Source: Chlorokybus atmophyticus (lineage: Eukaryota > Plantae > Mesostigma and Chlorokybus algae). Taken from it: DNA of 64,000 nt. The DNA lies in contig RHPI01001010.1 of NCBI GenBank assembly GCA_009103225.1, positions 1 through 64,000 on the forward strand. The letters are read 5' to 3'. Shown here piece after piece: positions 1-64,000 of this stretch (the first letter of the stretch is position 1; each line of letters opens with the position of its first letter). The translations under genes and the position numbers were made by a program. The notes beneath the pieces are model-generated. The model saw only the letters and a program-made list of their open reading frames with translations. It was not told the DNA's origin and did not search any database.

Positions 1-395
1 CCGGACCTAGTGCTCGTCCTTACGACCTTCTACTCCTGTGTGGAGGGTCGATGCTGATCGTATGTAGGAATACTCTCAACAGTCCGCTGGTTCTTATACC
101 AGCTTGTTACACACACGTCTACGTTTGCAAGCACTGCGTAAGCTATACTCAGCCTTTTGACGCGCTCTAAGCTGCGTTGTCTTTCTTAGAACTAGAGCTT
201 TCCAACAAGCTCTTACACGCCTAATATAAGTAAGTATACGCGGAGATACGAAGCAGTTAGTAAGGCTCCAGTCTGGAGTCCGGAGTCTGGTCCGACGATG
301 CCATCTTGCTAAGTCCGGACCTAGTGCTCGTCCTTACGACCTTCTACTCCTGTGTGGAGGGTCGATGCTGATCGTATGTAGGAATAACCTCAACA
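1..395 (-). mobile_element. LTR-like sequence (TGTTGA-start family), with an internal 81-bp direct repeat
   Basis: Ends ...TCAACA at 395. 1-81 is repeated at 315-395 (period 314). The reverse complement shares blocks with the solo LTR at 18840-19296 (ACTTAGCAAGA, GACTCCGGAC, AGCTTGTTGGAAAGCTCT, GGCTGAGTATAGC, GTAGACGTGTGT). Confidence 0.6.
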
Positions 396-462
396 CCGAT
401 CGCGTACAAGAGACCAAAGCAGCACACACCGCCCTCGAAATCGCCCATATGAAGGAGCAGGC
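396..462 (+). pseudogene. Fragment of a second copy of the DNMT-carrying Gypsy pol
   Basis: Reads DRVQETKAAHTALEIAHMKEQA versus DRVADTKAAHTTLEVVHMEEQA at 16454-16520; ungapped 51/67 nt identity. Cut by an N join at 463. Confidence 0.65.
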
Positions 463-464
463 NG

Positions 465-935
465 CTCGTCCGATGTCTGCTGCTTTCAAGCCAGGTCAAG
501 TTTGTGATTGAGAATGTGCCAGGAGCAGCTTCCTCATTCAGACCCAATCTGTCCCTTTGTGGCACGATGTTTGGCCTATCAGCTTTCCGATACCGTCTGT
601 TTGAAACACAGCCAATGGTAGCTACCCCACCAGCACGCTGCTCGCACGCGGGCAAGGCAGTTGGACTGCTATCGCCGCACCTGTCCGCTAGCGCGAAGAA
701 GACAATCGTGACATCAAACGCGCCACAGCAGATGTACCCGGTCTATGGCCTTCCAAGCACCAGGGGCGGCATTGCTGCGTGGCAAACAGCGCTGGGAGTG
801 CCATGGATGACCTCGGCCGTTTCCATAGCAAATGCAGTTCCTCCCGCAACGGCGGAGTGCATAGGGCGTCTCATGCTTGAAACAATGGATATGCGCTGTG
901 ACTACCCTCCTGTGTCATGGAACTATGAGGCTTGA
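465..935 (+). CDS. C5 cytosine DNA methyltransferase, C-terminal half (phage/actinobacterial type)
   Basis: Open frame LVRCLLLSSQVKFVIENVPGA..LCGTMFGL..FRYRLFET...ALGVPWM...IANAVPPATAECIGR carries motifs VI (ENV), VIII (R-x-R-LF), IX and X. Motifs I and IV are seen in the second copy at 56071-56800. Confidence 0.8.
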   Translation, partial: LVRCLLLSSQVKFVIENVPGAASSFRPNLSLCGTMFGLSAFRYRLFETQPMVATPPARCSHAGKAVGLLSPHLSASAKKTIVTSNAPQQMYPVYGLPSTRGGIAAWQTALGVPWMTSAVSIANAVPPATAECIGRLMLETMDMRCDYPPVSWNYEA

Positions 936-996
936 GTGTGGTGCACTGTATTGATGCTTAATGCCACACGGCGGACTGATTGTTGAATGTTGCATG

Positions 997-1321
997 GCTC
1001 ATGTGCATTCCTAACACCGCTATGCAGGTCCACCCGCAGCTGACGTATTGCTGGTGTGTAGAAAGCCTCGGTTCTCAATTCCCGGTCCTCATCCATCTCC
1101 AACAGATCTGATTTGGTGACGAGACAAACATCGCAAGGATGTCGTGTTTGGTTGTCTGACACAGTGCGTGCGAGTGTGGCAGTCTCCTGCAACACGACAA
1201 ACTCAAATGCTATACTGACAAAATACTCCATGCATTGTTTGCCAACAGGCTGCATCCGGTTACAACCATGCATGCCCACTATCTGCAAGTCGATGTTGTA
1301 GTTGGCAAGCGCGGGAAACAC
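997..1321 (-). other. Internal duplication of transposase segment (about 2705-3020) replacing the C-terminus
   Basis: The ORF switches at the N at 1322 from FVRX to VFPALANY...CDVCLV, repeating the central region. Copy 2 has a different C-terminus here (57547-57756). Confidence 0.65.
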
Positions 1322-1322
1322 N

Positions 1323-4265
1323 TAGCGGACAAACACGACATCCTTCCACACACGCTCGCCGCTACCACCCCACACCACCACGCGAAGAAAAAGGAGTGCC
1401 TGAGCCCACCACGTCACGTTCACACCGTCCTCATCACCTTCCAACTCAAGTGTAGAGAACCAAGGCCGCCCATGGAACATCCCAGTTGCGCGCGCCATGC
1501 TGACTCCTGATGTCATGTACACCGCTGCGCCTCCGTTCACCACGCGAACAGCACGCCACCCGTCGGCCAACTCCAGTTGTTCCCTCCTCAACCAGCTGTC
1601 CAGGGTGGCAGCAGCTTGTCGGCGAATGGAGTCTTTAAGGTGACTCGGCGGCTACGCGCAGATCCGCTCCAGTACGGGCTGGACTCCCTCCTTGTCAGCA
1701 CATCCATCCGTAGCAACTTGTCCGTCTTCTCCATGACATTACAGCACTGCTGCCGCGCCTGCGCCATGACCGAGCGCATCTCGGGATCCACGACCATGCC
1801 ATCCTCTCTCACATATTCCGCACAGCTCCATGCCTTCAGGATACGTGCCTGGTAGTCCCGGTTGTTGCCACCACGCGCCCACCGTTTGATATTTTGGGCG
1901 TGCGTCTGCTCCATGCGGTTGGCGCTGAACCAATCTGGGTGTCCACTGCTGACAATTGCCGGCCCAAAATGAGTGAGCTGATGCATCTTCTCGATCTTCC
2001 AACCTGACTTCTGTGCAGAATATGACGACAGTATCGGATGCAACACTGCAGCTTTGAAGGCAGCCAGCTTGTTGTCGGCTGTGGTCAGGGTCTCTCTTGT
2101 GTGTTCATGCGCCTTCAGCAACTTCTTGTTCCACTGGGCAAGCGATGCGGCAGCAATGGTGAAGAAATCGTTGCCCTCACTGTCGAGCAGCAAACCGTCT
2201 GCGAGGACCGGCAGCAGCTGCAGCACCGCCACTTTCTCCACCACCTGAAAGGAGTGGTCGGACAGGAAGAAATCTACTGTGCTTGTGGGTGCCTTGAAGT
2301 GCGAAACCCGCAGAGCCGCCTTGCATGCATTCAGCCTGTGCACATCTGCTCGTGAGCAAGTGTTGTTGGCTTTTGTGTTCAACACAAAAGCAACACCAAA
2401 GACGTGCCTGGCCTGCAGAATCTGTCTCGTGGATGGACGCATTCGTTCCTTCGCGGCGTCGTACACAGCAGCAAGCAGGTGGTCAATGATGCCTCCCAGC
2501 ACATGCATTGCGTCAGGGGCAAGACGAGAGTAGCAGTCAGCTCCCGGCACCCGCGACTGTCGCCAACCCCACAGTGCATTCTGTTGCCAAACCACATTGC
2601 CTGGTTTCACGGAAAGCCATTCATCCTCACGAATGCCGGTAATTTGACCATTACCTCCTCGACATGCATGGAGTGCTGCTCTTTGAAAGCCTTGGCTGTC
2701 TGGCGTGCATTCCTAACACCGCTATGCAGGTCCGCCCGCAGCTGACGTATTGCTGGTGTGTAGAAGGCCTCGGTTCTCAATTCCCGGTCCTCATCCATCT
2801 CCAACAGATCTGATTTGGTGACGAGACAAACATCGCAAGGATGTCGTGTTTGGTTGCCCGACACAGTGCGTGCGAGTGTGGCAGTCTCCTACAACACGAC
2901 AAACTCAGATGTTCTACTGACAACATCCTCCATGCACTGTTTGCTGGCAGGCTGCATCCGGTTACAACCATTCATGCCCACTACCTGCAAATCGCTGATG
3001 TAGTTGGCAAGCGCGGGAAACACACGACGCTCGATGCCATTCGGGTCGATGAGCTGCAGACCTTCCCAACTCGCCCGCTTCACATCCCCTAACACTACAT
3101 TCAAAGCGTCATGAAAAATCTCACGTTTCCGAATGGAGAACGATTCCTTGCCCTGCGCCCAGGTGGGATGCCCGGCCACTGCGTGAACCACCGGCAGAAG
3201 CGCTATCATAACAACCCCCATGTTGCTAGCATACATGTCCCAACTGTAGTTGGCAAGCGATGCCATCAGAGGGTAGCCAGAGCGCTTGCCCGCGCTGTCC
3301 AGCGTGGTCTTGTCACTGTACAGAATGGCAGGCGCCAAGTAGGACGCTTCCCCCACCTCTCTCCTCAAATCCACCTCCACATCCTTCCACCAATCGCCCG
3401 TGGAAGGATGGCCAAAGCTGTGCTCGTCACCAGTGTACTGGAGATTGAAGCCATTGGCGGCATGTGGATTGCCATACAACCGCGCGAGCCATACCTGCTC
3501 CGACCAAGAGCATTACTTACTATGCTGGCCTCAGAATAGATACTGCATCGATACTGCATTAGGTACTGCATTTCACAGACCTTGGCCGGCATATATGTGA
3601 CGCAGATGTCCTGATCCTCAGGGTCTCCAGGCTTGCGCAGGTCAGCCGTCACGTAGTTCTGATACGGCAGCACACTCGCATGTGCATATGTGACATGGCT
3701 CTGATGGTTGAAGCACATGCACCGCACACCGTGAACACACCTCAGACTGAGAGAAAGCAATCGTGGTCCGGAGGTAGCTGGCCGCATGCACACCGGTCTC
3801 CCACTGGAGCTCTTCCGTCAGGAAGTGTGCATTTCGGATGCACTTGATGATCCGCCCCATGTCGGAGGCCGACAGGCCTTGGCCGTTGTTGCACTGCACG
3901 AATGCCACTGCAAGAGCATGCTCCGAGCCATACCACCTGGATTCCGACGCGTGCGAAGGGACGCCTCCACTTCCATGTTGGCGTGCCACAGGTTTCTCAG
4001 GCACACGCACACATCGAAAGCCCTCGTTCACTTCCTCCTCCTCCTGTTGCTGCTGTGCGTGTGTCTCCTGGAGGAATCCTTCAGCATCAAGCATGTGAGC
4101 ATCCTGGATCGAACTCCCCGGTTCAACATGACCCGCATCGTACTGTAATGGACGCTGGCCGACATACAGCTTGATCTGCTTGCACACCCTGCTGCTAATA
4201 ATGTGCATGTAGACCGAGCTGCGTGTGGCGAAGCGCATGTGGCAATACGGACAAAGGACTCCCAT
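1323..4265 (-). CDS. Plavaka-family (CMC-related) transposase, 4 GT-AG introns, one 1-bp frameshift near 1612
   Basis: N-terminal C2H2-like CPYC..H, then TGDWW, PAILYSDKT, YPLMASLAN, YISDLQE, CDVC, PDAMH, KMHQLTH, FSANRMEQTH, FHGRPWFS. Removing introns 3740-3659, 3580-3495, 2984-2889 and 2654-2581 joins the separate ORFs in frame. Confidence 0.85.
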
Positions 4266-4332
4266 ATCTCACTACTAACGTCGACACAGGTGTCGCCAAT
4301 GTAACCTGCATCATATCCAGCAACACGCACAC

Positions 4333-4364
<32 letters not shown>

Positions 4365-4762
4365 GCCACCGCTACCGCTACCCTTGCATGCCAGAGGCGG
4401 GAAACTTGGCCGCCAGTCACTGGCTCCGTCGTACCATTATAATGGTACGATCGAGCCATTGAACGTCCAGGGTGAGTCTGGATATATATATATATACATA
4501 TATATTCTGATTGAACCGTTTCAATGGTACGAAGATGCCTTTGCCCCAAGGTATAGGCATTATACAAAGGTACCATTGAAATGGTACCTTTGTACAATGG
4601 CAATGGCAGTTCGTACCATTGACAACTCTGGCAATGTCAGTCCCCCTGCGCATGAAAACACCATTGATAGCTCCGCCAAGCTATGCCCTTACAGGGGCGT
4701 GATGCCGAGGGTATGTGGCGTTTGGAAGATCGTTGGCGGCGCTGCCAGGGGCGTAGTGGGCA

Positions 4763-5636
4763 TTGTGGTCGAGGTCCGGGATGAATTCCATGTTCGCACA
4801 GGGCGGGCAGGGTGCCGGAGGGGTGTCCTCGGTGTCAAACCCCACCAAGACTACCAAGGGCACATCCAATGACAACAGTGACTCGGGCGATATCTTACAG
4901 GGCTCCCCCTCCGAGTGGGCAAAGGCACACCACAATACTGCCTCTAAGAAAATCCGACCCACCAGCAGCTGCGACCACGGCGACATGATTGAAGGGACCA
5001 AACAAGACTGGCATAACCAAGGTGGGTTACGATGCACTGTCAATGCCACATGCTAGGGTTCTTTTATCTTGCACATGCACAGCCTCAAGTATCTTGCACT
5101 TGACATACATTGTCAATACGACATGCACACCCTCATGCACAACCTCCAGTGTCATGCACATGAACAGCATGACCAATCTCGCAAATGCACAGCCTATTTC
5201 TACTTGCGGGAGCTCACAAGTCGCAAAAGAGAAGCTGCGGAGTCAAACGAACGGGTAATCTATGACCTAGTTTAATGTTTCCAGCGGTAATTAAGCAGTA
5301 TGCTTGCAGATTGCCATGTTGGTCAGAGTGAACCAAGAGCAGCGCGGCAGGCTGACTGTCTGCCTGGCGGAGTGCAACAAAGCGGAAGACGAGGTAAGCG
5401 TGTGTATGCTGATGGGCTAGTCCTCTGGCAGCACGCCACTCTTACAGCATTACCAAATGCAGGTGGTCACTCTCAAAGCGACCATCAAGCGCATGCGCGT
5501 GCACGGCGAGGCGCTGACATTTAAGCTGAAGGACGAAGTAGCCGCTGTACTGTCAGCGAGCGAGGCAGCGGATGAAGATGACTCCGGCGTTGAAGCAGAA
5601 GACTCGTTGGAGGAGGAACAGGAGGAGGGGGTTTGA
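4763..5636 (+). CDS. Transposon accessory gene, divergent from the transposase, spliced, acidic C-terminal tail; function unknown
   Basis: Coding-like blocks (RELTSRKREAAES; QVVTLKATIKRMRVH..EDDSGVEAEDSLEEEQEEG) are conserved in copy 2 at 61140-62012. Exon structure is not fully resolved. Confidence 0.4.
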
Positions 5637-6189
5637 GGAGGAGTTCTGAGGCAGGCACCACGGGTTGACAAGCTGCGCATGAGTCCGACAGCTAGACTCA
5701 ATGTTATAGGGTAGTTTCATGCGCAAGTCGGCTGCTCAGTTGTAAGTGGACATACTCTCACCACTGCCCGTACATTGTATATATTGTGGGCTTTTAGGTG
5801 CAAGACCAAACAATCAGTCCAAGGTTTATACAAGCTGCATGGCATGTTAGTGTTGGCTTACGGCAAGAATTGCCAACTTTTGTCAAACGGCAAGGGTCAC
5901 ATATTAACAGCAGTGTAACGGCAAAGAAACTGCCGGCTATTGCTGTCTGCTGTCCGTGACTACCGGCTAACGGCCGTCTGTGCACATCGACCAAAGGGTA
6001 ACTGGTTGACAACTCTCGGCCGGTTAGGGCCACTGACAACCACTTTCGGCCCGCGGCCGTCTGCGTCAGTCCACCTAAGCCAACGGCAAACCCAACAGTC
6101 CAAAAGTAATATTTCAGGCAGCGACAGGCAGGCTCAGGCACCAGTCAGTCCCTCAGTCCTTAGTCAGTCACCATGTAAAATTTGCGACG

Positions 6190-6990
6190 ATAGTTCAAGA
6201 AGAAGGGACGCTCTTTCATTGATTCGCAATAGGCCAAGTTCATGCCGAACTCCACTACATCTAGTAGCTCATCCCAATTGTTTTAGCTTGCCGACACGTA
6301 GTGTCACAAGGCTTGTTCCAAGTTTCTAATCATCCTCTCCGTGTGTCCGTCACTGTGAAGATGGTATGCGGACATGAATTACTTAATCCCTATTGTCTCA
6401 CACACACTCTTTGACAATGCTCCCGTGCATCTCGGATCTTATCCAAGACCAACTCCTTCGGGAGTCCATGAAGCTTAAACTATTTGCTATGAACAACCTA
6501 GTAATCTCAACCGCATTGATCTCCGTCTTATATGCGCCGAAGTGAGCCATCTTGCTTAACCTATCTACAAAGAGAACAATGGCCGTGTTGCCATGCTTTG
6601 TCTTTTGTAGCTCCGTTATCAAGTCCATGCTCACACTCTCGCACGTGTCATCGGGCACGGGTAAAGGTACAAGCAAGCCACCCTTGCGTGCATTGATGGA
6701 CTTGTTGCGCTGACACAAATCACATGTTTTTACATATGCCTCGATGTCACTTGTCATTGAAGGCCACCAATAACTTCTTTGCCCAAGCTTGATGGTCTTC
6801 TTAATGCCAAAGTGCCCTCGGTAGGGAGGGTCATGCATCTCGCTCATGCACGCCACTCGAAGGCCCGATTCATCCGGCACCACTATCGCCTCACCCTCGT
6901 ACCAAAAGTTGCCTTCTTGCACTAGTTCGGACTTGTGTAAGTCCTTGAACCATTGGTTCATGAGGTAAGCACTTGCTATCCTAGCTTCCA
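6190..6990 (-). pseudogene. Ty3/Gypsy integrase fragment (different family from the DNMT Gypsy)
   Basis: HDPPYRGHFG..WWPSM..CDLCQ zinc finger, VSMDLIT, VDRLSKMAHF; continues after frameshifts to FFLNY at the transposon junction. Confidence 0.8.
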
Positions 6991-7029
6991 ACAGTCGGCC
7001 GGAACCACAAGTCATTATAAGGCGACTTG

Positions 7030-7280
7030 CTTGCCACAACAGGCAGGCCGCCGTGACGGCCAAGCTACGCTTAACGGTCGGCCGTCACTGCAAAGTCACG
7101 CGCTTGCCATTTCAGGTAGGCCGCCGTTACTTGTGTACTATCAACCGTAGATTGGCCATCAACAACAGTCCACAATAGCCGACGGCAGACCCAACAGTCA
7201 AAAAGCGACATGTCAGGCACGATCAGGCACTCGTCAGTCCCTCAGTCCCTGGTCAGTCATGTTGTGTAAAATTTACGACA
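7030..7280. repeat. Third copy of the Plavaka-element right terminal region
   Basis: 7180-7280 resembles 6080-6189 and about 62440-62552 (GACGGCAGACCCAACAGTC..CAGTCCCTCAGTCC..AAATTTACGACA). Confidence 0.55.
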
Positions 7281-7869
7281 TTGCTATATAGACAATCACT
7301 TGAATGATGCCATGTGACACTGCCAACACATGAGTGTTATTGATGTAGCAGTCATGATATAAGCTGGACAGTAAGCTGTCAGTCACATGACATCAACACT
7401 TGGCTAGCGTGTGCAAATAAGTGTTGCGCGACAGTCAGTGACCATTCCATTCATTGCCGTGTATAACATTGTCTTTGAGTTGTCCTGATTGTCAATGATG
7501 CCTTGTACAATGTTGACAACTGTTATTTGACAGTATATAACTATCAGTGACTGCCTTTCGTAGTAACATGCGCAGGTTATGCCATTATGACATCTATATG
7601 GCATGACCATTACTGTAACTGATGCCACGTGCAATTGTGGTTACTATCATGCCAGTGTCAATCACAATTAATGACTATGACTGATTGTGGCATGCACAGG
7701 CGGTAACCACATTGTTGCACGTTCACAGACCACATTTTTGCACGTTCACCAACCCAACAACCAAGCTCACAGTTGACAAGCAACACGTTCCCACCCTCAG
7801 TGGCAGCATAAGGCCTACTAGTAGCTACAACACCTAGTAAAACACGATGTACAACTTGTTGAACTTGAC

Positions 7870-9740
7870 GGAGGGGGAGGACATGGCACCATGCACGCGT
7901 GCTCAGAGCTGGTCGAGGCAGGTGACGACGGGGGCCTCCCACTCGGGCTTCTTCTTCAGCTCCATCCTTGAAGGCCCACGTAGGAAGGTGGCCTCGTTGG
8001 CTGCAGCTTCCATCAGCAAGCGCTCTCGTGCGATGATGGCGTTTTGCAGGTCGTTGTCCTCTGCTGAAAGTCACCTCTCGCCTGCCATCCACTTCTCCCT
8101 TTGCTCCCGGGGGGGAGGGGGGGTGGTTGGTTGAGTGCTTGCGCGTGTGTGCTGCTACTGTGCGTGCTGCTGCCGTGCATGCGCGCTGTGCGTGTGTGTG
8201 TGTGTGCACACTCTTACCGCAGTCTCAAGGTAGCCCAAGTTGCAAGTGATGGCGTAGATGTGCCACTCGGGGATGCGCTCAGTCGCACAACCAGTGCCGT
8301 TGAAGACTGCGCGGCACACCTTCCTCCATTCTTCTCGACCCCAAGGGTCATCACCGTCGACGCGGTATCTGTCACCTGCAACATCAACACATTGTTACTA
8401 AAATGGCACTAGTGGCGACGTACACAAGGCATTGCAGCTTGCAACATACCTATAAGTTGCTCACAGCAACTTACTTACCAGTCAGCCATTGGTCGGAGGT
8501 GTGAGGAGTGGAGTAAATGACACCGATGCACTTTTTGAGGGTGGAGGATATCACGCCCTTCTTGATGCCATGGATGCAGCGGCACGCGATTTCAACAATG
8601 CGCGGCCCCGCGAACTTTGCCATTGAAGACACGCACATGAGAGAGGGAGGGAGGGAGAGAGAGGGGAGGGGGGGGGGGGGNATGCGGAAGGCTCCGCGTG
8701 CAGGATTGACAAAAGACCATTCGTGTACAAGCATGTGCTCCAGCGTGCGGACGTGGGCGCCTTGTTGTAGTGCATGAGGCGGCTCAGCAACTTGTCGGCA
8801 CAATTCTGTGTGAACAAAGCACAAGTGGACAAGCAACGGTGCAGCATCAGATTTATTAAGTGCGCCGTTGTACAGCAACTGCTGCACATCGCTGCAGCTA
8901 CTGCTGCTGTTGTTGATTGCATCAGCAGCATCAACTGCAGCAACCAAACAACACTGCAGCTGAATGCTGCAAGAGCAAGTGTGCATACTGATGCACTTCA
9001 CATACTTAGCAATGAGACGAGCTTACGTTGATGTGTGGGTCGTTCTTTGCGAAGCTTCTCCATGAGCTCTGCTCAACATCTGCTCATCCTCAGGGTCGAC
9101 ATGCGAAGCGGGTGCCTGAAGGTTGTTGACAGGAGGTGGGGGTGGTGGAGAACCGTATTGTGCGCCAGCAGGGTTGGGTATAGCAAACTGCGCGGGCGGG
9201 GGGGGGGGCAAGGAGTATGAGGGCAAGGTGGCTGGAGTAGTCCGCACGGCGTTGATGATCTCGAAAATCATGGCGCCAAGCATCTGCCGAATCATCTTCG
9301 CCATGTCACTCAAAGCTGCAAAGTTCTACAAGCATACATGCAATAAGATGGCATGACGTGTAGATAACACAAGGGGTTCATGTGTGCGTGCGAGCATGCA
9401 TGACATGTCACACTTACACTTACATTGCCATTGGCAGCTTGCTCTGACTGCCTGGGATATGAGGAGCTGACGGAGTTGTTGTTGTTGTTGCGTCCAAGGT
9501 TGGGGTGATTGCAAGGGGGCGGGTGGGGCGGTCAATGATGGCTTTGGCACGCTTTGCGGCTTGCGCGATGAACGTTCGCTTAGACCAACGACCTGCTTGC
9601 CCCTCCTGCGCTTGGTTGCCTCCGCCTCTTGCGCCTCCTGCTCTGTATGCCAAATTAATGGCATTGTCATGCAGAGCGTTAAAATCCTCGTCCTTAATCT
9701 CACCCAGCGCATCAATTGCATCAAACAAGTGTGTCAAAAT
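7870..9740 (-). pseudogene. Degraded multi-exon gene of unknown function, cut by the Gypsy insertion
   Basis: Exon-like blocks with GT/AG borders (e.g. GDRYRVDGDDPWGREEWRKVCRAVFNG; Pro-rich 9023-9313; ILTHLFDAIDALGEIKDEDF next to the LTR) and in-frame stops. A possible upstream part lies at 27850-28113. Confidence 0.35.
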
Positions 9741-10345
9741 TGTCATGCCTATCGCCCGGGCATGCCAGTCGTCATCGGGCATGCCTACAGCGAGACCCTC
9801 GCCCGGCTTACCAGCATGGCGACCCACGCGCGTCACTGACCAGTAGCTAGGTTATGTCTCTAGAGTAGCTCATGACCATAGCCTACATGGGCACCGCGCA
9901 TAGCTGTTCAGTTGTGAGTTTAGTTATAAGTTGGGTTCTATATCGAGTGGGGATTTGCTGTGGAAATAGCCTCGATATGACCGTTAGCTTATGTTCTGGA
10001 CAGTCATGAGTTGATCTGTATAAGTAGGCACAGTGTTCACCGGATCAGCTGGTGACACTGTAAGTGAGAAAGCTAAGAGCTTGTGAAGCGACTTGAACTA
10101 CGAAACACGCCGTCCCGGTTCCCCAGAATCCCCTCACCGTGTGAGAGCCTGTGCATGTTCTTGTGCACTGTGCTTGTCCTTGTTGTGAGCTTGGTGTACT
10201 TGGTCGCGGGGTGCTTGTTGGCATCAGTCAGGGCATAGCATCCACGTGTTGCTTGCTCATTCACCTCACTTAACAGTGTAATTTCTCTTCCACTCATGCA
10301 AAGAACTGTGTAAACAGCGCTACTTATAAGAGTGGCTTGTTGACT
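9741..10345 (+). repeat. 5' LTR (TGTCA...TGACT)
   Basis: About 13 substitutions and one 8-bp indel versus 20488-21084 by manual count (about 2%). TATA-like TATAAG at 10019. Confidence 0.85.
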
Positions 10346-10357
10346 TACAGTGTCACC
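10343..10357 (+). promoter_or_regulatory. Putative self-priming primer-binding site
   Basis: ACTTACAGTGTCACC at the LTR end is the exact reverse complement of GGTGACACTGTAAGT at 10051-10065. No tRNA-type TGG PBS is seen. Confidence 0.65.
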
Positions 10358-10556
10358 CTCTTTGCTCAAGTGAGTGTAGCTGCAGGCTGCACATCAGCAT
10401 CGCAATCTGTAGTTGTACACATCGTAGTGCATTGTTGTCACCGTCATCGCATAGCGCGCACAAGCGCTAGTGTGTTGGGTGATAGCAGCACTGGAGATCC
10501 CATTGTAGAGCACAAACACTCTACCCTTCATCCACTTTCACCATCGCATAAGCTGT

Positions 10557-12281
10557 ATGAGCAGGCCCACCCCCTTCTCGCTAATAGAAAAAGGGAACCT
10601 CAACAGCTGGAGCCCAACCTCCAACCTTACCTACGAGCGCGCAAGTGAAGGGAGCGATTACCGTAGCAGCAGAGGCTCACGCCCCGTCTCCGGCTTCACC
10701 TCCTCTCACTCCACTCCTCGACAACGAGCATCTTCACCACCGTCGGACAGTGACGACGAGGAGATGGAGCCTTCCAGCTCAACCAACTCCCTACGCTTCT
10801 CCGGACGCCCTGGCACCACCTCACTTGACGAGTTTTCATCAAGTTCCACTCCAAGATGCGACAGCAAGCCCTCAAGAGCAATGACTGGACAGATGAGGTA
10901 TCGTTTCATGTGTCTGCTCAATACCTTGATCATGAAGCACATGATGTGTGGAAGTCCGTCGTTGAGTTGCACAACATTGATGGCTATGGCGAATTGGCCA
11001 GCACAATATCCTCCACGTCACTGCATAGCCCATCGGTTACTGTCCCTGTAGCAGCGGCCCCGCCAGCCTCAGTCACGGGTCTCACTGTAGCTGCAGCCAT
11101 GGAGAAGGCAGAGAATGAAGAAGTTGAGGTGGTAGTGGCCTCATTGACTCCTGCAGAGATCGAAAGCAAGAAGGCCGAGCGCCGGATCAGGGTACTCAAC
11201 CGCACCGCTGCCATCATCAGGGAGCAACAAGAGGAGCAGCAAGCTGCAGCATTGGAGATGGGTACGCCCCTGCTACCAACACCGAACTCGCGTGCTCCAG
11301 CAGGAGGCAGCGTTTCACCCTCGGCTCAGTGGCATTGCGTGCACCCGCGCTTACGGTGGGCGCGGCCAGGTCGGCCTCCCCGTTGAAGGACCTCTACGCC
11401 GCACTCCGGCGCACCTTCCCACCTCAAACCAACAGCAAGGTGGAGGAGTTGAGGCGTTTTCGACGGAAGCCCAACGAGGACCCTCTCCGACTGTATTCAC
11501 GGAAGGGTTGCTTAAAGACACTGATTACAAGATCGTCAGTGAGGAGGCGGCAGCAGTGGTGTATGTGACCGAGTTGGATCCCACCCTGAGCGAGTCAACG
11601 CGCCTGACGCTGAGCTACAGCAGGCCCCTCGGCTACACCCTCAAGGAAGCTTTTGAGACTGCACAAGCCATCCATAAGCGCGCAGTGTATGAGAAAGCGG
11701 TGCTGGACACCAAGCGCAGTGCCTCGCGGCCTATGGCAGGCACAAGTGCAGAGCCTCTTCAGCGGGACCGCAGCCGAGAGCCGCAAGGCATTCACAACAA
11801 GGATAAACGGTCAGCTCATGCTGCCCTTGTGGCTCCAGTGCTGTGCCACCGGTGTGGTCGACATGGCCACTACAAAAAGGAGTGCACCGAAAATTACGGC
11901 AACCTTGTGTGCGACTACTGCCACAAGACGGGACACTTGGAGACAGTAGGCTGGCTCAAGTTCCCTGAGTTGCGGCCCTCTATTGGCTACAACAACGGCA
12001 ACAACGCTGTTGGCTACCGCGGCAACAGCAAAAACAACGGGGGCTACAACAACAGCAACCATGCTGGCGGCTACAACAACAGCAACAACGCTGGTGGTCG
12101 CAACAATGGCAACAACGCTGGTGGCCACAACCCCAACAACAACAACAACGCCGGGGCCCGCAAGGAAGAAGCTGGCTACAGAGGGAAAAACCGCCCTCCA
12201 CAGCACAAAGGATCTGAGGGACGTCCTCGCGCTGGAGCTGCTGCTGTAAAGGCACCAACCAATCCACCAGCTTTTGACTAA
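10557..12281 (+). pseudogene. gag: Gag with two CCHC-type zinc knuckles and an Asn/Gly-rich tail
   Basis: CHRCGRHGHYKKEC and CDYCHKTGH; frameshifts near 10850 and 11350. Confidence 0.75.
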
Positions 12282-14659
12282 GTGGCAGCCCTGATGGCGC
12301 GTGTGGCACAGCTGGAGGAGAACAAGGAGCAGGACTATCAAGCCTGCTATGCTACTAGGTGGGCACTGATGGCACCAAAACGGGATAGGGACACTCCCAC
12401 ACCGTCACGCGTACAACCATCAAGACGTGCGCGCAGGGAAGCTGGCGCGTCGTCAACAGCGGCATTGTCGGACGCCACAAGTGGTGCTGCCTCGGCAGCC
12501 ACAACCACTGCTGGGACGAGACCGTCGGCGTCCACACCGACCATGACAGCAGGTGCCAGCACTCTTGGCACCACGCTGTCCCCGGTGATGGAAAGCACCC
12601 ACGCCGCAACAACCATGGTCGTTGGGTTCGTGGGTGGTGAATCCACCACTCCTGCCTCCATTGAAGCGACCACACCGGTCACAACTGCTGCCACCCTCAC
12701 AGCCGCCACCTCAGTAACGACAACTGCTGCAGGTGCCACCACCATCGCCTCCAGTAGTGCTGCCACACCCACTGCACCACTTCCTGAGATTCGAACGGCA
12801 CCGCCACCAGCACTTGACGTCACACAGCAAGTGCCACGCGGACCACAAGCAGAACGCGCCTGGGCGTCGGTTCTACGCAACGTGGAGCCCACCACCATTG
12901 CGTACGGACCAGGGGGGCAATGCACCACGCGCGTGGCACGCGATGATCGCATCTTGCCCCTACCACCTCCAGAGTACCACACGCTACTGGAACCCACACA
13001 ACAGCAGCTGGAGGATGAAATCCTCGTCGGCACTGCACCACAGATGAGGGATCGTCTCTTCGGGGTCACCTACCGGCGACCTGCAGTATTAGAGCTGGCC
13101 ATTCAGTTGTTCTTGGCATTACACGCACGATTGTAGGGCGCACCCAGTCTAATGCGGCAACCCATGCCCGCTCAACAGATCGACTTCGAGCCCTCACCAC
13201 TGGACCCACTCGGACTCCAGCGCCACAATATACAAGACCTCGTGGTCACCATGTCAGACATCGCGCTGGGCACTGATCCCGCTCTCCGAGGGCTCACTCC
13301 AGGCAGCCGTCAAGAGCGGTTCTTTGCCCTTGAACAGGCACATCGTTATCAGGTGGACCAAGCTGCCTAAGTGGACGCGCGCCGACAGGCGTACGAAGCA
13401 GCACACGCCGTTATCGTACCAACCGTAGCTCCGGCAAATGTTGCCAGCGCCTCCACGGCGCTGACCACAGGGTACTTCACGGCAGTCGCCATCGAACAGC
13501 CAAGACAAGCAACTGTTGCAGACCAAGCGAGGGCGTTGGCGCAACAATTGAGGGGGGTAATCGCCCCGCTGCTGCCTCCTTTGGTCGAAGACATGCCTGA
13601 GGATTAACGCGATGCAGGGCGAGGGTACCTCACCCCGCAAGGGGACACCACACAACGAGGAGGAGCTGGTATGGTGGGGGAGCAACAACTCCGTACCGCA
13701 CTCATTCGGCAAGCCGTTATGTTGCACAGGCCTGAGGGCAACACATTAAGACAAATGATGGGGATGCGAAAGGGCAGCGCCGCTCGAGCCCGTTTCGTGA
13801 CATGGCTCGTTGCTAATCACCCTGCTGTCCCCATGTTGCCTTTGGCAACCGAGCATCATGGTTGGGGGCATTCGTTCGTTTGCTGCGACAAGCATACAAC
13901 GAGGCTGCCACCACAGCCCCGGACACGCTGGAGGGAGTGCAAGAGGCAATGCTGCGGCTGCCAGGGGTGGAAGCCGCACGACAACGGCGGCGCATCGCCA
14001 TTGCTCATGAGCTACACACACAGCAGATTGACCTCCAGCGCACCCTCCCCGCGCGCGCGCCATGACCGTGCTCGATGTGGGGGTGGTACAAGGAAGGTGG
14101 GATGCCTACATGGCAAGGATCTTGCGAGTCCCCACCATCACCCACCCATGCGGCGACATCTACTACGCGCCGTATATCTGCAGCCCATGCCTTTAATATC
14201 ATCACTGGACCGACATGGACACCGAGCCCACAGCCACGTGGGAAGGGACGTTGGTCAGAGAAGCGGCTCATGCTGTCCGATGGACGTACGCCGCGGAGCA
14301 AGCTGAACGCGAGGCAGGCCCACAAACACCGGGTCCATCGGGGTTTCCTTCACAGCCATTGGGTACACCCGCGGGCATGATTCCATCTTCGCAGAGGCGG
14401 CATCCACCTGCGCCGCCACCACAACCGGCGCCGGAACCTCCAGCACCGAGGCCCCCCCGTGTCTACCAACCACCACGACAATGTCGGTTTGGCAGAGGGA
14501 GAGGGCAAGGAGGGGGTTCTCCGGACCCAGCAGGCAGAGGAGCTCTAGCTGCAATGCGCTCAGCACCCCCAGCTGAGAGATCTGAGGCAAAGGTGCAGAC
14601 AACTCGTATGAAGAGGCTGCGCATCAACGCCAATGCTGCCATGGTGGCCAACCAAGGCA

Positions 14660-14960
14660 AGCACGTTACCATTAATGGCCTGGCACCCAAGCGAGTGATG
14701 TTGGATACCGGAGCATAGCATGTCATCATCGGGCGCTTCCTCGCGCGGTCGCTCGGCATAACCAGCTCCGACTTGGTGCCTTGCCCGTACGTGTTGGACA
14801 CTGCCACAGGTAGCCGAGATAAGGTGATGGGAGTCACCAGGGAGGCCTTTTGCATTCGGTTGACAGGGCTGGACCCAACCCACACAACCGAGATCGTCCA
14901 GCAATGTGTGGTCACCAATACCGGCTCCTTCGACTTTCTGCTTGGGCAGGACTTCAACTT
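14660..14960 (+). pseudogene. Retroviral-type aspartic protease
   Basis: VMLDTGA*HVIIG and FDFLLGQDF; stop at 14716. Confidence 0.8.
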
Positions 14961-15435
14961 CCTTGTGGGCATGGGCCTCGACTGCTGGACAGAGCGAGCG
15001 TGGTTTTGGCCACATTGGGATGAGGATGACGGAGAGGTGCAGGGTTTCCTGCCTCTCGAGTTGGTCTCGCGCACGTGCGCCCAACGCAAAGTGGCTGCCG
15101 TGGCCACACGCAGCCACGCCCGCACACGGGAGGCTGCAACGGCCACATACGACGGCGCTCGGACGCAAGTCGCTGCTGGTGCCACGGTCCCGTGTCAAAC
15201 CGTTGACTCCTCTCCCACCCCGTACAACGAGGAGCAGGAGGATGCCACCGTGGAAGTAGCATTACAAGACCCAGCTGAACGGCGCTGGCGCGCACAGGTG
15301 GACGCACACGTCTTGCTCAGCCATCCACTGATCACCACGCGCTTCCCCAACTACCAAAGCCACAACAAGGTGCAGGACCACCATATGGTGGCCACCGGAG
15401 TGGTGGAGTTCCACACCTTTCGCAGGCAACAGGGC

Positions 15436-16385
15436 ATCACAGTGTTGGAGCTGTTTGGAGGTATTAGCAGTGGTCTTGCTGCGGTCCTCAACACGGGTGT
15501 GAAGGTTGTTAAATACTATTACTGCGACCCAGACCCACACGCGCAAACGGTCCTCAAGCACCACTTACGCCAACTGCACGAAAGGTATTCACATCAACTA
15601 CCCCTCTCGGCGTTGCAAGGCAGCCTCAAAGCATTGCCACAAGACATCCGGCTGCTCACCGAAGATCACCTACTCTCCCTCGGCAACGTCGACCTATTAA
15701 TAGTTGGGTGGAAATGCCAAGGGCACTCCAGGGCAGGCAAGGGGCAAGGCCTCAAAAACCCTCGCTCAGGGCTGTTTTGGGAGCTGATAAGAATCATCCA
15801 CCTCCTTCAACACCACCAGATCTCCAGACCCCTGGGGTACGTCATCGAAAATGTGCATTCAAAGGACGACAAGCGTCCGCACGTGGCCTCCAGCTACCGA
15901 CAAGTTTGCTCCATTCTGGGGCACCCACTCAAGGTGAACGCTGCACGACATGGCTCGCGCGCACATCGTGTACGTGCCAAATGGACAAACTTGGCCGCCG
16001 TGGAGGAACTCATGACTGCAGAATACACGCGCAGCGCTTGGCCGCGCGACCTGCTGGTCGATGACATCCTTGACCCCGGCCGCAAAGCACAACCTGTCCT
16101 GCGTCATGACCACAACCACTTCTACCCGTGCAATCAGCCCGGTCAGCCCCGTCGCGCACTCTACACATTGGTGTCCTACCCGAGCTCTTACGCATTTCGG
16201 AACGGTGGAGACGGGATGGTGTTTGATGCGACCACCAACAGGCTGGAGGAACCCAACGCACGCAAACGTGAACGCGCCATGGGATTCTTCCCCAACAGCA
16301 TCACGGGCTCATCGCTGACAGATAGTCAGCAATGCCAGCTGCTTGGCCGCGCCATGGAACAGAACAGCATGGTATGGCTGTTGGA
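15436..16385 (+). CDS. DNMT3-like C5 cytosine methyltransferase domain embedded in pol
   Basis: Motif I VLELFGGIS; IV DLLIVGWKCQ (catalytic Cys at 15715); VI YVIENV; VIII AHRVRAKWTNL; IX RERAMGF; X LLGRAME. All in one uninterrupted frame (14773-16776). Confidence 0.9.
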
Positions 16386-16819
16386 GCTGAGCTTCGCATT
16401 GCAGGACCGCCACGTGTCCTTCGAGGATCTCGAACACTTGGCTAGGGGGTGGGCTGATCGCGTAGCCGACACCAAGGCAGCTCACACAACCCTCGAGGTG
16501 GTCCACATGGAGGAGCAAGCAGCGGTAACAGTGGAGGACATTCCCGTGGTTGCCAATGCAACCTCCTGGGACCATGCCATTGGCCCGTTGGCCACAGAAG
16601 ACACTCGAGAGAAGCTGGAGGCTCTCCTCAACAATTGGAGGAGCCAATTCAGCTTCAATGTGAAGGAATTGGGTACATGCTCAGTGTACCAGATGGACAT
16701 CGAGCAGGTGGACACGGAGCCGATGTTATGGCGGCAATACAGGCTCTCCAAGTCGAAAGAGGACCTGGTGGAATAGAGATGTAAGGCTGCCGGATGCAGG
16801 CCTTATTCAAGAGTCCACA

Positions 16820-17920
16820 TTGGACTTCGCAGCAGCAATCGTCATGCCACTGAAGAAGGATTCAGCAGGCAACTGGACAGAGCGACGCATGTGTGGCGAC
16901 TATCGCCCCCTCAACAACAAGACCAAGCAAGACCGGTACCCCATGCCGACAGCAGAGGGTATCTTTGATGATGTGGGAGACTGCACAGTCTTCAGCATCC
17001 TGGACATGCGTCAAGGGTACAACCAAATCGCCATCAAGGACGAGGACAAGCACAAGACCTCTTTCTTGGGCACCCGACAGTTGTACCAATGGAAGGTAAT
17101 GCCGTTCGGGCTGAAGAATGCCCCCGCCAAGTTTCAACGCGTCATGGACAAGGCCTTGAAGGGGCTGGACTGCGCGCGGTGCTACATCGATGACATCCTC
17201 ATCTTCAGCCGCAGCAACGAGGAGCATCTTCAGCACATCGAAGCGGTGCTGGAACGACTCAAGGGAGTGGGGATGACCGTACACCCCGACAAGTGTACCT
17301 TTTCCACCCACAAGGTGCCGTACTTAAGGCACATGATTGTGCCCCATGGTGTGTATGTGCAGCAGGCAAAAGTAGAGGCTCTGGCAGCTATCCCAGCCCC
17401 ACAGACAAACCTCACACGTCTGCGCGCTTTCTTGGGACTTGCCAACTACTATCGCCGGTTCGTGAAGGACTTCGCGAAGATCGCAAGGCCCCTCAACGAG
17501 CTACTGAAGAAGGAGGTGGAGGTCGCATGGAAGAAGCCGCAACAGCAGGCCTTCGAGGAGCTGAAGAGCAGGCTCACCACCGCTCCCATCCTTCAACGTC
17601 CGGACTACGCCAAGCCTTTTATCCTTCACACCGACTGGAGCAAGCTAGGGATGGGAGCGGTGCTGGTGCAGCACGATGAGAACAAGAAGGAGCGGGTGGT
17701 GTCATACGCCAGCCGAAGCAACAACAGCGCCGAGGCCAACTACAGCAGCTACGAAGGGGAGTGCCTCGCTGCAGTGTGGGCCATCTCCTTCTTCCGACCT
17801 TTCCTCTTTGGTCGGCAGTTTCAACTGATCACCGATCATCAGCCCCTCAAGTGGCTGATGACCAACCAACATCTGACAGGGAAACTTGTTTGATGGGCCC
17901 TGCTGTTGCAGGAATACGAC
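16820..17920 (+). pseudogene. pol: Reverse transcriptase and RNase H
   Basis: RMCGDYRPLN, MPFGLKNAP, YIDDILIFS, LHTDWS, TDHQPL; frameshift near 16787 and stop at 17891. Confidence 0.95.
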
Positions 17921-18349
17921 TTCGAGATCGACCACCGCGCTGGCCTCACCAACCAAGACGCCGATGGCCTCAGTCGCAACCCTCACCTCAGCACCAACGA
18001 CGCAACTGGAGCTCGGCATGAGCTCGTCCCTGCAGCAACAGCCCCCACCATGGCAGCCATGTTTGCTGCTGCCGCGTTGCGCTCAGGGCGCAAGACCAAC
18101 ACCACGGCCTCAGCAGTGGCAGAGGAGATTTCTGCCCTTGAGCCTACCGGCCCTGCGGCAACCACACCCTTGGGAGACGCCCACGCAGCCGACATTGACG
18201 TCGATGACACAGAGCTGGCGCCCACTGACACCAGGCAGGACAAGCCATCACTCTCCTTTCTTCAAAGTGGCCAGCTTCCCTCCGGCATGAGCGCCCGAGA
18301 GAAGGACCAAGTCAACCAACGCACCCGTCACTATCGATGGGCAGGTGAC

Positions 18350-20152
18350 AAGCTATATCGCCGCTTCCATGACGAAGACAAGGAAGTGGCGACACCGGTC
18401 ATGCGCGAGGGCATCATCACTTCCCTCCACACTGAGCTTGGACACTTCGGTGTCAAGCGTACAGTCAGCCTAGTGAGGGCACAATATTGGTGGTATGGGT
18501 TAACAAAATAGGTGCAGGGGTTCGTCAGCCACTGCCAGCAGTGTGACATGGTGCGCGCCAGCCTCAACACGCGTAGCGCCACCTTGCACCCACTCCCCAT
18601 CTCCGGTCTCTTTTACCGATGGGGACTCGACATCTTGGGGGACTTGGCACCCTCAGCGCGTGGCAACCGTTACATCCTGGTCATGATCGAGCACTTCTCC
18701 AAATGGGTGGAGCTGGTACCATTACCCGACAAGAGCAGCAGGGGGGTGTCTCAAGCCTTCCTCTCTCACGTTCTCAGCCGATTTGGCAGCTGCGCCGAGG
18801 TCATCACTGACCAAGGTACTGAGTTCAGAGGGGAATTCGTGTTGAAGGTATTACATGGGTGATGCTTGTATCCGGTCAGCTTGCCCTTCATACAGGAGTC
18901 GAGGGTCGAAGGTACCAGGAAGAAGCGCGTGGGCTCCAGACTTAGCAAGACGGTCGAGTCATGACGGACTCCGGACCAGGCTGCTTGGTAGAGCCTTGGG
19001 AGAAATCGCGTAGCTTCATGGATACGTAAGCTTAGCAAGCGTGGCTTAGCTTGTTGGAAAGCTCTGGTTGTGAGCTAGATATCGTAGCTTACAGAACAGC
19101 AATCGGCTGAGTATAGCGCACGCGGTGCTTGCCAATGTAGACGTGTGTAGAGACTGGCGGGGTATAAAGCCCAGACTTGTTGTAATGAAGATGAGAGGTC
19201 ACGATGTAGCATGTGTGCGGATGCTATGGTGGCAGTAGCAGTCATGCTCTTGTGTTGATGTTGTTGGCGTGTCACTTGCACGTGTGTATGTCAACAATTC
19301 GACACCCTCTTGGACAAATGTTACATCGACCACCGCCGTACCTCGCGTGATCACCCTCAAGCCGACGGTCTCGCCGAGCGTACAGTGCAGACCATTAAGA
19401 AGGCACTCCGCAAGTACGTGCTGGAGTACGAGAAGAACACTTGGGATGACCACCTCCCGTGGTTGGCCCTTGGATATTGATTGTCAAAGCAGGCGGCTCT
19501 GCGGGAGTACAGCCCGTACTACCTGCTATTCGGGCGACCACCATTGCTCCCCTTCCGTGCGCAGCAGGAGGTGGATCGCGTCGTGAACAACCTCGACGAC
19601 CCTGACTGGATGCACCACGACATCACCACGCGCGCCGCGCTTTTCGAGCGCACCGTCCCCATGGCCTTCAACAACCTGCGCATCGCGCAGCATCGCGACA
19701 CGCTGCGCTACGAGCGCATATGCAGCGGCTTCTACAAGGAGCGCCAATGGCAATTCCAAGCGGGGGACTTTGCCTATCGCATGGCAGCCACCAAAGACAC
19801 GCTTGACACCTCCGTAGGCCGCACCGTCTACAAGGTACTCAAAGTGTACCCCACAGGGGTGCTGGACCTCCTTGGTAAAAACGGAGAGAGGTTGAAGGAC
19901 AACATGGTGAACTGTGCGCCATGTCACCTTCCGTGCGTAGCCGGCTTCGGGCGTATCCAGCACCCTCGTCCCGCGCGCAGCACACGCTGTGAACGCTGCG
20001 GCAGCGCCGGCGACGACGCACTCATGATGCTCTGCGATGGCTGCAACAAGGGCCTGCATTGCTACTGCCTGGAGCCACCTTTGGACGCGATACCTATGGA
20101 GGAGTATTGGTGCGACGATTGCCGTACCAACGGCCCTCCTCACTTGCGCTAG
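18350..20152 (+). pseudogene. Integrase (HHCC, DDE core, GPY/F) with C-terminal PHD finger at 19988-20122
   Basis: H..GHFG..C..C; WGLDI, TDQGTEF, HPQADGLAER; SPYYLLFGRPP; CERC..LCDGC..LHCYC..WCDDC (C4HC3). The frame is restored when the 462-bp solo LTR plus one TSD is removed. Confidence 0.9.
18840..19296 (+). mobile_element. Solo LTR (457 bp) inserted in the integrase
   Basis: TGTTGA...TCAACA termini; 5-bp TSD ATTCG at 18835-18839 and 19297-19301. Confidence 0.9.
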
Positions 20153-20244
20153 CAGCTGAGCTCTGGAGCTGGAACCTCCCCNNNNNNNNNNNNNNNGGGG
20201 AGGTTCCAGCTCCAGAGCTCAGCTGCCCTAAAACCTAGGGGGGG
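20153..20244. other. 29-bp inverted repeat around a 15-N gap, followed by polypurine tract AGGGGGGG
   Basis: 20153-20181 is the exact reverse complement of 20197-20225; purine run at 20237-20244. Confidence 0.6.
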
Positions 20245-20487
20245 TGGCTTGTTGACTTTGTGTGCTACAGCACAGCATGTACACTAGGGAGAACACCGAC
20301 TCCACCTGCCCGTACTACCCAGCAGCAGCAGACCAGCTGCACAAAGCACTTGTCACCATGAGGGTTGGAGTTATCTTTTGCTTTTGCTGCGCGTTACACA
20401 GGTGGCGCAGCAGCATGTCCAGCAAGCATGGTTGTCCATGCAGCTGTCCGAGACAGCGTGACCCTCGACTCCCCTCGACCCGACAGC
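20245..20487. repeat. 243-bp segment duplicated at 21072-21183 plus 27713-27848
   Basis: Near-identical sequence; this copy preserves the empty target site of the CACTA-like element. Confidence 0.8.
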
Positions 20488-21084
20488 TGTCATGCCTATC
20501 GCCCGGGCATGCCAGTCGTCATCGGGCATGCCTACAGCGAGACCCTCGCCCGGCTTACCAGCATGGCGACCCGCGCGCGTCACTGACCAGTAGCTAGGTC
20601 ATGTCTTTAGAGTAGCTCATGACCATAGCCTACATAGGCACCGCGCGTAGCTGTTCAGTTGTGAGTTCAGTTATAAGTTGGGTTCTATATCGAGTGGGGA
20701 TTTCCTGTGGAAATAGCCTCGATATGACCGTTAGCTTATGTTCTGGACAATCATGAGTTGACCTGTATAAGTAGGCACAGTGTTCACCGGATCAGCTGGT
20801 GACACTGTAAGTGAGAAAGCTAAGAGCTTGTGAAGCGACTTGAACTACGAAACACGCCGTCCCGGTTCCCCAGAATCCCCTCACCGTGTGAGAGCCTGTG
20901 CATGTTCTTGTGCACTATGCTTGTCCTTGTTGTGAGCTTGGTGTACTTGGTCGCGGGGTGCTTGTTGGCATCAGTCAGGGCATAGCATCCACGTGTTGCT
21001 TGCTCATTCACCTCACTTAACAGTGTAATTTCTCATGCAAAGAACTGTGTAAACAGCGCTACCTATAGTAGTGGCTTGTTGACT
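20488..21084 (+). repeat. 3' LTR
   Basis: Direct repeat of 9741-10345. Confidence 0.85.
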
Positions 21085-21939
21085 TTGTGTGCTACAGCAC
21101 AGCATGTACACTAGGGAGAACACCGACTCCACCTGCCCGTACTACTCAGCAGCAGCAGACCAGCTGCACAAAGCACTTGTCACCACCGGTAATTCTGGAC
21201 CCCCCGAATTTCTGAAAATTCAGCGCATTTGCCCTGAATACTCATCTGTTTTATGTGTGAACTCGCCACTTGCGTGGCTGCAGAGGTCGCTGTTACGATT
21301 GCTGACTATTCAGGCTAAATGCCCTTAATACAAGCAATGGATATTCACACGTTTTGGTCATGAATAATTGTAGTTGTCCATCTCGCACACAACCTCCTAC
21401 ATGTGAGTAGTTATTCACTCGCAACAGAACTGCATATTCAGTCTTCTTAGGTATACATGGTCCTAGACTTGTACCATGGCACCGAGTGATTATTCATACT
21501 TTGTGTGCGTAAATATTTACAGCGCCTGCCCTCACACTAGGTCCTTCTTATAGGTAATTATATTACACGCATATTGGCTTAATGTTCACACATACTAAAG
21601 CTGTTTCAACAGCACATGTACCATACTGGCGAGTGATTATTCATACGATTTGTGATTGAAGAATACAGCATATCTGCTCTCACACATAGTCCTATATATG
21701 AGTGGTTATTCACCCATAGTATGGTTGAACACTGCTGCCTTTGGTTGATTTTTCACGCAGATGATAATTAAATAATACAGCACTTCTGCTCACACACATA
21801 GTCCTACATATAAGTGGTTATTCACTCACAGTTTGGTTGAATAATTACTGCATCTTGCTATTGTCAACAGCTGTGACATAACATAGCTGTGACATAGCAC
21901 ATAGCAATCAGTCCAGCCGGTGAATTTGGACAGCAATGT

Positions 21940-24560
21940 CAGCTAAATGGCAGCTGTCTCGAACAACAAATTCAATGATGTCTACAATGTATCTCTGCTA
22001 CCTACTTCTTGCTGCCTCGACCACCCCCACCGCGCCCACCCCGCCCAGCCCGGCTGCCCTTCCCACGGCCCCTCCCGCGCTGTGTGGTTGTGCCTTCCTT
22101 TGCTGGCTCCCTCACCTTGATACTCTTTAGCAACCCAACAGGCCAAAGTAGCAACAAACCCGGCTCGCACTCTGCGCATACATCAACCACACATGAACTC
22201 AGCTGACTTGCACAATGTTGAAGCTGTTCATGCAATCGCATGCACACAAACGCGTTCACCTTTCAAGTGGGTCACTTGCACTCCAACCCCATTACGCTTG
22301 AAGCTGATTGGCAGAGGCACAACCTCTTCCCCTGGTCCGGGACGTCTGGTCTTAGTGATGGGAAGACTGCGGCTGAACTGGACCACCATGTTGCCCTCTC
22401 CAATCTTCTTGCCATGAAACTTGTTGTCAGGATTGATGTCGCTTACGTGCGCCTCCCCTACTGGTTCTTTGCGCCCGCTAATGAACAGTTGGACTTCACT
22501 GCCAACCTTCATCGTCGGTGCGGTGTTGTCCTTGTCGCTCAGCTCATCCTGCGCATGCAAGTGACAAACACATCAAGAGGTACACACATACACAGATGTG
22601 ATCTCTCATACAGCGCTTGCGAAGCGACCTGCCTTCTGCGAGTCGTTGTCGCTGTTGTTGGGGCTGTCCCCCTCGCTGTCCGGGGCGCTGTCCTTGGCGC
22701 CATCTTCACCGCTGTTCTCGCTTCTATCTGTCTCAGGCATTTTTGAATACGTTGGCTCATCCTGCGCGACAAGGTGACACGACGTATTAACAAGCTTACA
22801 ACCGTCACGCAACGAATGCGTGCCTGCTGCAGGTGACAGTTTGTGTGCAGCCAGAAGAACGCAAGAAGCCCATAAGATCAAGTACATGGTGCTTTCATAC
22901 CTCCATTTGCTTGCCGCTCTTCTTCTCCAAAACCGTCTCCTGCTTGCCAGTCGAGTGGCCTGCCTCCTGAGACTTGTACGGAGCCGGTATCGAGCGAACA
23001 GTTTTGTTTGTTTTCTTTTGGGGGGGCTTGACACCTCATCCTCCTGCCAACAGCATGAAGTCAGATGGTGAGCCACAACTCAGTGCATTGCCGCTCTATT
23101 GTCCAATGCTGCGTACCTCACCAGACACTTTGCGCTTCCCTGAGCTGCTGTCACGCACATTAGCACCCTGCTTGGCACGTGCCTGAACACAACAGTCATG
23201 AACGATCATGAACACATGTTTAGCAAAGTACAAGCAGGAGCGGCATCTGACCTGTGAACCAGTAGCAGGAGAACTTGAGGGTTGTGGTGCAGTGCCTTCC
23301 TTGTTACCTATCGCATACACAAGGCACCGATCACAAAAGCCTGCATATACACACAGTACTCCAGCAGCTGCCTGCGCGCGCAAGACGCGGCTCACGCTGC
23401 GAGGTGCCATTTCTGTCGTCGCTGGCGTCGCTGGCGGGATGTGAACGCGTGGGCGCCGTGCAATTACAAGGGGTCATCACACACACCGCACAACCTGCAT
23501 ACATAAGGCACCATCAAACACAAAGCATCGTTCTCAACACGACATTGACAAAGCCAACTTTGTGCAAACTGTAGGTCACCCTCTGAGGTGGCATCCTCGT
23601 CGTCGCTGGCAGATTGCACTTCTTTTTACTTCTTGGGCTTCTTCTTGTTGGCTTTCTATCAAGCACATGGCAAAGGCACTCAAGACATGCACATCGCACG
23701 AACACCTTAGTCACTACATGACACACACCTTGTTGTTCTTGTCGCTAGGCCCTCCCCTGCGCCTTGGCACAAAGCCCCCCGCGAAAGCCTTCTCCATCAT
23801 CTCCTTGTAACGATTCCGACTCTTTTCTTTCTGCTTCTCTTTGTGCTTGGGGTTGCTGTATCCCTTTTTGTTGCCCAGATACTGTTGAATCTTCAAACGC
23901 GCCTACCCACCAATGAAGAAGTTGTGAAGGCCAACACATGCAAAGCAAACTCCTCCCAGCTCAGACAATGCTGCCATATTGCATGACAGCTCATGTAACT
24001 GTGGGAAATTGCCAACCATTTAATAGGAGAGCTCTGAATTCAGCAGATGCCAGCATTTGGTTGCAAGAGCGAACTTGAATGGGTCCTGCTTCGTTTGAGT
24101 CTTCCCCGGCATCATGCGACAGAACTCGTAGCAAATCCGGCCTTTGTCGGCCAGCTTGGTGACCTTGCGACGATCACGGGCATGATGCTTCCCACGCCAA
24201 TGTAGGACCTTCAGTGCCTGCATGATTTACATTGGTGCACTAGTACAACATGGGACAAAACAGACTTCGGCAGCAAGGTCTGACATTGATTGCGGATGCT
24301 TGATGCATAAGCTCACTTTTAAGGAGACCATTGCTGTGGTCTCAGGATCACGCAGGTGAACAGTCGCCTCACTGGTTTCCCACTCATGCTGCAGCTGCTC
24401 AACAGAAGGACCACCAGCATTCTTCCCCCATATCTCTTCGTCCAAATTCTCCCATCCTTCGCTGCAGTTGCTGGACCGCCCACCCGACGTGGTGCCTGAC
24501 ATGATGATGCCCTCCTGTAGATAGATCAAGCTTGCTTTACAAGTCAGTTGCAACCGCAAC
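21940..24560 (-). pseudogene. Spliced TnpA/ORF2-like gene of the CACTA element
   Basis: Exon at 22270-22555 (KVGSEVQLF..VGEAHVSDINPDNKFHGKKIGEGNMVV) resembles the En/Spm TNP1-like C-terminal domain; further basic/acidic exons lie upstream. Confidence 0.5.
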
Positions 24561-24695
24561 CCTAATCAACCTCAAGTCTTGGTTGACTCAAGTGACTGCA
24601 GGTTGTAAGCCATGTGGACTTGCTTGTTGACTTGTCACAGCAAGCAAACCATGTACTTTGCAAAAGAAGTGTCTCTAAGCTGCTTGCACAAAGGC

Positions 24696-25433
24696 GTGCT
24701 TGTGAACTTGTCAAACAGGCACCCAGCAAACCAAACACCCAGTACCTTGTAGAGTAGAAGCTTCTTCAGCTTCTTTCCAGCTGAACACGAGAAAGGTAAG
24801 CCTAACAGCAAGCTAGCAGGCAAATGGCATGTGCATGCACAAACATGTGCTTGTGAACTTGTCAAACAGGCACCCAGCAAGCCAAACACCCAGTACCTTG
24901 TAGAGTAGAAGCTGCTTCAGCTTCTTGCCAGCTGAACACGACAAAGGTAAGCCTAACAGCAAGCTAGCAGGCAAATGGCATGTGCATGCACAAACATGTG
25001 CTTGTTGACTTGTCAAACAGGCACCCAGCAAGCCAAACACCCAGTACCTTGTAGAGTAGAAGCTGCTTCAACTTCTTGCCAGCTGAACACGACAAAGGTA
25101 AGCCTAACAGCAAGCTAGCAGGCAAATGGCACGTGCATGCACAAACATGTGCTTGTGCACTTGTCAAACAGGCACCCAGCAAGCCAAACACCCAGTACCT
25201 TGTAGAGTAGAAACTGCTTCAGCTTCTTGCCAGCTGAACACGACAAAGGTAAGCCTAACAGCAAGCTAGCAGGCAAATGGCAAGTGCATGCACAAACATG
25301 TGCTTGTGAACTTGTCAAACAGGCACACTGCAAGCCAAACACCCAGTACCTTGTAGAGTAGAAGCTGCTTCAGCTTCTTGCCAGCTGAACACGACAAAGG
25401 TAAGCCTAACAGCAAGCTAGCAGGCAAATGGCA
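24696..25433. repeat. Tandem repeat, 151-bp unit, about 4.9 copies
   Basis: Units start at 24696, 24847, 24998, 25149 and 25300; near-identical, no spacers. Confidence 0.95.
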
Positions 25434-26146
25434 GTCCAGAATGCTAGCGGCACAACACCATGCTGTATTTGCTAATTGCAACGAAGTGACCCAGCATGCA
25501 ACCACTAGAAGAGCAGTGCGACAAGACAAGATCCATGTGGGCAGGTGATGCGCGTGCATGCATGCTTGTCTAACGGGGTTTGGGCTAGTAGTGAAGTTAG
25601 GTAGGTAGTAAGTAGGAAGAGCACCCGGTGGTGAATGTAAGTGTTGTGTGGAGTTGTGTGTGGTGTGCAATGCATGCCTCACATTGTGATACATGCCACA
25701 ATCTCTGCATCCTATATATTGTACAGCTGACAACGCTCGCTCACCTCGCCACAGCGCCGCCGCCGCCAACACAACCAGCAAGTACGCCGGTGCTGTGGGA
25801 CAATTAGTGCAATTCCCGGTGCGGAAATCCCTGCAATCAATGGAATGCAGTGATCGTTCGGAAAATCCACATCAGCAATTGTGCTGGTCGGACACCAGTC
25901 GCGTCTCCGCTTGCTCCGACCGCAATAGGCCGCAAGCGCAATTGCCGTGGAAATTGCCTTCTGTCGAAACTTTGATTGCCAAATGAACTCTATGTTTATT
26001 GGTCCATACAAACCAAGCGAAATTACATTCTCTATTTCCGATGAAATCGTCCATATCCGAGGACGGTGTCTGTGTGGCTTACCCCAAACTATAAGTAACC
26101 CTAACCCAAACATCCAATGCATGCTGGTAATTGTGCTGCAACAATG

Positions 26147-27128
26147 GACCCCCCTGTACCCATGCGCACCATGAATGAGGCTCTAACGCAGGCGCTCCTC
26201 GCAGTCGGGCGGCGATTAGTGGCACTAGGTCAGGTCTTGACGCAACCGTGGAACGGCTATGTGGACTCTAACGATGCTCGCTATCATCAGGTATCTTTCT
26301 CGCTATTCATGGTGTGAGTTGCGTGCGCTATGCCACTCTGCATGCTGCTGACTATGCATGCCACTATGCATGTGCCATAATGTTGCGCATTGTGTGTACA
26401 TGCGTATGCCTTGTGTGCGATTTGGGTTGAGTTTGCCTGTGTAGTGTATATAAGGGGTATGGTACGGTGGCAGCATGCATGGTGTGGACAATGGGAATGG
26501 CATGCATCAGCACAAGCATACACACGCTTTACACATCAAATGTGCATATGTTTGTCCTGCTATGATAGGAACGCCTATATATATGCACAGCTCTGATTGC
26601 TACCATGCAACACCCTTGCGCGTTACATGCCGTGCATGTCATGCCATGCTACTGCCTGAATGCGTTTCCAGTTCATGTCCATAACAATAGAGGCGCTGCC
26701 TATGCATTTGCATCAACTTCTGGCGCACGTTTATGAATGAATGCGATGCAACATGCGAGTTAACCTGTTGTTAACTTGTTTGTCAGGTCCAGTTATGCAA
26801 TTGGGAGCTTTGAACTCGTGGAATTGTTCATCAGGCACCCATTGCGATTGCAGCTACTGTACAAACCGGTGTGTATGTGGCAGTCTCCGTGCATGAGAAC
26901 ACTCCCTCGCCTCCTGATGCGCCTCTTCCTACTCGCACTATCATTGACTCGGGCACCTATGGCGCTGCTGGCCTGCGCATTGTGATCGAGTGCGACAACA
27001 ATATTGCTGCACGCTGGAGTGTGTTTACAGGCTCCCAAGTCCCTGCACCTGGTGCAACGCCCGGTACCAGTCTCACACCAACTTGTAATGGAGTTTTCCC
27101 TACTCGCGACCCTCCTGTGTGGGGTTGA
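26147..27128 (+). pseudogene. Possible second spliced gene inside the CACTA element
   Basis: Exon-like blocks MDPPVPMRT..DARYHQ|gt and ag|VQLCNWEL*TRG..PPVWG*. Confidence 0.3.
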
Positions 27129-30100
27129 ATATTCACTCACAGCTAGGAGTTAGTGCAAAACGTAGTGCTTGGTTTTGGAATGGTGTTAAAAATTCACTCA
27201 AAGCTAGGACTTGGTGTGAATCGTATTGCGTAGTTTCAGATTGGTGTTGAATGTTCACTCACATCTGTGGCATGAAACTGATGAAGGTTATGAATATACA
27301 TGTGTGACAAGCTGATCAATTGATTATTCACGGGCAGTTGGGACTTGGTGAGTTTAAGCTGTCTGTTATAGCCACAAGCTTATGCCCCTTCATGAATGTT
27401 CAGGCAATGTATAGCTGAATACTTAGCAGAGCACATGCTGTGTCCATTCACAATTGCATGCCCTTGAACATTCAATCGATTTCAACTGAATATACGAGGT
27501 ATATGGGTTTTGAAAGGTGGCATTGATTTATCGTGTGGATATTCACGCGATTTATAGGTGAATGTCGCAATTTCGTTTTGGCAGGGATTGCACAGAATGT
27601 ACGAAAACACTTGAATATTCACTCGATACAAAGCTGAAACGGTAAATCCAACGAATATTCAGTGCGTTTGCCATGAATTTTCATATATTCGGGGGTCTCA
27701 TAATTACCTGTGCACCATGAGGGTTGGGGTCATCTTTTGCTTTTGCTACGCGTTACACAGATGGCGCAGCAGCATGTCCAGCAAGCATGGCTGTCCATGC
27801 AGCTGTCCGAGACAGCGTGACCCTCGACTCCCCTCGACCCGGCAGCTTGCTCCCTCGCAAGTGAGCACACGAGTGTCTCAAACCCCTCGGCCTTTTGCGC
27901 CGCCGTGCCCATGGCGTTGTTGAATGTAGCCTTCCATGCGGTGTTCAACTCATCGAGCGATGGCTTGGTCAACGGTGCCGCCTTCATGGGGTCATGAGCC
28001 GCTCCCTCCAGCGTCCCTCCACTCAAGCTCATGCTCATGAATTGAGCGGCGAAGATGCCTTGAGCCACATTGCTAGAGTTGGAGCTAGCTTTTGCCATAG
28101 TGCCCTTGCACACATAAAATCAATGAGTGCCCTCCAAGCAACTCTAGATAGGCCCACAAAAGGTTCCCCACAATTTTAGCCTTGGCTCGAGCTACCAATG
28201 TAACGCGGGGCTTGGCCGATTAGGCCATGGTAGCAAAAGTCGCTAGCATGAGAGGTTGTGTCAGACTGCATGATCTAATATGCAGGCAGCTACCACGCAG
28301 TGATAGGATGAACTCATCTATTTATACCGTTCCAGCATACAGTGCTGTAATAACAATTATGGTTACCCGTAAAGCGGCCATCCCATTAATTTTAAAAACC
28401 CGGCTTGTTAATGCTTCATAAGCCTTTCTTCCTAAGTTAGCCTATTCCACATTAACCGGCATTACATTGTGGATTCTACATTGTTCCATAAAAGGTGCAT
28501 GTGTAATGCTTCTGCTTTGGGCATACGTGCATGTAGGCTACGATAAGCATGTTTTAATTTAATTTATTGCAAAGTCTGTTGTGAATTTATTAAGGGTCTG
28601 TTGGGTGTATTTTACGAGTGCTGTCTTGAAATGTAAGTAGAGTTAATGCTTTTTTGGAGTGTTACATGCAGTCAATGCGATCCTGCTATCATGCGCATAC
28701 CAATTCTTTGCAATACAATAGCAATTCACATTAAGTATTGACACATAAAGTTAATGCAACATCGCGCAAACAACGGGACACATAAATGCTGGTTGATGCC
28801 AGCAATGGTGTTGTCTGTGTTTGATCAGCATAAGTATAAATACACATACAATACGTGCACAATCTCTCTTAACCAGTCATGCGGAGGTGACAAATTTAGC
28901 TGCTACATAAAGCGCTGGTTGATGGCAGCAATGGTTATTGTAACGCTGTCGTTGCAACAACGTTGATGGTATCATGGATGTGTGGCCCATCATAATAACC
29001 ATCCATAAAAAGGGAGATATGATGTAGGACATATGATGTGCGGCACCTCAGGTGCCGAATGTGGGTTATAAATGTTGTAAACTTTAACTCGAAGTTGAGA
29101 TACCGTGTGAATAGTTACTTAGTTACACTGGTGTGCAAAACGCCATTTTCGAGCATATTGGTTTTGGCACTCATGGAGGCTACCGTTCTGATCATATGGA
29201 GGCGCTCCAATCAATTGCTCAACATTATAGCCGCCACGTGTAAAAAACCATATGGAAGAGGTTCCTACAACTATCTCTTCACACTGCGTCATTCTGGGCT
29301 ACCCAGTGCGGATGGCTTGGGACTATAGCGGTTGTGGAAGTTTGTCGGGACGTGTTGCCAATGCAGCGCGGTTATATTTCCATTAAACGCGAGAGTACAC
29401 GCTAAAGAAGATCCGTGGACGAGGCACACACTGAGTTAAAAGCCGGCCCTAGCATGTTGTGCACATTGGTGAGACATTGGTTTAATAGTTTCTGCATGCT
29501 GATGCTTTGGGGGTAGCTGAGATAAGCATAATAGATAGCTTGGTGTTATTGCACATCACCAGCGTCCATCTTTGTTGAACGGCCCGTGTGTTTCTTTTCA
29601 AAAACACACAAAAATATTATCTGTGCAGAATGCAAAATGCATGAAATGTGATTGACCACTACTTGCGAATTGGATTTCATGTTTCATTTGGGCAAGGCCG
29701 CAGCAGCCGGTGGTACACCCTGCGCTCTCGTTTTGTGTTTATGTGTATGGGGAATGCCAGATATATCATTGCAAAGTGCTAATTAAGACATTACCCAAGT
29801 AATGGAGTAACTCGCTTGAAGCTTGATATGAATCACTGTATAGTTTATGATATTTATCATCGTTGAAATGAAACCAAGCTATGTTTTGCATATTTTGGTA
29901 GAGTATGTAATCAATACTTGATGACTATGTAGTATTTAACACTTTTTTAATTGATTATGATTAACATGAATAACAATGACATCAACTCAATTGCATGTCC
30001 ATTTTGTTAAAATAAGGCTGATGTACATATGGGTTTAACAATAAGTGTCATGTTTTAATGACAATAATAAGCCTCTGATTTATCCTCTTGTTTTTTATTC

Positions 30101-30651
30101 CAAGTTTAAAATGGCTTGTGTACAACTTTTCTTGCTCCACTGTAAGGTTGTACATCAGCATACGGGCCTTCTATAAGAGGTAATTGCAATCATGTTATTA
30201 TATTATCATGTGCATTGCCACATAATGCTCAACTTTCTCATTTTAAACTCTATCATAACTTGCGAAACGCTTACGGAAAGCACGCAATTCTTATATAATA
30301 TAAGCTCGATGCATGAAATACTGTACTTATATGGCAACAAACCAATAACTTGGGTTCATCACGAAAGAGTTAAGATCAAATCGTACTCACAGCTTGCTCT
30401 TCCTCAAGCATTCAAAGTTTTGCATGAGTTGCAACTTTTACGTTAAACAATCACATGTATGTATGACACTCGTGTTGTTGTCTTCCATTAAACAGCTTAG
30501 ATGTGAGCATGCTCAAACAAGTGTTGCTTGCAATGCACCAGATGCGATGCTTTCAAAATTGATAGTATGGTAGCATGCCCTATCGAAGTTAAAAACCACA
30601 TATGGCCACGCTGGTGCTTGAGCCTTCCTTATGTACCACCCCTTCTAGCCC

Positions 30652-30705
30652 TAACCCTCATCCTCGTAACCCCTCTTTCAAGAGGGGTTACGAGGATGAG
30701 GGTTA
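30652..30705. repeat. Perfect palindrome, 26-bp arms, 2-nt spacer
   Basis: TAACCCTCATCCTCGTAACCCCTCTT-TC-AAGAGGGGTTACGAGGATGAGGGTTA. Confidence 0.9.
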
Positions 30706-31899
30706 AGTTGTAGCTACACTAGCCTGCGCTACCTTGCGCTAGCTAAGCTTACATGCGCTATTAACATTATGATGCAAGCATGACAATGATTGCGATGCAA
30801 TCCAATGGTAGGGCCTTCCTTCTGTACCACCCCCTGACGTGGTTGTGGTAATTCCACATCAAGACACGTTGCAAGGAGGAGGTTGAATGAAAATAAGTGA
30901 TAATAAACTATGTCAATGCAATAAACGTTGACACTTGCGCTTGCTACCCAGTACCATATTTACTCTGATACAGCCCGCCCTTTATTGACAGCCCCCCACC
31001 CTGTTTTGCTAAGGGGGCCTTCAATCAGAGTTTATGGAAATTTGCATTCAAACAATTGCATCTTATATGCATGTGCTTTGGACGGCCGAGATTTGGATCT
31101 ACAAAGTAGATCCAAAGGCTTGAGGCTACCAGTCGCATGCCTTGGACATTGGATGCCGCGCAACCCGGCAGTTGTCTGAGATGGCCTGTGTGATGTACAT
31201 CATGTGTTTGAACGTACCTGAAAATGCTGGCCAGAAAATGCCCGCCCATCAGCCGCACCCTAGTTAATATCAGCGCATCATTTCCCCCCCAATCAGTTTA
31301 CAGCAGGTGCAGATATATATGTACACCGATAAACCGATACACGCGTTTGTCTGTGAGTGACACGGTGACGTCGCCTCCCAGGCAGGGAGGGATCAACTTG
31401 TCAACTTTTATGAACATATAATTACACATGCAAGACATGCGCTCTCTCTCTTTCATGCCGTGCATGATAGTATCCACTGTTACATGTATTCATAAAAGCT
31501 TCAGCCACTCTTACGGGGCTTAGCCAGCAGCCGTGTCGTCGTTACAATAATCAAGAATGGAAGAAAGAAAGAAACACAAACAGAATGCATCGGCGCTAGT
31601 GGCGAACAGCCCTGAAGTTGTTTCCTTTCCTTCCTAACCCTCTACTTCGTGACGAAGTCTTCGTCATATTCTTCTCATTTGCAATGCTTGCCAAGCTTGA
31701 CTTTGGCTTGGGATTATTGTATTATTGTATTTCTCTCTTTTGCTGCCAGCTTGCTTGCTTGCCTCAGCGAGTGGGTTGGTCACTCAGGCAAGAGCCCCTT
31801 GTATTAAGCTTACAGGTTCACACACACATTCCAGCAGCAGCAGCAGCCTCCTTTCCTCCTCACTCTCTGCCTGTTGCAGACTTTGGGGCCTTTGCACAG

Positions 31900-32027
31900 G
31901 GTTGAGATGGGTCCGCAGACTCTCCAGCAGTTCCTGCGAATGGGAGACAGGGCGCAGGTGGTAGACGCCCTATGCAAGGTCAGCGAGAGATGCAGCTATG
32001 CAGCCCTGGCTCGCATGCATGCATGTG

Positions 32028-32099
<72 letters not shown>

Positions 32100-32614
32100 N
32101 NNNNNNNNNNNNNNNNNNNNNNNNNNNNNNNNNNNNNNNNNNNNNNNNNNNNNNNNNNNNNNNNNNNNNNNNNNNNNNNNNNNNNNNNNNNNNNNNNNNN
32201 NNNNNNNNNNNNNNNNNNNNNNNNNNNNNNNNNNNNNNNNNNNNNNNNNNNNNNNNNNNNNNNNNNNNNNNNNNNNNNNNNNNNNNNNNNNNNNNNNNNN
32301 NNNNNNNNNNNNNNNNNNNNNNNNNNNNNNNNNNNNNNNNNNNNNNNNNNNNNNNNNNNNNNNNNNNNNNNNNNNNNNNNNNNNNNNNNNNNNNNNNNNN
32401 NNNNNNNNNNNNNNNNNNNNNNNNNNNNNNNNNNNNNNNNNNNNNNNNNNNNNNNNNNNNNNNNNNNNNNNNNNNNNNNNNNNNNNNNNNNNNNNNNNNN
32501 NNNNNNNNNNNNNNNNNNNNNNNNNNNNNNNNNNNNNNNNNNNNNNNNNNNNNNNNNNNNNNNNNNNNNNNNNNNNNNNNNNNNNNNNNNNNNNNNNNNN
32601 NNNNNNNNNNNNNN

Positions 32615-32663
<49 letters not shown>

Positions 32664-33401
32664 ACAGTGGAACGCATAGCGGGACGATCTCTATTGCAAT
32701 CCCCTGCCCCATCTGAATATTAACCCCTCCGCTACGCCGCCCTCAAAGTCGTCTCCTTCTTCAGTTCACAAAGTTGCCATGCTCGTCACGAAACCCAACT
32801 CGAGCTCCAGCAATGAACCCGTCATGCTCAACCAGGCCGACGTACAGTTCAACTTGAGCAAAGCATACAGGATGAAGCAGCTGCGTCCAACGGATGTAAG
32901 TTGTTTAAGATGGTTGCAGTTATGAAAGGTTGACTATAGGCACTGCGCATTGTACCTAGAAACCATTTCCAAGATGGTCTGATTGGGATTATAGCGCGCA
33001 CACACACACACAAGCGCAGCATGAGGCGCTTCGCCGCGACGTGATAAAGTACGGCGAGCTCTCCGAGTTGACATACGAGTCTCTGATTACTTTGGATCCC
33101 AGCAGCCCCCACTTTGGCGAATCCGTCCTCGAGGAAGGCGTCGAGCTTTCGCACAGCGTGTACGAGAAGTATCACCTGCTCGGGCCAGACTCACGCAAGT
33201 ACAAGGTGCGATGCAGTAGTGGTGTGTGTCCATCTCCGTGTCCGCGTGCATGATAGGAAAGGTAGGTTGTACTCAAGATCAACTGCTGCGTGTGATAGAG
33301 GATGTTGCGTGTGATCCAAGCGTGTTGAGTATGTTGGTGTGCGTGCGGTTGTCGAGTCACGTCGTGTGATGCATTCCTTCCATGTGTTCACGTCGATGCC
33401 G

Positions 33402-33432
<31 letters not shown>

Positions 33433-35390
33433 GTCCACCACTCACTAGATAATCTCCTTGTCCTCCCGCCCGCAGGTGGTAAAGAAGCTGTACGCCGATT
33501 CGGGTTTCTATGCTCTGATTGATGATCGCTCCAACAACGACGACGACGTGGATGGGGAGGTGTTGCGGCGCAAGAACTGCGTGGGCTACCTTGCGATAGA
33601 GGTTGTGGATACACGCGACGGCAACGACACTCAGCGCAGCCCCGTGGATGTGGCTGTGGTCGGCGAGGCACCATCAAACCACAAGAGTGGGTACAAGACG
33701 CCAAAGCCCTGCAGGTACATACATATATGATCATGAACACACCTACGCCCATGCACTCGTGCTCGCAACACGAGCAGCAACATTGCGTATTCTGCACGCT
33801 GCATGCCTTTTTGTTTTTTTCCTGAAATATATCTACATAGGGTCGCAGTCAGGCTGCGGCATGTTATGCTCTTCTCATGATCGCATGATAGGTGGCTTGG
33901 GCTGGAGGTAAGCCTCTTGCCTCCAAGCCCCGCACGCGTCTAACCCTCGACCCGCTCCGCGTGCTCAGGACGAGCACCTCCATCTCCACTTTCTTGGCCA
34001 TCGCTCTTATCAAACTGAGCCCAGACCTCATTGACCTCCCAGGCAACATCCTCCAGGTAAGGAGTTTGTATCAGTCATTCATTCATCTCAGTGTCATGTA
34101 ATACTATGTATCTGAGACTGTGCTGTGTGTGTGCGCGCGCGCGTGTGTGTGCGTGTGTGTGTGTAGGGGCTTGCCAACACCGTCGGAGAGATTGCCGCTC
34201 GTGGCTTGACCAACCTTCATGCTCCTGAGTTGCTGGCATCCTTCTTCAGGTGGTTTCCCGACGTTGTTGTTGACACATTCACCATCTTTCCTTACCTCAT
34301 TGTTCGCGGTGCGGCCAATTTCGCCACAACAAGCTGGGGTGTCACACTCGCTATCTCCATCGCTGTTGGTGTTGTGTCCGGCGTGCGGTCGGTGCTTGTT
34401 AATGGCTCAAAGGAGGATGTGTTGGACCCAAAGAAGAGAGCAAAAAGGGAGATACTCATCGATGATATAAGCAAGTGACCACAGGTGCTGGTTGAGTGGG
34501 TTGGGTTTGGTATCGTCACCATCGTGCGGACGCAGCTCAGAGATGACGTCTGCGTGGAGTACGGTCAGTGTGTGTGTGTCTCTCTCTCACTCTCTCTCTC
34601 GCTCTCACTCTCATTATGCCAAGGTGAGGTATACTATCTATGTATCAATGTTGTTTTGTCAACTGTACAGGATTCAAGGAGATGTATGTTGAAGGCGACG
34701 AGAGCGTCCTGCTGCTCGAGGACGCAGAAGGCAACTTTGTCGGTCCTCCGCAGCTGCAGGTTCACAGGATACTGCATCACCTCGTCATGGAGGAGGTCAG
34801 TTACTCTCAACCACAGCTGTGTCTCAAACACCCTGTCTCACATACTCTGTCTCTTGCACATACAACAAACACACTTCACTGGTCACTTTTTCCAACATAC
34901 ATATGCACAGGGAGTTTGCATCGGCACCGTCACCACCACAGGGCACAGCCTGGGGGGTGCGCTGGCATCCCTCAGCGCCTTTGACCTCAACAACGCATTG
35001 ACAGGCAAGTGATACAAATAACCAAAAACAAGCATCATCCGTTGTTGTTGCTTGACACAACATGCATTCATGTCCACCAACGACACTCTCTCACACACAA
35101 AACACAGGTACCCCTAAGTCCAAGTCTGCACTGGAGCACGTTGTCTCGAGCGTGGAAGACATCATCATCAAACCAGTAGTCAACAAGCTTAAGCTACTAC
35201 TACTCAAAAATCGCTCTGCTGCCCAACTCAAGAGATATAAAGACAAGTATCACCACATTGCTGTGGAGCTCGCCACCATCAGTAAAGATCTGCAGCAACA
35301 CTTTGGCGCAAACCCACCCACGGTCACCGCCGTCACGTTTGCGAGCCCGCGAGTGGGAAACGCACAATACGCGGCGGCCTTTGGACCCGA
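31900..35390 (+). CDS. Class-3 lipase / DAD1-like phospholipase A1, 5' part (multi-exon)
   Basis: Exons LRRDVIKYGELSELTYE, VVKKLYADS..CVGYLAI, VEYGFKEMY, TTTGHSLGGALASLSAFD (GHSLG at 34941), VTFASPRVGN; one likely GC-AG intron (ACAG|GCAAGT). Confidence 0.85.
32029..32659. repeat. (CT)n microsatellite spanning a 515-N gap
   Basis: Direct reading; Ns at 32100-32614. Confidence 0.95.
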
Positions 35391-35496
35391 GTAAGTGTGA
35401 AATGAGTTACTTCATTCCATCCCCCTTATGACATGCTCTCACGCGCCTTTGTGCTGGGCTGATTTACTTGAACGATACAATAATTAAACTGTGTGT

Positions 35497-35893
<397 letters not shown>

Positions 35894-36255
35894 NCATTAC
35901 ATGAGTATGTTTATGCTTATCCATGCGTGCTGCGTATCAGGCGCTAAATCTTGCTATGGATGCCATGCTGAAGGGTATGACGAAGAGTCCAATGTGGCAC
36001 TGGCTCCCTATCTTATCTATTTATAGAAGCATCAAGCATGTTTGACTTGTAAGGTCCTTTGCACTTTGCAACGCTGTGTGTGCACTTCGACGCTGCATCA
36101 GCGTTGTGTCATCAGTGGTCTGCACCGCGCACCCAACGGTCTTGGCTGATGCTGTACTTAAGCCCCTGCAAATGCAGATGTGTGTACACAACACTCATCA
36201 ATGATGATGTAGTAATTTGTAAGCGGTGCAACAACAACAACGCTGTCAGCCTTAC

Positions 36256-37595
36256 CTTGAATGGCTCCGTGACGTACCAACTCACGGGGATGCTTACTTG
36301 TGGGACCAGCACGTCGTCGGTCTTGTTCATGAGCGCCGTATCGCGGCTCGGGTCGATCATGTACATGTACACCTGAGGTGAGATAAGGTGATATGAGGTG
36401 GGTGTGACTTTGACTTTGAGATAAAGAGCAGGAGGAGCCTGTGGCTATGGCTAACAACGTACACTATACGCGCACAACAACAACAGGTGTGCACTGTAGT
36501 GTTGGTGATACGCTTGGAATTGGAACAACAGTATCATCGACACTACATGGCTGTGCAGTAGCGAGCGCCGCATTCACTTGTTGGTTGTTGGCCAACAACC
36601 CTTCACCTCAAGGTTATGATAGGCTCCAAGGCGTTAAGCCCCCCCATCCCAGAGGTGTTGGCTGAGCTTCCTCCATCTTTGCCATACTTGTACCTCGCGT
36701 CCAACATCATATTGCGGGTGAGCGAGTAGCCTCCATGACGGTACCTGTTGTTGTTGTCAACATTGTCACTCAGTATATATATATATATATATATATATAC
36801 ATAGTCCGTAATTGACACGCAACTAACTCATAGTCATGTGCGCTTACGTGCTGATGCCAATGAGGCTGCCGAAAGGTACCTGCACGTATATAGGAGCAAC
36901 AGAAAAAATGAAGTGCATTAAGCCAGAGAGACTCAGGTGCATCAGTGGTCAATTGAAGTATGAAGGAGTTGTTGTTTGCAAAAAGAAGGATTGACACTAC
37001 TACTGAGTGATAATAATTACCTTGGGGACGACATCTGTGGAGTTGACGATACGCAGCATCCTCAAGGTGGTTGGCTGGCGCAGCACAGAACACAGTTGAG
37101 TTGAGCTCCACACAAGGCCAACAACGGACTCGCAATGCATCTACAAAGGACCTGGTATGAGAGTGCACAACTCAAGTCAACACACACATATACACGCACG
37201 CACGCACGCACACCTTTGGCATCGTTGAAAGCGTGAGAAACAGCATCTCCGCAGAAGGCGAGCCTTGCCACAAGAAAGCCAAGGAGGTCAGCACCTGATC
37301 AATGCGCACGCACGTCGGTGTGAGTAGATCATCATCTTATCACAACTCGAGCAGAACAGAACTGTTACCGACACAAACACACACACAAGCACACACAGAT
37401 ACACCTTGTCTCCGGTAGCTGCCGCGCTCAAGATAACAACAACGGACCAGAAAGCCCAACTGTAGGTGTCGACGAGGGCCGATGATGGCATGCTGTTGAT
37501 GCTGCTTGTGGAAAATGGCGTTGTACAGCTTGTAGTTGATGAGTTTGTCTGCCTTGGAAGGCAAGGTGAGGGTGGTAGAGGGAGACATCTTGAAT
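36256..37595 (-). CDS. 3' part of the same lipase, lying in inverted orientation
   Basis: Minus-strand exons LRMLRIVNSTDVVPK|VPFG, YRHGGYSL and VYMYMIDPSRDTALMNKTDDVL..PVSW are the C-terminal motifs missing from the plus-strand part. Confidence 0.75.
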
Positions 37596-37625
37596 CTGAT
37601 GCAGAGAAGAGAGAGCGAGAGCGAG

Positions 37626-37855
<230 letters not shown>

Positions 37856-39734
37856 CCCTCCCCCGAGTTCCTCTCAACCTTCAACGTTTGTGAGTTCTGT
37901 CACAGAACTCACAACCCAGTAGAATGGTTCTATTGGGTTGCTGACTTGTTGCTTTGTGGCCGAACAACTGGGGGTGCAACACTCTATTGCGTAAGGTTTT
38001 GGGTGCATGGCCTCGCCTGCCTCCGCTTTCTCTTATAACCCTACTTGGCTTGGCCAATCATTCAAGTCATTCAACAAGCTCCTTGTGACCAATCTTCACG
38101 GACTGCTGCTGATAGGCTGGGTTTGGTCCAGCCGCAGGCAGTGGTGTGTCACAGCCAGTGGATAGTGTATCACACTGCATCAGCAGTTTTGTTGCTCTTC
38201 CTCGCTGGTGTCCTTTGGGGAGCGTTAGGCTCACCATTCATTCAACAGTGGTGTCATTTGGCACACCTTCATGCATGTCAAGCTCTTATGATGCACGTCG
38301 TGGACCACCACCTCTCTGTTTCTCACTGGGAAAAGTGGTGGTACGCATCAACACGCATCAGCAAGGCACACGAGTCCTGTGCGCATTGCAAGCAGAGGAG
38401 GAGAGCATGTCAAAAACTTTTGACTTCGTGAGCCATGCCTTCGAGGGACTGCTCTGCACTGTGATAGCAGCAATGGTTTGTTGCTGAGAACCATCATGAT
38501 GCATTTCGGTCAAGTGGCTGCGGCCCTAAGCACAGGAGACCAACCCAAGCCAAGCCGCCTGCTTATGTTAGTAATGACGACTAGCAACAACAACAACCCC
38601 TCATGTGGAATAGATACCTTATTCGCCAAGCCCTACCCTTAACAGGGACAGTACAGGTTGGCCCCCCGACATGCAAATGTATCAGGTGGGCACCACAACC
38701 ACTCATCGATGTGGAATGCGCACCAACGCACGCATGTGTGAATATATGCGCGTGCAAGTGCACATTTCGAACATCAGTGGATACACATGTACACATCCAT
38801 GTGCGCACACATGTTGACACGCTCACGCAGGTGCATGCGCACTCGCACGAAACCACGCACACGCACGTGCACACAAGCGCTCATTGGTTGCCTGAGTATA
38901 CGCACATGTGCAGACTGGGGGGCTTGGACAACAGCAGCTCTTGTTGCTCCATCATGAGGGGCCAACGCAAAGTGCCCTAAGGGACCATAAAAGCACTGCC
39001 GGACGGCGCATGCACGTGCGGGGTGATAGGCATTGGCAACCCGCTGCAACAACAACCGCAACAACGACAGGTCTTGACAGGGTGAAGCCAAGCCAAGCAA
39101 AGAGGACCTCACCTGCAAGACTGTGGAGATGTCGTGCGTGTGCAATAGCAGCAAAACCTGCAATGGAGAGGAATACTTCATTGCTCCTCCTCCTCCCCCG
39201 AAAGCATTTGGTTGAGCGGCATGACAACAAGTTGTGCACACGCAAGTAGCATGATGCTTCCTATGTTGGCGTAAACAAAGCAAGCAGGCTGTACCAAGGC
39301 TGTGTAAAGGCTCCCCAACGAGCCTTGCGAAATTGTAACACCCCAAATGCAAGATACATGTAGCAGCTGTTTTTCAGTGAGGTAGGTGTATGTGACCGCA
39401 GTTGAGTAGCTAGCACATCATGTTGCTGTGTGCTTTAAGTGCACAACTCAAGCTGCACGTGAGATGCAACCTGCTGTCATGTGCGTGCACGTGACCTCTC
39501 AAACACATGTGCACAAGTCACAACATAGCAAGACCAAGCAGGCAGGAGTTGAGCGGGCACATAAACGCTGCTTAGCACAGGCACTGCATTATGCCTGTTG
39601 GAGTGTTTATTAACACTAGACCGAGTGTGACCACATACACTCGCACGAGGTACACAACACATACGGGTCCGTACACAACATACACCAATATACTACCCCT
39701 TTACCTACTCCCATTCTTACCATTTGCACGCAAA

Positions 39735-41200
39735 TTATCTCAGCAGCTTCCTGTTGCCAGAGCTCTTTGCCAGGCCACAAATGACACCTTCAGCAGCGCT
39801 TCCACCAGGCGTGTGAATGAGGACACTTCTTGGCACAATCTTGGCCGAGGCAGGGAAGGTCAAAGTGTACGTGACCACAGTGTCCCATGGGTTCTCGAAA
39901 CCCCACATAAACTGTATGAACTTCACGCCATTGGAGGACACGTTGTCCACACTTCTGCCAGGAGCTTTGGGACCCCACTCGATGTTGTTGAGAGATGAGT
40001 CTATTTGCACCGCAAACTGGTCCAGCTGGAAGGGGTCCTGGTTGTATTCTTCTAGCAACCCGCGCGTGATGATGTATGTGACGGTTGTTGTGCCCGCCGA
40101 CGGAGATGTTGTCACGGCCGTGTCGATGAAGAACATCTTGAAGCCCGCAGGAAAGGCAAAGTGGGGGTTGCAGTTGGACTGAGCGGGTAAGAGAGCGGGG
40201 AGTGAGGGTGCGGGCGATGGCGTGAACACGTCTTCTGAGGGAGGAGGGGGAGGAGGAGGAGGGGGAGGAAAGAGTAGAAGAGAGGGAGGTGAACTGTCGG
40301 GTACAACAACTGCATTGGTCGTGCACGATATGCCACAGATGGAACCCACGAAGATGGCGCCGTTAGAGGTCTGAATCTGGAAAGGTACAGCGGACACACT
40401 GCCGGAAGGGAAGTCAATCCAGTAGTCCACACCCATTGCACCAGGCGCGATACCAAAGTTGAACTGCGGTGACACACAGATACACATCAGAGAAATCAAA
40501 CTGCCAACAACCTGTATCAATCAATAGAACAACATGGGACACACGCACAAGCACGTGCACACACAACAATGACAACGCTCATTCACTCATGCACCCATCA
40601 ACAAACAAGCCAAACCCAGCAACAACACATACGCAAAACCACACACACCTGGAAGTACATGACGTCGTTGATCATAAGTGTGTTTGCGCTCTGGCTGTTC
40701 CCCTGCGGTCCCCATGAGACGGCTGTTGGGTCCGCGTCGACACAATTGCCAACAGCCACCTTAAAATAGCCCACGTCGGTAGTCTTGCCGGGGACAGTCA
40801 CAAAGGACCACGTTGCGCGCATCATGCCATTGCCGAGACTGCGCGATGAAGTTGTCATCCAAAAGGCCTGTTCGCCCGCCGTCTGCTCGTACTCAGAGCT
40901 GCATACTGCAGAAAGAGAATGGTGTTATCAGCGTGCACACAAGCAGCATGTTGGGTTGTCTACCACTCTGTGCTGAGCATGCGTTGTCCTCACTGTTACG
41001 TACCGGCATCTTGGGCGTGTATGGAGGCAAAAGCAAAGCCTGCATAGATTGACAGCCCAGCGTTAGCCTTGCTGTGTATACCCTCACATACAGGTTGACG
41101 CATGAAGCTGACAAGCAACAAACGTTTTACCCACCTGCAAGTAGGCAGAGTGTAGTCAGCACCGTCGTCATGAAGCTCCTCATTGTAGATTTGTATGTGT
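39735..41200 (-). CDS. Pro-rich-linker protein with two copies of a beta-rich domain, probably extracellular; function unknown
   Basis: Exons near 41190-41137, 40903-40651 and 40470-39735 join in frame. Repeat units VSWGPQ..YFQFNFG..VDYWIDFP..GSICG and IEWGPK..FIQFMWG..VTYTLTFP..GVICG flank a polyproline run. Start not resolved. Confidence 0.6.
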
Positions 41201-43309
41201 GTAACCTTTGAACAAATTGGAGAACCTGCGCTGGCAAAGTTGTACAAAGAGTGAGCTCTACAAGTCAGAAATGTGCAAATACCCTTCAGAGTGACAATGC
41301 TGCAAGCGCAATTACCGTAACCCGAGCAGCTGTTTCTGTCTTTCTTTGAAGTTTTATCCAACTTTGACCCTTTACCTTTACAGAAACTCAGCCGTCACAC
41401 ACCTGAAATGCAAACAGAGTTGGTATATCTCTCACTGCCTTCAGGGGAAGCTTTGGGACTGATCCTCATCAGGCAAACAACACATTGTCCTCTTGAAACA
41501 GTGAACTTCATTCTAGACCTCTACACACACCACCAGTAGCGCAAGGCATGCCAAACACATGTGGTGGAAACTGCCTTGTTGCCACAGGTCAGGTGAGAAG
41601 CCCCAAGGAACCATGCATGCATGCAGCTGGCTACCCAACAGACAACCATCTGCATCATTCACGCAAGCATTCTCGTCATCAAGTAGACATGGCTCTCATC
41701 CCATGCTCGAGACGCATGAAACATTGACCAACCAAGCACAGCAGGCTTCAGCACACGTCAACACACCAGCGAAGGTCAGGCCTGCGACGAAGAAATCAAC
41801 TGCAAGCCGGCGGCAATAATTGATTGCCTCACCGAGAAGATGGGTAAGTCTTGAATTCCTTCGTCGCCGTCGCCGTCGCCGTCGCCGCCGCCACTACTTA
41901 CCTGCTGGACAGCAATACCCAAGACGATCGCTTTGAACAGTTCATATATACATGGGCCGAGTCGCAACGGTAGGGAAGGGTTTGAAAACGCGATCGGGAT
42001 TCAACAAGTCGAGACCGCTTTTTTCGTATGTCATAAACGCGTCGAGCGTCACGAGTCACGACCCATGATAAAGACTTTCGTAAGCGTGGTTGAGTGTACT
42101 TTCTGTGCGGGGGTGAAGTTGGGCAGCTTGATGAGGACTTTAAGTCATCGTTTTTCGAAGAGATCAATGCGACGGAATCTGACGGCGCTCTGCCTGGATC
42201 CGGATCTATTGAGCCGTTAGAGATGCGAGGCCCGTTTCACCATTTGAAATTTGCCTGGCGGCATTTGAAATTTGCCTGGCGACAAACTGACGCACATGCC
42301 ATCTGGCAATCATACGCTGATGCAGTGGGTACATGTAGCGGCGCATAATGCGCGGCGCAATGAAGGTGTTACCGTGTTTACTGCATTACATAATGCATCT
42401 ATCCTACCATCTACCCCAACTCTTCACCAATGTGTCTAACACAATGTCATGACAAAGTGGAGCGGGTGGGAGTTACATCAGGTAGACTCTCGCAATTTGG
42501 ACAATATTTACTTTGATAGCTTCAACAACGCATGCTATATAGTAATAGCAACCCTTAAAAATAAAGATTGCATTGCTCGCATTTAACATGGCATATGCGT
42601 GTGACCCAAACACTACACCCACATGGACTTGTTCGGTCGATTACTTACTTTTGCGTGCACTCATTTGCTCTGGCGGGCATAAGCAAGTTGATGCAAATTC
42701 CCTTCAACCCTTGTCCAACAACATTATTTAACCACCTTATGTTGTTGCACAGCAGCTTCATCAAACGAGCTCATGATTGCCCGCTTTTCATATACCCACC
42801 ACGTTACAAATTTTTTAAAAACATACTAGGATGAGCATACTATACACGATAGGGTAGAGCTGCCTTATTTAGCCACTCGCCTTAAATTGGCCAATATACG
42901 GTTTTTACCAAATGTCTTGTGATCCCCTGCAGCAATGGCGGTTAAACTTATAGGTCAGGTATATACAAGTGTAAGACACACTTAAACCAAGCTTGAAGGC
43001 AAGCGGACAAGTGCGGCGGCAGATTTATACTTTTAAAGAGGTGTTAGAATTAATTGTTGGGCTGCCTCATTTCACTACCGTACTTTGGTAATTAATAGCC
43101 TCTGCATATGAATAGGGAATGGGGGTTTTCCTACATGTTCTGAAGGTAATAGAGATCTTATTTCTCAAGGTTCATAACAATTGGATGTGAATTGCAACAA
43201 TTTCCTGTCACACATTTTGCATGTATTGCGTAAGCAAGTTTGAGTGTGCCTTTGTGGTGGGAAAGACTACAAATGCCGTGGGAAAGGTGTTAATTGCTGT
43301 ACTTTGCTT

Positions 43310-43663
<354 letters not shown>

Positions 43664-43969
43664 AGGCAGGTNGACAAGACTGCAGCAGTATGGAGGTGAG
43701 GGAAGTGGTATGTAAGTGCAGCGTGTGTAAGGCAGGCAGGCAGGCAGGCAGGCAGAGTTGCACACAGTTATAGCGTTGCATTACAAAAAGGTTTGCTACT
43801 GTTAACTACCACGACGGCTGGCTATCTATGGTCGCCTCTACAAGCAGGGTGGGTGGCTTGTTTGACTGCACAATTTTGGCATCATTGCGGCATGGCTGCT
43901 CAGACCCCTGCTCGAGCAAAAAAGCAAAGAGTCTACAGAAACTACTATTAAATGTAGTACATCGTCGGC

Positions 43970-44457
43970 ATGCCTGACGTTCAAAGGGTAGTGCGCGCCA
44001 TCGGCAAAGGCTGTATAAGCATTAGCGACCCACAATCTGAAATTGGCATCCCCAGGACTACGCTCCGCCGCTACTGTGCAAATCCAATTCTGCTGGACAA
44101 GTACAGGTGAGTAACGGGTTGTGAATGCACGTGCTGATTGTGCTGATGCATATGCACAAATGAATGCGTGTGATATGCATGCAGGGGTGCTGATCATGCA
44201 ACGCTGTTTGATAAAGAGGAGGAGGAGTCACTTGCACGGTTTGTTATCAGCCGCAACAAGTGTGGAAGAGGGGTGACGTGGACCGAAGTATGTATTGAGG
44301 CTAGCAAGAGGTTAGCAGGAGATGAGCGTGCCAAGCTGTGCGCAATAGGCATACCTGGGAAGAAGTGGTGGCAAGGTTTCAAGCAGAGAAGGCGGCTCAC
44401 CTCTCGTAAGGCTGAGGCGTTGGACAAGGCCAAATGATGTGCATTGAATCGGGATGT
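43970..44457 (+). pseudogene. pogo/Tigger-like transposase, N-terminal part (psq-HTH and CENP-B-type HTH)
   Basis: GIPRTTLRRY; intron 44107-44184; LFDKEEEESLARFV..PGKKWWQGFKQRRRLTSRKAEAL..LNRDV, ending at the insertion site. Confidence 0.8.
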
Positions 44458-44639
44458 CGGCGCAAAATGTTTCCCCTGCCGGCCGACCAAACATTGGTAA
44501 CGGCCGTGCACCTGAAGATGCATAATTAGACTGTCGTGGCTCAGTCTACCTGTAATCTCAATACAGAGACCTAAGTACATTATATATACATATATATTAT
44601 ATAACTTATGGTACCTACGTACCTATTGTCAGGCCCTTC

Positions 44640-44970
44640 CCTTTACAATGCAGTCTTTAACAGTTGACTATGCCTAATTAACAAGCACCTGTCGGTTACT
44701 TAAAAGGCCTTAATAGGTGATTAGACCTAATCAATGGGAACCTGTAAGTTACACATCAGGCCTTAACATGTGACTATACATAATTAACAGGCACCCGCAA
44801 GGTACACATTAGTCAAAACCAAGGTGACTCAGCCTATGTGACAGGCACCTGCAGGTTACACACTAATCCAACGCAGGCGATTGAGCCTAATTCACAAGCA
44901 CCAACTAGGTAATTGTCGACAAGATAGGGCATTCTTCAAGCAACTGAAGGTGATTGATGCCTAACTGTCG
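44640..44970. repeat. Degenerate subterminal tandem repeat, about 53-bp unit, 5-6 copies
   Basis: Recurring GACTATGCCTAATTAACAGGCACCTGCAGGTTACAC-like unit near 44677, 44730, 44781, 44837 and 44890. Confidence 0.6.
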
Positions 44971-45265
44971 TATATGTATTTGCATAGCATGACTACACGC
45001 GACTGTCACTAACTGCCAGCATTGTTATGTGCATGTGCTATGTACAGGTACCTGAGGTGTGTACAGTATCTCTCAATTACTTGCCAAGGCTTGTAGTTCA
45101 AATATGTGACTTGAATGCCTGCAGTTCTGCTGTATATCATCGAGATGCAAGTTTTTACATGCATGAGCCTAATGACGATTGACTGAGCTGCTTTAAGATG
45201 CACAACACTAAGTCACAAGAGCCTTGCAGCTGTGTACACTACAGCTAAACGGACTACCAACTGCG

Positions 45266-45685
45266 CTACAGCTCCTGTCCATCCTCGCCTTGCACGTCAT
45301 CATGGAATAAAGCACCACGCGCTGGGGAATGTAGAGGAGACGCCGGAGCTTGCTCTTCCTCCTCCTCAAACGGTTGCGCCAACCAATGAAATGCCGCTTC
45401 TGCCTCAGCGAGCGGGTTACGAGCTGCTGTCTCTTGCGGCCGGCGCCGATTGAGATCTTTTAGGTATTTTAGACAAGATGCAGTGCGGCGTTTCACAAGG
45501 GTGAATGGCTGGAGGGCTGCGTACCGTTGCCTCATCTCCCGCTTCATTAACATGATCATGGTGTTAATCTCGCCGAGGTACTTTTCATGTGTGTTGATGC
45601 TAGCAGCTAGAAGAGGGTCTCCACCCTTTAAGATGCGCTCCACCTGCGTAGTTTGCAGGCATGTCTTAGTGGCATTGAAAGCCAC
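45266..45685 (-). CDS. Hypothetical intronless ORF
   Basis: 139-codon ORF directly downstream of the LamG-like gene on the same strand; no motif recognised. Confidence 0.35.
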   Translation of the reverse strand: MAFNATKTCLQTTQVERILKGGDPLLAASINTHEKYLGEINTMIMLMKREMRQRYAALQPFTLVKRRTASCLKYLKDLNRRRPQETAARNPLAEAEAAFHWLAQPFEEEEEQAPASPLHSPARGALFHDDVQGEDGQEL

Positions 45686-45750
45686 TATTTACTGCTGCGC
45701 GTCTGCAAGCCTGTAGTTTTGGGCTACAGCAATCCTGATATGCTAGTGAT

Positions 45751-47552
45751 TCAGTTCATAGTGCTCACCGTAAGCATTAGGTATGCGAGGTGGTTGATTG
45801 CCAACTGCCGGCGACCAGGTGTAGTGACGGCGGCCAGCCCCGCAGAGCTGAGTCTGAGTTCCAGGGTGTAGTCGGACATTCCAACCGGCAATGCCGTGGT
45901 GCTGAGCGCGCGGAAGCAGTAAGACATTACGCTAGATGGCGATGCCTGGTACACAAGAGCCTTGGGACTTGTGGGTGTGTACACCGCCAGCGAGTTGCCG
46001 ACAGTTCCGCTGAGCGCGCGCACCTTTGTCCACGTGAGGTAATTGTTGTTGCCGGACAGATTGTACCAGACGCTGCCCGATCCAGAGTAGCTGCAGAACA
46101 GTTCCGCGTCGACGCTGAACACTACGGGCCCACCCAGGGCCACGGAGGTCTCGCCAACCACGCCGCTGTAGTTGCCAGGCGCGAGGTCCTGCCCCACTGC
46201 GTACATGTAGTCGTTGCCTCCTAGCGCCAGGCCGCTGAAGGTGACTGCACCTGTGGCTGAGGATGCGCTGGCTACTACACCAGATGTCGCCCCGCCCGCC
46301 TTCACCTGACCCGTTGTGGGCGCGATCTACTGTGGCGTGGGGAACAGGATGGCGTACAACGTGTAGTCAGATGGCACGTTCGTCACGCTGTACGTCGCCG
46401 TGACAGAGCTCGCGCTGTTGACCGCAACTGTTGGGCCCATCACCACGGGCTTGGTGGAGAAGAACTGCAGCGCGCTGCCCTCGATGCCCGCGCGCGTGCC
46501 AGCGGCCTGATGGTCATCCTGGCGCGAACACCAGCTCAAAAAGGTCTCCGTCCAGGGTGTCGCTGCCGATGCCGTAGCCCACGACGGTGATCGCGCCGCT
46601 GGTGGACATGCTGGTCAGTGCGGGCGTGCTGCTGGCCTGGTGTGTCAGTGTGCCGTTGAGGTACATGCTGGAGGTGGCCTGGGAGCCAGCGGGGAGAACT
46701 TCTGTAAACACCTGCCTGGCGGCCGTGACGGTCACGCTCGAGGCATTGTTGTTGTACGCCCCGCTGTAGGTCCCTCCACCAAAGTAGTGCGTGAACTGCG
46801 CCGCGGTGTTGGTCCAGAACTCGTAGGTGGCGAAACTAGAGCCCCCCACCCCCGTGCCTCCCAGCCAGAAGGACCGGCCGAGAGCGGTGCTGTGCCTCCT
46901 CTGGCACACATACGTTGTGGCTCCCGAGTAGTTGGCCGTGGTGTACAGTGTGTTGCTTGCGGCCGTCGTTGTCAAGACGTTGGCCGTGGCCGCCGACGAG
47001 AAGGTCACCGATGGCAGAGAGTACACAGAGTCGCTAATGGCGAACGCGGGCTGCTTTGCTGGTGCTCTGGCCGATGTGGCGGTTGTTTCCAGACTGGTCG
47101 TACCGAGTGGCCACGTACCCAGCGGCAGCGCCCAGCCACGCAGAAACCTCCTGGGAACTCAGAGCGCCTTACGTGGAACTTGCGTAGAAGTCCTTGGTTG
47201 CGTTGATGGTGCCGTTGCGCAAGTTCACGACGGGCCCTGCGTACGCGCTCCTCAGCCTGCGAACGGAGTACACAGCCACCAAGCTGGTGGGTGTGTACTC
47301 CGCCGCGTTGCGCGAAGCCGCGCGATGGGCCTCCAGGGCGTCTTCACCCTGCACCCAGCGGTCGTAGAGGCTGCTGTTATCGTTATGCTGGTCTATAGCG
47401 TGCAAGACACAATAAGCTCCCTTAACGTTTGCAACGACCTGAGGATGCAGTGCAGCTAGGTTAGCCTGGGCTTGCGCGCTCGCAGGCGGTTCGGCGCGGG
47501 GCGAGGCCCTGTGCAACCTTGGGGGGGCACGGGTACCCCTTGGCGTTTGCAC
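45751..47552 (-). pseudogene. Virus/phage-like beta-rich protein with two concanavalin-A/LamG-type modules (stops and frameshifts)
   Basis: AVYSVRRLRSAYAGP..DFYA..YDQSGNNRH, YLNG, GDLFELV, and FSVDA..SYSGSGSVWYNLSGNNN; Ser/Thr/Gly/Ala-rich; no introns evident. Confidence 0.65.
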
Positions 47553-47783
47553 CTGGTAAAGCCTGGTTCATGGCGTTGGTCTGTGAAACATGGGGCGAGG
47601 GTTTGCAATTGGGTACCCATGGGTACTCTGTGTCGGTCATGACACCACTACATGTATCTGATGATTATAAAGCAATGTATTCTACCGCACGTTTGACGTG
47701 CTTTCTAGCAAACAAGGTGATGGCCCAGGACATAGCACCCACCTAAGGCCTCGAGCGCCACTCCAAGAGATGCTTGTGACACA

Positions 47784-48251
47784 ATGCTGCGTGCTGTTGC
47801 TGGTATGGCTGCTGCCTATGCGGGGGCGTTCGTGTTTGTTGCAGGGACATATCCGGTGCGACCAATGCACCTCGTCCTGCGCATACTTGTAAGCTTGGCC
47901 GGCAATGCCGTCCGTGTACCTTTCACATCAGGAGTCCGCTATCGCGCGATGATTTGCAATCAGATTGGTCACATTGTTGTAGCGCGTATTCTCATGGCTC
48001 CGATGTACCCGTATTACAAGGTCGAAGACCCAATGGTGTGCGCTCTATTGGTAATTGTGGCGTTTACGGGCATGAGCATTTTGGCTCTGAGTGTGGCAGG
48101 GACGCTGATTGTTGTTGCGCCCATACTTGCGTTGGCAACGATTGCGGCGGGTGTGTGGGTCGCTTCAAATGCATGGGGCGCCGTGCAAGCCACGCAAAGG
48201 CAAATGGCGGCGATCGTGTGTTATTTTAGTCGTAAAGTACATCGAGCGTAA
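47784..48251 (+). CDS. Small multi-pass membrane protein, intronless
   Basis: Intact ATG-to-TAA ORF of 155 aa with several hydrophobic segments. Confidence 0.5.
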   Translation: MLRAVAGMAAAYAGAFVFVAGTYPVRPMHLVLRILVSLAGNAVRVPFTSGVRYRAMICNQIGHIVVARILMAPMYPYYKVEDPMVCALLVIVAFTGMSILALSVAGTLIVVAPILALATIAAGVWVASNAWGAVQATQRQMAAIVCYFSRKVHRA

Positions 48252-48693
48252 ATTGCGGACTGATAGCTTGTAATAATCAGGACATCAACGCCGCATGGTA
48301 CCCTAACTTGATGCCTACGCGAGACCATTGAGCGCCTAAGCAAACTAGCCCAGCCAGACCGGCTGCTTACCAGCCCCTGTAATCTAGCCAGTATCCCAGA
48401 TTAATTCCCATCATGTCGATGAGCCTTATCATTGTGTACATTGCGAAAGATGTTTGTACGGCTTGCGCGCAACCGATCTTCTGCCCATCGATGACGACTT
48501 GAGCGGCATGTACAGGATTTTAAAGACCTTCGACACGACGCCCGAACGGACACAGTGGCTGAGAGACATCGCTGCCGAGGTCTGCGCGGTGCCAGACTCA
48601 ACGACGCCTTTCACAAAAGAGGCGCACGACTGGCTGTGTCGGTTGGCTGCGCAGGTCTAGGCACAGTGCCCGAGAGGCGTGCGTAAATTTGCC

Positions 48694-49660
48694 CTAATGC
48701 CGCAGAAAGCCATCCAGGCGATCTCTATTCCCATTAACACTACGATCCTGAGAGGCCTGGTTGTCTCTGCCCACAATCTCTCGGCCAAGGCCATCGCTCT
48801 CGTTGATAGGGACCAGCTCTGACAAAGCGTGTTCAAGGTCGACTCGATTGTGAAGGGCAAGAGGGCGTTTGAGCATTTGGTCACGACCGGCGTCGCCATA
48901 CGCCTTCTCTGGCTCATCGCTGAACTCAAAGGCAAAACCACCCATGAATTCTGGGAACTCCTTTGACTCGAGCATGTCGACCACTGTTTGCGTGATCACG
49001 CGGATGCACTCCTCCTGCGTGTGGTCATGGTCTTCTTCCGCACTGCACCTCCCGTACTCACCGATGCACAGGGGGACCGTGGGGCAGCACTTGAACCAGT
49101 CTCTCACCACGTTCTTGACGGTCTGCCCGTGCAGACTGGTGGGCTCCACAAAGTACATGTTGATCATGGCGAAGTAGCTGCTCACGCCTGCGGCCCGCGC
49201 CATCTTTGCGGCGTCTATCTGGGCCGCAAACCCTGGGTCTAGGACCGTGCACACCGTGACCGGGAGCACCGCCAGCCTGCCAACCAGCTGCAGGGCGGGC
49301 TCCATGCGGTCCCGGTTGTACGCGGGGTCGTGCATGTACTTGTTGGTCACTACGAAACCCGCATTGGCCGGGTGACTCTTAATCTCGTACACGATGTCCG
49401 CTATGGCGGCATCCATGTCGTGGCTGACAAAGTAGTTGCATATGGGTACTAGGGTCTTGAGGCTCAGCGCGTGGCAGCGGTCAAGGAAGCTGATGTAATT
49501 GAAGGCGTCGTTGAAAGTGTAGGTCCTCACGCAGTTGGCGTGCAGCTTGTTCCTGATTGTACCCAGGTCGTTGCGGCCCGCGAAGGTGCCCTTGCCCATG
49601 TTGATCCTGCCCCACTCTCTACCCAGGGGCAGTATATGATGTCACCGATGGCATTTTGCA
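48694..49660 (-). pseudogene. Clan-A glycoside hydrolase (GH2/GH5/GH72-like TIM barrel), intronless
   Basis: NDLGTIRNKLHANCVRTY, VVTNK (NE acid/base position changed to K), LCIGEYG nucleophile, GGFAFEFSDE; frameshifts near both ends. Confidence 0.65.
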
Positions 49661-50739
49661 AATGCTGTCCATAGAAGAACAAATCCTTACACACAGTGTC
49701 ACAGTGTCACACAGTGCTTACCTCGTTGCCAATCTTCTACTTGGTTAGGGAATGGTTGCTGACGGCCGAGGTTGCTACGTTACGGCCAAATGCGTTTGGG
49801 TTGGAGGGTCCAATTGACCCTCTGCAAGCACAACCATATGAATCATGCTGCCATCCATTAAAGATGCAACCCTCGCAGTTGGGCAAGAAGCAACGTGCAC
49901 AGTGTATCCAGAACGCATGCGGTCACTATGCCAGTCATGAAGCAAGCATCACAGTTTGAAGTTGAGCAAGAAGCAACGTGCACAGTGCATCAAGAACGCA
50001 TGCATTCTAGCTTGCCCATGCGACCGCGGTGTCATGTGAAGTTGTTATGATGGGCTGGGTTTAAGGTGAAGGTTTAAGCGCGGGGTCTTGCTGTGATTGG
50101 TTGGCCAAGAGTGGCTGCTGATGGTTGGCGACGGTTGCCTGATTGAACACTGGGGGCGATGTGGACTTGAGGCGCCGACCTCCACGACGAGGTGCACCTA
50201 AAGATGGACCACAAGGCATCTCTTTAACTGATAGTTGGGTGCCGCTTGCTTACCTAATGGTGGCGCTGCCGCATCCAACGCTACCGCCGCCAGTTTGCCC
50301 GCCCAAATGTATGAGGCGCGAAAACGAAAATGAAGCGATTTTGAACGTTTAGTGTCCCGCACTAAAGTCGCACTTGTAGTGCGTCCTTCTCTTCTATGGT
50401 TGATGGTACGACTTATGCATTCGTACCATCCATGCTTCGTACCACCAAGGGTAAAAGTGGCTTGGGCGTAACATGTATGGTACGACAGAGGCATCTCTCG
50501 TCCAACCCCAGCCATTTGCGTACAATGGCTCTGCCACACCATTCATAGTAAGACATAGGCATTGCTCGACCAGCCCTAATGAGAGTTAGCGTGCACTCAC
50601 CCAAACAGCTTCATTGATGGCCGGATGATGGCACAAAGGGGCGTCAGGTCGATAACGGGTCGAATGTCAAGCATAGTGGACTTGGGTTTGACTAAGAGGC
50701 GGAGGACCAGGAGTAGGGGGCGGCGGCGGCGGCGGCGGC

Positions 50740-53700
50740 TTGCGAGAAGTCGTAGCCGTAAGAGTTCAAGCAGCGAAGCTAGCTAATACCCGGCGCCATG
50801 TCATGGATCATGGCAGGCGTCAGCAATGGGGCTGTCCAACATGCATCACCAACATTGGACAAACCAGCAGCCAAGCCATCAAGGACCATCTTCACACATA
50901 TAGCTGCTTGGTGGCTCACTTTCTGCAACAAGAAGTGAATCAGGAGCTGCAGTTCTTGGAGCCCCTTGTAAAAACATGCGGGACCAATTGCGACTGTGGG
51001 AACAAGCACAAAGGAATGCAGAGGTACCCTCAACAATCACATGCATTTCCTTGCAAGAGCCATTGATTTTTTGGCGCAGTCCATGTGACACATGTAGCAT
51101 GGCTGCAAGCCTCCACTATTCATCCATACTCACCCCACAGTCAAGCAGACATTGCGGAAGTCAGAGCAGATGGACAGAGTTGGGTGGCGGTATGTTGTTG
51201 CCAATCTCGCTGTGCATGTTGACTGCATGCACCTCCAATGCATGCCTACTTTTGCATGCTAAGATGTGCGTGAGTGTGCAAAGTCGCGCGCGCGTGCCGA
51301 GCGCAGTAGGTTGGGTTTGAGCACAGAAGCGCGTGGCCATTCGTCGGGTAGTAAACCATTTGTGCATCAACCAGCAATGCCGCAGGCGACTGTTCGAAGC
51401 AACCATCTGATGATGGTGTGACGCAGTTAACGATTGCCATTGCAGTGTCGCAAGCATGCAGCTAACCCATATGTAATTGGTTGAAAGCACCACTGTGCAC
51501 GAGGTCCTGTTGGAGCTTATATGCAAGCCGGGATTCAATCCCATCAACTGGTCCTTCAATCCCACTTGCTAATGGGCGCGGCGGCAAAGCGGCATCAATT
51601 TAACATGCATGTTGGCCTGTTGAATCCCGACATATCCATTGCGGCAGTAGGGCATCCTGTGCCCATGGCTCACGAGCTCCATGACGAGTCTGCAATTGAG
51701 GGTGGCGGGGAGAGTGCACCCAATACCACCTTGTCAGCCCCCATGGCTGCCCATGCAGCCCACGGGCCATTGAGGTAAGTCGCTATCTTTTATGATTGTG
51801 CCTTGGTAACAATGCGTCAGGCACATGCAAGCTTATATTCATCTTTTGCAACATTGTGAGTCATCTTATCCTAGTTCCTATATACAGCCCCCCTTGCTGC
51901 ATGCACAAGTGGTCTCACCTGCCGCACCTGCTCCCCTCGCAGCCAGAGCGCATCCACCCTCCGCGGCACCAGTCCTTCATGCACTACTGTCTCCTCCACA
52001 AGCAGCACCGGTGATTGCGGGGCAACAATCCTTCTTGCCGCAACCGGCGAGACCACAGCACAATGCAACAACCGATGTAGCTTCTGGACCTACCTTACCC
52101 CACCTGCTGCAAGTTGAAGCCGGTAGTTTGCCCCAAGCTCGAGTACTTCATCAGTCACTGTGATTCTTGCCGTCGACAGTTGGACACATCATTTAAGTGT
52201 TGTATGCGCATGCAGCAGGGGTCACAACCTGCCAGCGAGTCATAAGACGAGCTGGCCGCAACCCGCGTACAACCATTAGTCATGCTAGGTGGCCAGCTCA
52301 CCTCATGGGACCCCTTCAATGCGCCAACGGATGGTAATTTATGCTTCTACCATTATGTGTTTTGCGCCAGGCCATAGCGCAGAGTGTCTTGGATGATCAC
52401 AAGCGCCCCAGCTCGAGCAAATTTTGGGCCATGCTAGACACTATGGACGACGACGGCAGGGGGGACACTCTCCGCAAAATCAACGCCCAGGCTGTCAATG
52501 CAGGCGTGGCGAGTAGTATCTTAGACTTCTGCAGAGCCACTGGTGCCGCGGGAGAGGTGGCATAGTATTACGACAAACTGCCTGCGACCATGTTGGCTAA
52601 TATCAATTGCAACATTAACATAGCCATGGCCAAGGTGCGATAGATCGTTCGGAGAAAAGATGTGTACGTGGAGCACCTGCAGATGACCATGTTTGCCAAC
52701 AAGCTGGGCTTGTTGATTGGCTGTGTGACCGTTCAGCGCGAGCATGGGGAGTGGGTGCCACGGCTCACAGCGCAGTTTGGGTTGGAATAAAGGAGCCCCC
52801 AACTCAGTGCTGGTGGTGGGAAACACTGCTCCTGATGAGCCGGAAGCACACTGTTGGCTCCTCAAGTTTGCAAGCACCGAACAATGGTCGTGGCCTATGC
52901 ATGAAGTGCCACCGGAGGTAACAGACCTGATCGAAGAGTGGCGGAATGGCGTTGCTAATACCCCGCTACCACCGGTTGCTCACCAGGGTGCTGCGCCGAA
53001 GCCTCAGGCCTCGCCTTCGTATGCTAGGCAAGAAGTAGCCGACTGCACATCCTGCCTCCCCTCAACCACAGCCACATGCTCGCAAGAACAATTCAGCACC
53101 CTCCCTTCCTGCCGCGAAGACTCACTTGCCACCGCACATTGACCATCTAAAGGCATCTCCATCAAGAAGCAGCGGTAGCTCGCCCTCTCCCTCTAAGCTT
53201 GCCACATTGATCCCAGCCTGTCTTGTTGGTAAAGAGATTGATCGAGGTGTCCTGAATGCTGCGCTGGAAGACAAAAGCTACATGCTCGACCTCATGAAGC
53301 AACATGAGATCGTGGAGAAACGGGAGGCAATGAAGAAGCGCAAGACTGTTGAGCGAGAAGATATCGCCTACCCTCCTCTGAGTGACACTGCGACGGAGAG
53401 CGCCTGCCAAGATGTGCAGGTTGACCCAACAAAAAGGATGAAGATTGTTGGAACAAGGGTCGCTGACAGGACTAAAAGTGCAAAGGTAAGGCATCGTTAC
53501 AATGTAGTTTGAAGAAGCACAGCGCCTTGAAGCCTCATTGGGGCTGATTGTGCGTTTTTAGTCGGCACAGGCGGGTTTACAGCGTAATGTGGCTGCTCAA
53601 AATCGTCCAGAGAGACAGCCGATGCGTCACGAGCTGCGTAAACTCGAAGCACCGACGCGCAGACGTTTTAAAGGGCTGACTCGTAGTGCAAAGGAGTTAA

Positions 53701-55500
53701 TCGCCCTACAATACGCCCAAGACGCGCTGCACCACCGCATGCGGCATGCTTTCAGGTGGGTGACGAAAGCATGCGATAAGTGGGAGCAAACGCGGAGAGT
53801 GCGGTCTAAACAGACCTCTGGGATTGGCCGTGGTTGGAACCTAAACACATGACATGGCCATCCGTAGTACATTGTTGCCCCTCGCCATCCTCGATATGAT
53901 GGTGTTGTTGCTGCCGCAGCAACTCGGCAATGTGCAAGAGCTATCCGCTGAGCATATACTCCAACCTGCTGCAACAGATGTACCTGTTGATGTCGACGGA
54001 TGCGGGTCGAGATGTGTGCCAGTACCTAAGCAAATATATTGGGTGGCAAGTAGAACCATTCAAGCTGTACTTGGCTTGCTTTGGCTGGCAGTGGCTGTAC
54101 GTCAAACGGCACGTCGAGCTGATTCTGTGGAAGCTCTACAAAGATAACGATGCGGGCGAGTACACGAGTGACGACAGCCATGTCGAGGGCCTAAATAAAC
54201 GCATGCTGGACGAGATCACCAAGATCAGCAGATGGTGTTGGGCGGCCTATAGGCGTCAGGTGATCAAGCAGGCAGTGGAGCGTTATGCTGCGCCATTTAG
54301 ATGGGAGTCGCTGCGCCTACAACGCGATAACAGAGTTTGGTGGCAAAGGCAGCTTGCACACTGGCATGCACCATGCGAGCTGAATTGTCGCATTGAAGAC
54401 CCCCCCTCCCCCCCCCACCCCCGGGAATGGGGAGACGCCCTGTTGCAAGCAAGCGATGTGCCATGTCTGCATCATATACCAGCAGAAGCACGTGGCAAAT
54501 AAATAAAAGAAGCTACAAGCGTGTCCCATGTGCAAGCAACCTCACCAGTTTGAGTCGCCACATCTGCTGCAAGACGCCAATGTGTCGGCAGTGATTTGGG
54601 CCCCGCCTTTATGACAATTGTGCACCGTAGTTTTGTGTTGAACACATGTGAACCGTGTAGGTACATGCATATGTTGCAGCATGGTGCATGGTGCACCCAA
54701 GATCTGCTGTCGTTAGAAGCATTGGCTGTACATGTGTATGAAGACTGCCCGGCGCATGAGTCAATGCATGGCTTGCATACCTTGCTAATCCAGAACGTGA
54801 TTGACAGCAACAAACTCGGACAGCTCTCTGGGTTCTATGGAACGACAGCGCAGTATCACTCTACGATTGTAGTATTAGGCAAGTATCCTTGTACTGTAGT
54901 ACCATTGATGAATGGAGTACCATTCATGTTAGTGTAGTACCATGCATGCTCTTGTAATACTGTCCATGGTACAGTCGTGCTTCACTTGAAGTGTGACTCA
55001 TTTAGGGTTCGTAAGCTAGCCACCCTAAATTGATGCCCATACCTTGAAGTCTCGCTCAGTTGTGGGCAGCCGTGCCGATTCACATCTTTCATAATGTCGG
55101 CGACAGCAAATAATTCCCTCGTCACCTAGGAGACCATGCTTAGTGTGCCCACAATGCAATGCGTACGTATGTGCCAATGGCCGTAGGCAGCAATCGCGAG
55201 CACACTTGACCGAATGCCAGCAAGTGCAGATGGTGTGCCACAATTTTAGTGCTGCTTGCTGGCATCACACCACACACAATGTCGACGTGTTTGGCTGCCG
55301 CCTCGGCAAAGTGCTGTGCAAAGGAACTCAAGTTTTTCCATTGCTTGCAGTGCGTGTGCGAATCGTGCTCGCGCTCATGCTTCGAGTGGCGAGGGAAACC
55401 CATGCGCTTCTTCACGTGGACAACACTGGGACATGTGATTAGTGGACAGGTGGTGGAAAATGTGGAGGTAATTCGGCAGAGTGGACAGCGACGTATCACT
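50740..55500 (+). pseudogene. Degraded multi-exon gene(s): zinc-finger-like, weak OTU-like and Cys-rich blocks
   Basis: CPTC..H.H..C near 50830; APTDGNLCFYH..LRQAIA near 52320; basic exons 53126-53850; Cys-rich block 55140-55400; many stops. Confidence 0.35.
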
Positions 55501-55559
55501 GCATGATATGTTGGCGTATGCTTATTTTATGCATGTTGAAGCTGTTGTCGCATTCATAG

Positions 55560-57340
55560 CGGTCTTCCACGGTGTGGGCGTGAGCAGTTCCACCCCCTGG
55601 CCGCTGTAGAGGGGGCAGACCATCTACCATTGAACAGCGCATTGCATCGGCTACGGAATGCAGCTAAGTTGGGATGCGAGCAACTGATCGCTGTGAGTGT
55701 CAAGGTGCATTGGCCGCTGGATGGGGAATGGTATGCGGGCGTTGCGGCATTCTCTAAGCAAGCGTCAGGTCAGCATCGCTTCTTGGCGTGCGAGATTGAG
55801 GACGCATCATTTATGCATGGTGCAATGGAAAATGGCTTTGCAGGGCAGCACTAGATAGTATCCGATGACAGTGATCGACCACAAACCATTAACTTTGAAG
55901 GGCACAACGTATTCGCATACACATCAGTTGACGGGGCACGCCGTATTTTGCGCCGGAGGGGAGAATGTCAGTAGCAAAGTAAGCTTGGGCGGCATTATTG
56001 TTAGTCTCTAGCCAGCACCACGGCCAGCTTTGACCACATACACGCTATTTGACAACAACTTAGACGCACACGCAGACCAAGGGCACTCGATCGATTCTGC
56101 GGCGGTGGCGTTGCAGGTGTCAGTCTATATCACGCATGCTTGTACGAGATCGGGATGGACGTAAGTCCCTCCTTTGAGTACCCGCTGCCCTTCATACACC
56201 GCAAGGTATGCACCGTGAGTGCAGGAGAATTAAGCGTGTAACGGGAAGGTATATCAAATTACCGCAAATTGACTATAAAAGCACCAAGTTTTTTATGGTC
56301 GAGTGGGCTGTGACATTGGTCATCGGAGCGTGACACTCGGGTTCGATTCCTGCCTTGCACACGAATTCCGCGGTCGTTGTTTCTCAATCCAGTAACATCG
56401 TAAATGGTCATAAGTGCCATCAGCGATGGGTCGCGACTTGCCTAATGGCAGTCGCGCCGGCGTTCAGTCGGCGCGGCAGAACGCGACCTGCCTGTCGCGA
56501 TGCTATCGGTGGGGCCGGCAGCGGTTTGCTATGCGCGCATTAACGGTATGGGCGTAAATTGGCCGGTCCTTGGGTGGTGGGGCCGGTGACCGACCCTAAT
56601 CAGACCCTTGGGATGATTCCCCAGCTGATGGGAGCCAGCTGCCGAGGACATCAGCGTTCTTAAGTGGGGGGGGAATGTAACGGGAAGGTACATTAAAACA
56701 CCACAAATCAACTATAAAAGCACCAAGTCTTTTATGGTCGAGTGGGCTGTGACAAAGCGAGTACGAGCTCATATGGGCCAGTCCACCATGCCAGGCCTAT
56801 TCAGATGCTATCCCGGCCTCAGCGGGCGGCACATTGCACATCTTGGACACCAGGATATGATACCACTCGTCCGACATCTGCTGCTTGCAAGCCAGGTCAA
56901 GTTTGTGATTGAGAATGTGCTAGGAGCAGCTTCCGCATTTAGACCCAATTTGTTTCTTTCTGGCATGATGTTTAGCCTATCAACCTTCCGACACCGTCTG
57001 CTTGAAATACTGCCAGTGGTAGCTACCCTATCAGCACACTGCTCCCATGCGGGCAAGGCGGTTGGACTGCTATGGCTGCACTTGTCCGCTGGCGCGAAGA
57101 AGACCATCGTGACATCAAATGCGCCGCAGCAAATGTACCCGGTCTATGGTCGTCCAAGCACGAGGGGCGACATTGCTGCATGGCAAACAATGCTAGGAGC
57201 GCTATGGATCATCATCCTCGACCGTTACCACAGCGAATGCAGTTCCTCCCGCAGTGGCGGAGTGCATAGGGCGTCTCATGCTTAGAACAATGGATATGCG
57301 CTATGACTACCCTCATGTGTCATGGAACTACAAGGCTTGA
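55560..57340 (+). pseudogene. Tudor-like domain plus phage-type C5 DNA methyltransferase, interrupted by a TRIM
   Basis: Same frame: VKVHWPLDGEWYAG (Tudor-like), then RPRALDRFCGGG (I, 56071), IGMD (II), YPLPF. After removing the TRIM the frame continues ELSEYELIWASPPCQAYS (IV). FVIENV (VI) follows a frameshift. Confidence 0.8.
56237..56754 (+). mobile_element. TRIM (miniature LTR retroelement, 518 bp)
   Basis: 79-bp LTRs TGTAAC..GTGACA at 56237-56315 and 56676-56754 (8 mismatches); 5-bp TSD AAGCG; iMet-like PBS TGGTCATCGGAGC; PPT AAGTGGGGGGGGAA. Confidence 0.92.
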
Positions 57341-57546
57341 GTGTGGTGCACTGTACTGAGGCTTAATGCCACACGGCTGACTGATTGTTGAATGTTGCAT
57401 TCAACATTTGATGAATGTGGTGACAGTTGTGCAGTGACAGCTGCCCGATATTGTACACATCCACATGCAAAAGTCTTAGCGTACGATTAGTAATGCCTAA
57501 CCAAGTAATATACTCCAAACTCAGAGTAGTGAGACAAGTACATGTG

Positions 57547-60500
57547 TCACATAGCAGTGTAGAAAACGTTCACCCAATATCTGCCCTCTTGTACACGGGC
57601 GCTGTCGTTGTCGAACATGGGGAGCAGCTGGACAATGCCTTTTACTTGCTCCAAAGTCACGACATCGAGATGTGGACCCCGACGCTTTTCCCATTTCAGA
57701 GCGATGCACTTTGTGTCGCTCGTCACATTTAGCTTCGTGTACCAGCGGACAAACACGACCTCTTTTCAAACGAGTTCGCCGCTGCCACCCCATGCGCAAA
57801 AATAGGAGCGCCTGAGCCCACCACGTCACGTTCACACCGTCCTCATCACCTTCCGACGCAAGTGTAGAGAGCCAAGGCCGCCCATAGAACATCCCAGTTG
57901 CGCGTGCCATGCTTACTTCTGATGTCATGTACACCGCTGCGCCTCCGTTCACCACGCGAACAGCACGCCACCCGTCGACCAACTACAGCTGTACCCTCCT
58001 TACCAGCTGTCCAGGGTGGCAGGCAGCTTGTCGGCGAATGGAGTCTTCAGGGCGACTTGGCGGCTTCACGCAGACGCGCTCCAGTACGGGCTGGACTCCC
58101 TCGTTGTCAGCACATCCATCCGTAGCAACTTGTCCGTCTTCTCCATTACATTACAACACTGCTGCCGCACCTGCACCATGACTGAGCATTTTGGGAGCCA
58201 CAACCATGCCATCGTCTCTTATATATCCGCACATATATCCGGACAGCTCCATGCCTTCCGGATATGCGCCTGGTAGTCCCAGTTGTTGCCACCACGCGCG
58301 CACTGTTCGATATTTTCGGCGTGCGCCTGCTCCATGCGGTTGGCGGTAAACCAATCTGGGTCCACTGCTGACAATTGCCGATCCAAAATGAGTGAGCTGA
58401 TGCATCTTCTTGATCTTCCAACCTGACTTCGGTACAGAATATGACGACAGTAGCGGATGCAACACTGCAGATTCAAAGGCAGCTAGCTCGTTGTCGGCTG
58501 TGGTCAGGATCTCTCTTGTATATTCATGCGCCTTGAGCAACCACTTGTTCCACTGGCCAAGAGATGCGGCAGCAACTGTGAAGAAATTGTTACCCTCATT
58601 GTCGAGCAACAAACCGTTTATAATCGATCGGCAGCAGCTGCAGCATCGCCACTTTCTCCACCACCTGAAAGGAGTGGTCGGACAAGAAGAAATCTACTGT
58701 GCTTATGGGAGCCTGAAAGTGTGAAACCCGTAGAGTCGCCTTGCATGCATTTGGCTTGTGCAAATCTACTTGTGAGCACGTGTCGTTGGCTTTTGTGTTC
58801 AACAAAAAAGCAACACACAAGACCTGCTTGGCCTGCAGATTGTGTCTCATGGATGGACGCATGCACTCCTTCGCAGCGTCATACACTGCTGCAAGCAGGT
58901 GGTTAATGATGCCTCCCAGCACATGCATTGCGTTAGGGGCAAGACGAGAGTATCAGTCAGTTCCCGGCACCCGCGACTGTCGCCAACCCCACAGTGCATT
59001 TTGTTGCCAAACCATTGCCCAGTTACACGGAAAGCCATTCATCTTCACAAATGCCGGTAATTTGACCATTACCTCCTCGACATGTATGTAGTGCTGCTCT
59101 TTGAAAGCCTGGGCTGTCTGGCGTGCATTCATAACACCGCTATGCAGGTCCACCCGCAGCTGTCGTATTGCTGGTGTGTAAAAAGCCTCGGTTCTTAATT
59201 ACCGGTCCTCATCCATCTCTAACAGATTTGATTTGGTGACGAGACAAATATCGCAAGGATGTCGTGTTTGGTTGCCCGACATAATGCGTGCGAGTGTGGC
59301 AATCTCGTACAACACGACAAACTCAGATGCTTCATAAACAACATCCTCCATGCACTGTTTGCCAGCAAGTCGCATCCGGTTACAACCATGCATGCTCATT
59401 ACGTGCAAGTCGTTGATGTAGTTGGCAAGCGCGGGAAACACACGACGCTCCATGCCATTCGGGTCGATGAGCTGGGAAGGTCTGCAGGGCTGCAGACCTT
59501 CCCAGCTCGCCCGCTTCACCTCCCCTAACATTACATTCAAAGCGTCATGGAAAACCTCACGTTTTTAAATTGAGAACAATCCCTTGCCATGCGCCCAAGT
59601 GGGATGCGCGGCTACGACGTGAACCACCGGCAGAAGCGCTATCATAGCAACCCCCATGTTGCTAGCATACATGTCCCAACCGTAGTTGGCAAGCGATGCC
59701 ATCAGAGGGTAGCCAGAGCGCTTGCCCACTCTGTCCAGCGTGGTGTTGTCACTGTACAGAATGGCAGGCGCCAAGTAGGTCGCTTCCCCCACCTCTCTCC
59801 TCAGATCCACCTCCACATCCTTCCACTAATCGCCGTGGAAGGATGGCCAAAGCTGTGCTTGTTACCGCAGTACTGGAGATTAAAGCCATTAGCGGCATGT
59901 GAATTGCCATACAACCGCGCGAGCCATACCTGATCCAACCAAGAGCATTAACAGGCATGCTGGTCTTAGATTAGATACTGCTTTAGATACTGCATTTCAC
60001 AGACCTTGGCCGGCATATATGTGATGCTGATGTCCAGATCCTCCGGATCTTTAGGCTTGCGCAGGTCAGCCGTCACGTAGTTCTGATACGGCAGCACACT
60101 CGCATGTGCATATGCGACATGGCTCTGATGGTTGAAGCACATGCACCGCACACCGTGAACACACCTCAGATTGAGAGAAAGCAATTGTGGTCCGGAGGTA
60201 GCTGGCCATATGCACACCGGTCTCCCACTGGAGCTCTTCACTCAGGAAGTGTGCATTTCGGATGCACTTGATGATCCGCCCCATGTTGGAGGCCGACAGA
60301 CCTTGGCCGTTGTTGCACTGCACGAATGCCACTGCAAGAGCATTCTCCGAGCCATACCACACGACGCGTGAAAATTGGACGCCCCCACTTCCATGTTGGC
60401 GTGCCACAGGTTTCTCATACACACGCACACATCAAAAACCCTTGTTCACTTCCTCCTCCTCCTGTTGCTGCTTTGCGTGTGTCTCCTCAAGGGGTTCTTC

Positions 60501-60680
60501 AGCATCAAGCATGTGCGCATCCTGGATCGAACTCCCCGGTTTAATATGATCCAAATTGTACTGTAATGAACGCTGGCCGACATATAGCTTGATTTGCTTG
60601 CACACCTTGCTGCTAACAATGTGCATGTAGACCGAGGTGCGTGTGGCGAAGCGCATGTGGCAATATAGACAAAGGACTCC
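57547..60680 (-). pseudogene. Plavaka-family transposase, copy 2 (decayed, but with native C-terminus)
   Basis: Colinear with 1323-4265 with the same intron positions. C-terminus FVRWYTKL..HLDVVTLEQVKGIVQLLP..YWVNVF. Confidence 0.85.
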
Positions 60681-61139
60681 TATAGCTCACTACTGACGTC
60701 GACACAGGTGTCGCCAATGTAACCTGCATCATCATATCCAGCTTCACGCGCCGCCGCCGCCGCCGCCGCAGCCGCCGCTACCCTTGCATGCCAGAGGCCG
60801 AAAACTTGGCCACCATTCACTGGCGTGACGGCTCTGTCGTACCATTATTATTGCACGATCGAGCCATTGCACGTCCAAGGTGGGGTGAGTTTGTATAAAT
60901 ATCCTAGTTGAATCGTTTCAATGGTACGAAAATGCCTTTGCCAAAAGGTACCATTGAAATGGTACCTTTGTACAGTGGCAATGGCAGTTTGTACCATTGA
61001 CAAGTGCTGGCAATGGCAGTCCCTGCGCATGAAAACACCATTAATGGCTCCGCCAAGCTATGCCCTTATAGGGCGGTGATGCCGAGGATATGCGGCGTTT
61101 GGTAGATCATTGGCGGCGCTGCCAGGGGCGTAGTGGGCG

Positions 61140-62012
61140 TTGTGGGCGAGGTCCGAGATGAAGCCCATGTTCGCACAGGGCGGGCAAGGTGCCGGCGGGG
61201 TGTCCTTGGTGTCAAACCCCATCATGCCTACCAAGGGCACAGCCAATGACAACAGTGACTTGGGCGATATCTTACAAGGCTCCCCCTTCGAGTGGGCAAA
61301 GGCACACCACAATACTGTCTAAGAACATCTAACCCACCAGCAGCTGTACCCATGGCGACACGATTGAAGGGACAAAACAACATTGGCATAACCAAGGTGG
61401 GTTACGATGCACTGTCAATGCCACATGCTAGGGTTCTTTTATCTTGCACATGCACAGCCTCAAGTATCTTGCACATGACATTCACTGTCAATACCACATG
61501 CACACCCTCATGCACAGCCTCCAGTGTCATGCACATGAACAGAATGACCAATCTCGCAAATGCACAGCCTATTTCTACTTGCGGGAGCTCACAAGTCGCA
61601 AAAGAGAAGCTGCGGAGTACCATAAATGGGTAATCCATGATCCAGTTTAATGTTTCCAGCGGCAATTAAACAGTATGCTTGTAAATTGCCATGTTGGTCA
61701 GAGAACCAAGAGCAGCGCGGTAGGCTGACTGTCTGCCTGGCGGAGTGCAACAAAGACAAGGTAAGCATGTGTATGCTGATGGGCTAGTCCTCTGGCAGCA
61801 CGCCACTCTTATAGCATTACCAAATGCAGGTGGTCAGCTTTAAAGCGACCATCAAGCGCATGCGCGTGCACGACGAGGTGCCGACATTCAAGCTGAAGGA
61901 CAAAGTAGCCGCTGTATTGTCAGCGAGCGAGGCAGCATATGAAGATGACTCCGATGTTGAAGCAGAAGACTTGTCGGAGGAGGAACATGAGGAGGGGGTT
62001 GAGGAGTTTTGA
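61140..62012 (+). pseudogene. Accessory acidic-tail gene, copy 2
   Basis: Homologous to 4763-5636. Confidence 0.4.
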
Positions 62013-62552
62013 GGCAGGCACCACGGGTCGACAAGCTGCGCATGAGTGCGCCAACTAGACTCAATGTTGTAGGTAGTTTTATGCGCAAGTCGGCTGCTCA
62101 GTCGCAAGTGGACATACTCTCACCATTGCCGGTACGTTGCATTGTGGGCTTATAGTTACGTGACCAAACAATTAGTCGCAGGTTTGTGCAAGCTGCATGG
62201 CATGTTGATGTTGGCTTACGGCAAGTCTTATTAACTTTTGTTAAACGGTAAGGGTCATGTATTAACAGCAGTGTAACAGTAAGAAAACTGCCGGCTATTG
62301 CTGTCAGCTATCCGCGACTACCAGTTAACGGCGGTCTGTGCACATTGAGCAAAGGGTAATTGGTTGACAGCTCTCGGCCGGTCAGTGCCACTGACTACCA
62401 CTTTCAGCCCGCGGCCGTCTGCGTTAGTCCACATAAGCCAACGGCAAACCCAACAAAAGTAACATTTTTGGCACCGGCAGGCAGGCTCAGGGAGGCTCAG
62501 GCACCCGTCAGTCCCTCAGTCCTTAATCAGTCACCATGTTAAATTTGAGACG

Positions 62553-62921
62553 GTTATTTACCATTACTTCGACCTGTTGGCAAAAGTGGTGAAAGAGTTG
62601 AAAGTAGTCAAGAGCGCATCCTTTCTGCTGACGAGGTTGAAGTTCAACCAGATACCACCATGCAAAGAGTCATATATGAGAGGTAAGTGTGTTAGCTGAG
62701 TTGCAATACAGTGTTGCACTTTGCAGAGTTCACAGTGCTGTACACTAACTGTATGCATATTATGCAGTGGTGCACGCTGGGCTCAAGCAGCAACAACAGG
62801 AAGCCATGAGCACTTTACCATTATGGCAGCAGTGTCGGGAGCTGGTTACACCTTCCCTCCCTTGATTATCGTGAAGGGCAAGCGCATGACACAAGACAAC
62901 AAAGAGGGAGAAAGCATCTGA
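62553..62921 (+). pseudogene. pogo-like transposase, continuation into the DDE domain
   Basis: IYHYFDLL..ERILSADE..; intron; GSHEHFTIMAAVSGAGYTFPPLIIVKGK; truncated afterwards. Confidence 0.8.
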
Positions 62922-64000
62922 GTCAGTGTTTGCACTGCAAGAAAATGCGTGGATGATTACAATGATGTCAGCCAGCGCGACTACCCGTGCGACTACTTAC
63001 GTATGTAAATGATCTATGCAGCGTGTTTTACTGTAGAATCTTACAGACGCCGTGCCATGGTTGATCAATGTCGATACACCATTCCTACATAGGAAGCACA
63101 TGCAACTCGCGCCATCCATTTCGTCCTGCACGCGAGTCGGCACGGCGACTCAAGTCGCGTCAGCTGCAGTTACACGCGTGCGTAACTTGTATTGTGATTT
63201 GCTACGGGCGACGCTGCTTGCGTCACTCGAAGTTACGCAAGACTTTCGATCCAAGGGAAAATCCGCTCCGGCGGTGACCGAAGGGCACCGGCGGGTGCGT
63301 TGGAAAGCTCTTGCCGCGACCTTTCCAACGATACATAAATATCCACATCGGATTACCATGTAAAAAAGCCCGATTACGGCCGGTAAGTACTCGTTCTTAG
63401 CGTGTCAAAGTTGCATGTGAGAGTGCACAATGCAAAGTGGCAGACGTGTAGAGCCTATCACATAAATGTACACGGCCCTGTGGGCAGGTATGATGACTGT
63501 GAAAATTGTTTGAGGGTCATGCATGTTAAGGTAGAGGTAGAAGTACCACATAGCCTGGCGATGATAAAGGTGGTGCGTTGTTGATGATTGCACGCTGCCA
63601 TTGTCGTGACTCTGACGGTGAATATGCACGCCATGCTAGCATGAGTAGCTGCCTACCCAATGCACACATGCGTGCAAAGCACACTTATGATCAATGCATT
63701 GGTCTTCCATACGTGTACACGTAACATGCATCTGTATCATTAGAATGCCTACATAAACAACCACCCAACTAACATGACTGTAACTTGGGTTGATGGGTTC
63801 GATATGAGTACACGTGCACACAATGTACACGATTCCCTTCTTCATTTGATGTACACAACACACCAAGCTCATCTCACGTGCGTAGCCTGCAGCCTACGAA
63901 CAGCCGTTATTTAACTATGTGCGTGTTGTTCTTGGCCTTTATGTTTAAGGCCCCTTTGGCCATTGGTTTTTTGTAATGTGTACATACAATGCGCGTGGCA

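Follow-up and report, generated by a model that had tools for sequence, protein, structure and literature searches.

The window analysed here, a stretch of 64,000 nucleotides of Chlorokybus atmophyticus DNA, contains an inserted block of 18,095 bp lying between two segments of a possibly pogo-like relic. The right ~6.5 kb of the block consists of a minus-strand Plavaka transposase gene and, convergent with it, a C5 methyltransferase gene for a protein of ~220 aa, and the left 11.6 kb (44458–56073) holds orphan open reading frames (ORFs), one of which (301 aa) is intact. The features of the locus, and of two related segments elsewhere in the window, are:

464..6189: sister copy of the right arm, ~91% identical to the arm of the block and with the same right end
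7020..7280: solitary third right-end fragment, degraded, ending ...TTTACGACA
43958..44457, plus strand: left flank, putative pogo/Tc5-like DNA-binding relic, a pseudogene (HTH_psq and HTH_Tnp_Tc5, both below the Pfam threshold)
44456..44457: GT, left copy of the 2-bp target duplication
44458..62552: inserted block, its edges marked by the terminal motifs, by the duplicated GT and by the point (6189/62552) at which homology to the sister copy stops exactly
44458..44506, plus strand: left terminus, CGGCGCAAAATG, in which the hexamer CGGCCG occurs twice in 50 nt
44705..44809: two tandem copies of a 53-nt subterminal repeat
45269..47567, minus strand: four open pieces, of 140, 191, 214 and 132 aa, that differ in frame, Ser/Thr/Gly/Ala-rich, GC3 0.54–0.79
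48694..49599, minus strand: intact 301-aa orphan ORF, GC by codon position 0.59/0.39/0.75, a strong coding signature
50692..55851, plus strand: succession of short open pieces, coding signature weak to moderate, no domain
55945..55955, minus strand: the 11-mer of the left terminus (CGGCGCAAAAT) again, inverted and inside the block, 118 bp upstream of the methyltransferase gene
56074..57301, plus strand: pseudogene for a small C5 DNA methyltransferase (a family of ~220-aa proteins), with motifs I, IV and VI
57334..61427 (outer bounds), minus strand: Plavaka transposase pseudogene, with a Plavaka-homologous core at 57613–59947
62153..62552, minus strand: right terminal region with two CGGCCG, common to the end at 6189 (~390 nt) and the end at 7280 (~120 nt)
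62553..62554: GT, right copy of the 2-bp target duplication
62553..63009, plus strand: right flank, its frame carried on from the left flank, with DDE-like motifs recognised by eye only and unsupported by Pfam

Boundaries and insertion site

The block opens with CGGCGCAAAATG at 44458 and closes with ...AAATTTGAGACG at 62552. The exact 18,095-bp boundaries originally proposed for it are borne out by the GT at both junctions, by the terminal motifs and by the homology between 57744–62552 and 1324–6189 in the sister copy, which ends exactly at the shared right end. The termini are a short imperfect inverted repeat, as had been predicted: the left end matches the reverse complement of the right end at 62552 in 8 of 12 bases, and that of the end at 6189 in 9 of 12, the binomial chance of a terminal match of at least 8/12 being ~0.003. 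The left and right subterminal regions have in common only the 9–12 terminal bases and the hexamer CGGCCG, which clusters under both block ends. The 19 occurrences of this hexamer in the window give an expectation of 0.015 per 50 nt; two fall within the 50 nt of the left terminus, and 9 of the 19 are found no more than 290 nt from one of the four ends. Further copies of the right end, first noticed from the sequence, stand at 6189 and 7280, with an exact stop at the former and in degraded form at the latter. The observed/expected CpG ratio of the block is no different from that of its surroundings, and JGI metagenome contigs gave no match to a 27-nt pattern of the right end.

The claimed 2-bp target site duplication is present as GT at both junctions, but this is a single insertion, no other in the window having both ends, and the chance of such agreement is 1 in 16. 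The left coding frame closes on GT in codon positions 1 and 2, and GTT opens the frame on the right; read separately rather than joined, the two flanks hence make up one frame if one GT is counted as the duplication. Frame continuity between two halves of a pogo transposase, as originally predicted, is thus upheld, but the identity of the halves is weak on the left and unconfirmed by any tool on the right. The left flank matches HTH_psq (E = 0.03) and HTH_Tnp_Tc5 (E = 0.0055) under the Pfam cut-off, pieces of the right flank show no DDE_1 match even at E ≤ 10, and no inverted repeats of a pogo element's own were found within the window. The element into which the block inserted would be an old pogo-like relic, an identity that these domain matches support weakly on the left.

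Genes of the right arm

The assignment of the transposase to Plavaka is established by an above-threshold match to PF18759 in a piece of the sister copy (2892–3512, minus strand; 82.4 bits against a cut-off of 26.3, E = 4.5e-23), the profile check by which the prediction was to be judged, and by tblastn of Plavaka proteins, which match both copies and reach E = 2e-17 on the block's own. A total of 333 Plavaka relatives were found, the closest of them in a liverwort, Closterium and the Glomeromycota, and identity to any named relative is at most 41%. The sister-copy transposase has a C-x-x-C motif, and an H-x3-H motif and a downstream E-x2-H align with relatives; the C(2)C and H(3)H motifs were taken from pairwise alignments and not from a curated family alignment. 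Upstream pieces held in common with the sister copy extend the gene to about 61427. The expectation of a spliced Plavaka transposase inside the block is therefore correct as to family, but the gene lies on the minus strand and is broken: compared with the open pieces of the sister copy, it has at least six frame changes and at least nine in-frame stops. Scattered inverted repeats at 50–56 kb suggested another transposase gene in inverted orientation, which was rejected, as tblastx returned only GGC-repeat matches there.

The predicted C5 methyltransferase gene beside the transposase is confirmed by its motifs and by phage and actinobacterial homologues, and it too is broken in this copy. Its N-terminal motif I block could be mapped, and the block retains motifs I (FCGGGG), IV (PPCQ) and VI (ENV), with motif X (NAVPP) kept in the sister copy, such that motifs I (FxGxG), IV (PCQ), VI (ENV) and X (GNAVPP-like) are all found, in order, across the two copies combined. 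The reading frame is interrupted by one nested miniature LTR-type element and at least two frame changes. Both the transposase and the methyltransferase of the block are hence pseudogenes, and the copy is dead. In tblastn against phage genomes, the methyltransferase piece matched 249 records (E down to 8e-17), with 36–40% identity over more than 80% of the piece, and relatives were also found on 11 actinobacterial plasmids. A phage homologue is 220 aa long and scores 24.5 bits (cut-off 22) against the Pfam DNA_methylase family PF00145; PHROG 363, annotated as a DNA methyltransferase, matches at E = 0.002, and the window's own pieces lie under Pfam detection. A word-indexed protein search with the same piece gave no match, a false negative of that tool in view of the 249 records obtained by tblastn. 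Because the only detectable relatives are in actinobacteriophages and Streptomyces plasmids, sequence similarity points to a bacterial or phage origin of the gene and its capture by the transposon lineage. The gene lies ~30 bp from the transposase gene, convergent with it, and its identical position in both copies indicates that it was already present in their common ancestor.

A second methyltransferase-bearing element lies elsewhere in the window. A Gypsy element (9741–21085), first met through a single match in a protein search at E ≤ 1e-20, has LTRs that are 96.5% identical and a pol ORF with an embedded Dnmt3-like domain (PF00145, E = 8.9e-10) upstream of RVT_1, RNase H and Integrase_H2C2; the best PDB matches are DNMT3A/3B/3C. 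The element is of the kind described in the charophyte Klebsormidium.

The left arm and other copies

The open pieces of the left arm have coding-like composition, and they were first described as including about 5 kb of virus-like genes. That description did not survive comparison with Pfam, PHROGs, NCBIfam, PDB, phage genomes, IMG/VR and the protein collection, in none of which relatives were detected. No domain was found in the left arm with Pfam (44 open pieces), PHROGs (8) or NCBIfam (5), some pieces having been compared with more than one library; the four pieces at 45269..47567 yielded no relatives, the 301-aa ORF had no match in the word-indexed protein search, PDB sequence searches with the ORFs returned nothing significant, and the supposedly virus-like ORFs matched nothing in phage tblastn or IMG/VR. 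The last piece of the run at 50692..55851 has a weak PDB match (7de9_A, E = 0.036), and the run may be one decayed or spliced accessory gene. An AlphaFold2 model of the 301-aa ORF, computed without an alignment, had a pLDDT of 34 and was unusable. As the left-arm ORFs have no viral or other relative in any search, the notion of viral cargo is unsupported; the sole virus-like gene of the block is the methyltransferase, of bacteriophage/actinobacterial type, and the other ORFs are orphans.

Within the window, no part of the block other than its right 5.7 kb is repeated. In the sister copy, the C-terminal part of the methyltransferase (471–896, plus strand) is followed by the transposase (about 926–5052, minus strand), and the copy is assembled from contigs that meet at N 463 and N 1322, with a duplicated segment at 1003–1321. 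The two arms have diverged by ~9% with a near-neutral dN/dS, which is 0.72 for the methyltransferase and equal to it for the transposase, a value that does not demonstrate selection on the methyltransferase. The giant mobile unit of the original prediction accordingly stands as a Plavaka-type insertion with exact edges, but is overstated in extent, given that only the right 5.7 kb is present twice and that the sister copy is cut by gaps. As the left 11.6 kb has no second copy, transposon domain or relatives, its membership is inferred from position. In 80 metagenomic loci with distant Plavaka transposases, no relatives of the methyltransferase or of the cargo ORFs were found.

Origin of the block

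The reading that best accommodates these observations, to which we assign a probability of roughly 0.6, is that a large cut-and-paste DNA transposon of PlavakaA-like type inserted long ago in a pogo-like relic, with duplication of 2 bp (GT), and that the block is this copy, now dead. Its transposase would bind the terminal repeats and the subterminal motifs, cut with a 2-nt stagger and move the whole 18 kb, with the left 11.6 kb, including the intact 301-aa ORF, as cargo or accessory sequence. By analogy with retrotransposon-borne DNMTs, the methyltransferase may have been a transposon-borne 5mC writer acting on nuclear DNA. After insertion, the copy would have decayed, acquiring among others the lesions of the transposase and methyltransferase genes.

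One observation that speaks against a single element is the exact inverted copy of CGGCGCAAAAT at 55945–55955, which has a chance of ~0.004 within the block and would fit a composite origin. Under such an origin, which we regard as unlikely though worth weighing, the real element of the family would be the ~6.6-kb arm with methyltransferase and transposase, and the left 11.5 kb (44458–55955) a related non-autonomous element or foreign DNA bounded by the inverted 11-mers, the parts having been joined by nesting, or by each contributing one outer end, before being inserted or fixed as a block. The repetition of the right arm alone in the window, the absence of a transposon domain from the left arm and the miniature LTR-type element nested in the methyltransferase gene, which attests to secondary insertion into the block, all agree with this account. 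However, the bases flanking 44458–55955 are GT and GA and so form no 2-bp duplication, nothing resembling a plus-oriented terminus is present at the left edge of the right arm, the sequence adjoining 55955 has neither a CGGCCG cluster nor similarity to the known end regions, and both the duplication and the in-frame junction belong to the outer ends. Furthermore, a 10-mer of the left terminus also occurs at 27893–27902 in an unrelated context, so the internal 11-mer may itself have arisen by chance, though it could also be a relic end or an alternative end.

A misjoin of the 18 kb, or of part of it, in a repeat-rich draft scaffold is very improbable. The window does come from such a draft, with eight gaps and a pieced sister copy, but there is no N from 43673 to 64000, such that the block and both flanks form one gap-free stretch, and terminal motifs that match, a 2-bp duplication and a frame that continues across the two junctions are not what a misjoin would yield. 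It is possible, though to our minds doubtful, that the methyltransferase is a passive passenger or later insertion without a role, and that the element is a Plavaka of the ordinary kind in which junk has accumulated. The block's version of the gene is broken; the gene evolves at the same dN/dS as the transposase and has a counterpart in 0 of the 80 metagenomic Plavaka loci. Against this stand its shared, convergent position next to the transposase, which places it in the common ancestor, and the fact that all catalytic motifs can be recognised across both copies.

The large-transposon reading admits a bolder and improbable extension, in which the element marks itself: the phage-derived C5 methyltransferase would recognise the palindromic CGGCCG under both ends, and methylation would adjust how the transposase binds, or would mimic or forestall silencing by the host. 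If so, the orphan left-arm ORFs would constitute a conserved accessory cassette and, with the Gypsy-Dnmt3 element next door, two unrelated transposon classes would have independently taken up 5mC writers in one genome.

Transposon-borne DNA modifiers are a growing theme, with known cases in TET/JBP on fungal DNA transposons, N6-methylase/SET and 2OG genes on red-algal giant Plavaka, and Dnmt3 on dinoflagellate and Klebsormidium retrotransposons. A separate bacterial/phage-type C5 methyltransferase on a cut-and-paste transposon of a cellular eukaryote would, if the reading is true, constitute a further entry route of 5mC writers, from prokaryotic viruses, and the block and the Gypsy-Dnmt3 element would form a natural pair, two strategies that can be compared in one methylome. 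As this copy is dead and it is unproven that the 18 kb form one unit, the value of the locus lies in pointing to a family for genome-wide collection.

Comparison with known systems

The block resembles fungal PlavakaA and PlavakaB in its PF18759 transposase, its C(2)C and H(3–4)H motifs and its 2-bp target duplication. PlavakaA elements have 2-bp duplications and termini of the form 5'-TGT..ACA-3', and PlavakaB elements 2–3-bp duplications and 5'-CATCA..TGATG-3' (PMC12730594), whereas the termini of the block are CGG...ACG; the differences from type A fall at CpG/TpG positions, and the 7280 fragment ends in ...ACA. Some fungal Plavaka families with 2-bp duplications carry TET/JBP genes (Iyer et al. 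2014; Kojima 2025, PMC12730594) and likewise combine transposition with a DNA-modification accessory gene, theirs being an oxidase and that of the block a predicted 5mC writer.

In the red algae Bostrychia and Chondrus, giant Plavaka elements of 17.4–19.1 kb carry DNA/chromatin-modifying accessory genes, in a cassette of PAG1, PAG2 (an N6-adenine methylase, PF01555, with SET) and PAG3 (ParB with a 2OG oxygenase, associated with tandem inverted repeats) (10.1101/2025.02.11.637652). The block is like them in size class, in combining a transposase with several accessory genes including a DNA methylase, and in that most copies are degenerate, but its methylase is a small phage-type C5 enzyme. The PAG cassette was compared by description, and Pfam gave no PF01555, SET or ParB signal in the 44 open pieces of the left arm; no tandem inverted-repeat array like that of PAG3 elements was found in the block. 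The Plavaka giant repeats of Amoebidium, which reach 50 kb in tandem clusters rich in tyrosine recombinases (10.1101/2024.01.08.574619), share with the block large intron-poor gene blocks with few database relatives and a flanking Plavaka transposase, and sit in a genome that uses 5mC, but their 50-kb size, tandem clusters and tyrosine recombinases are not seen here. The original statement that no description of this architecture was known is hence superseded by published giant, modifier-carrying Plavaka (10.1101/2025.02.11.637652; 10.1101/2024.01.08.574619; PMC12730594), relative to which the new feature is the phage-type C5 methyltransferase as accessory gene.

Other mobile elements have their own C5 cytosine methyltransferases. 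In the DNMT-carrying retrotransposons SymbioLINE-Dnmt, SymbioDIRS-Dnmt3 and KnitGypsy-Dnmt3 (PMC5890265), a eukaryotic-type DNMT is part of a polyprotein, whereas the block is a cut-and-paste DNA transposon with a separate small bacterial/phage-type gene. The mariner Mariner-1_OLpv, which resides in an algal giant virus (Bao and Jurka 2013, PMC3627910), is likewise a DDE cut-and-paste transposon with a C5 DNA methylase as a separate ORF, but it is a small Tc1/mariner element in a virus genome and pairs its 344-aa methylase with an EcoRII-like endonuclease, a partner not recognised in the block. The enzyme itself is closest to the small methyltransferases of actinobacteriophages and Streptomyces plasmids, such as gp76 of Gordonia phage Kamaru and gp45 of Yakult, in its ~220-aa length, motif order and Pfam DNA_methylase family, with 36–40% identity over the C-terminal 130 residues; these relatives are prokaryotic or viral, whereas the gene of the block lies, as a pseudogene, in a eukaryotic transposon.

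Results

Boundaries and Assembly Context of the Block

The 18,095-bp block (44458-62552), a decayed Plavaka-type DNA transposon or the unit last inserted there, begins with CGGCGCAAAATG and terminates in ...AAATTTGAGACG, with GT directly outside both edges as a 2-bp duplication. Aligned as inverted repeats, its ends agree at 8 of 12 bases (binomial chance of eight or more, ~0.003). In self-comparison, 56866-57400 and 57744-62552 recur at 465-995 and 1324-6189, a second copy of the right arm, which comprises the transposase and the methyltransferase. This sister copy shows 88% identity to the block by blastn (90.8% across aligned columns), its homology ends exactly at 6189/62552, and its end at 6189 matches the left end of the block at 9 of 12 positions in the inverted-repeat reading. 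A further right end, at 7280, belongs to a solitary third Plavaka fragment. The exact boundaries, short imperfect inverted repeats, 2-bp target duplication and recurrent right end advanced in the original prediction are hence borne out. The palindromic hexamer CGGCCG occurs 19 times in the 64 kb, with nine occurrences at most 290 nt from one of the four ends (44458, 62552, 6189, and 7280) and two inside 50 nt of the left end, against 0.015 expected; this distribution is an independent sign that 44458 is an end of the same family. Plavaka-derived sequence (~38% of the window) contains 15 of the 19 hexamers, an enrichment to which the GC-rich 46-47 kb region may contribute in part.

Eight gaps interrupt the window, which is a draft scaffold:

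Assembly gaps (single N or N runs)
463, 1322, 8681, 20182-20196, 32100-32614, 35894, 37721, 43672

Sequence is gap-free from 43673 to 64000, and the block and its flanks therefore lie in one contig. The sister copy was assembled from three contigs, with 1003-1321 duplicating 2705-3023 at 94%, and may be chimeric or collapsed. Between the right ends at 6189 and 7280, which share one orientation, lies a Gypsy integrase fragment (Integrase_H2C2, 6401-7084, minus strand), from a different Gypsy than the element at 9741-21085; the arrangement of 6190-7280 suggests that insertions were nested here, in a region rich in transposons. Long (CT)n/(GA)n microsatellites at 35499-35680 and 37722-37853 pair as perfect inverted arms of 132 nt with 2 kb between them, both adjoining assembly gaps, and at 24530-25433 a 151-nt unit is tandemly repeated 5-6 times at ~96% identity.

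The block is flanked on both sides by a pogo-like relic (43958-44457 and 62553-63009) carrying its own stops and frame changes. Translation of the left flank reveals a helix-turn-helix region with matches to HTH_psq (E=0.03) and then HTH_Tnp_Tc5 (E=0.0055), both below the Pfam threshold and arranged as would be expected of a pogo/Tc5 transposase. In the right flank, DDE-like motifs are visible by eye, with no match to Pfam DDE_1 at any threshold. Reading each flank separately, without joining, the left frame breaks off after GT, two bases into a codon, and the open frame on the right begins with GTT, so that the flanks share one phase provided that one GT is the duplication. The predicted split of one pogo gene into two halves is accordingly plausible but only partly verified, upheld by the retained phase and the left-hand matches but not by a Pfam match on the right. 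A long (TG)n microsatellite with CG interruptions (43211-43770) lies immediately left of the relic.

Transposase and C5 Methyltransferase

The transposase, on the minus strand of the block, was confirmed as Plavaka by a profile match to PF18759 in the sister copy (Pfam, E=4.5e-23) and by tblastn with full-length relatives, which placed its core at 59834-57613 (block) and 3488-1325 (sister copy); motifs C(2)C and H(3)H are readable. Among 1.84 billion representative proteins scanned, 333 relatives were found, the closest (70% identity) encoded on a 552-bp metagenome contig and all others at or below 49%; named relatives, from a liverwort, Closterium, and Diversispora, reach at most 41%. With the sister copy's open pieces as reference, the block core has at least six frame changes and at least nine in-frame stops. 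The sister copy, itself cut by assembly gaps, is not fully open either: its transposase carries one or more stops and one or more frame changes, unless they fall in introns. Between block and sister copy there are 437 substitutions and 28 indels (24 with lengths not divisible by three), and dN/dS is 0.6-0.8 for the transposase and similar for the methyltransferase, indicating that both copies drifted almost neutrally.

The predicted C5 methyltransferase gene (56074-57301, plus strand) is convergent with the transposase, ~30 bp from its 3' end. Its pieces were undetected by Pfam, NCBIfam, PDB, and word-indexed protein searches, and its identification comes from motifs I, IV, and VI in the block gene, with motif X retained in the sister copy, and from phage and plasmid relatives. 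In tblastn against phage genomes, 249 records, mostly of Mycobacterium and Gordonia phages, match the methyltransferase piece at 36-40% identity across more than 80% of its length (best E 8e-17) and are annotated as DNA methyltransferase; 11 actinobacterial plasmids (ten from Streptomyces, one from Embleya) also match. The phage homologues are 217-220 aa long, one passes Pfam DNA_methylase, and their N-terminal block likewise maps onto the 18-kb block. The gene is a captured C5 methyltransferase of prokaryote or phage type, and the ancestor shared by the two copies already had it. The block gene is disrupted by at least two frame changes and one nested insertion, a miniature LTR-type element of ~0.5 kb with 79-nt terminal direct repeats (90% identity, starting with TG and ending with CA), a 5-bp target duplication, a purine tract ahead of the 3' repeat, and, past the 5' repeat, a tRNA-like stretch in which ARAGORN found no tRNA.

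Left Arm

The left arm (44458-56073) has no second copy within the window and contains the following open pieces:

Open pieces of the left arm
45.3-47.6 kb, minus strand: four open pieces, Ser/Thr/Gly-rich, high GC3
48694-49599: intact 301-aa ORF with a clear coding signature
50.7-55.9 kb, plus strand: run of short open pieces

These ORFs yielded no recognizable domain and no relative in Pfam, PHROGs, NCBIfam, PDB, phage genomes, IMG/VR, or the protein collection, and the ~5 kb of virus-like genes originally proposed is therefore unsupported, the methyltransferase being the sole exception. The last open piece ahead of the methyltransferase (55540-55851, plus strand) gave a weak PDB match (E=0.036) to 7de9_A, a 66-residue chain labeled "Transcriptional regulator" that we take to be a plant Tudor domain, as a lead only.

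Discussion

The anatomy of the block is that of a DDE cut-and-paste insertion. We favor its being one transposon unit, with a probability of about 60%, as terminal motif, CGGCCG clusters, 2-bp duplication, and in-phase junction are all found at its outer ends, and its interior yielded no LTR or inverted-repeat pair that would mark a large nested element. A composite origin, which we regard as unlikely, draws on the fact that only the right arm is repeated within the window, and on an inverted recurrence of the left terminal 11-mer shortly before the methyltransferase, at 55945-55955 (chance ~0.004). That site, however, shares no 2-bp duplication with 44456-57 and has neither a hexamer cluster nor any likeness to the end regions, and the left terminal 10-mer also recurs inverted in an unrelated context at 27893-27902 (the two copies reading CGGCGCAAAA[T]), again with no CGGCCG cluster or end-region similarity alongside. 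Both copies may be chance occurrences, relic ends, or alternative ends.

The transposase would bind the terminal repeats and subterminal CGGCCG motifs and make a staggered 2-nt cut, and the accessory enzyme would write 5mC. That this enzyme targets the CGGCCG palindromes at the ends of its own element is speculative and quite improbable.

Association of C5 methyltransferases with mobile elements is documented for retrotransposons (PMC5890265) and for a mariner of a giant virus (PMC3627910). The window itself includes such a retrotransposon:

9741-21085, plus strand: Gypsy LTR retrotransposon, LTRs 9741-10346 and 20488-21085 (96.5% identical)

Within its pol ORF, a Dnmt3-like C5 methyltransferase domain (PF00145, E=8.9e-10; best PDB matches DNMT3A/3B/3C) precedes the reverse transcriptase, RNase H, integrase, and PHD finger domains. 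KnitGypsy-Dnmt3, published from Klebsormidium nitens (PMC5890265), is built in the same way, a resemblance hinting at a charophyte-like host. A single database relative was found, a metagenomic protein that combines rve, DNA_methylase, and Integrase_H2C2 domains. In the open-access full-text literature, no description was found of a separate phage-type C5 methyltransferase on a Plavaka, or on any cut-and-paste transposon of a cellular eukaryote.

PlavakaA elements have 2-bp duplications and TGT..ACA termini, and PlavakaB elements 2-3 bp duplications and CATCA..TGATG termini, with TET/JBP in some families (Kojima, PMC12730594). The duplication length of the block fits. For its termini, CGG...ACG (...ACA in one fragment), a resemblance to PlavakaA depends on allowing for CpG/TpG changes. 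Giant Plavaka of 17.4-19.1 kb make up one third of the Bostrychia genome and carry three accessory genes (N6 methylase plus SET; ParB plus 2OG oxygenase; one of unknown function) (10.1101/2025.02.11.637652), and giant Plavaka-flanked repeats of intron-poor genes occur in Amoebidium (10.1101/2024.01.08.574619). Giant Plavaka with accessory genes are hence already published, and what stands of the predicted novelty is the phage-type C5 methyltransferase carried on a Plavaka.
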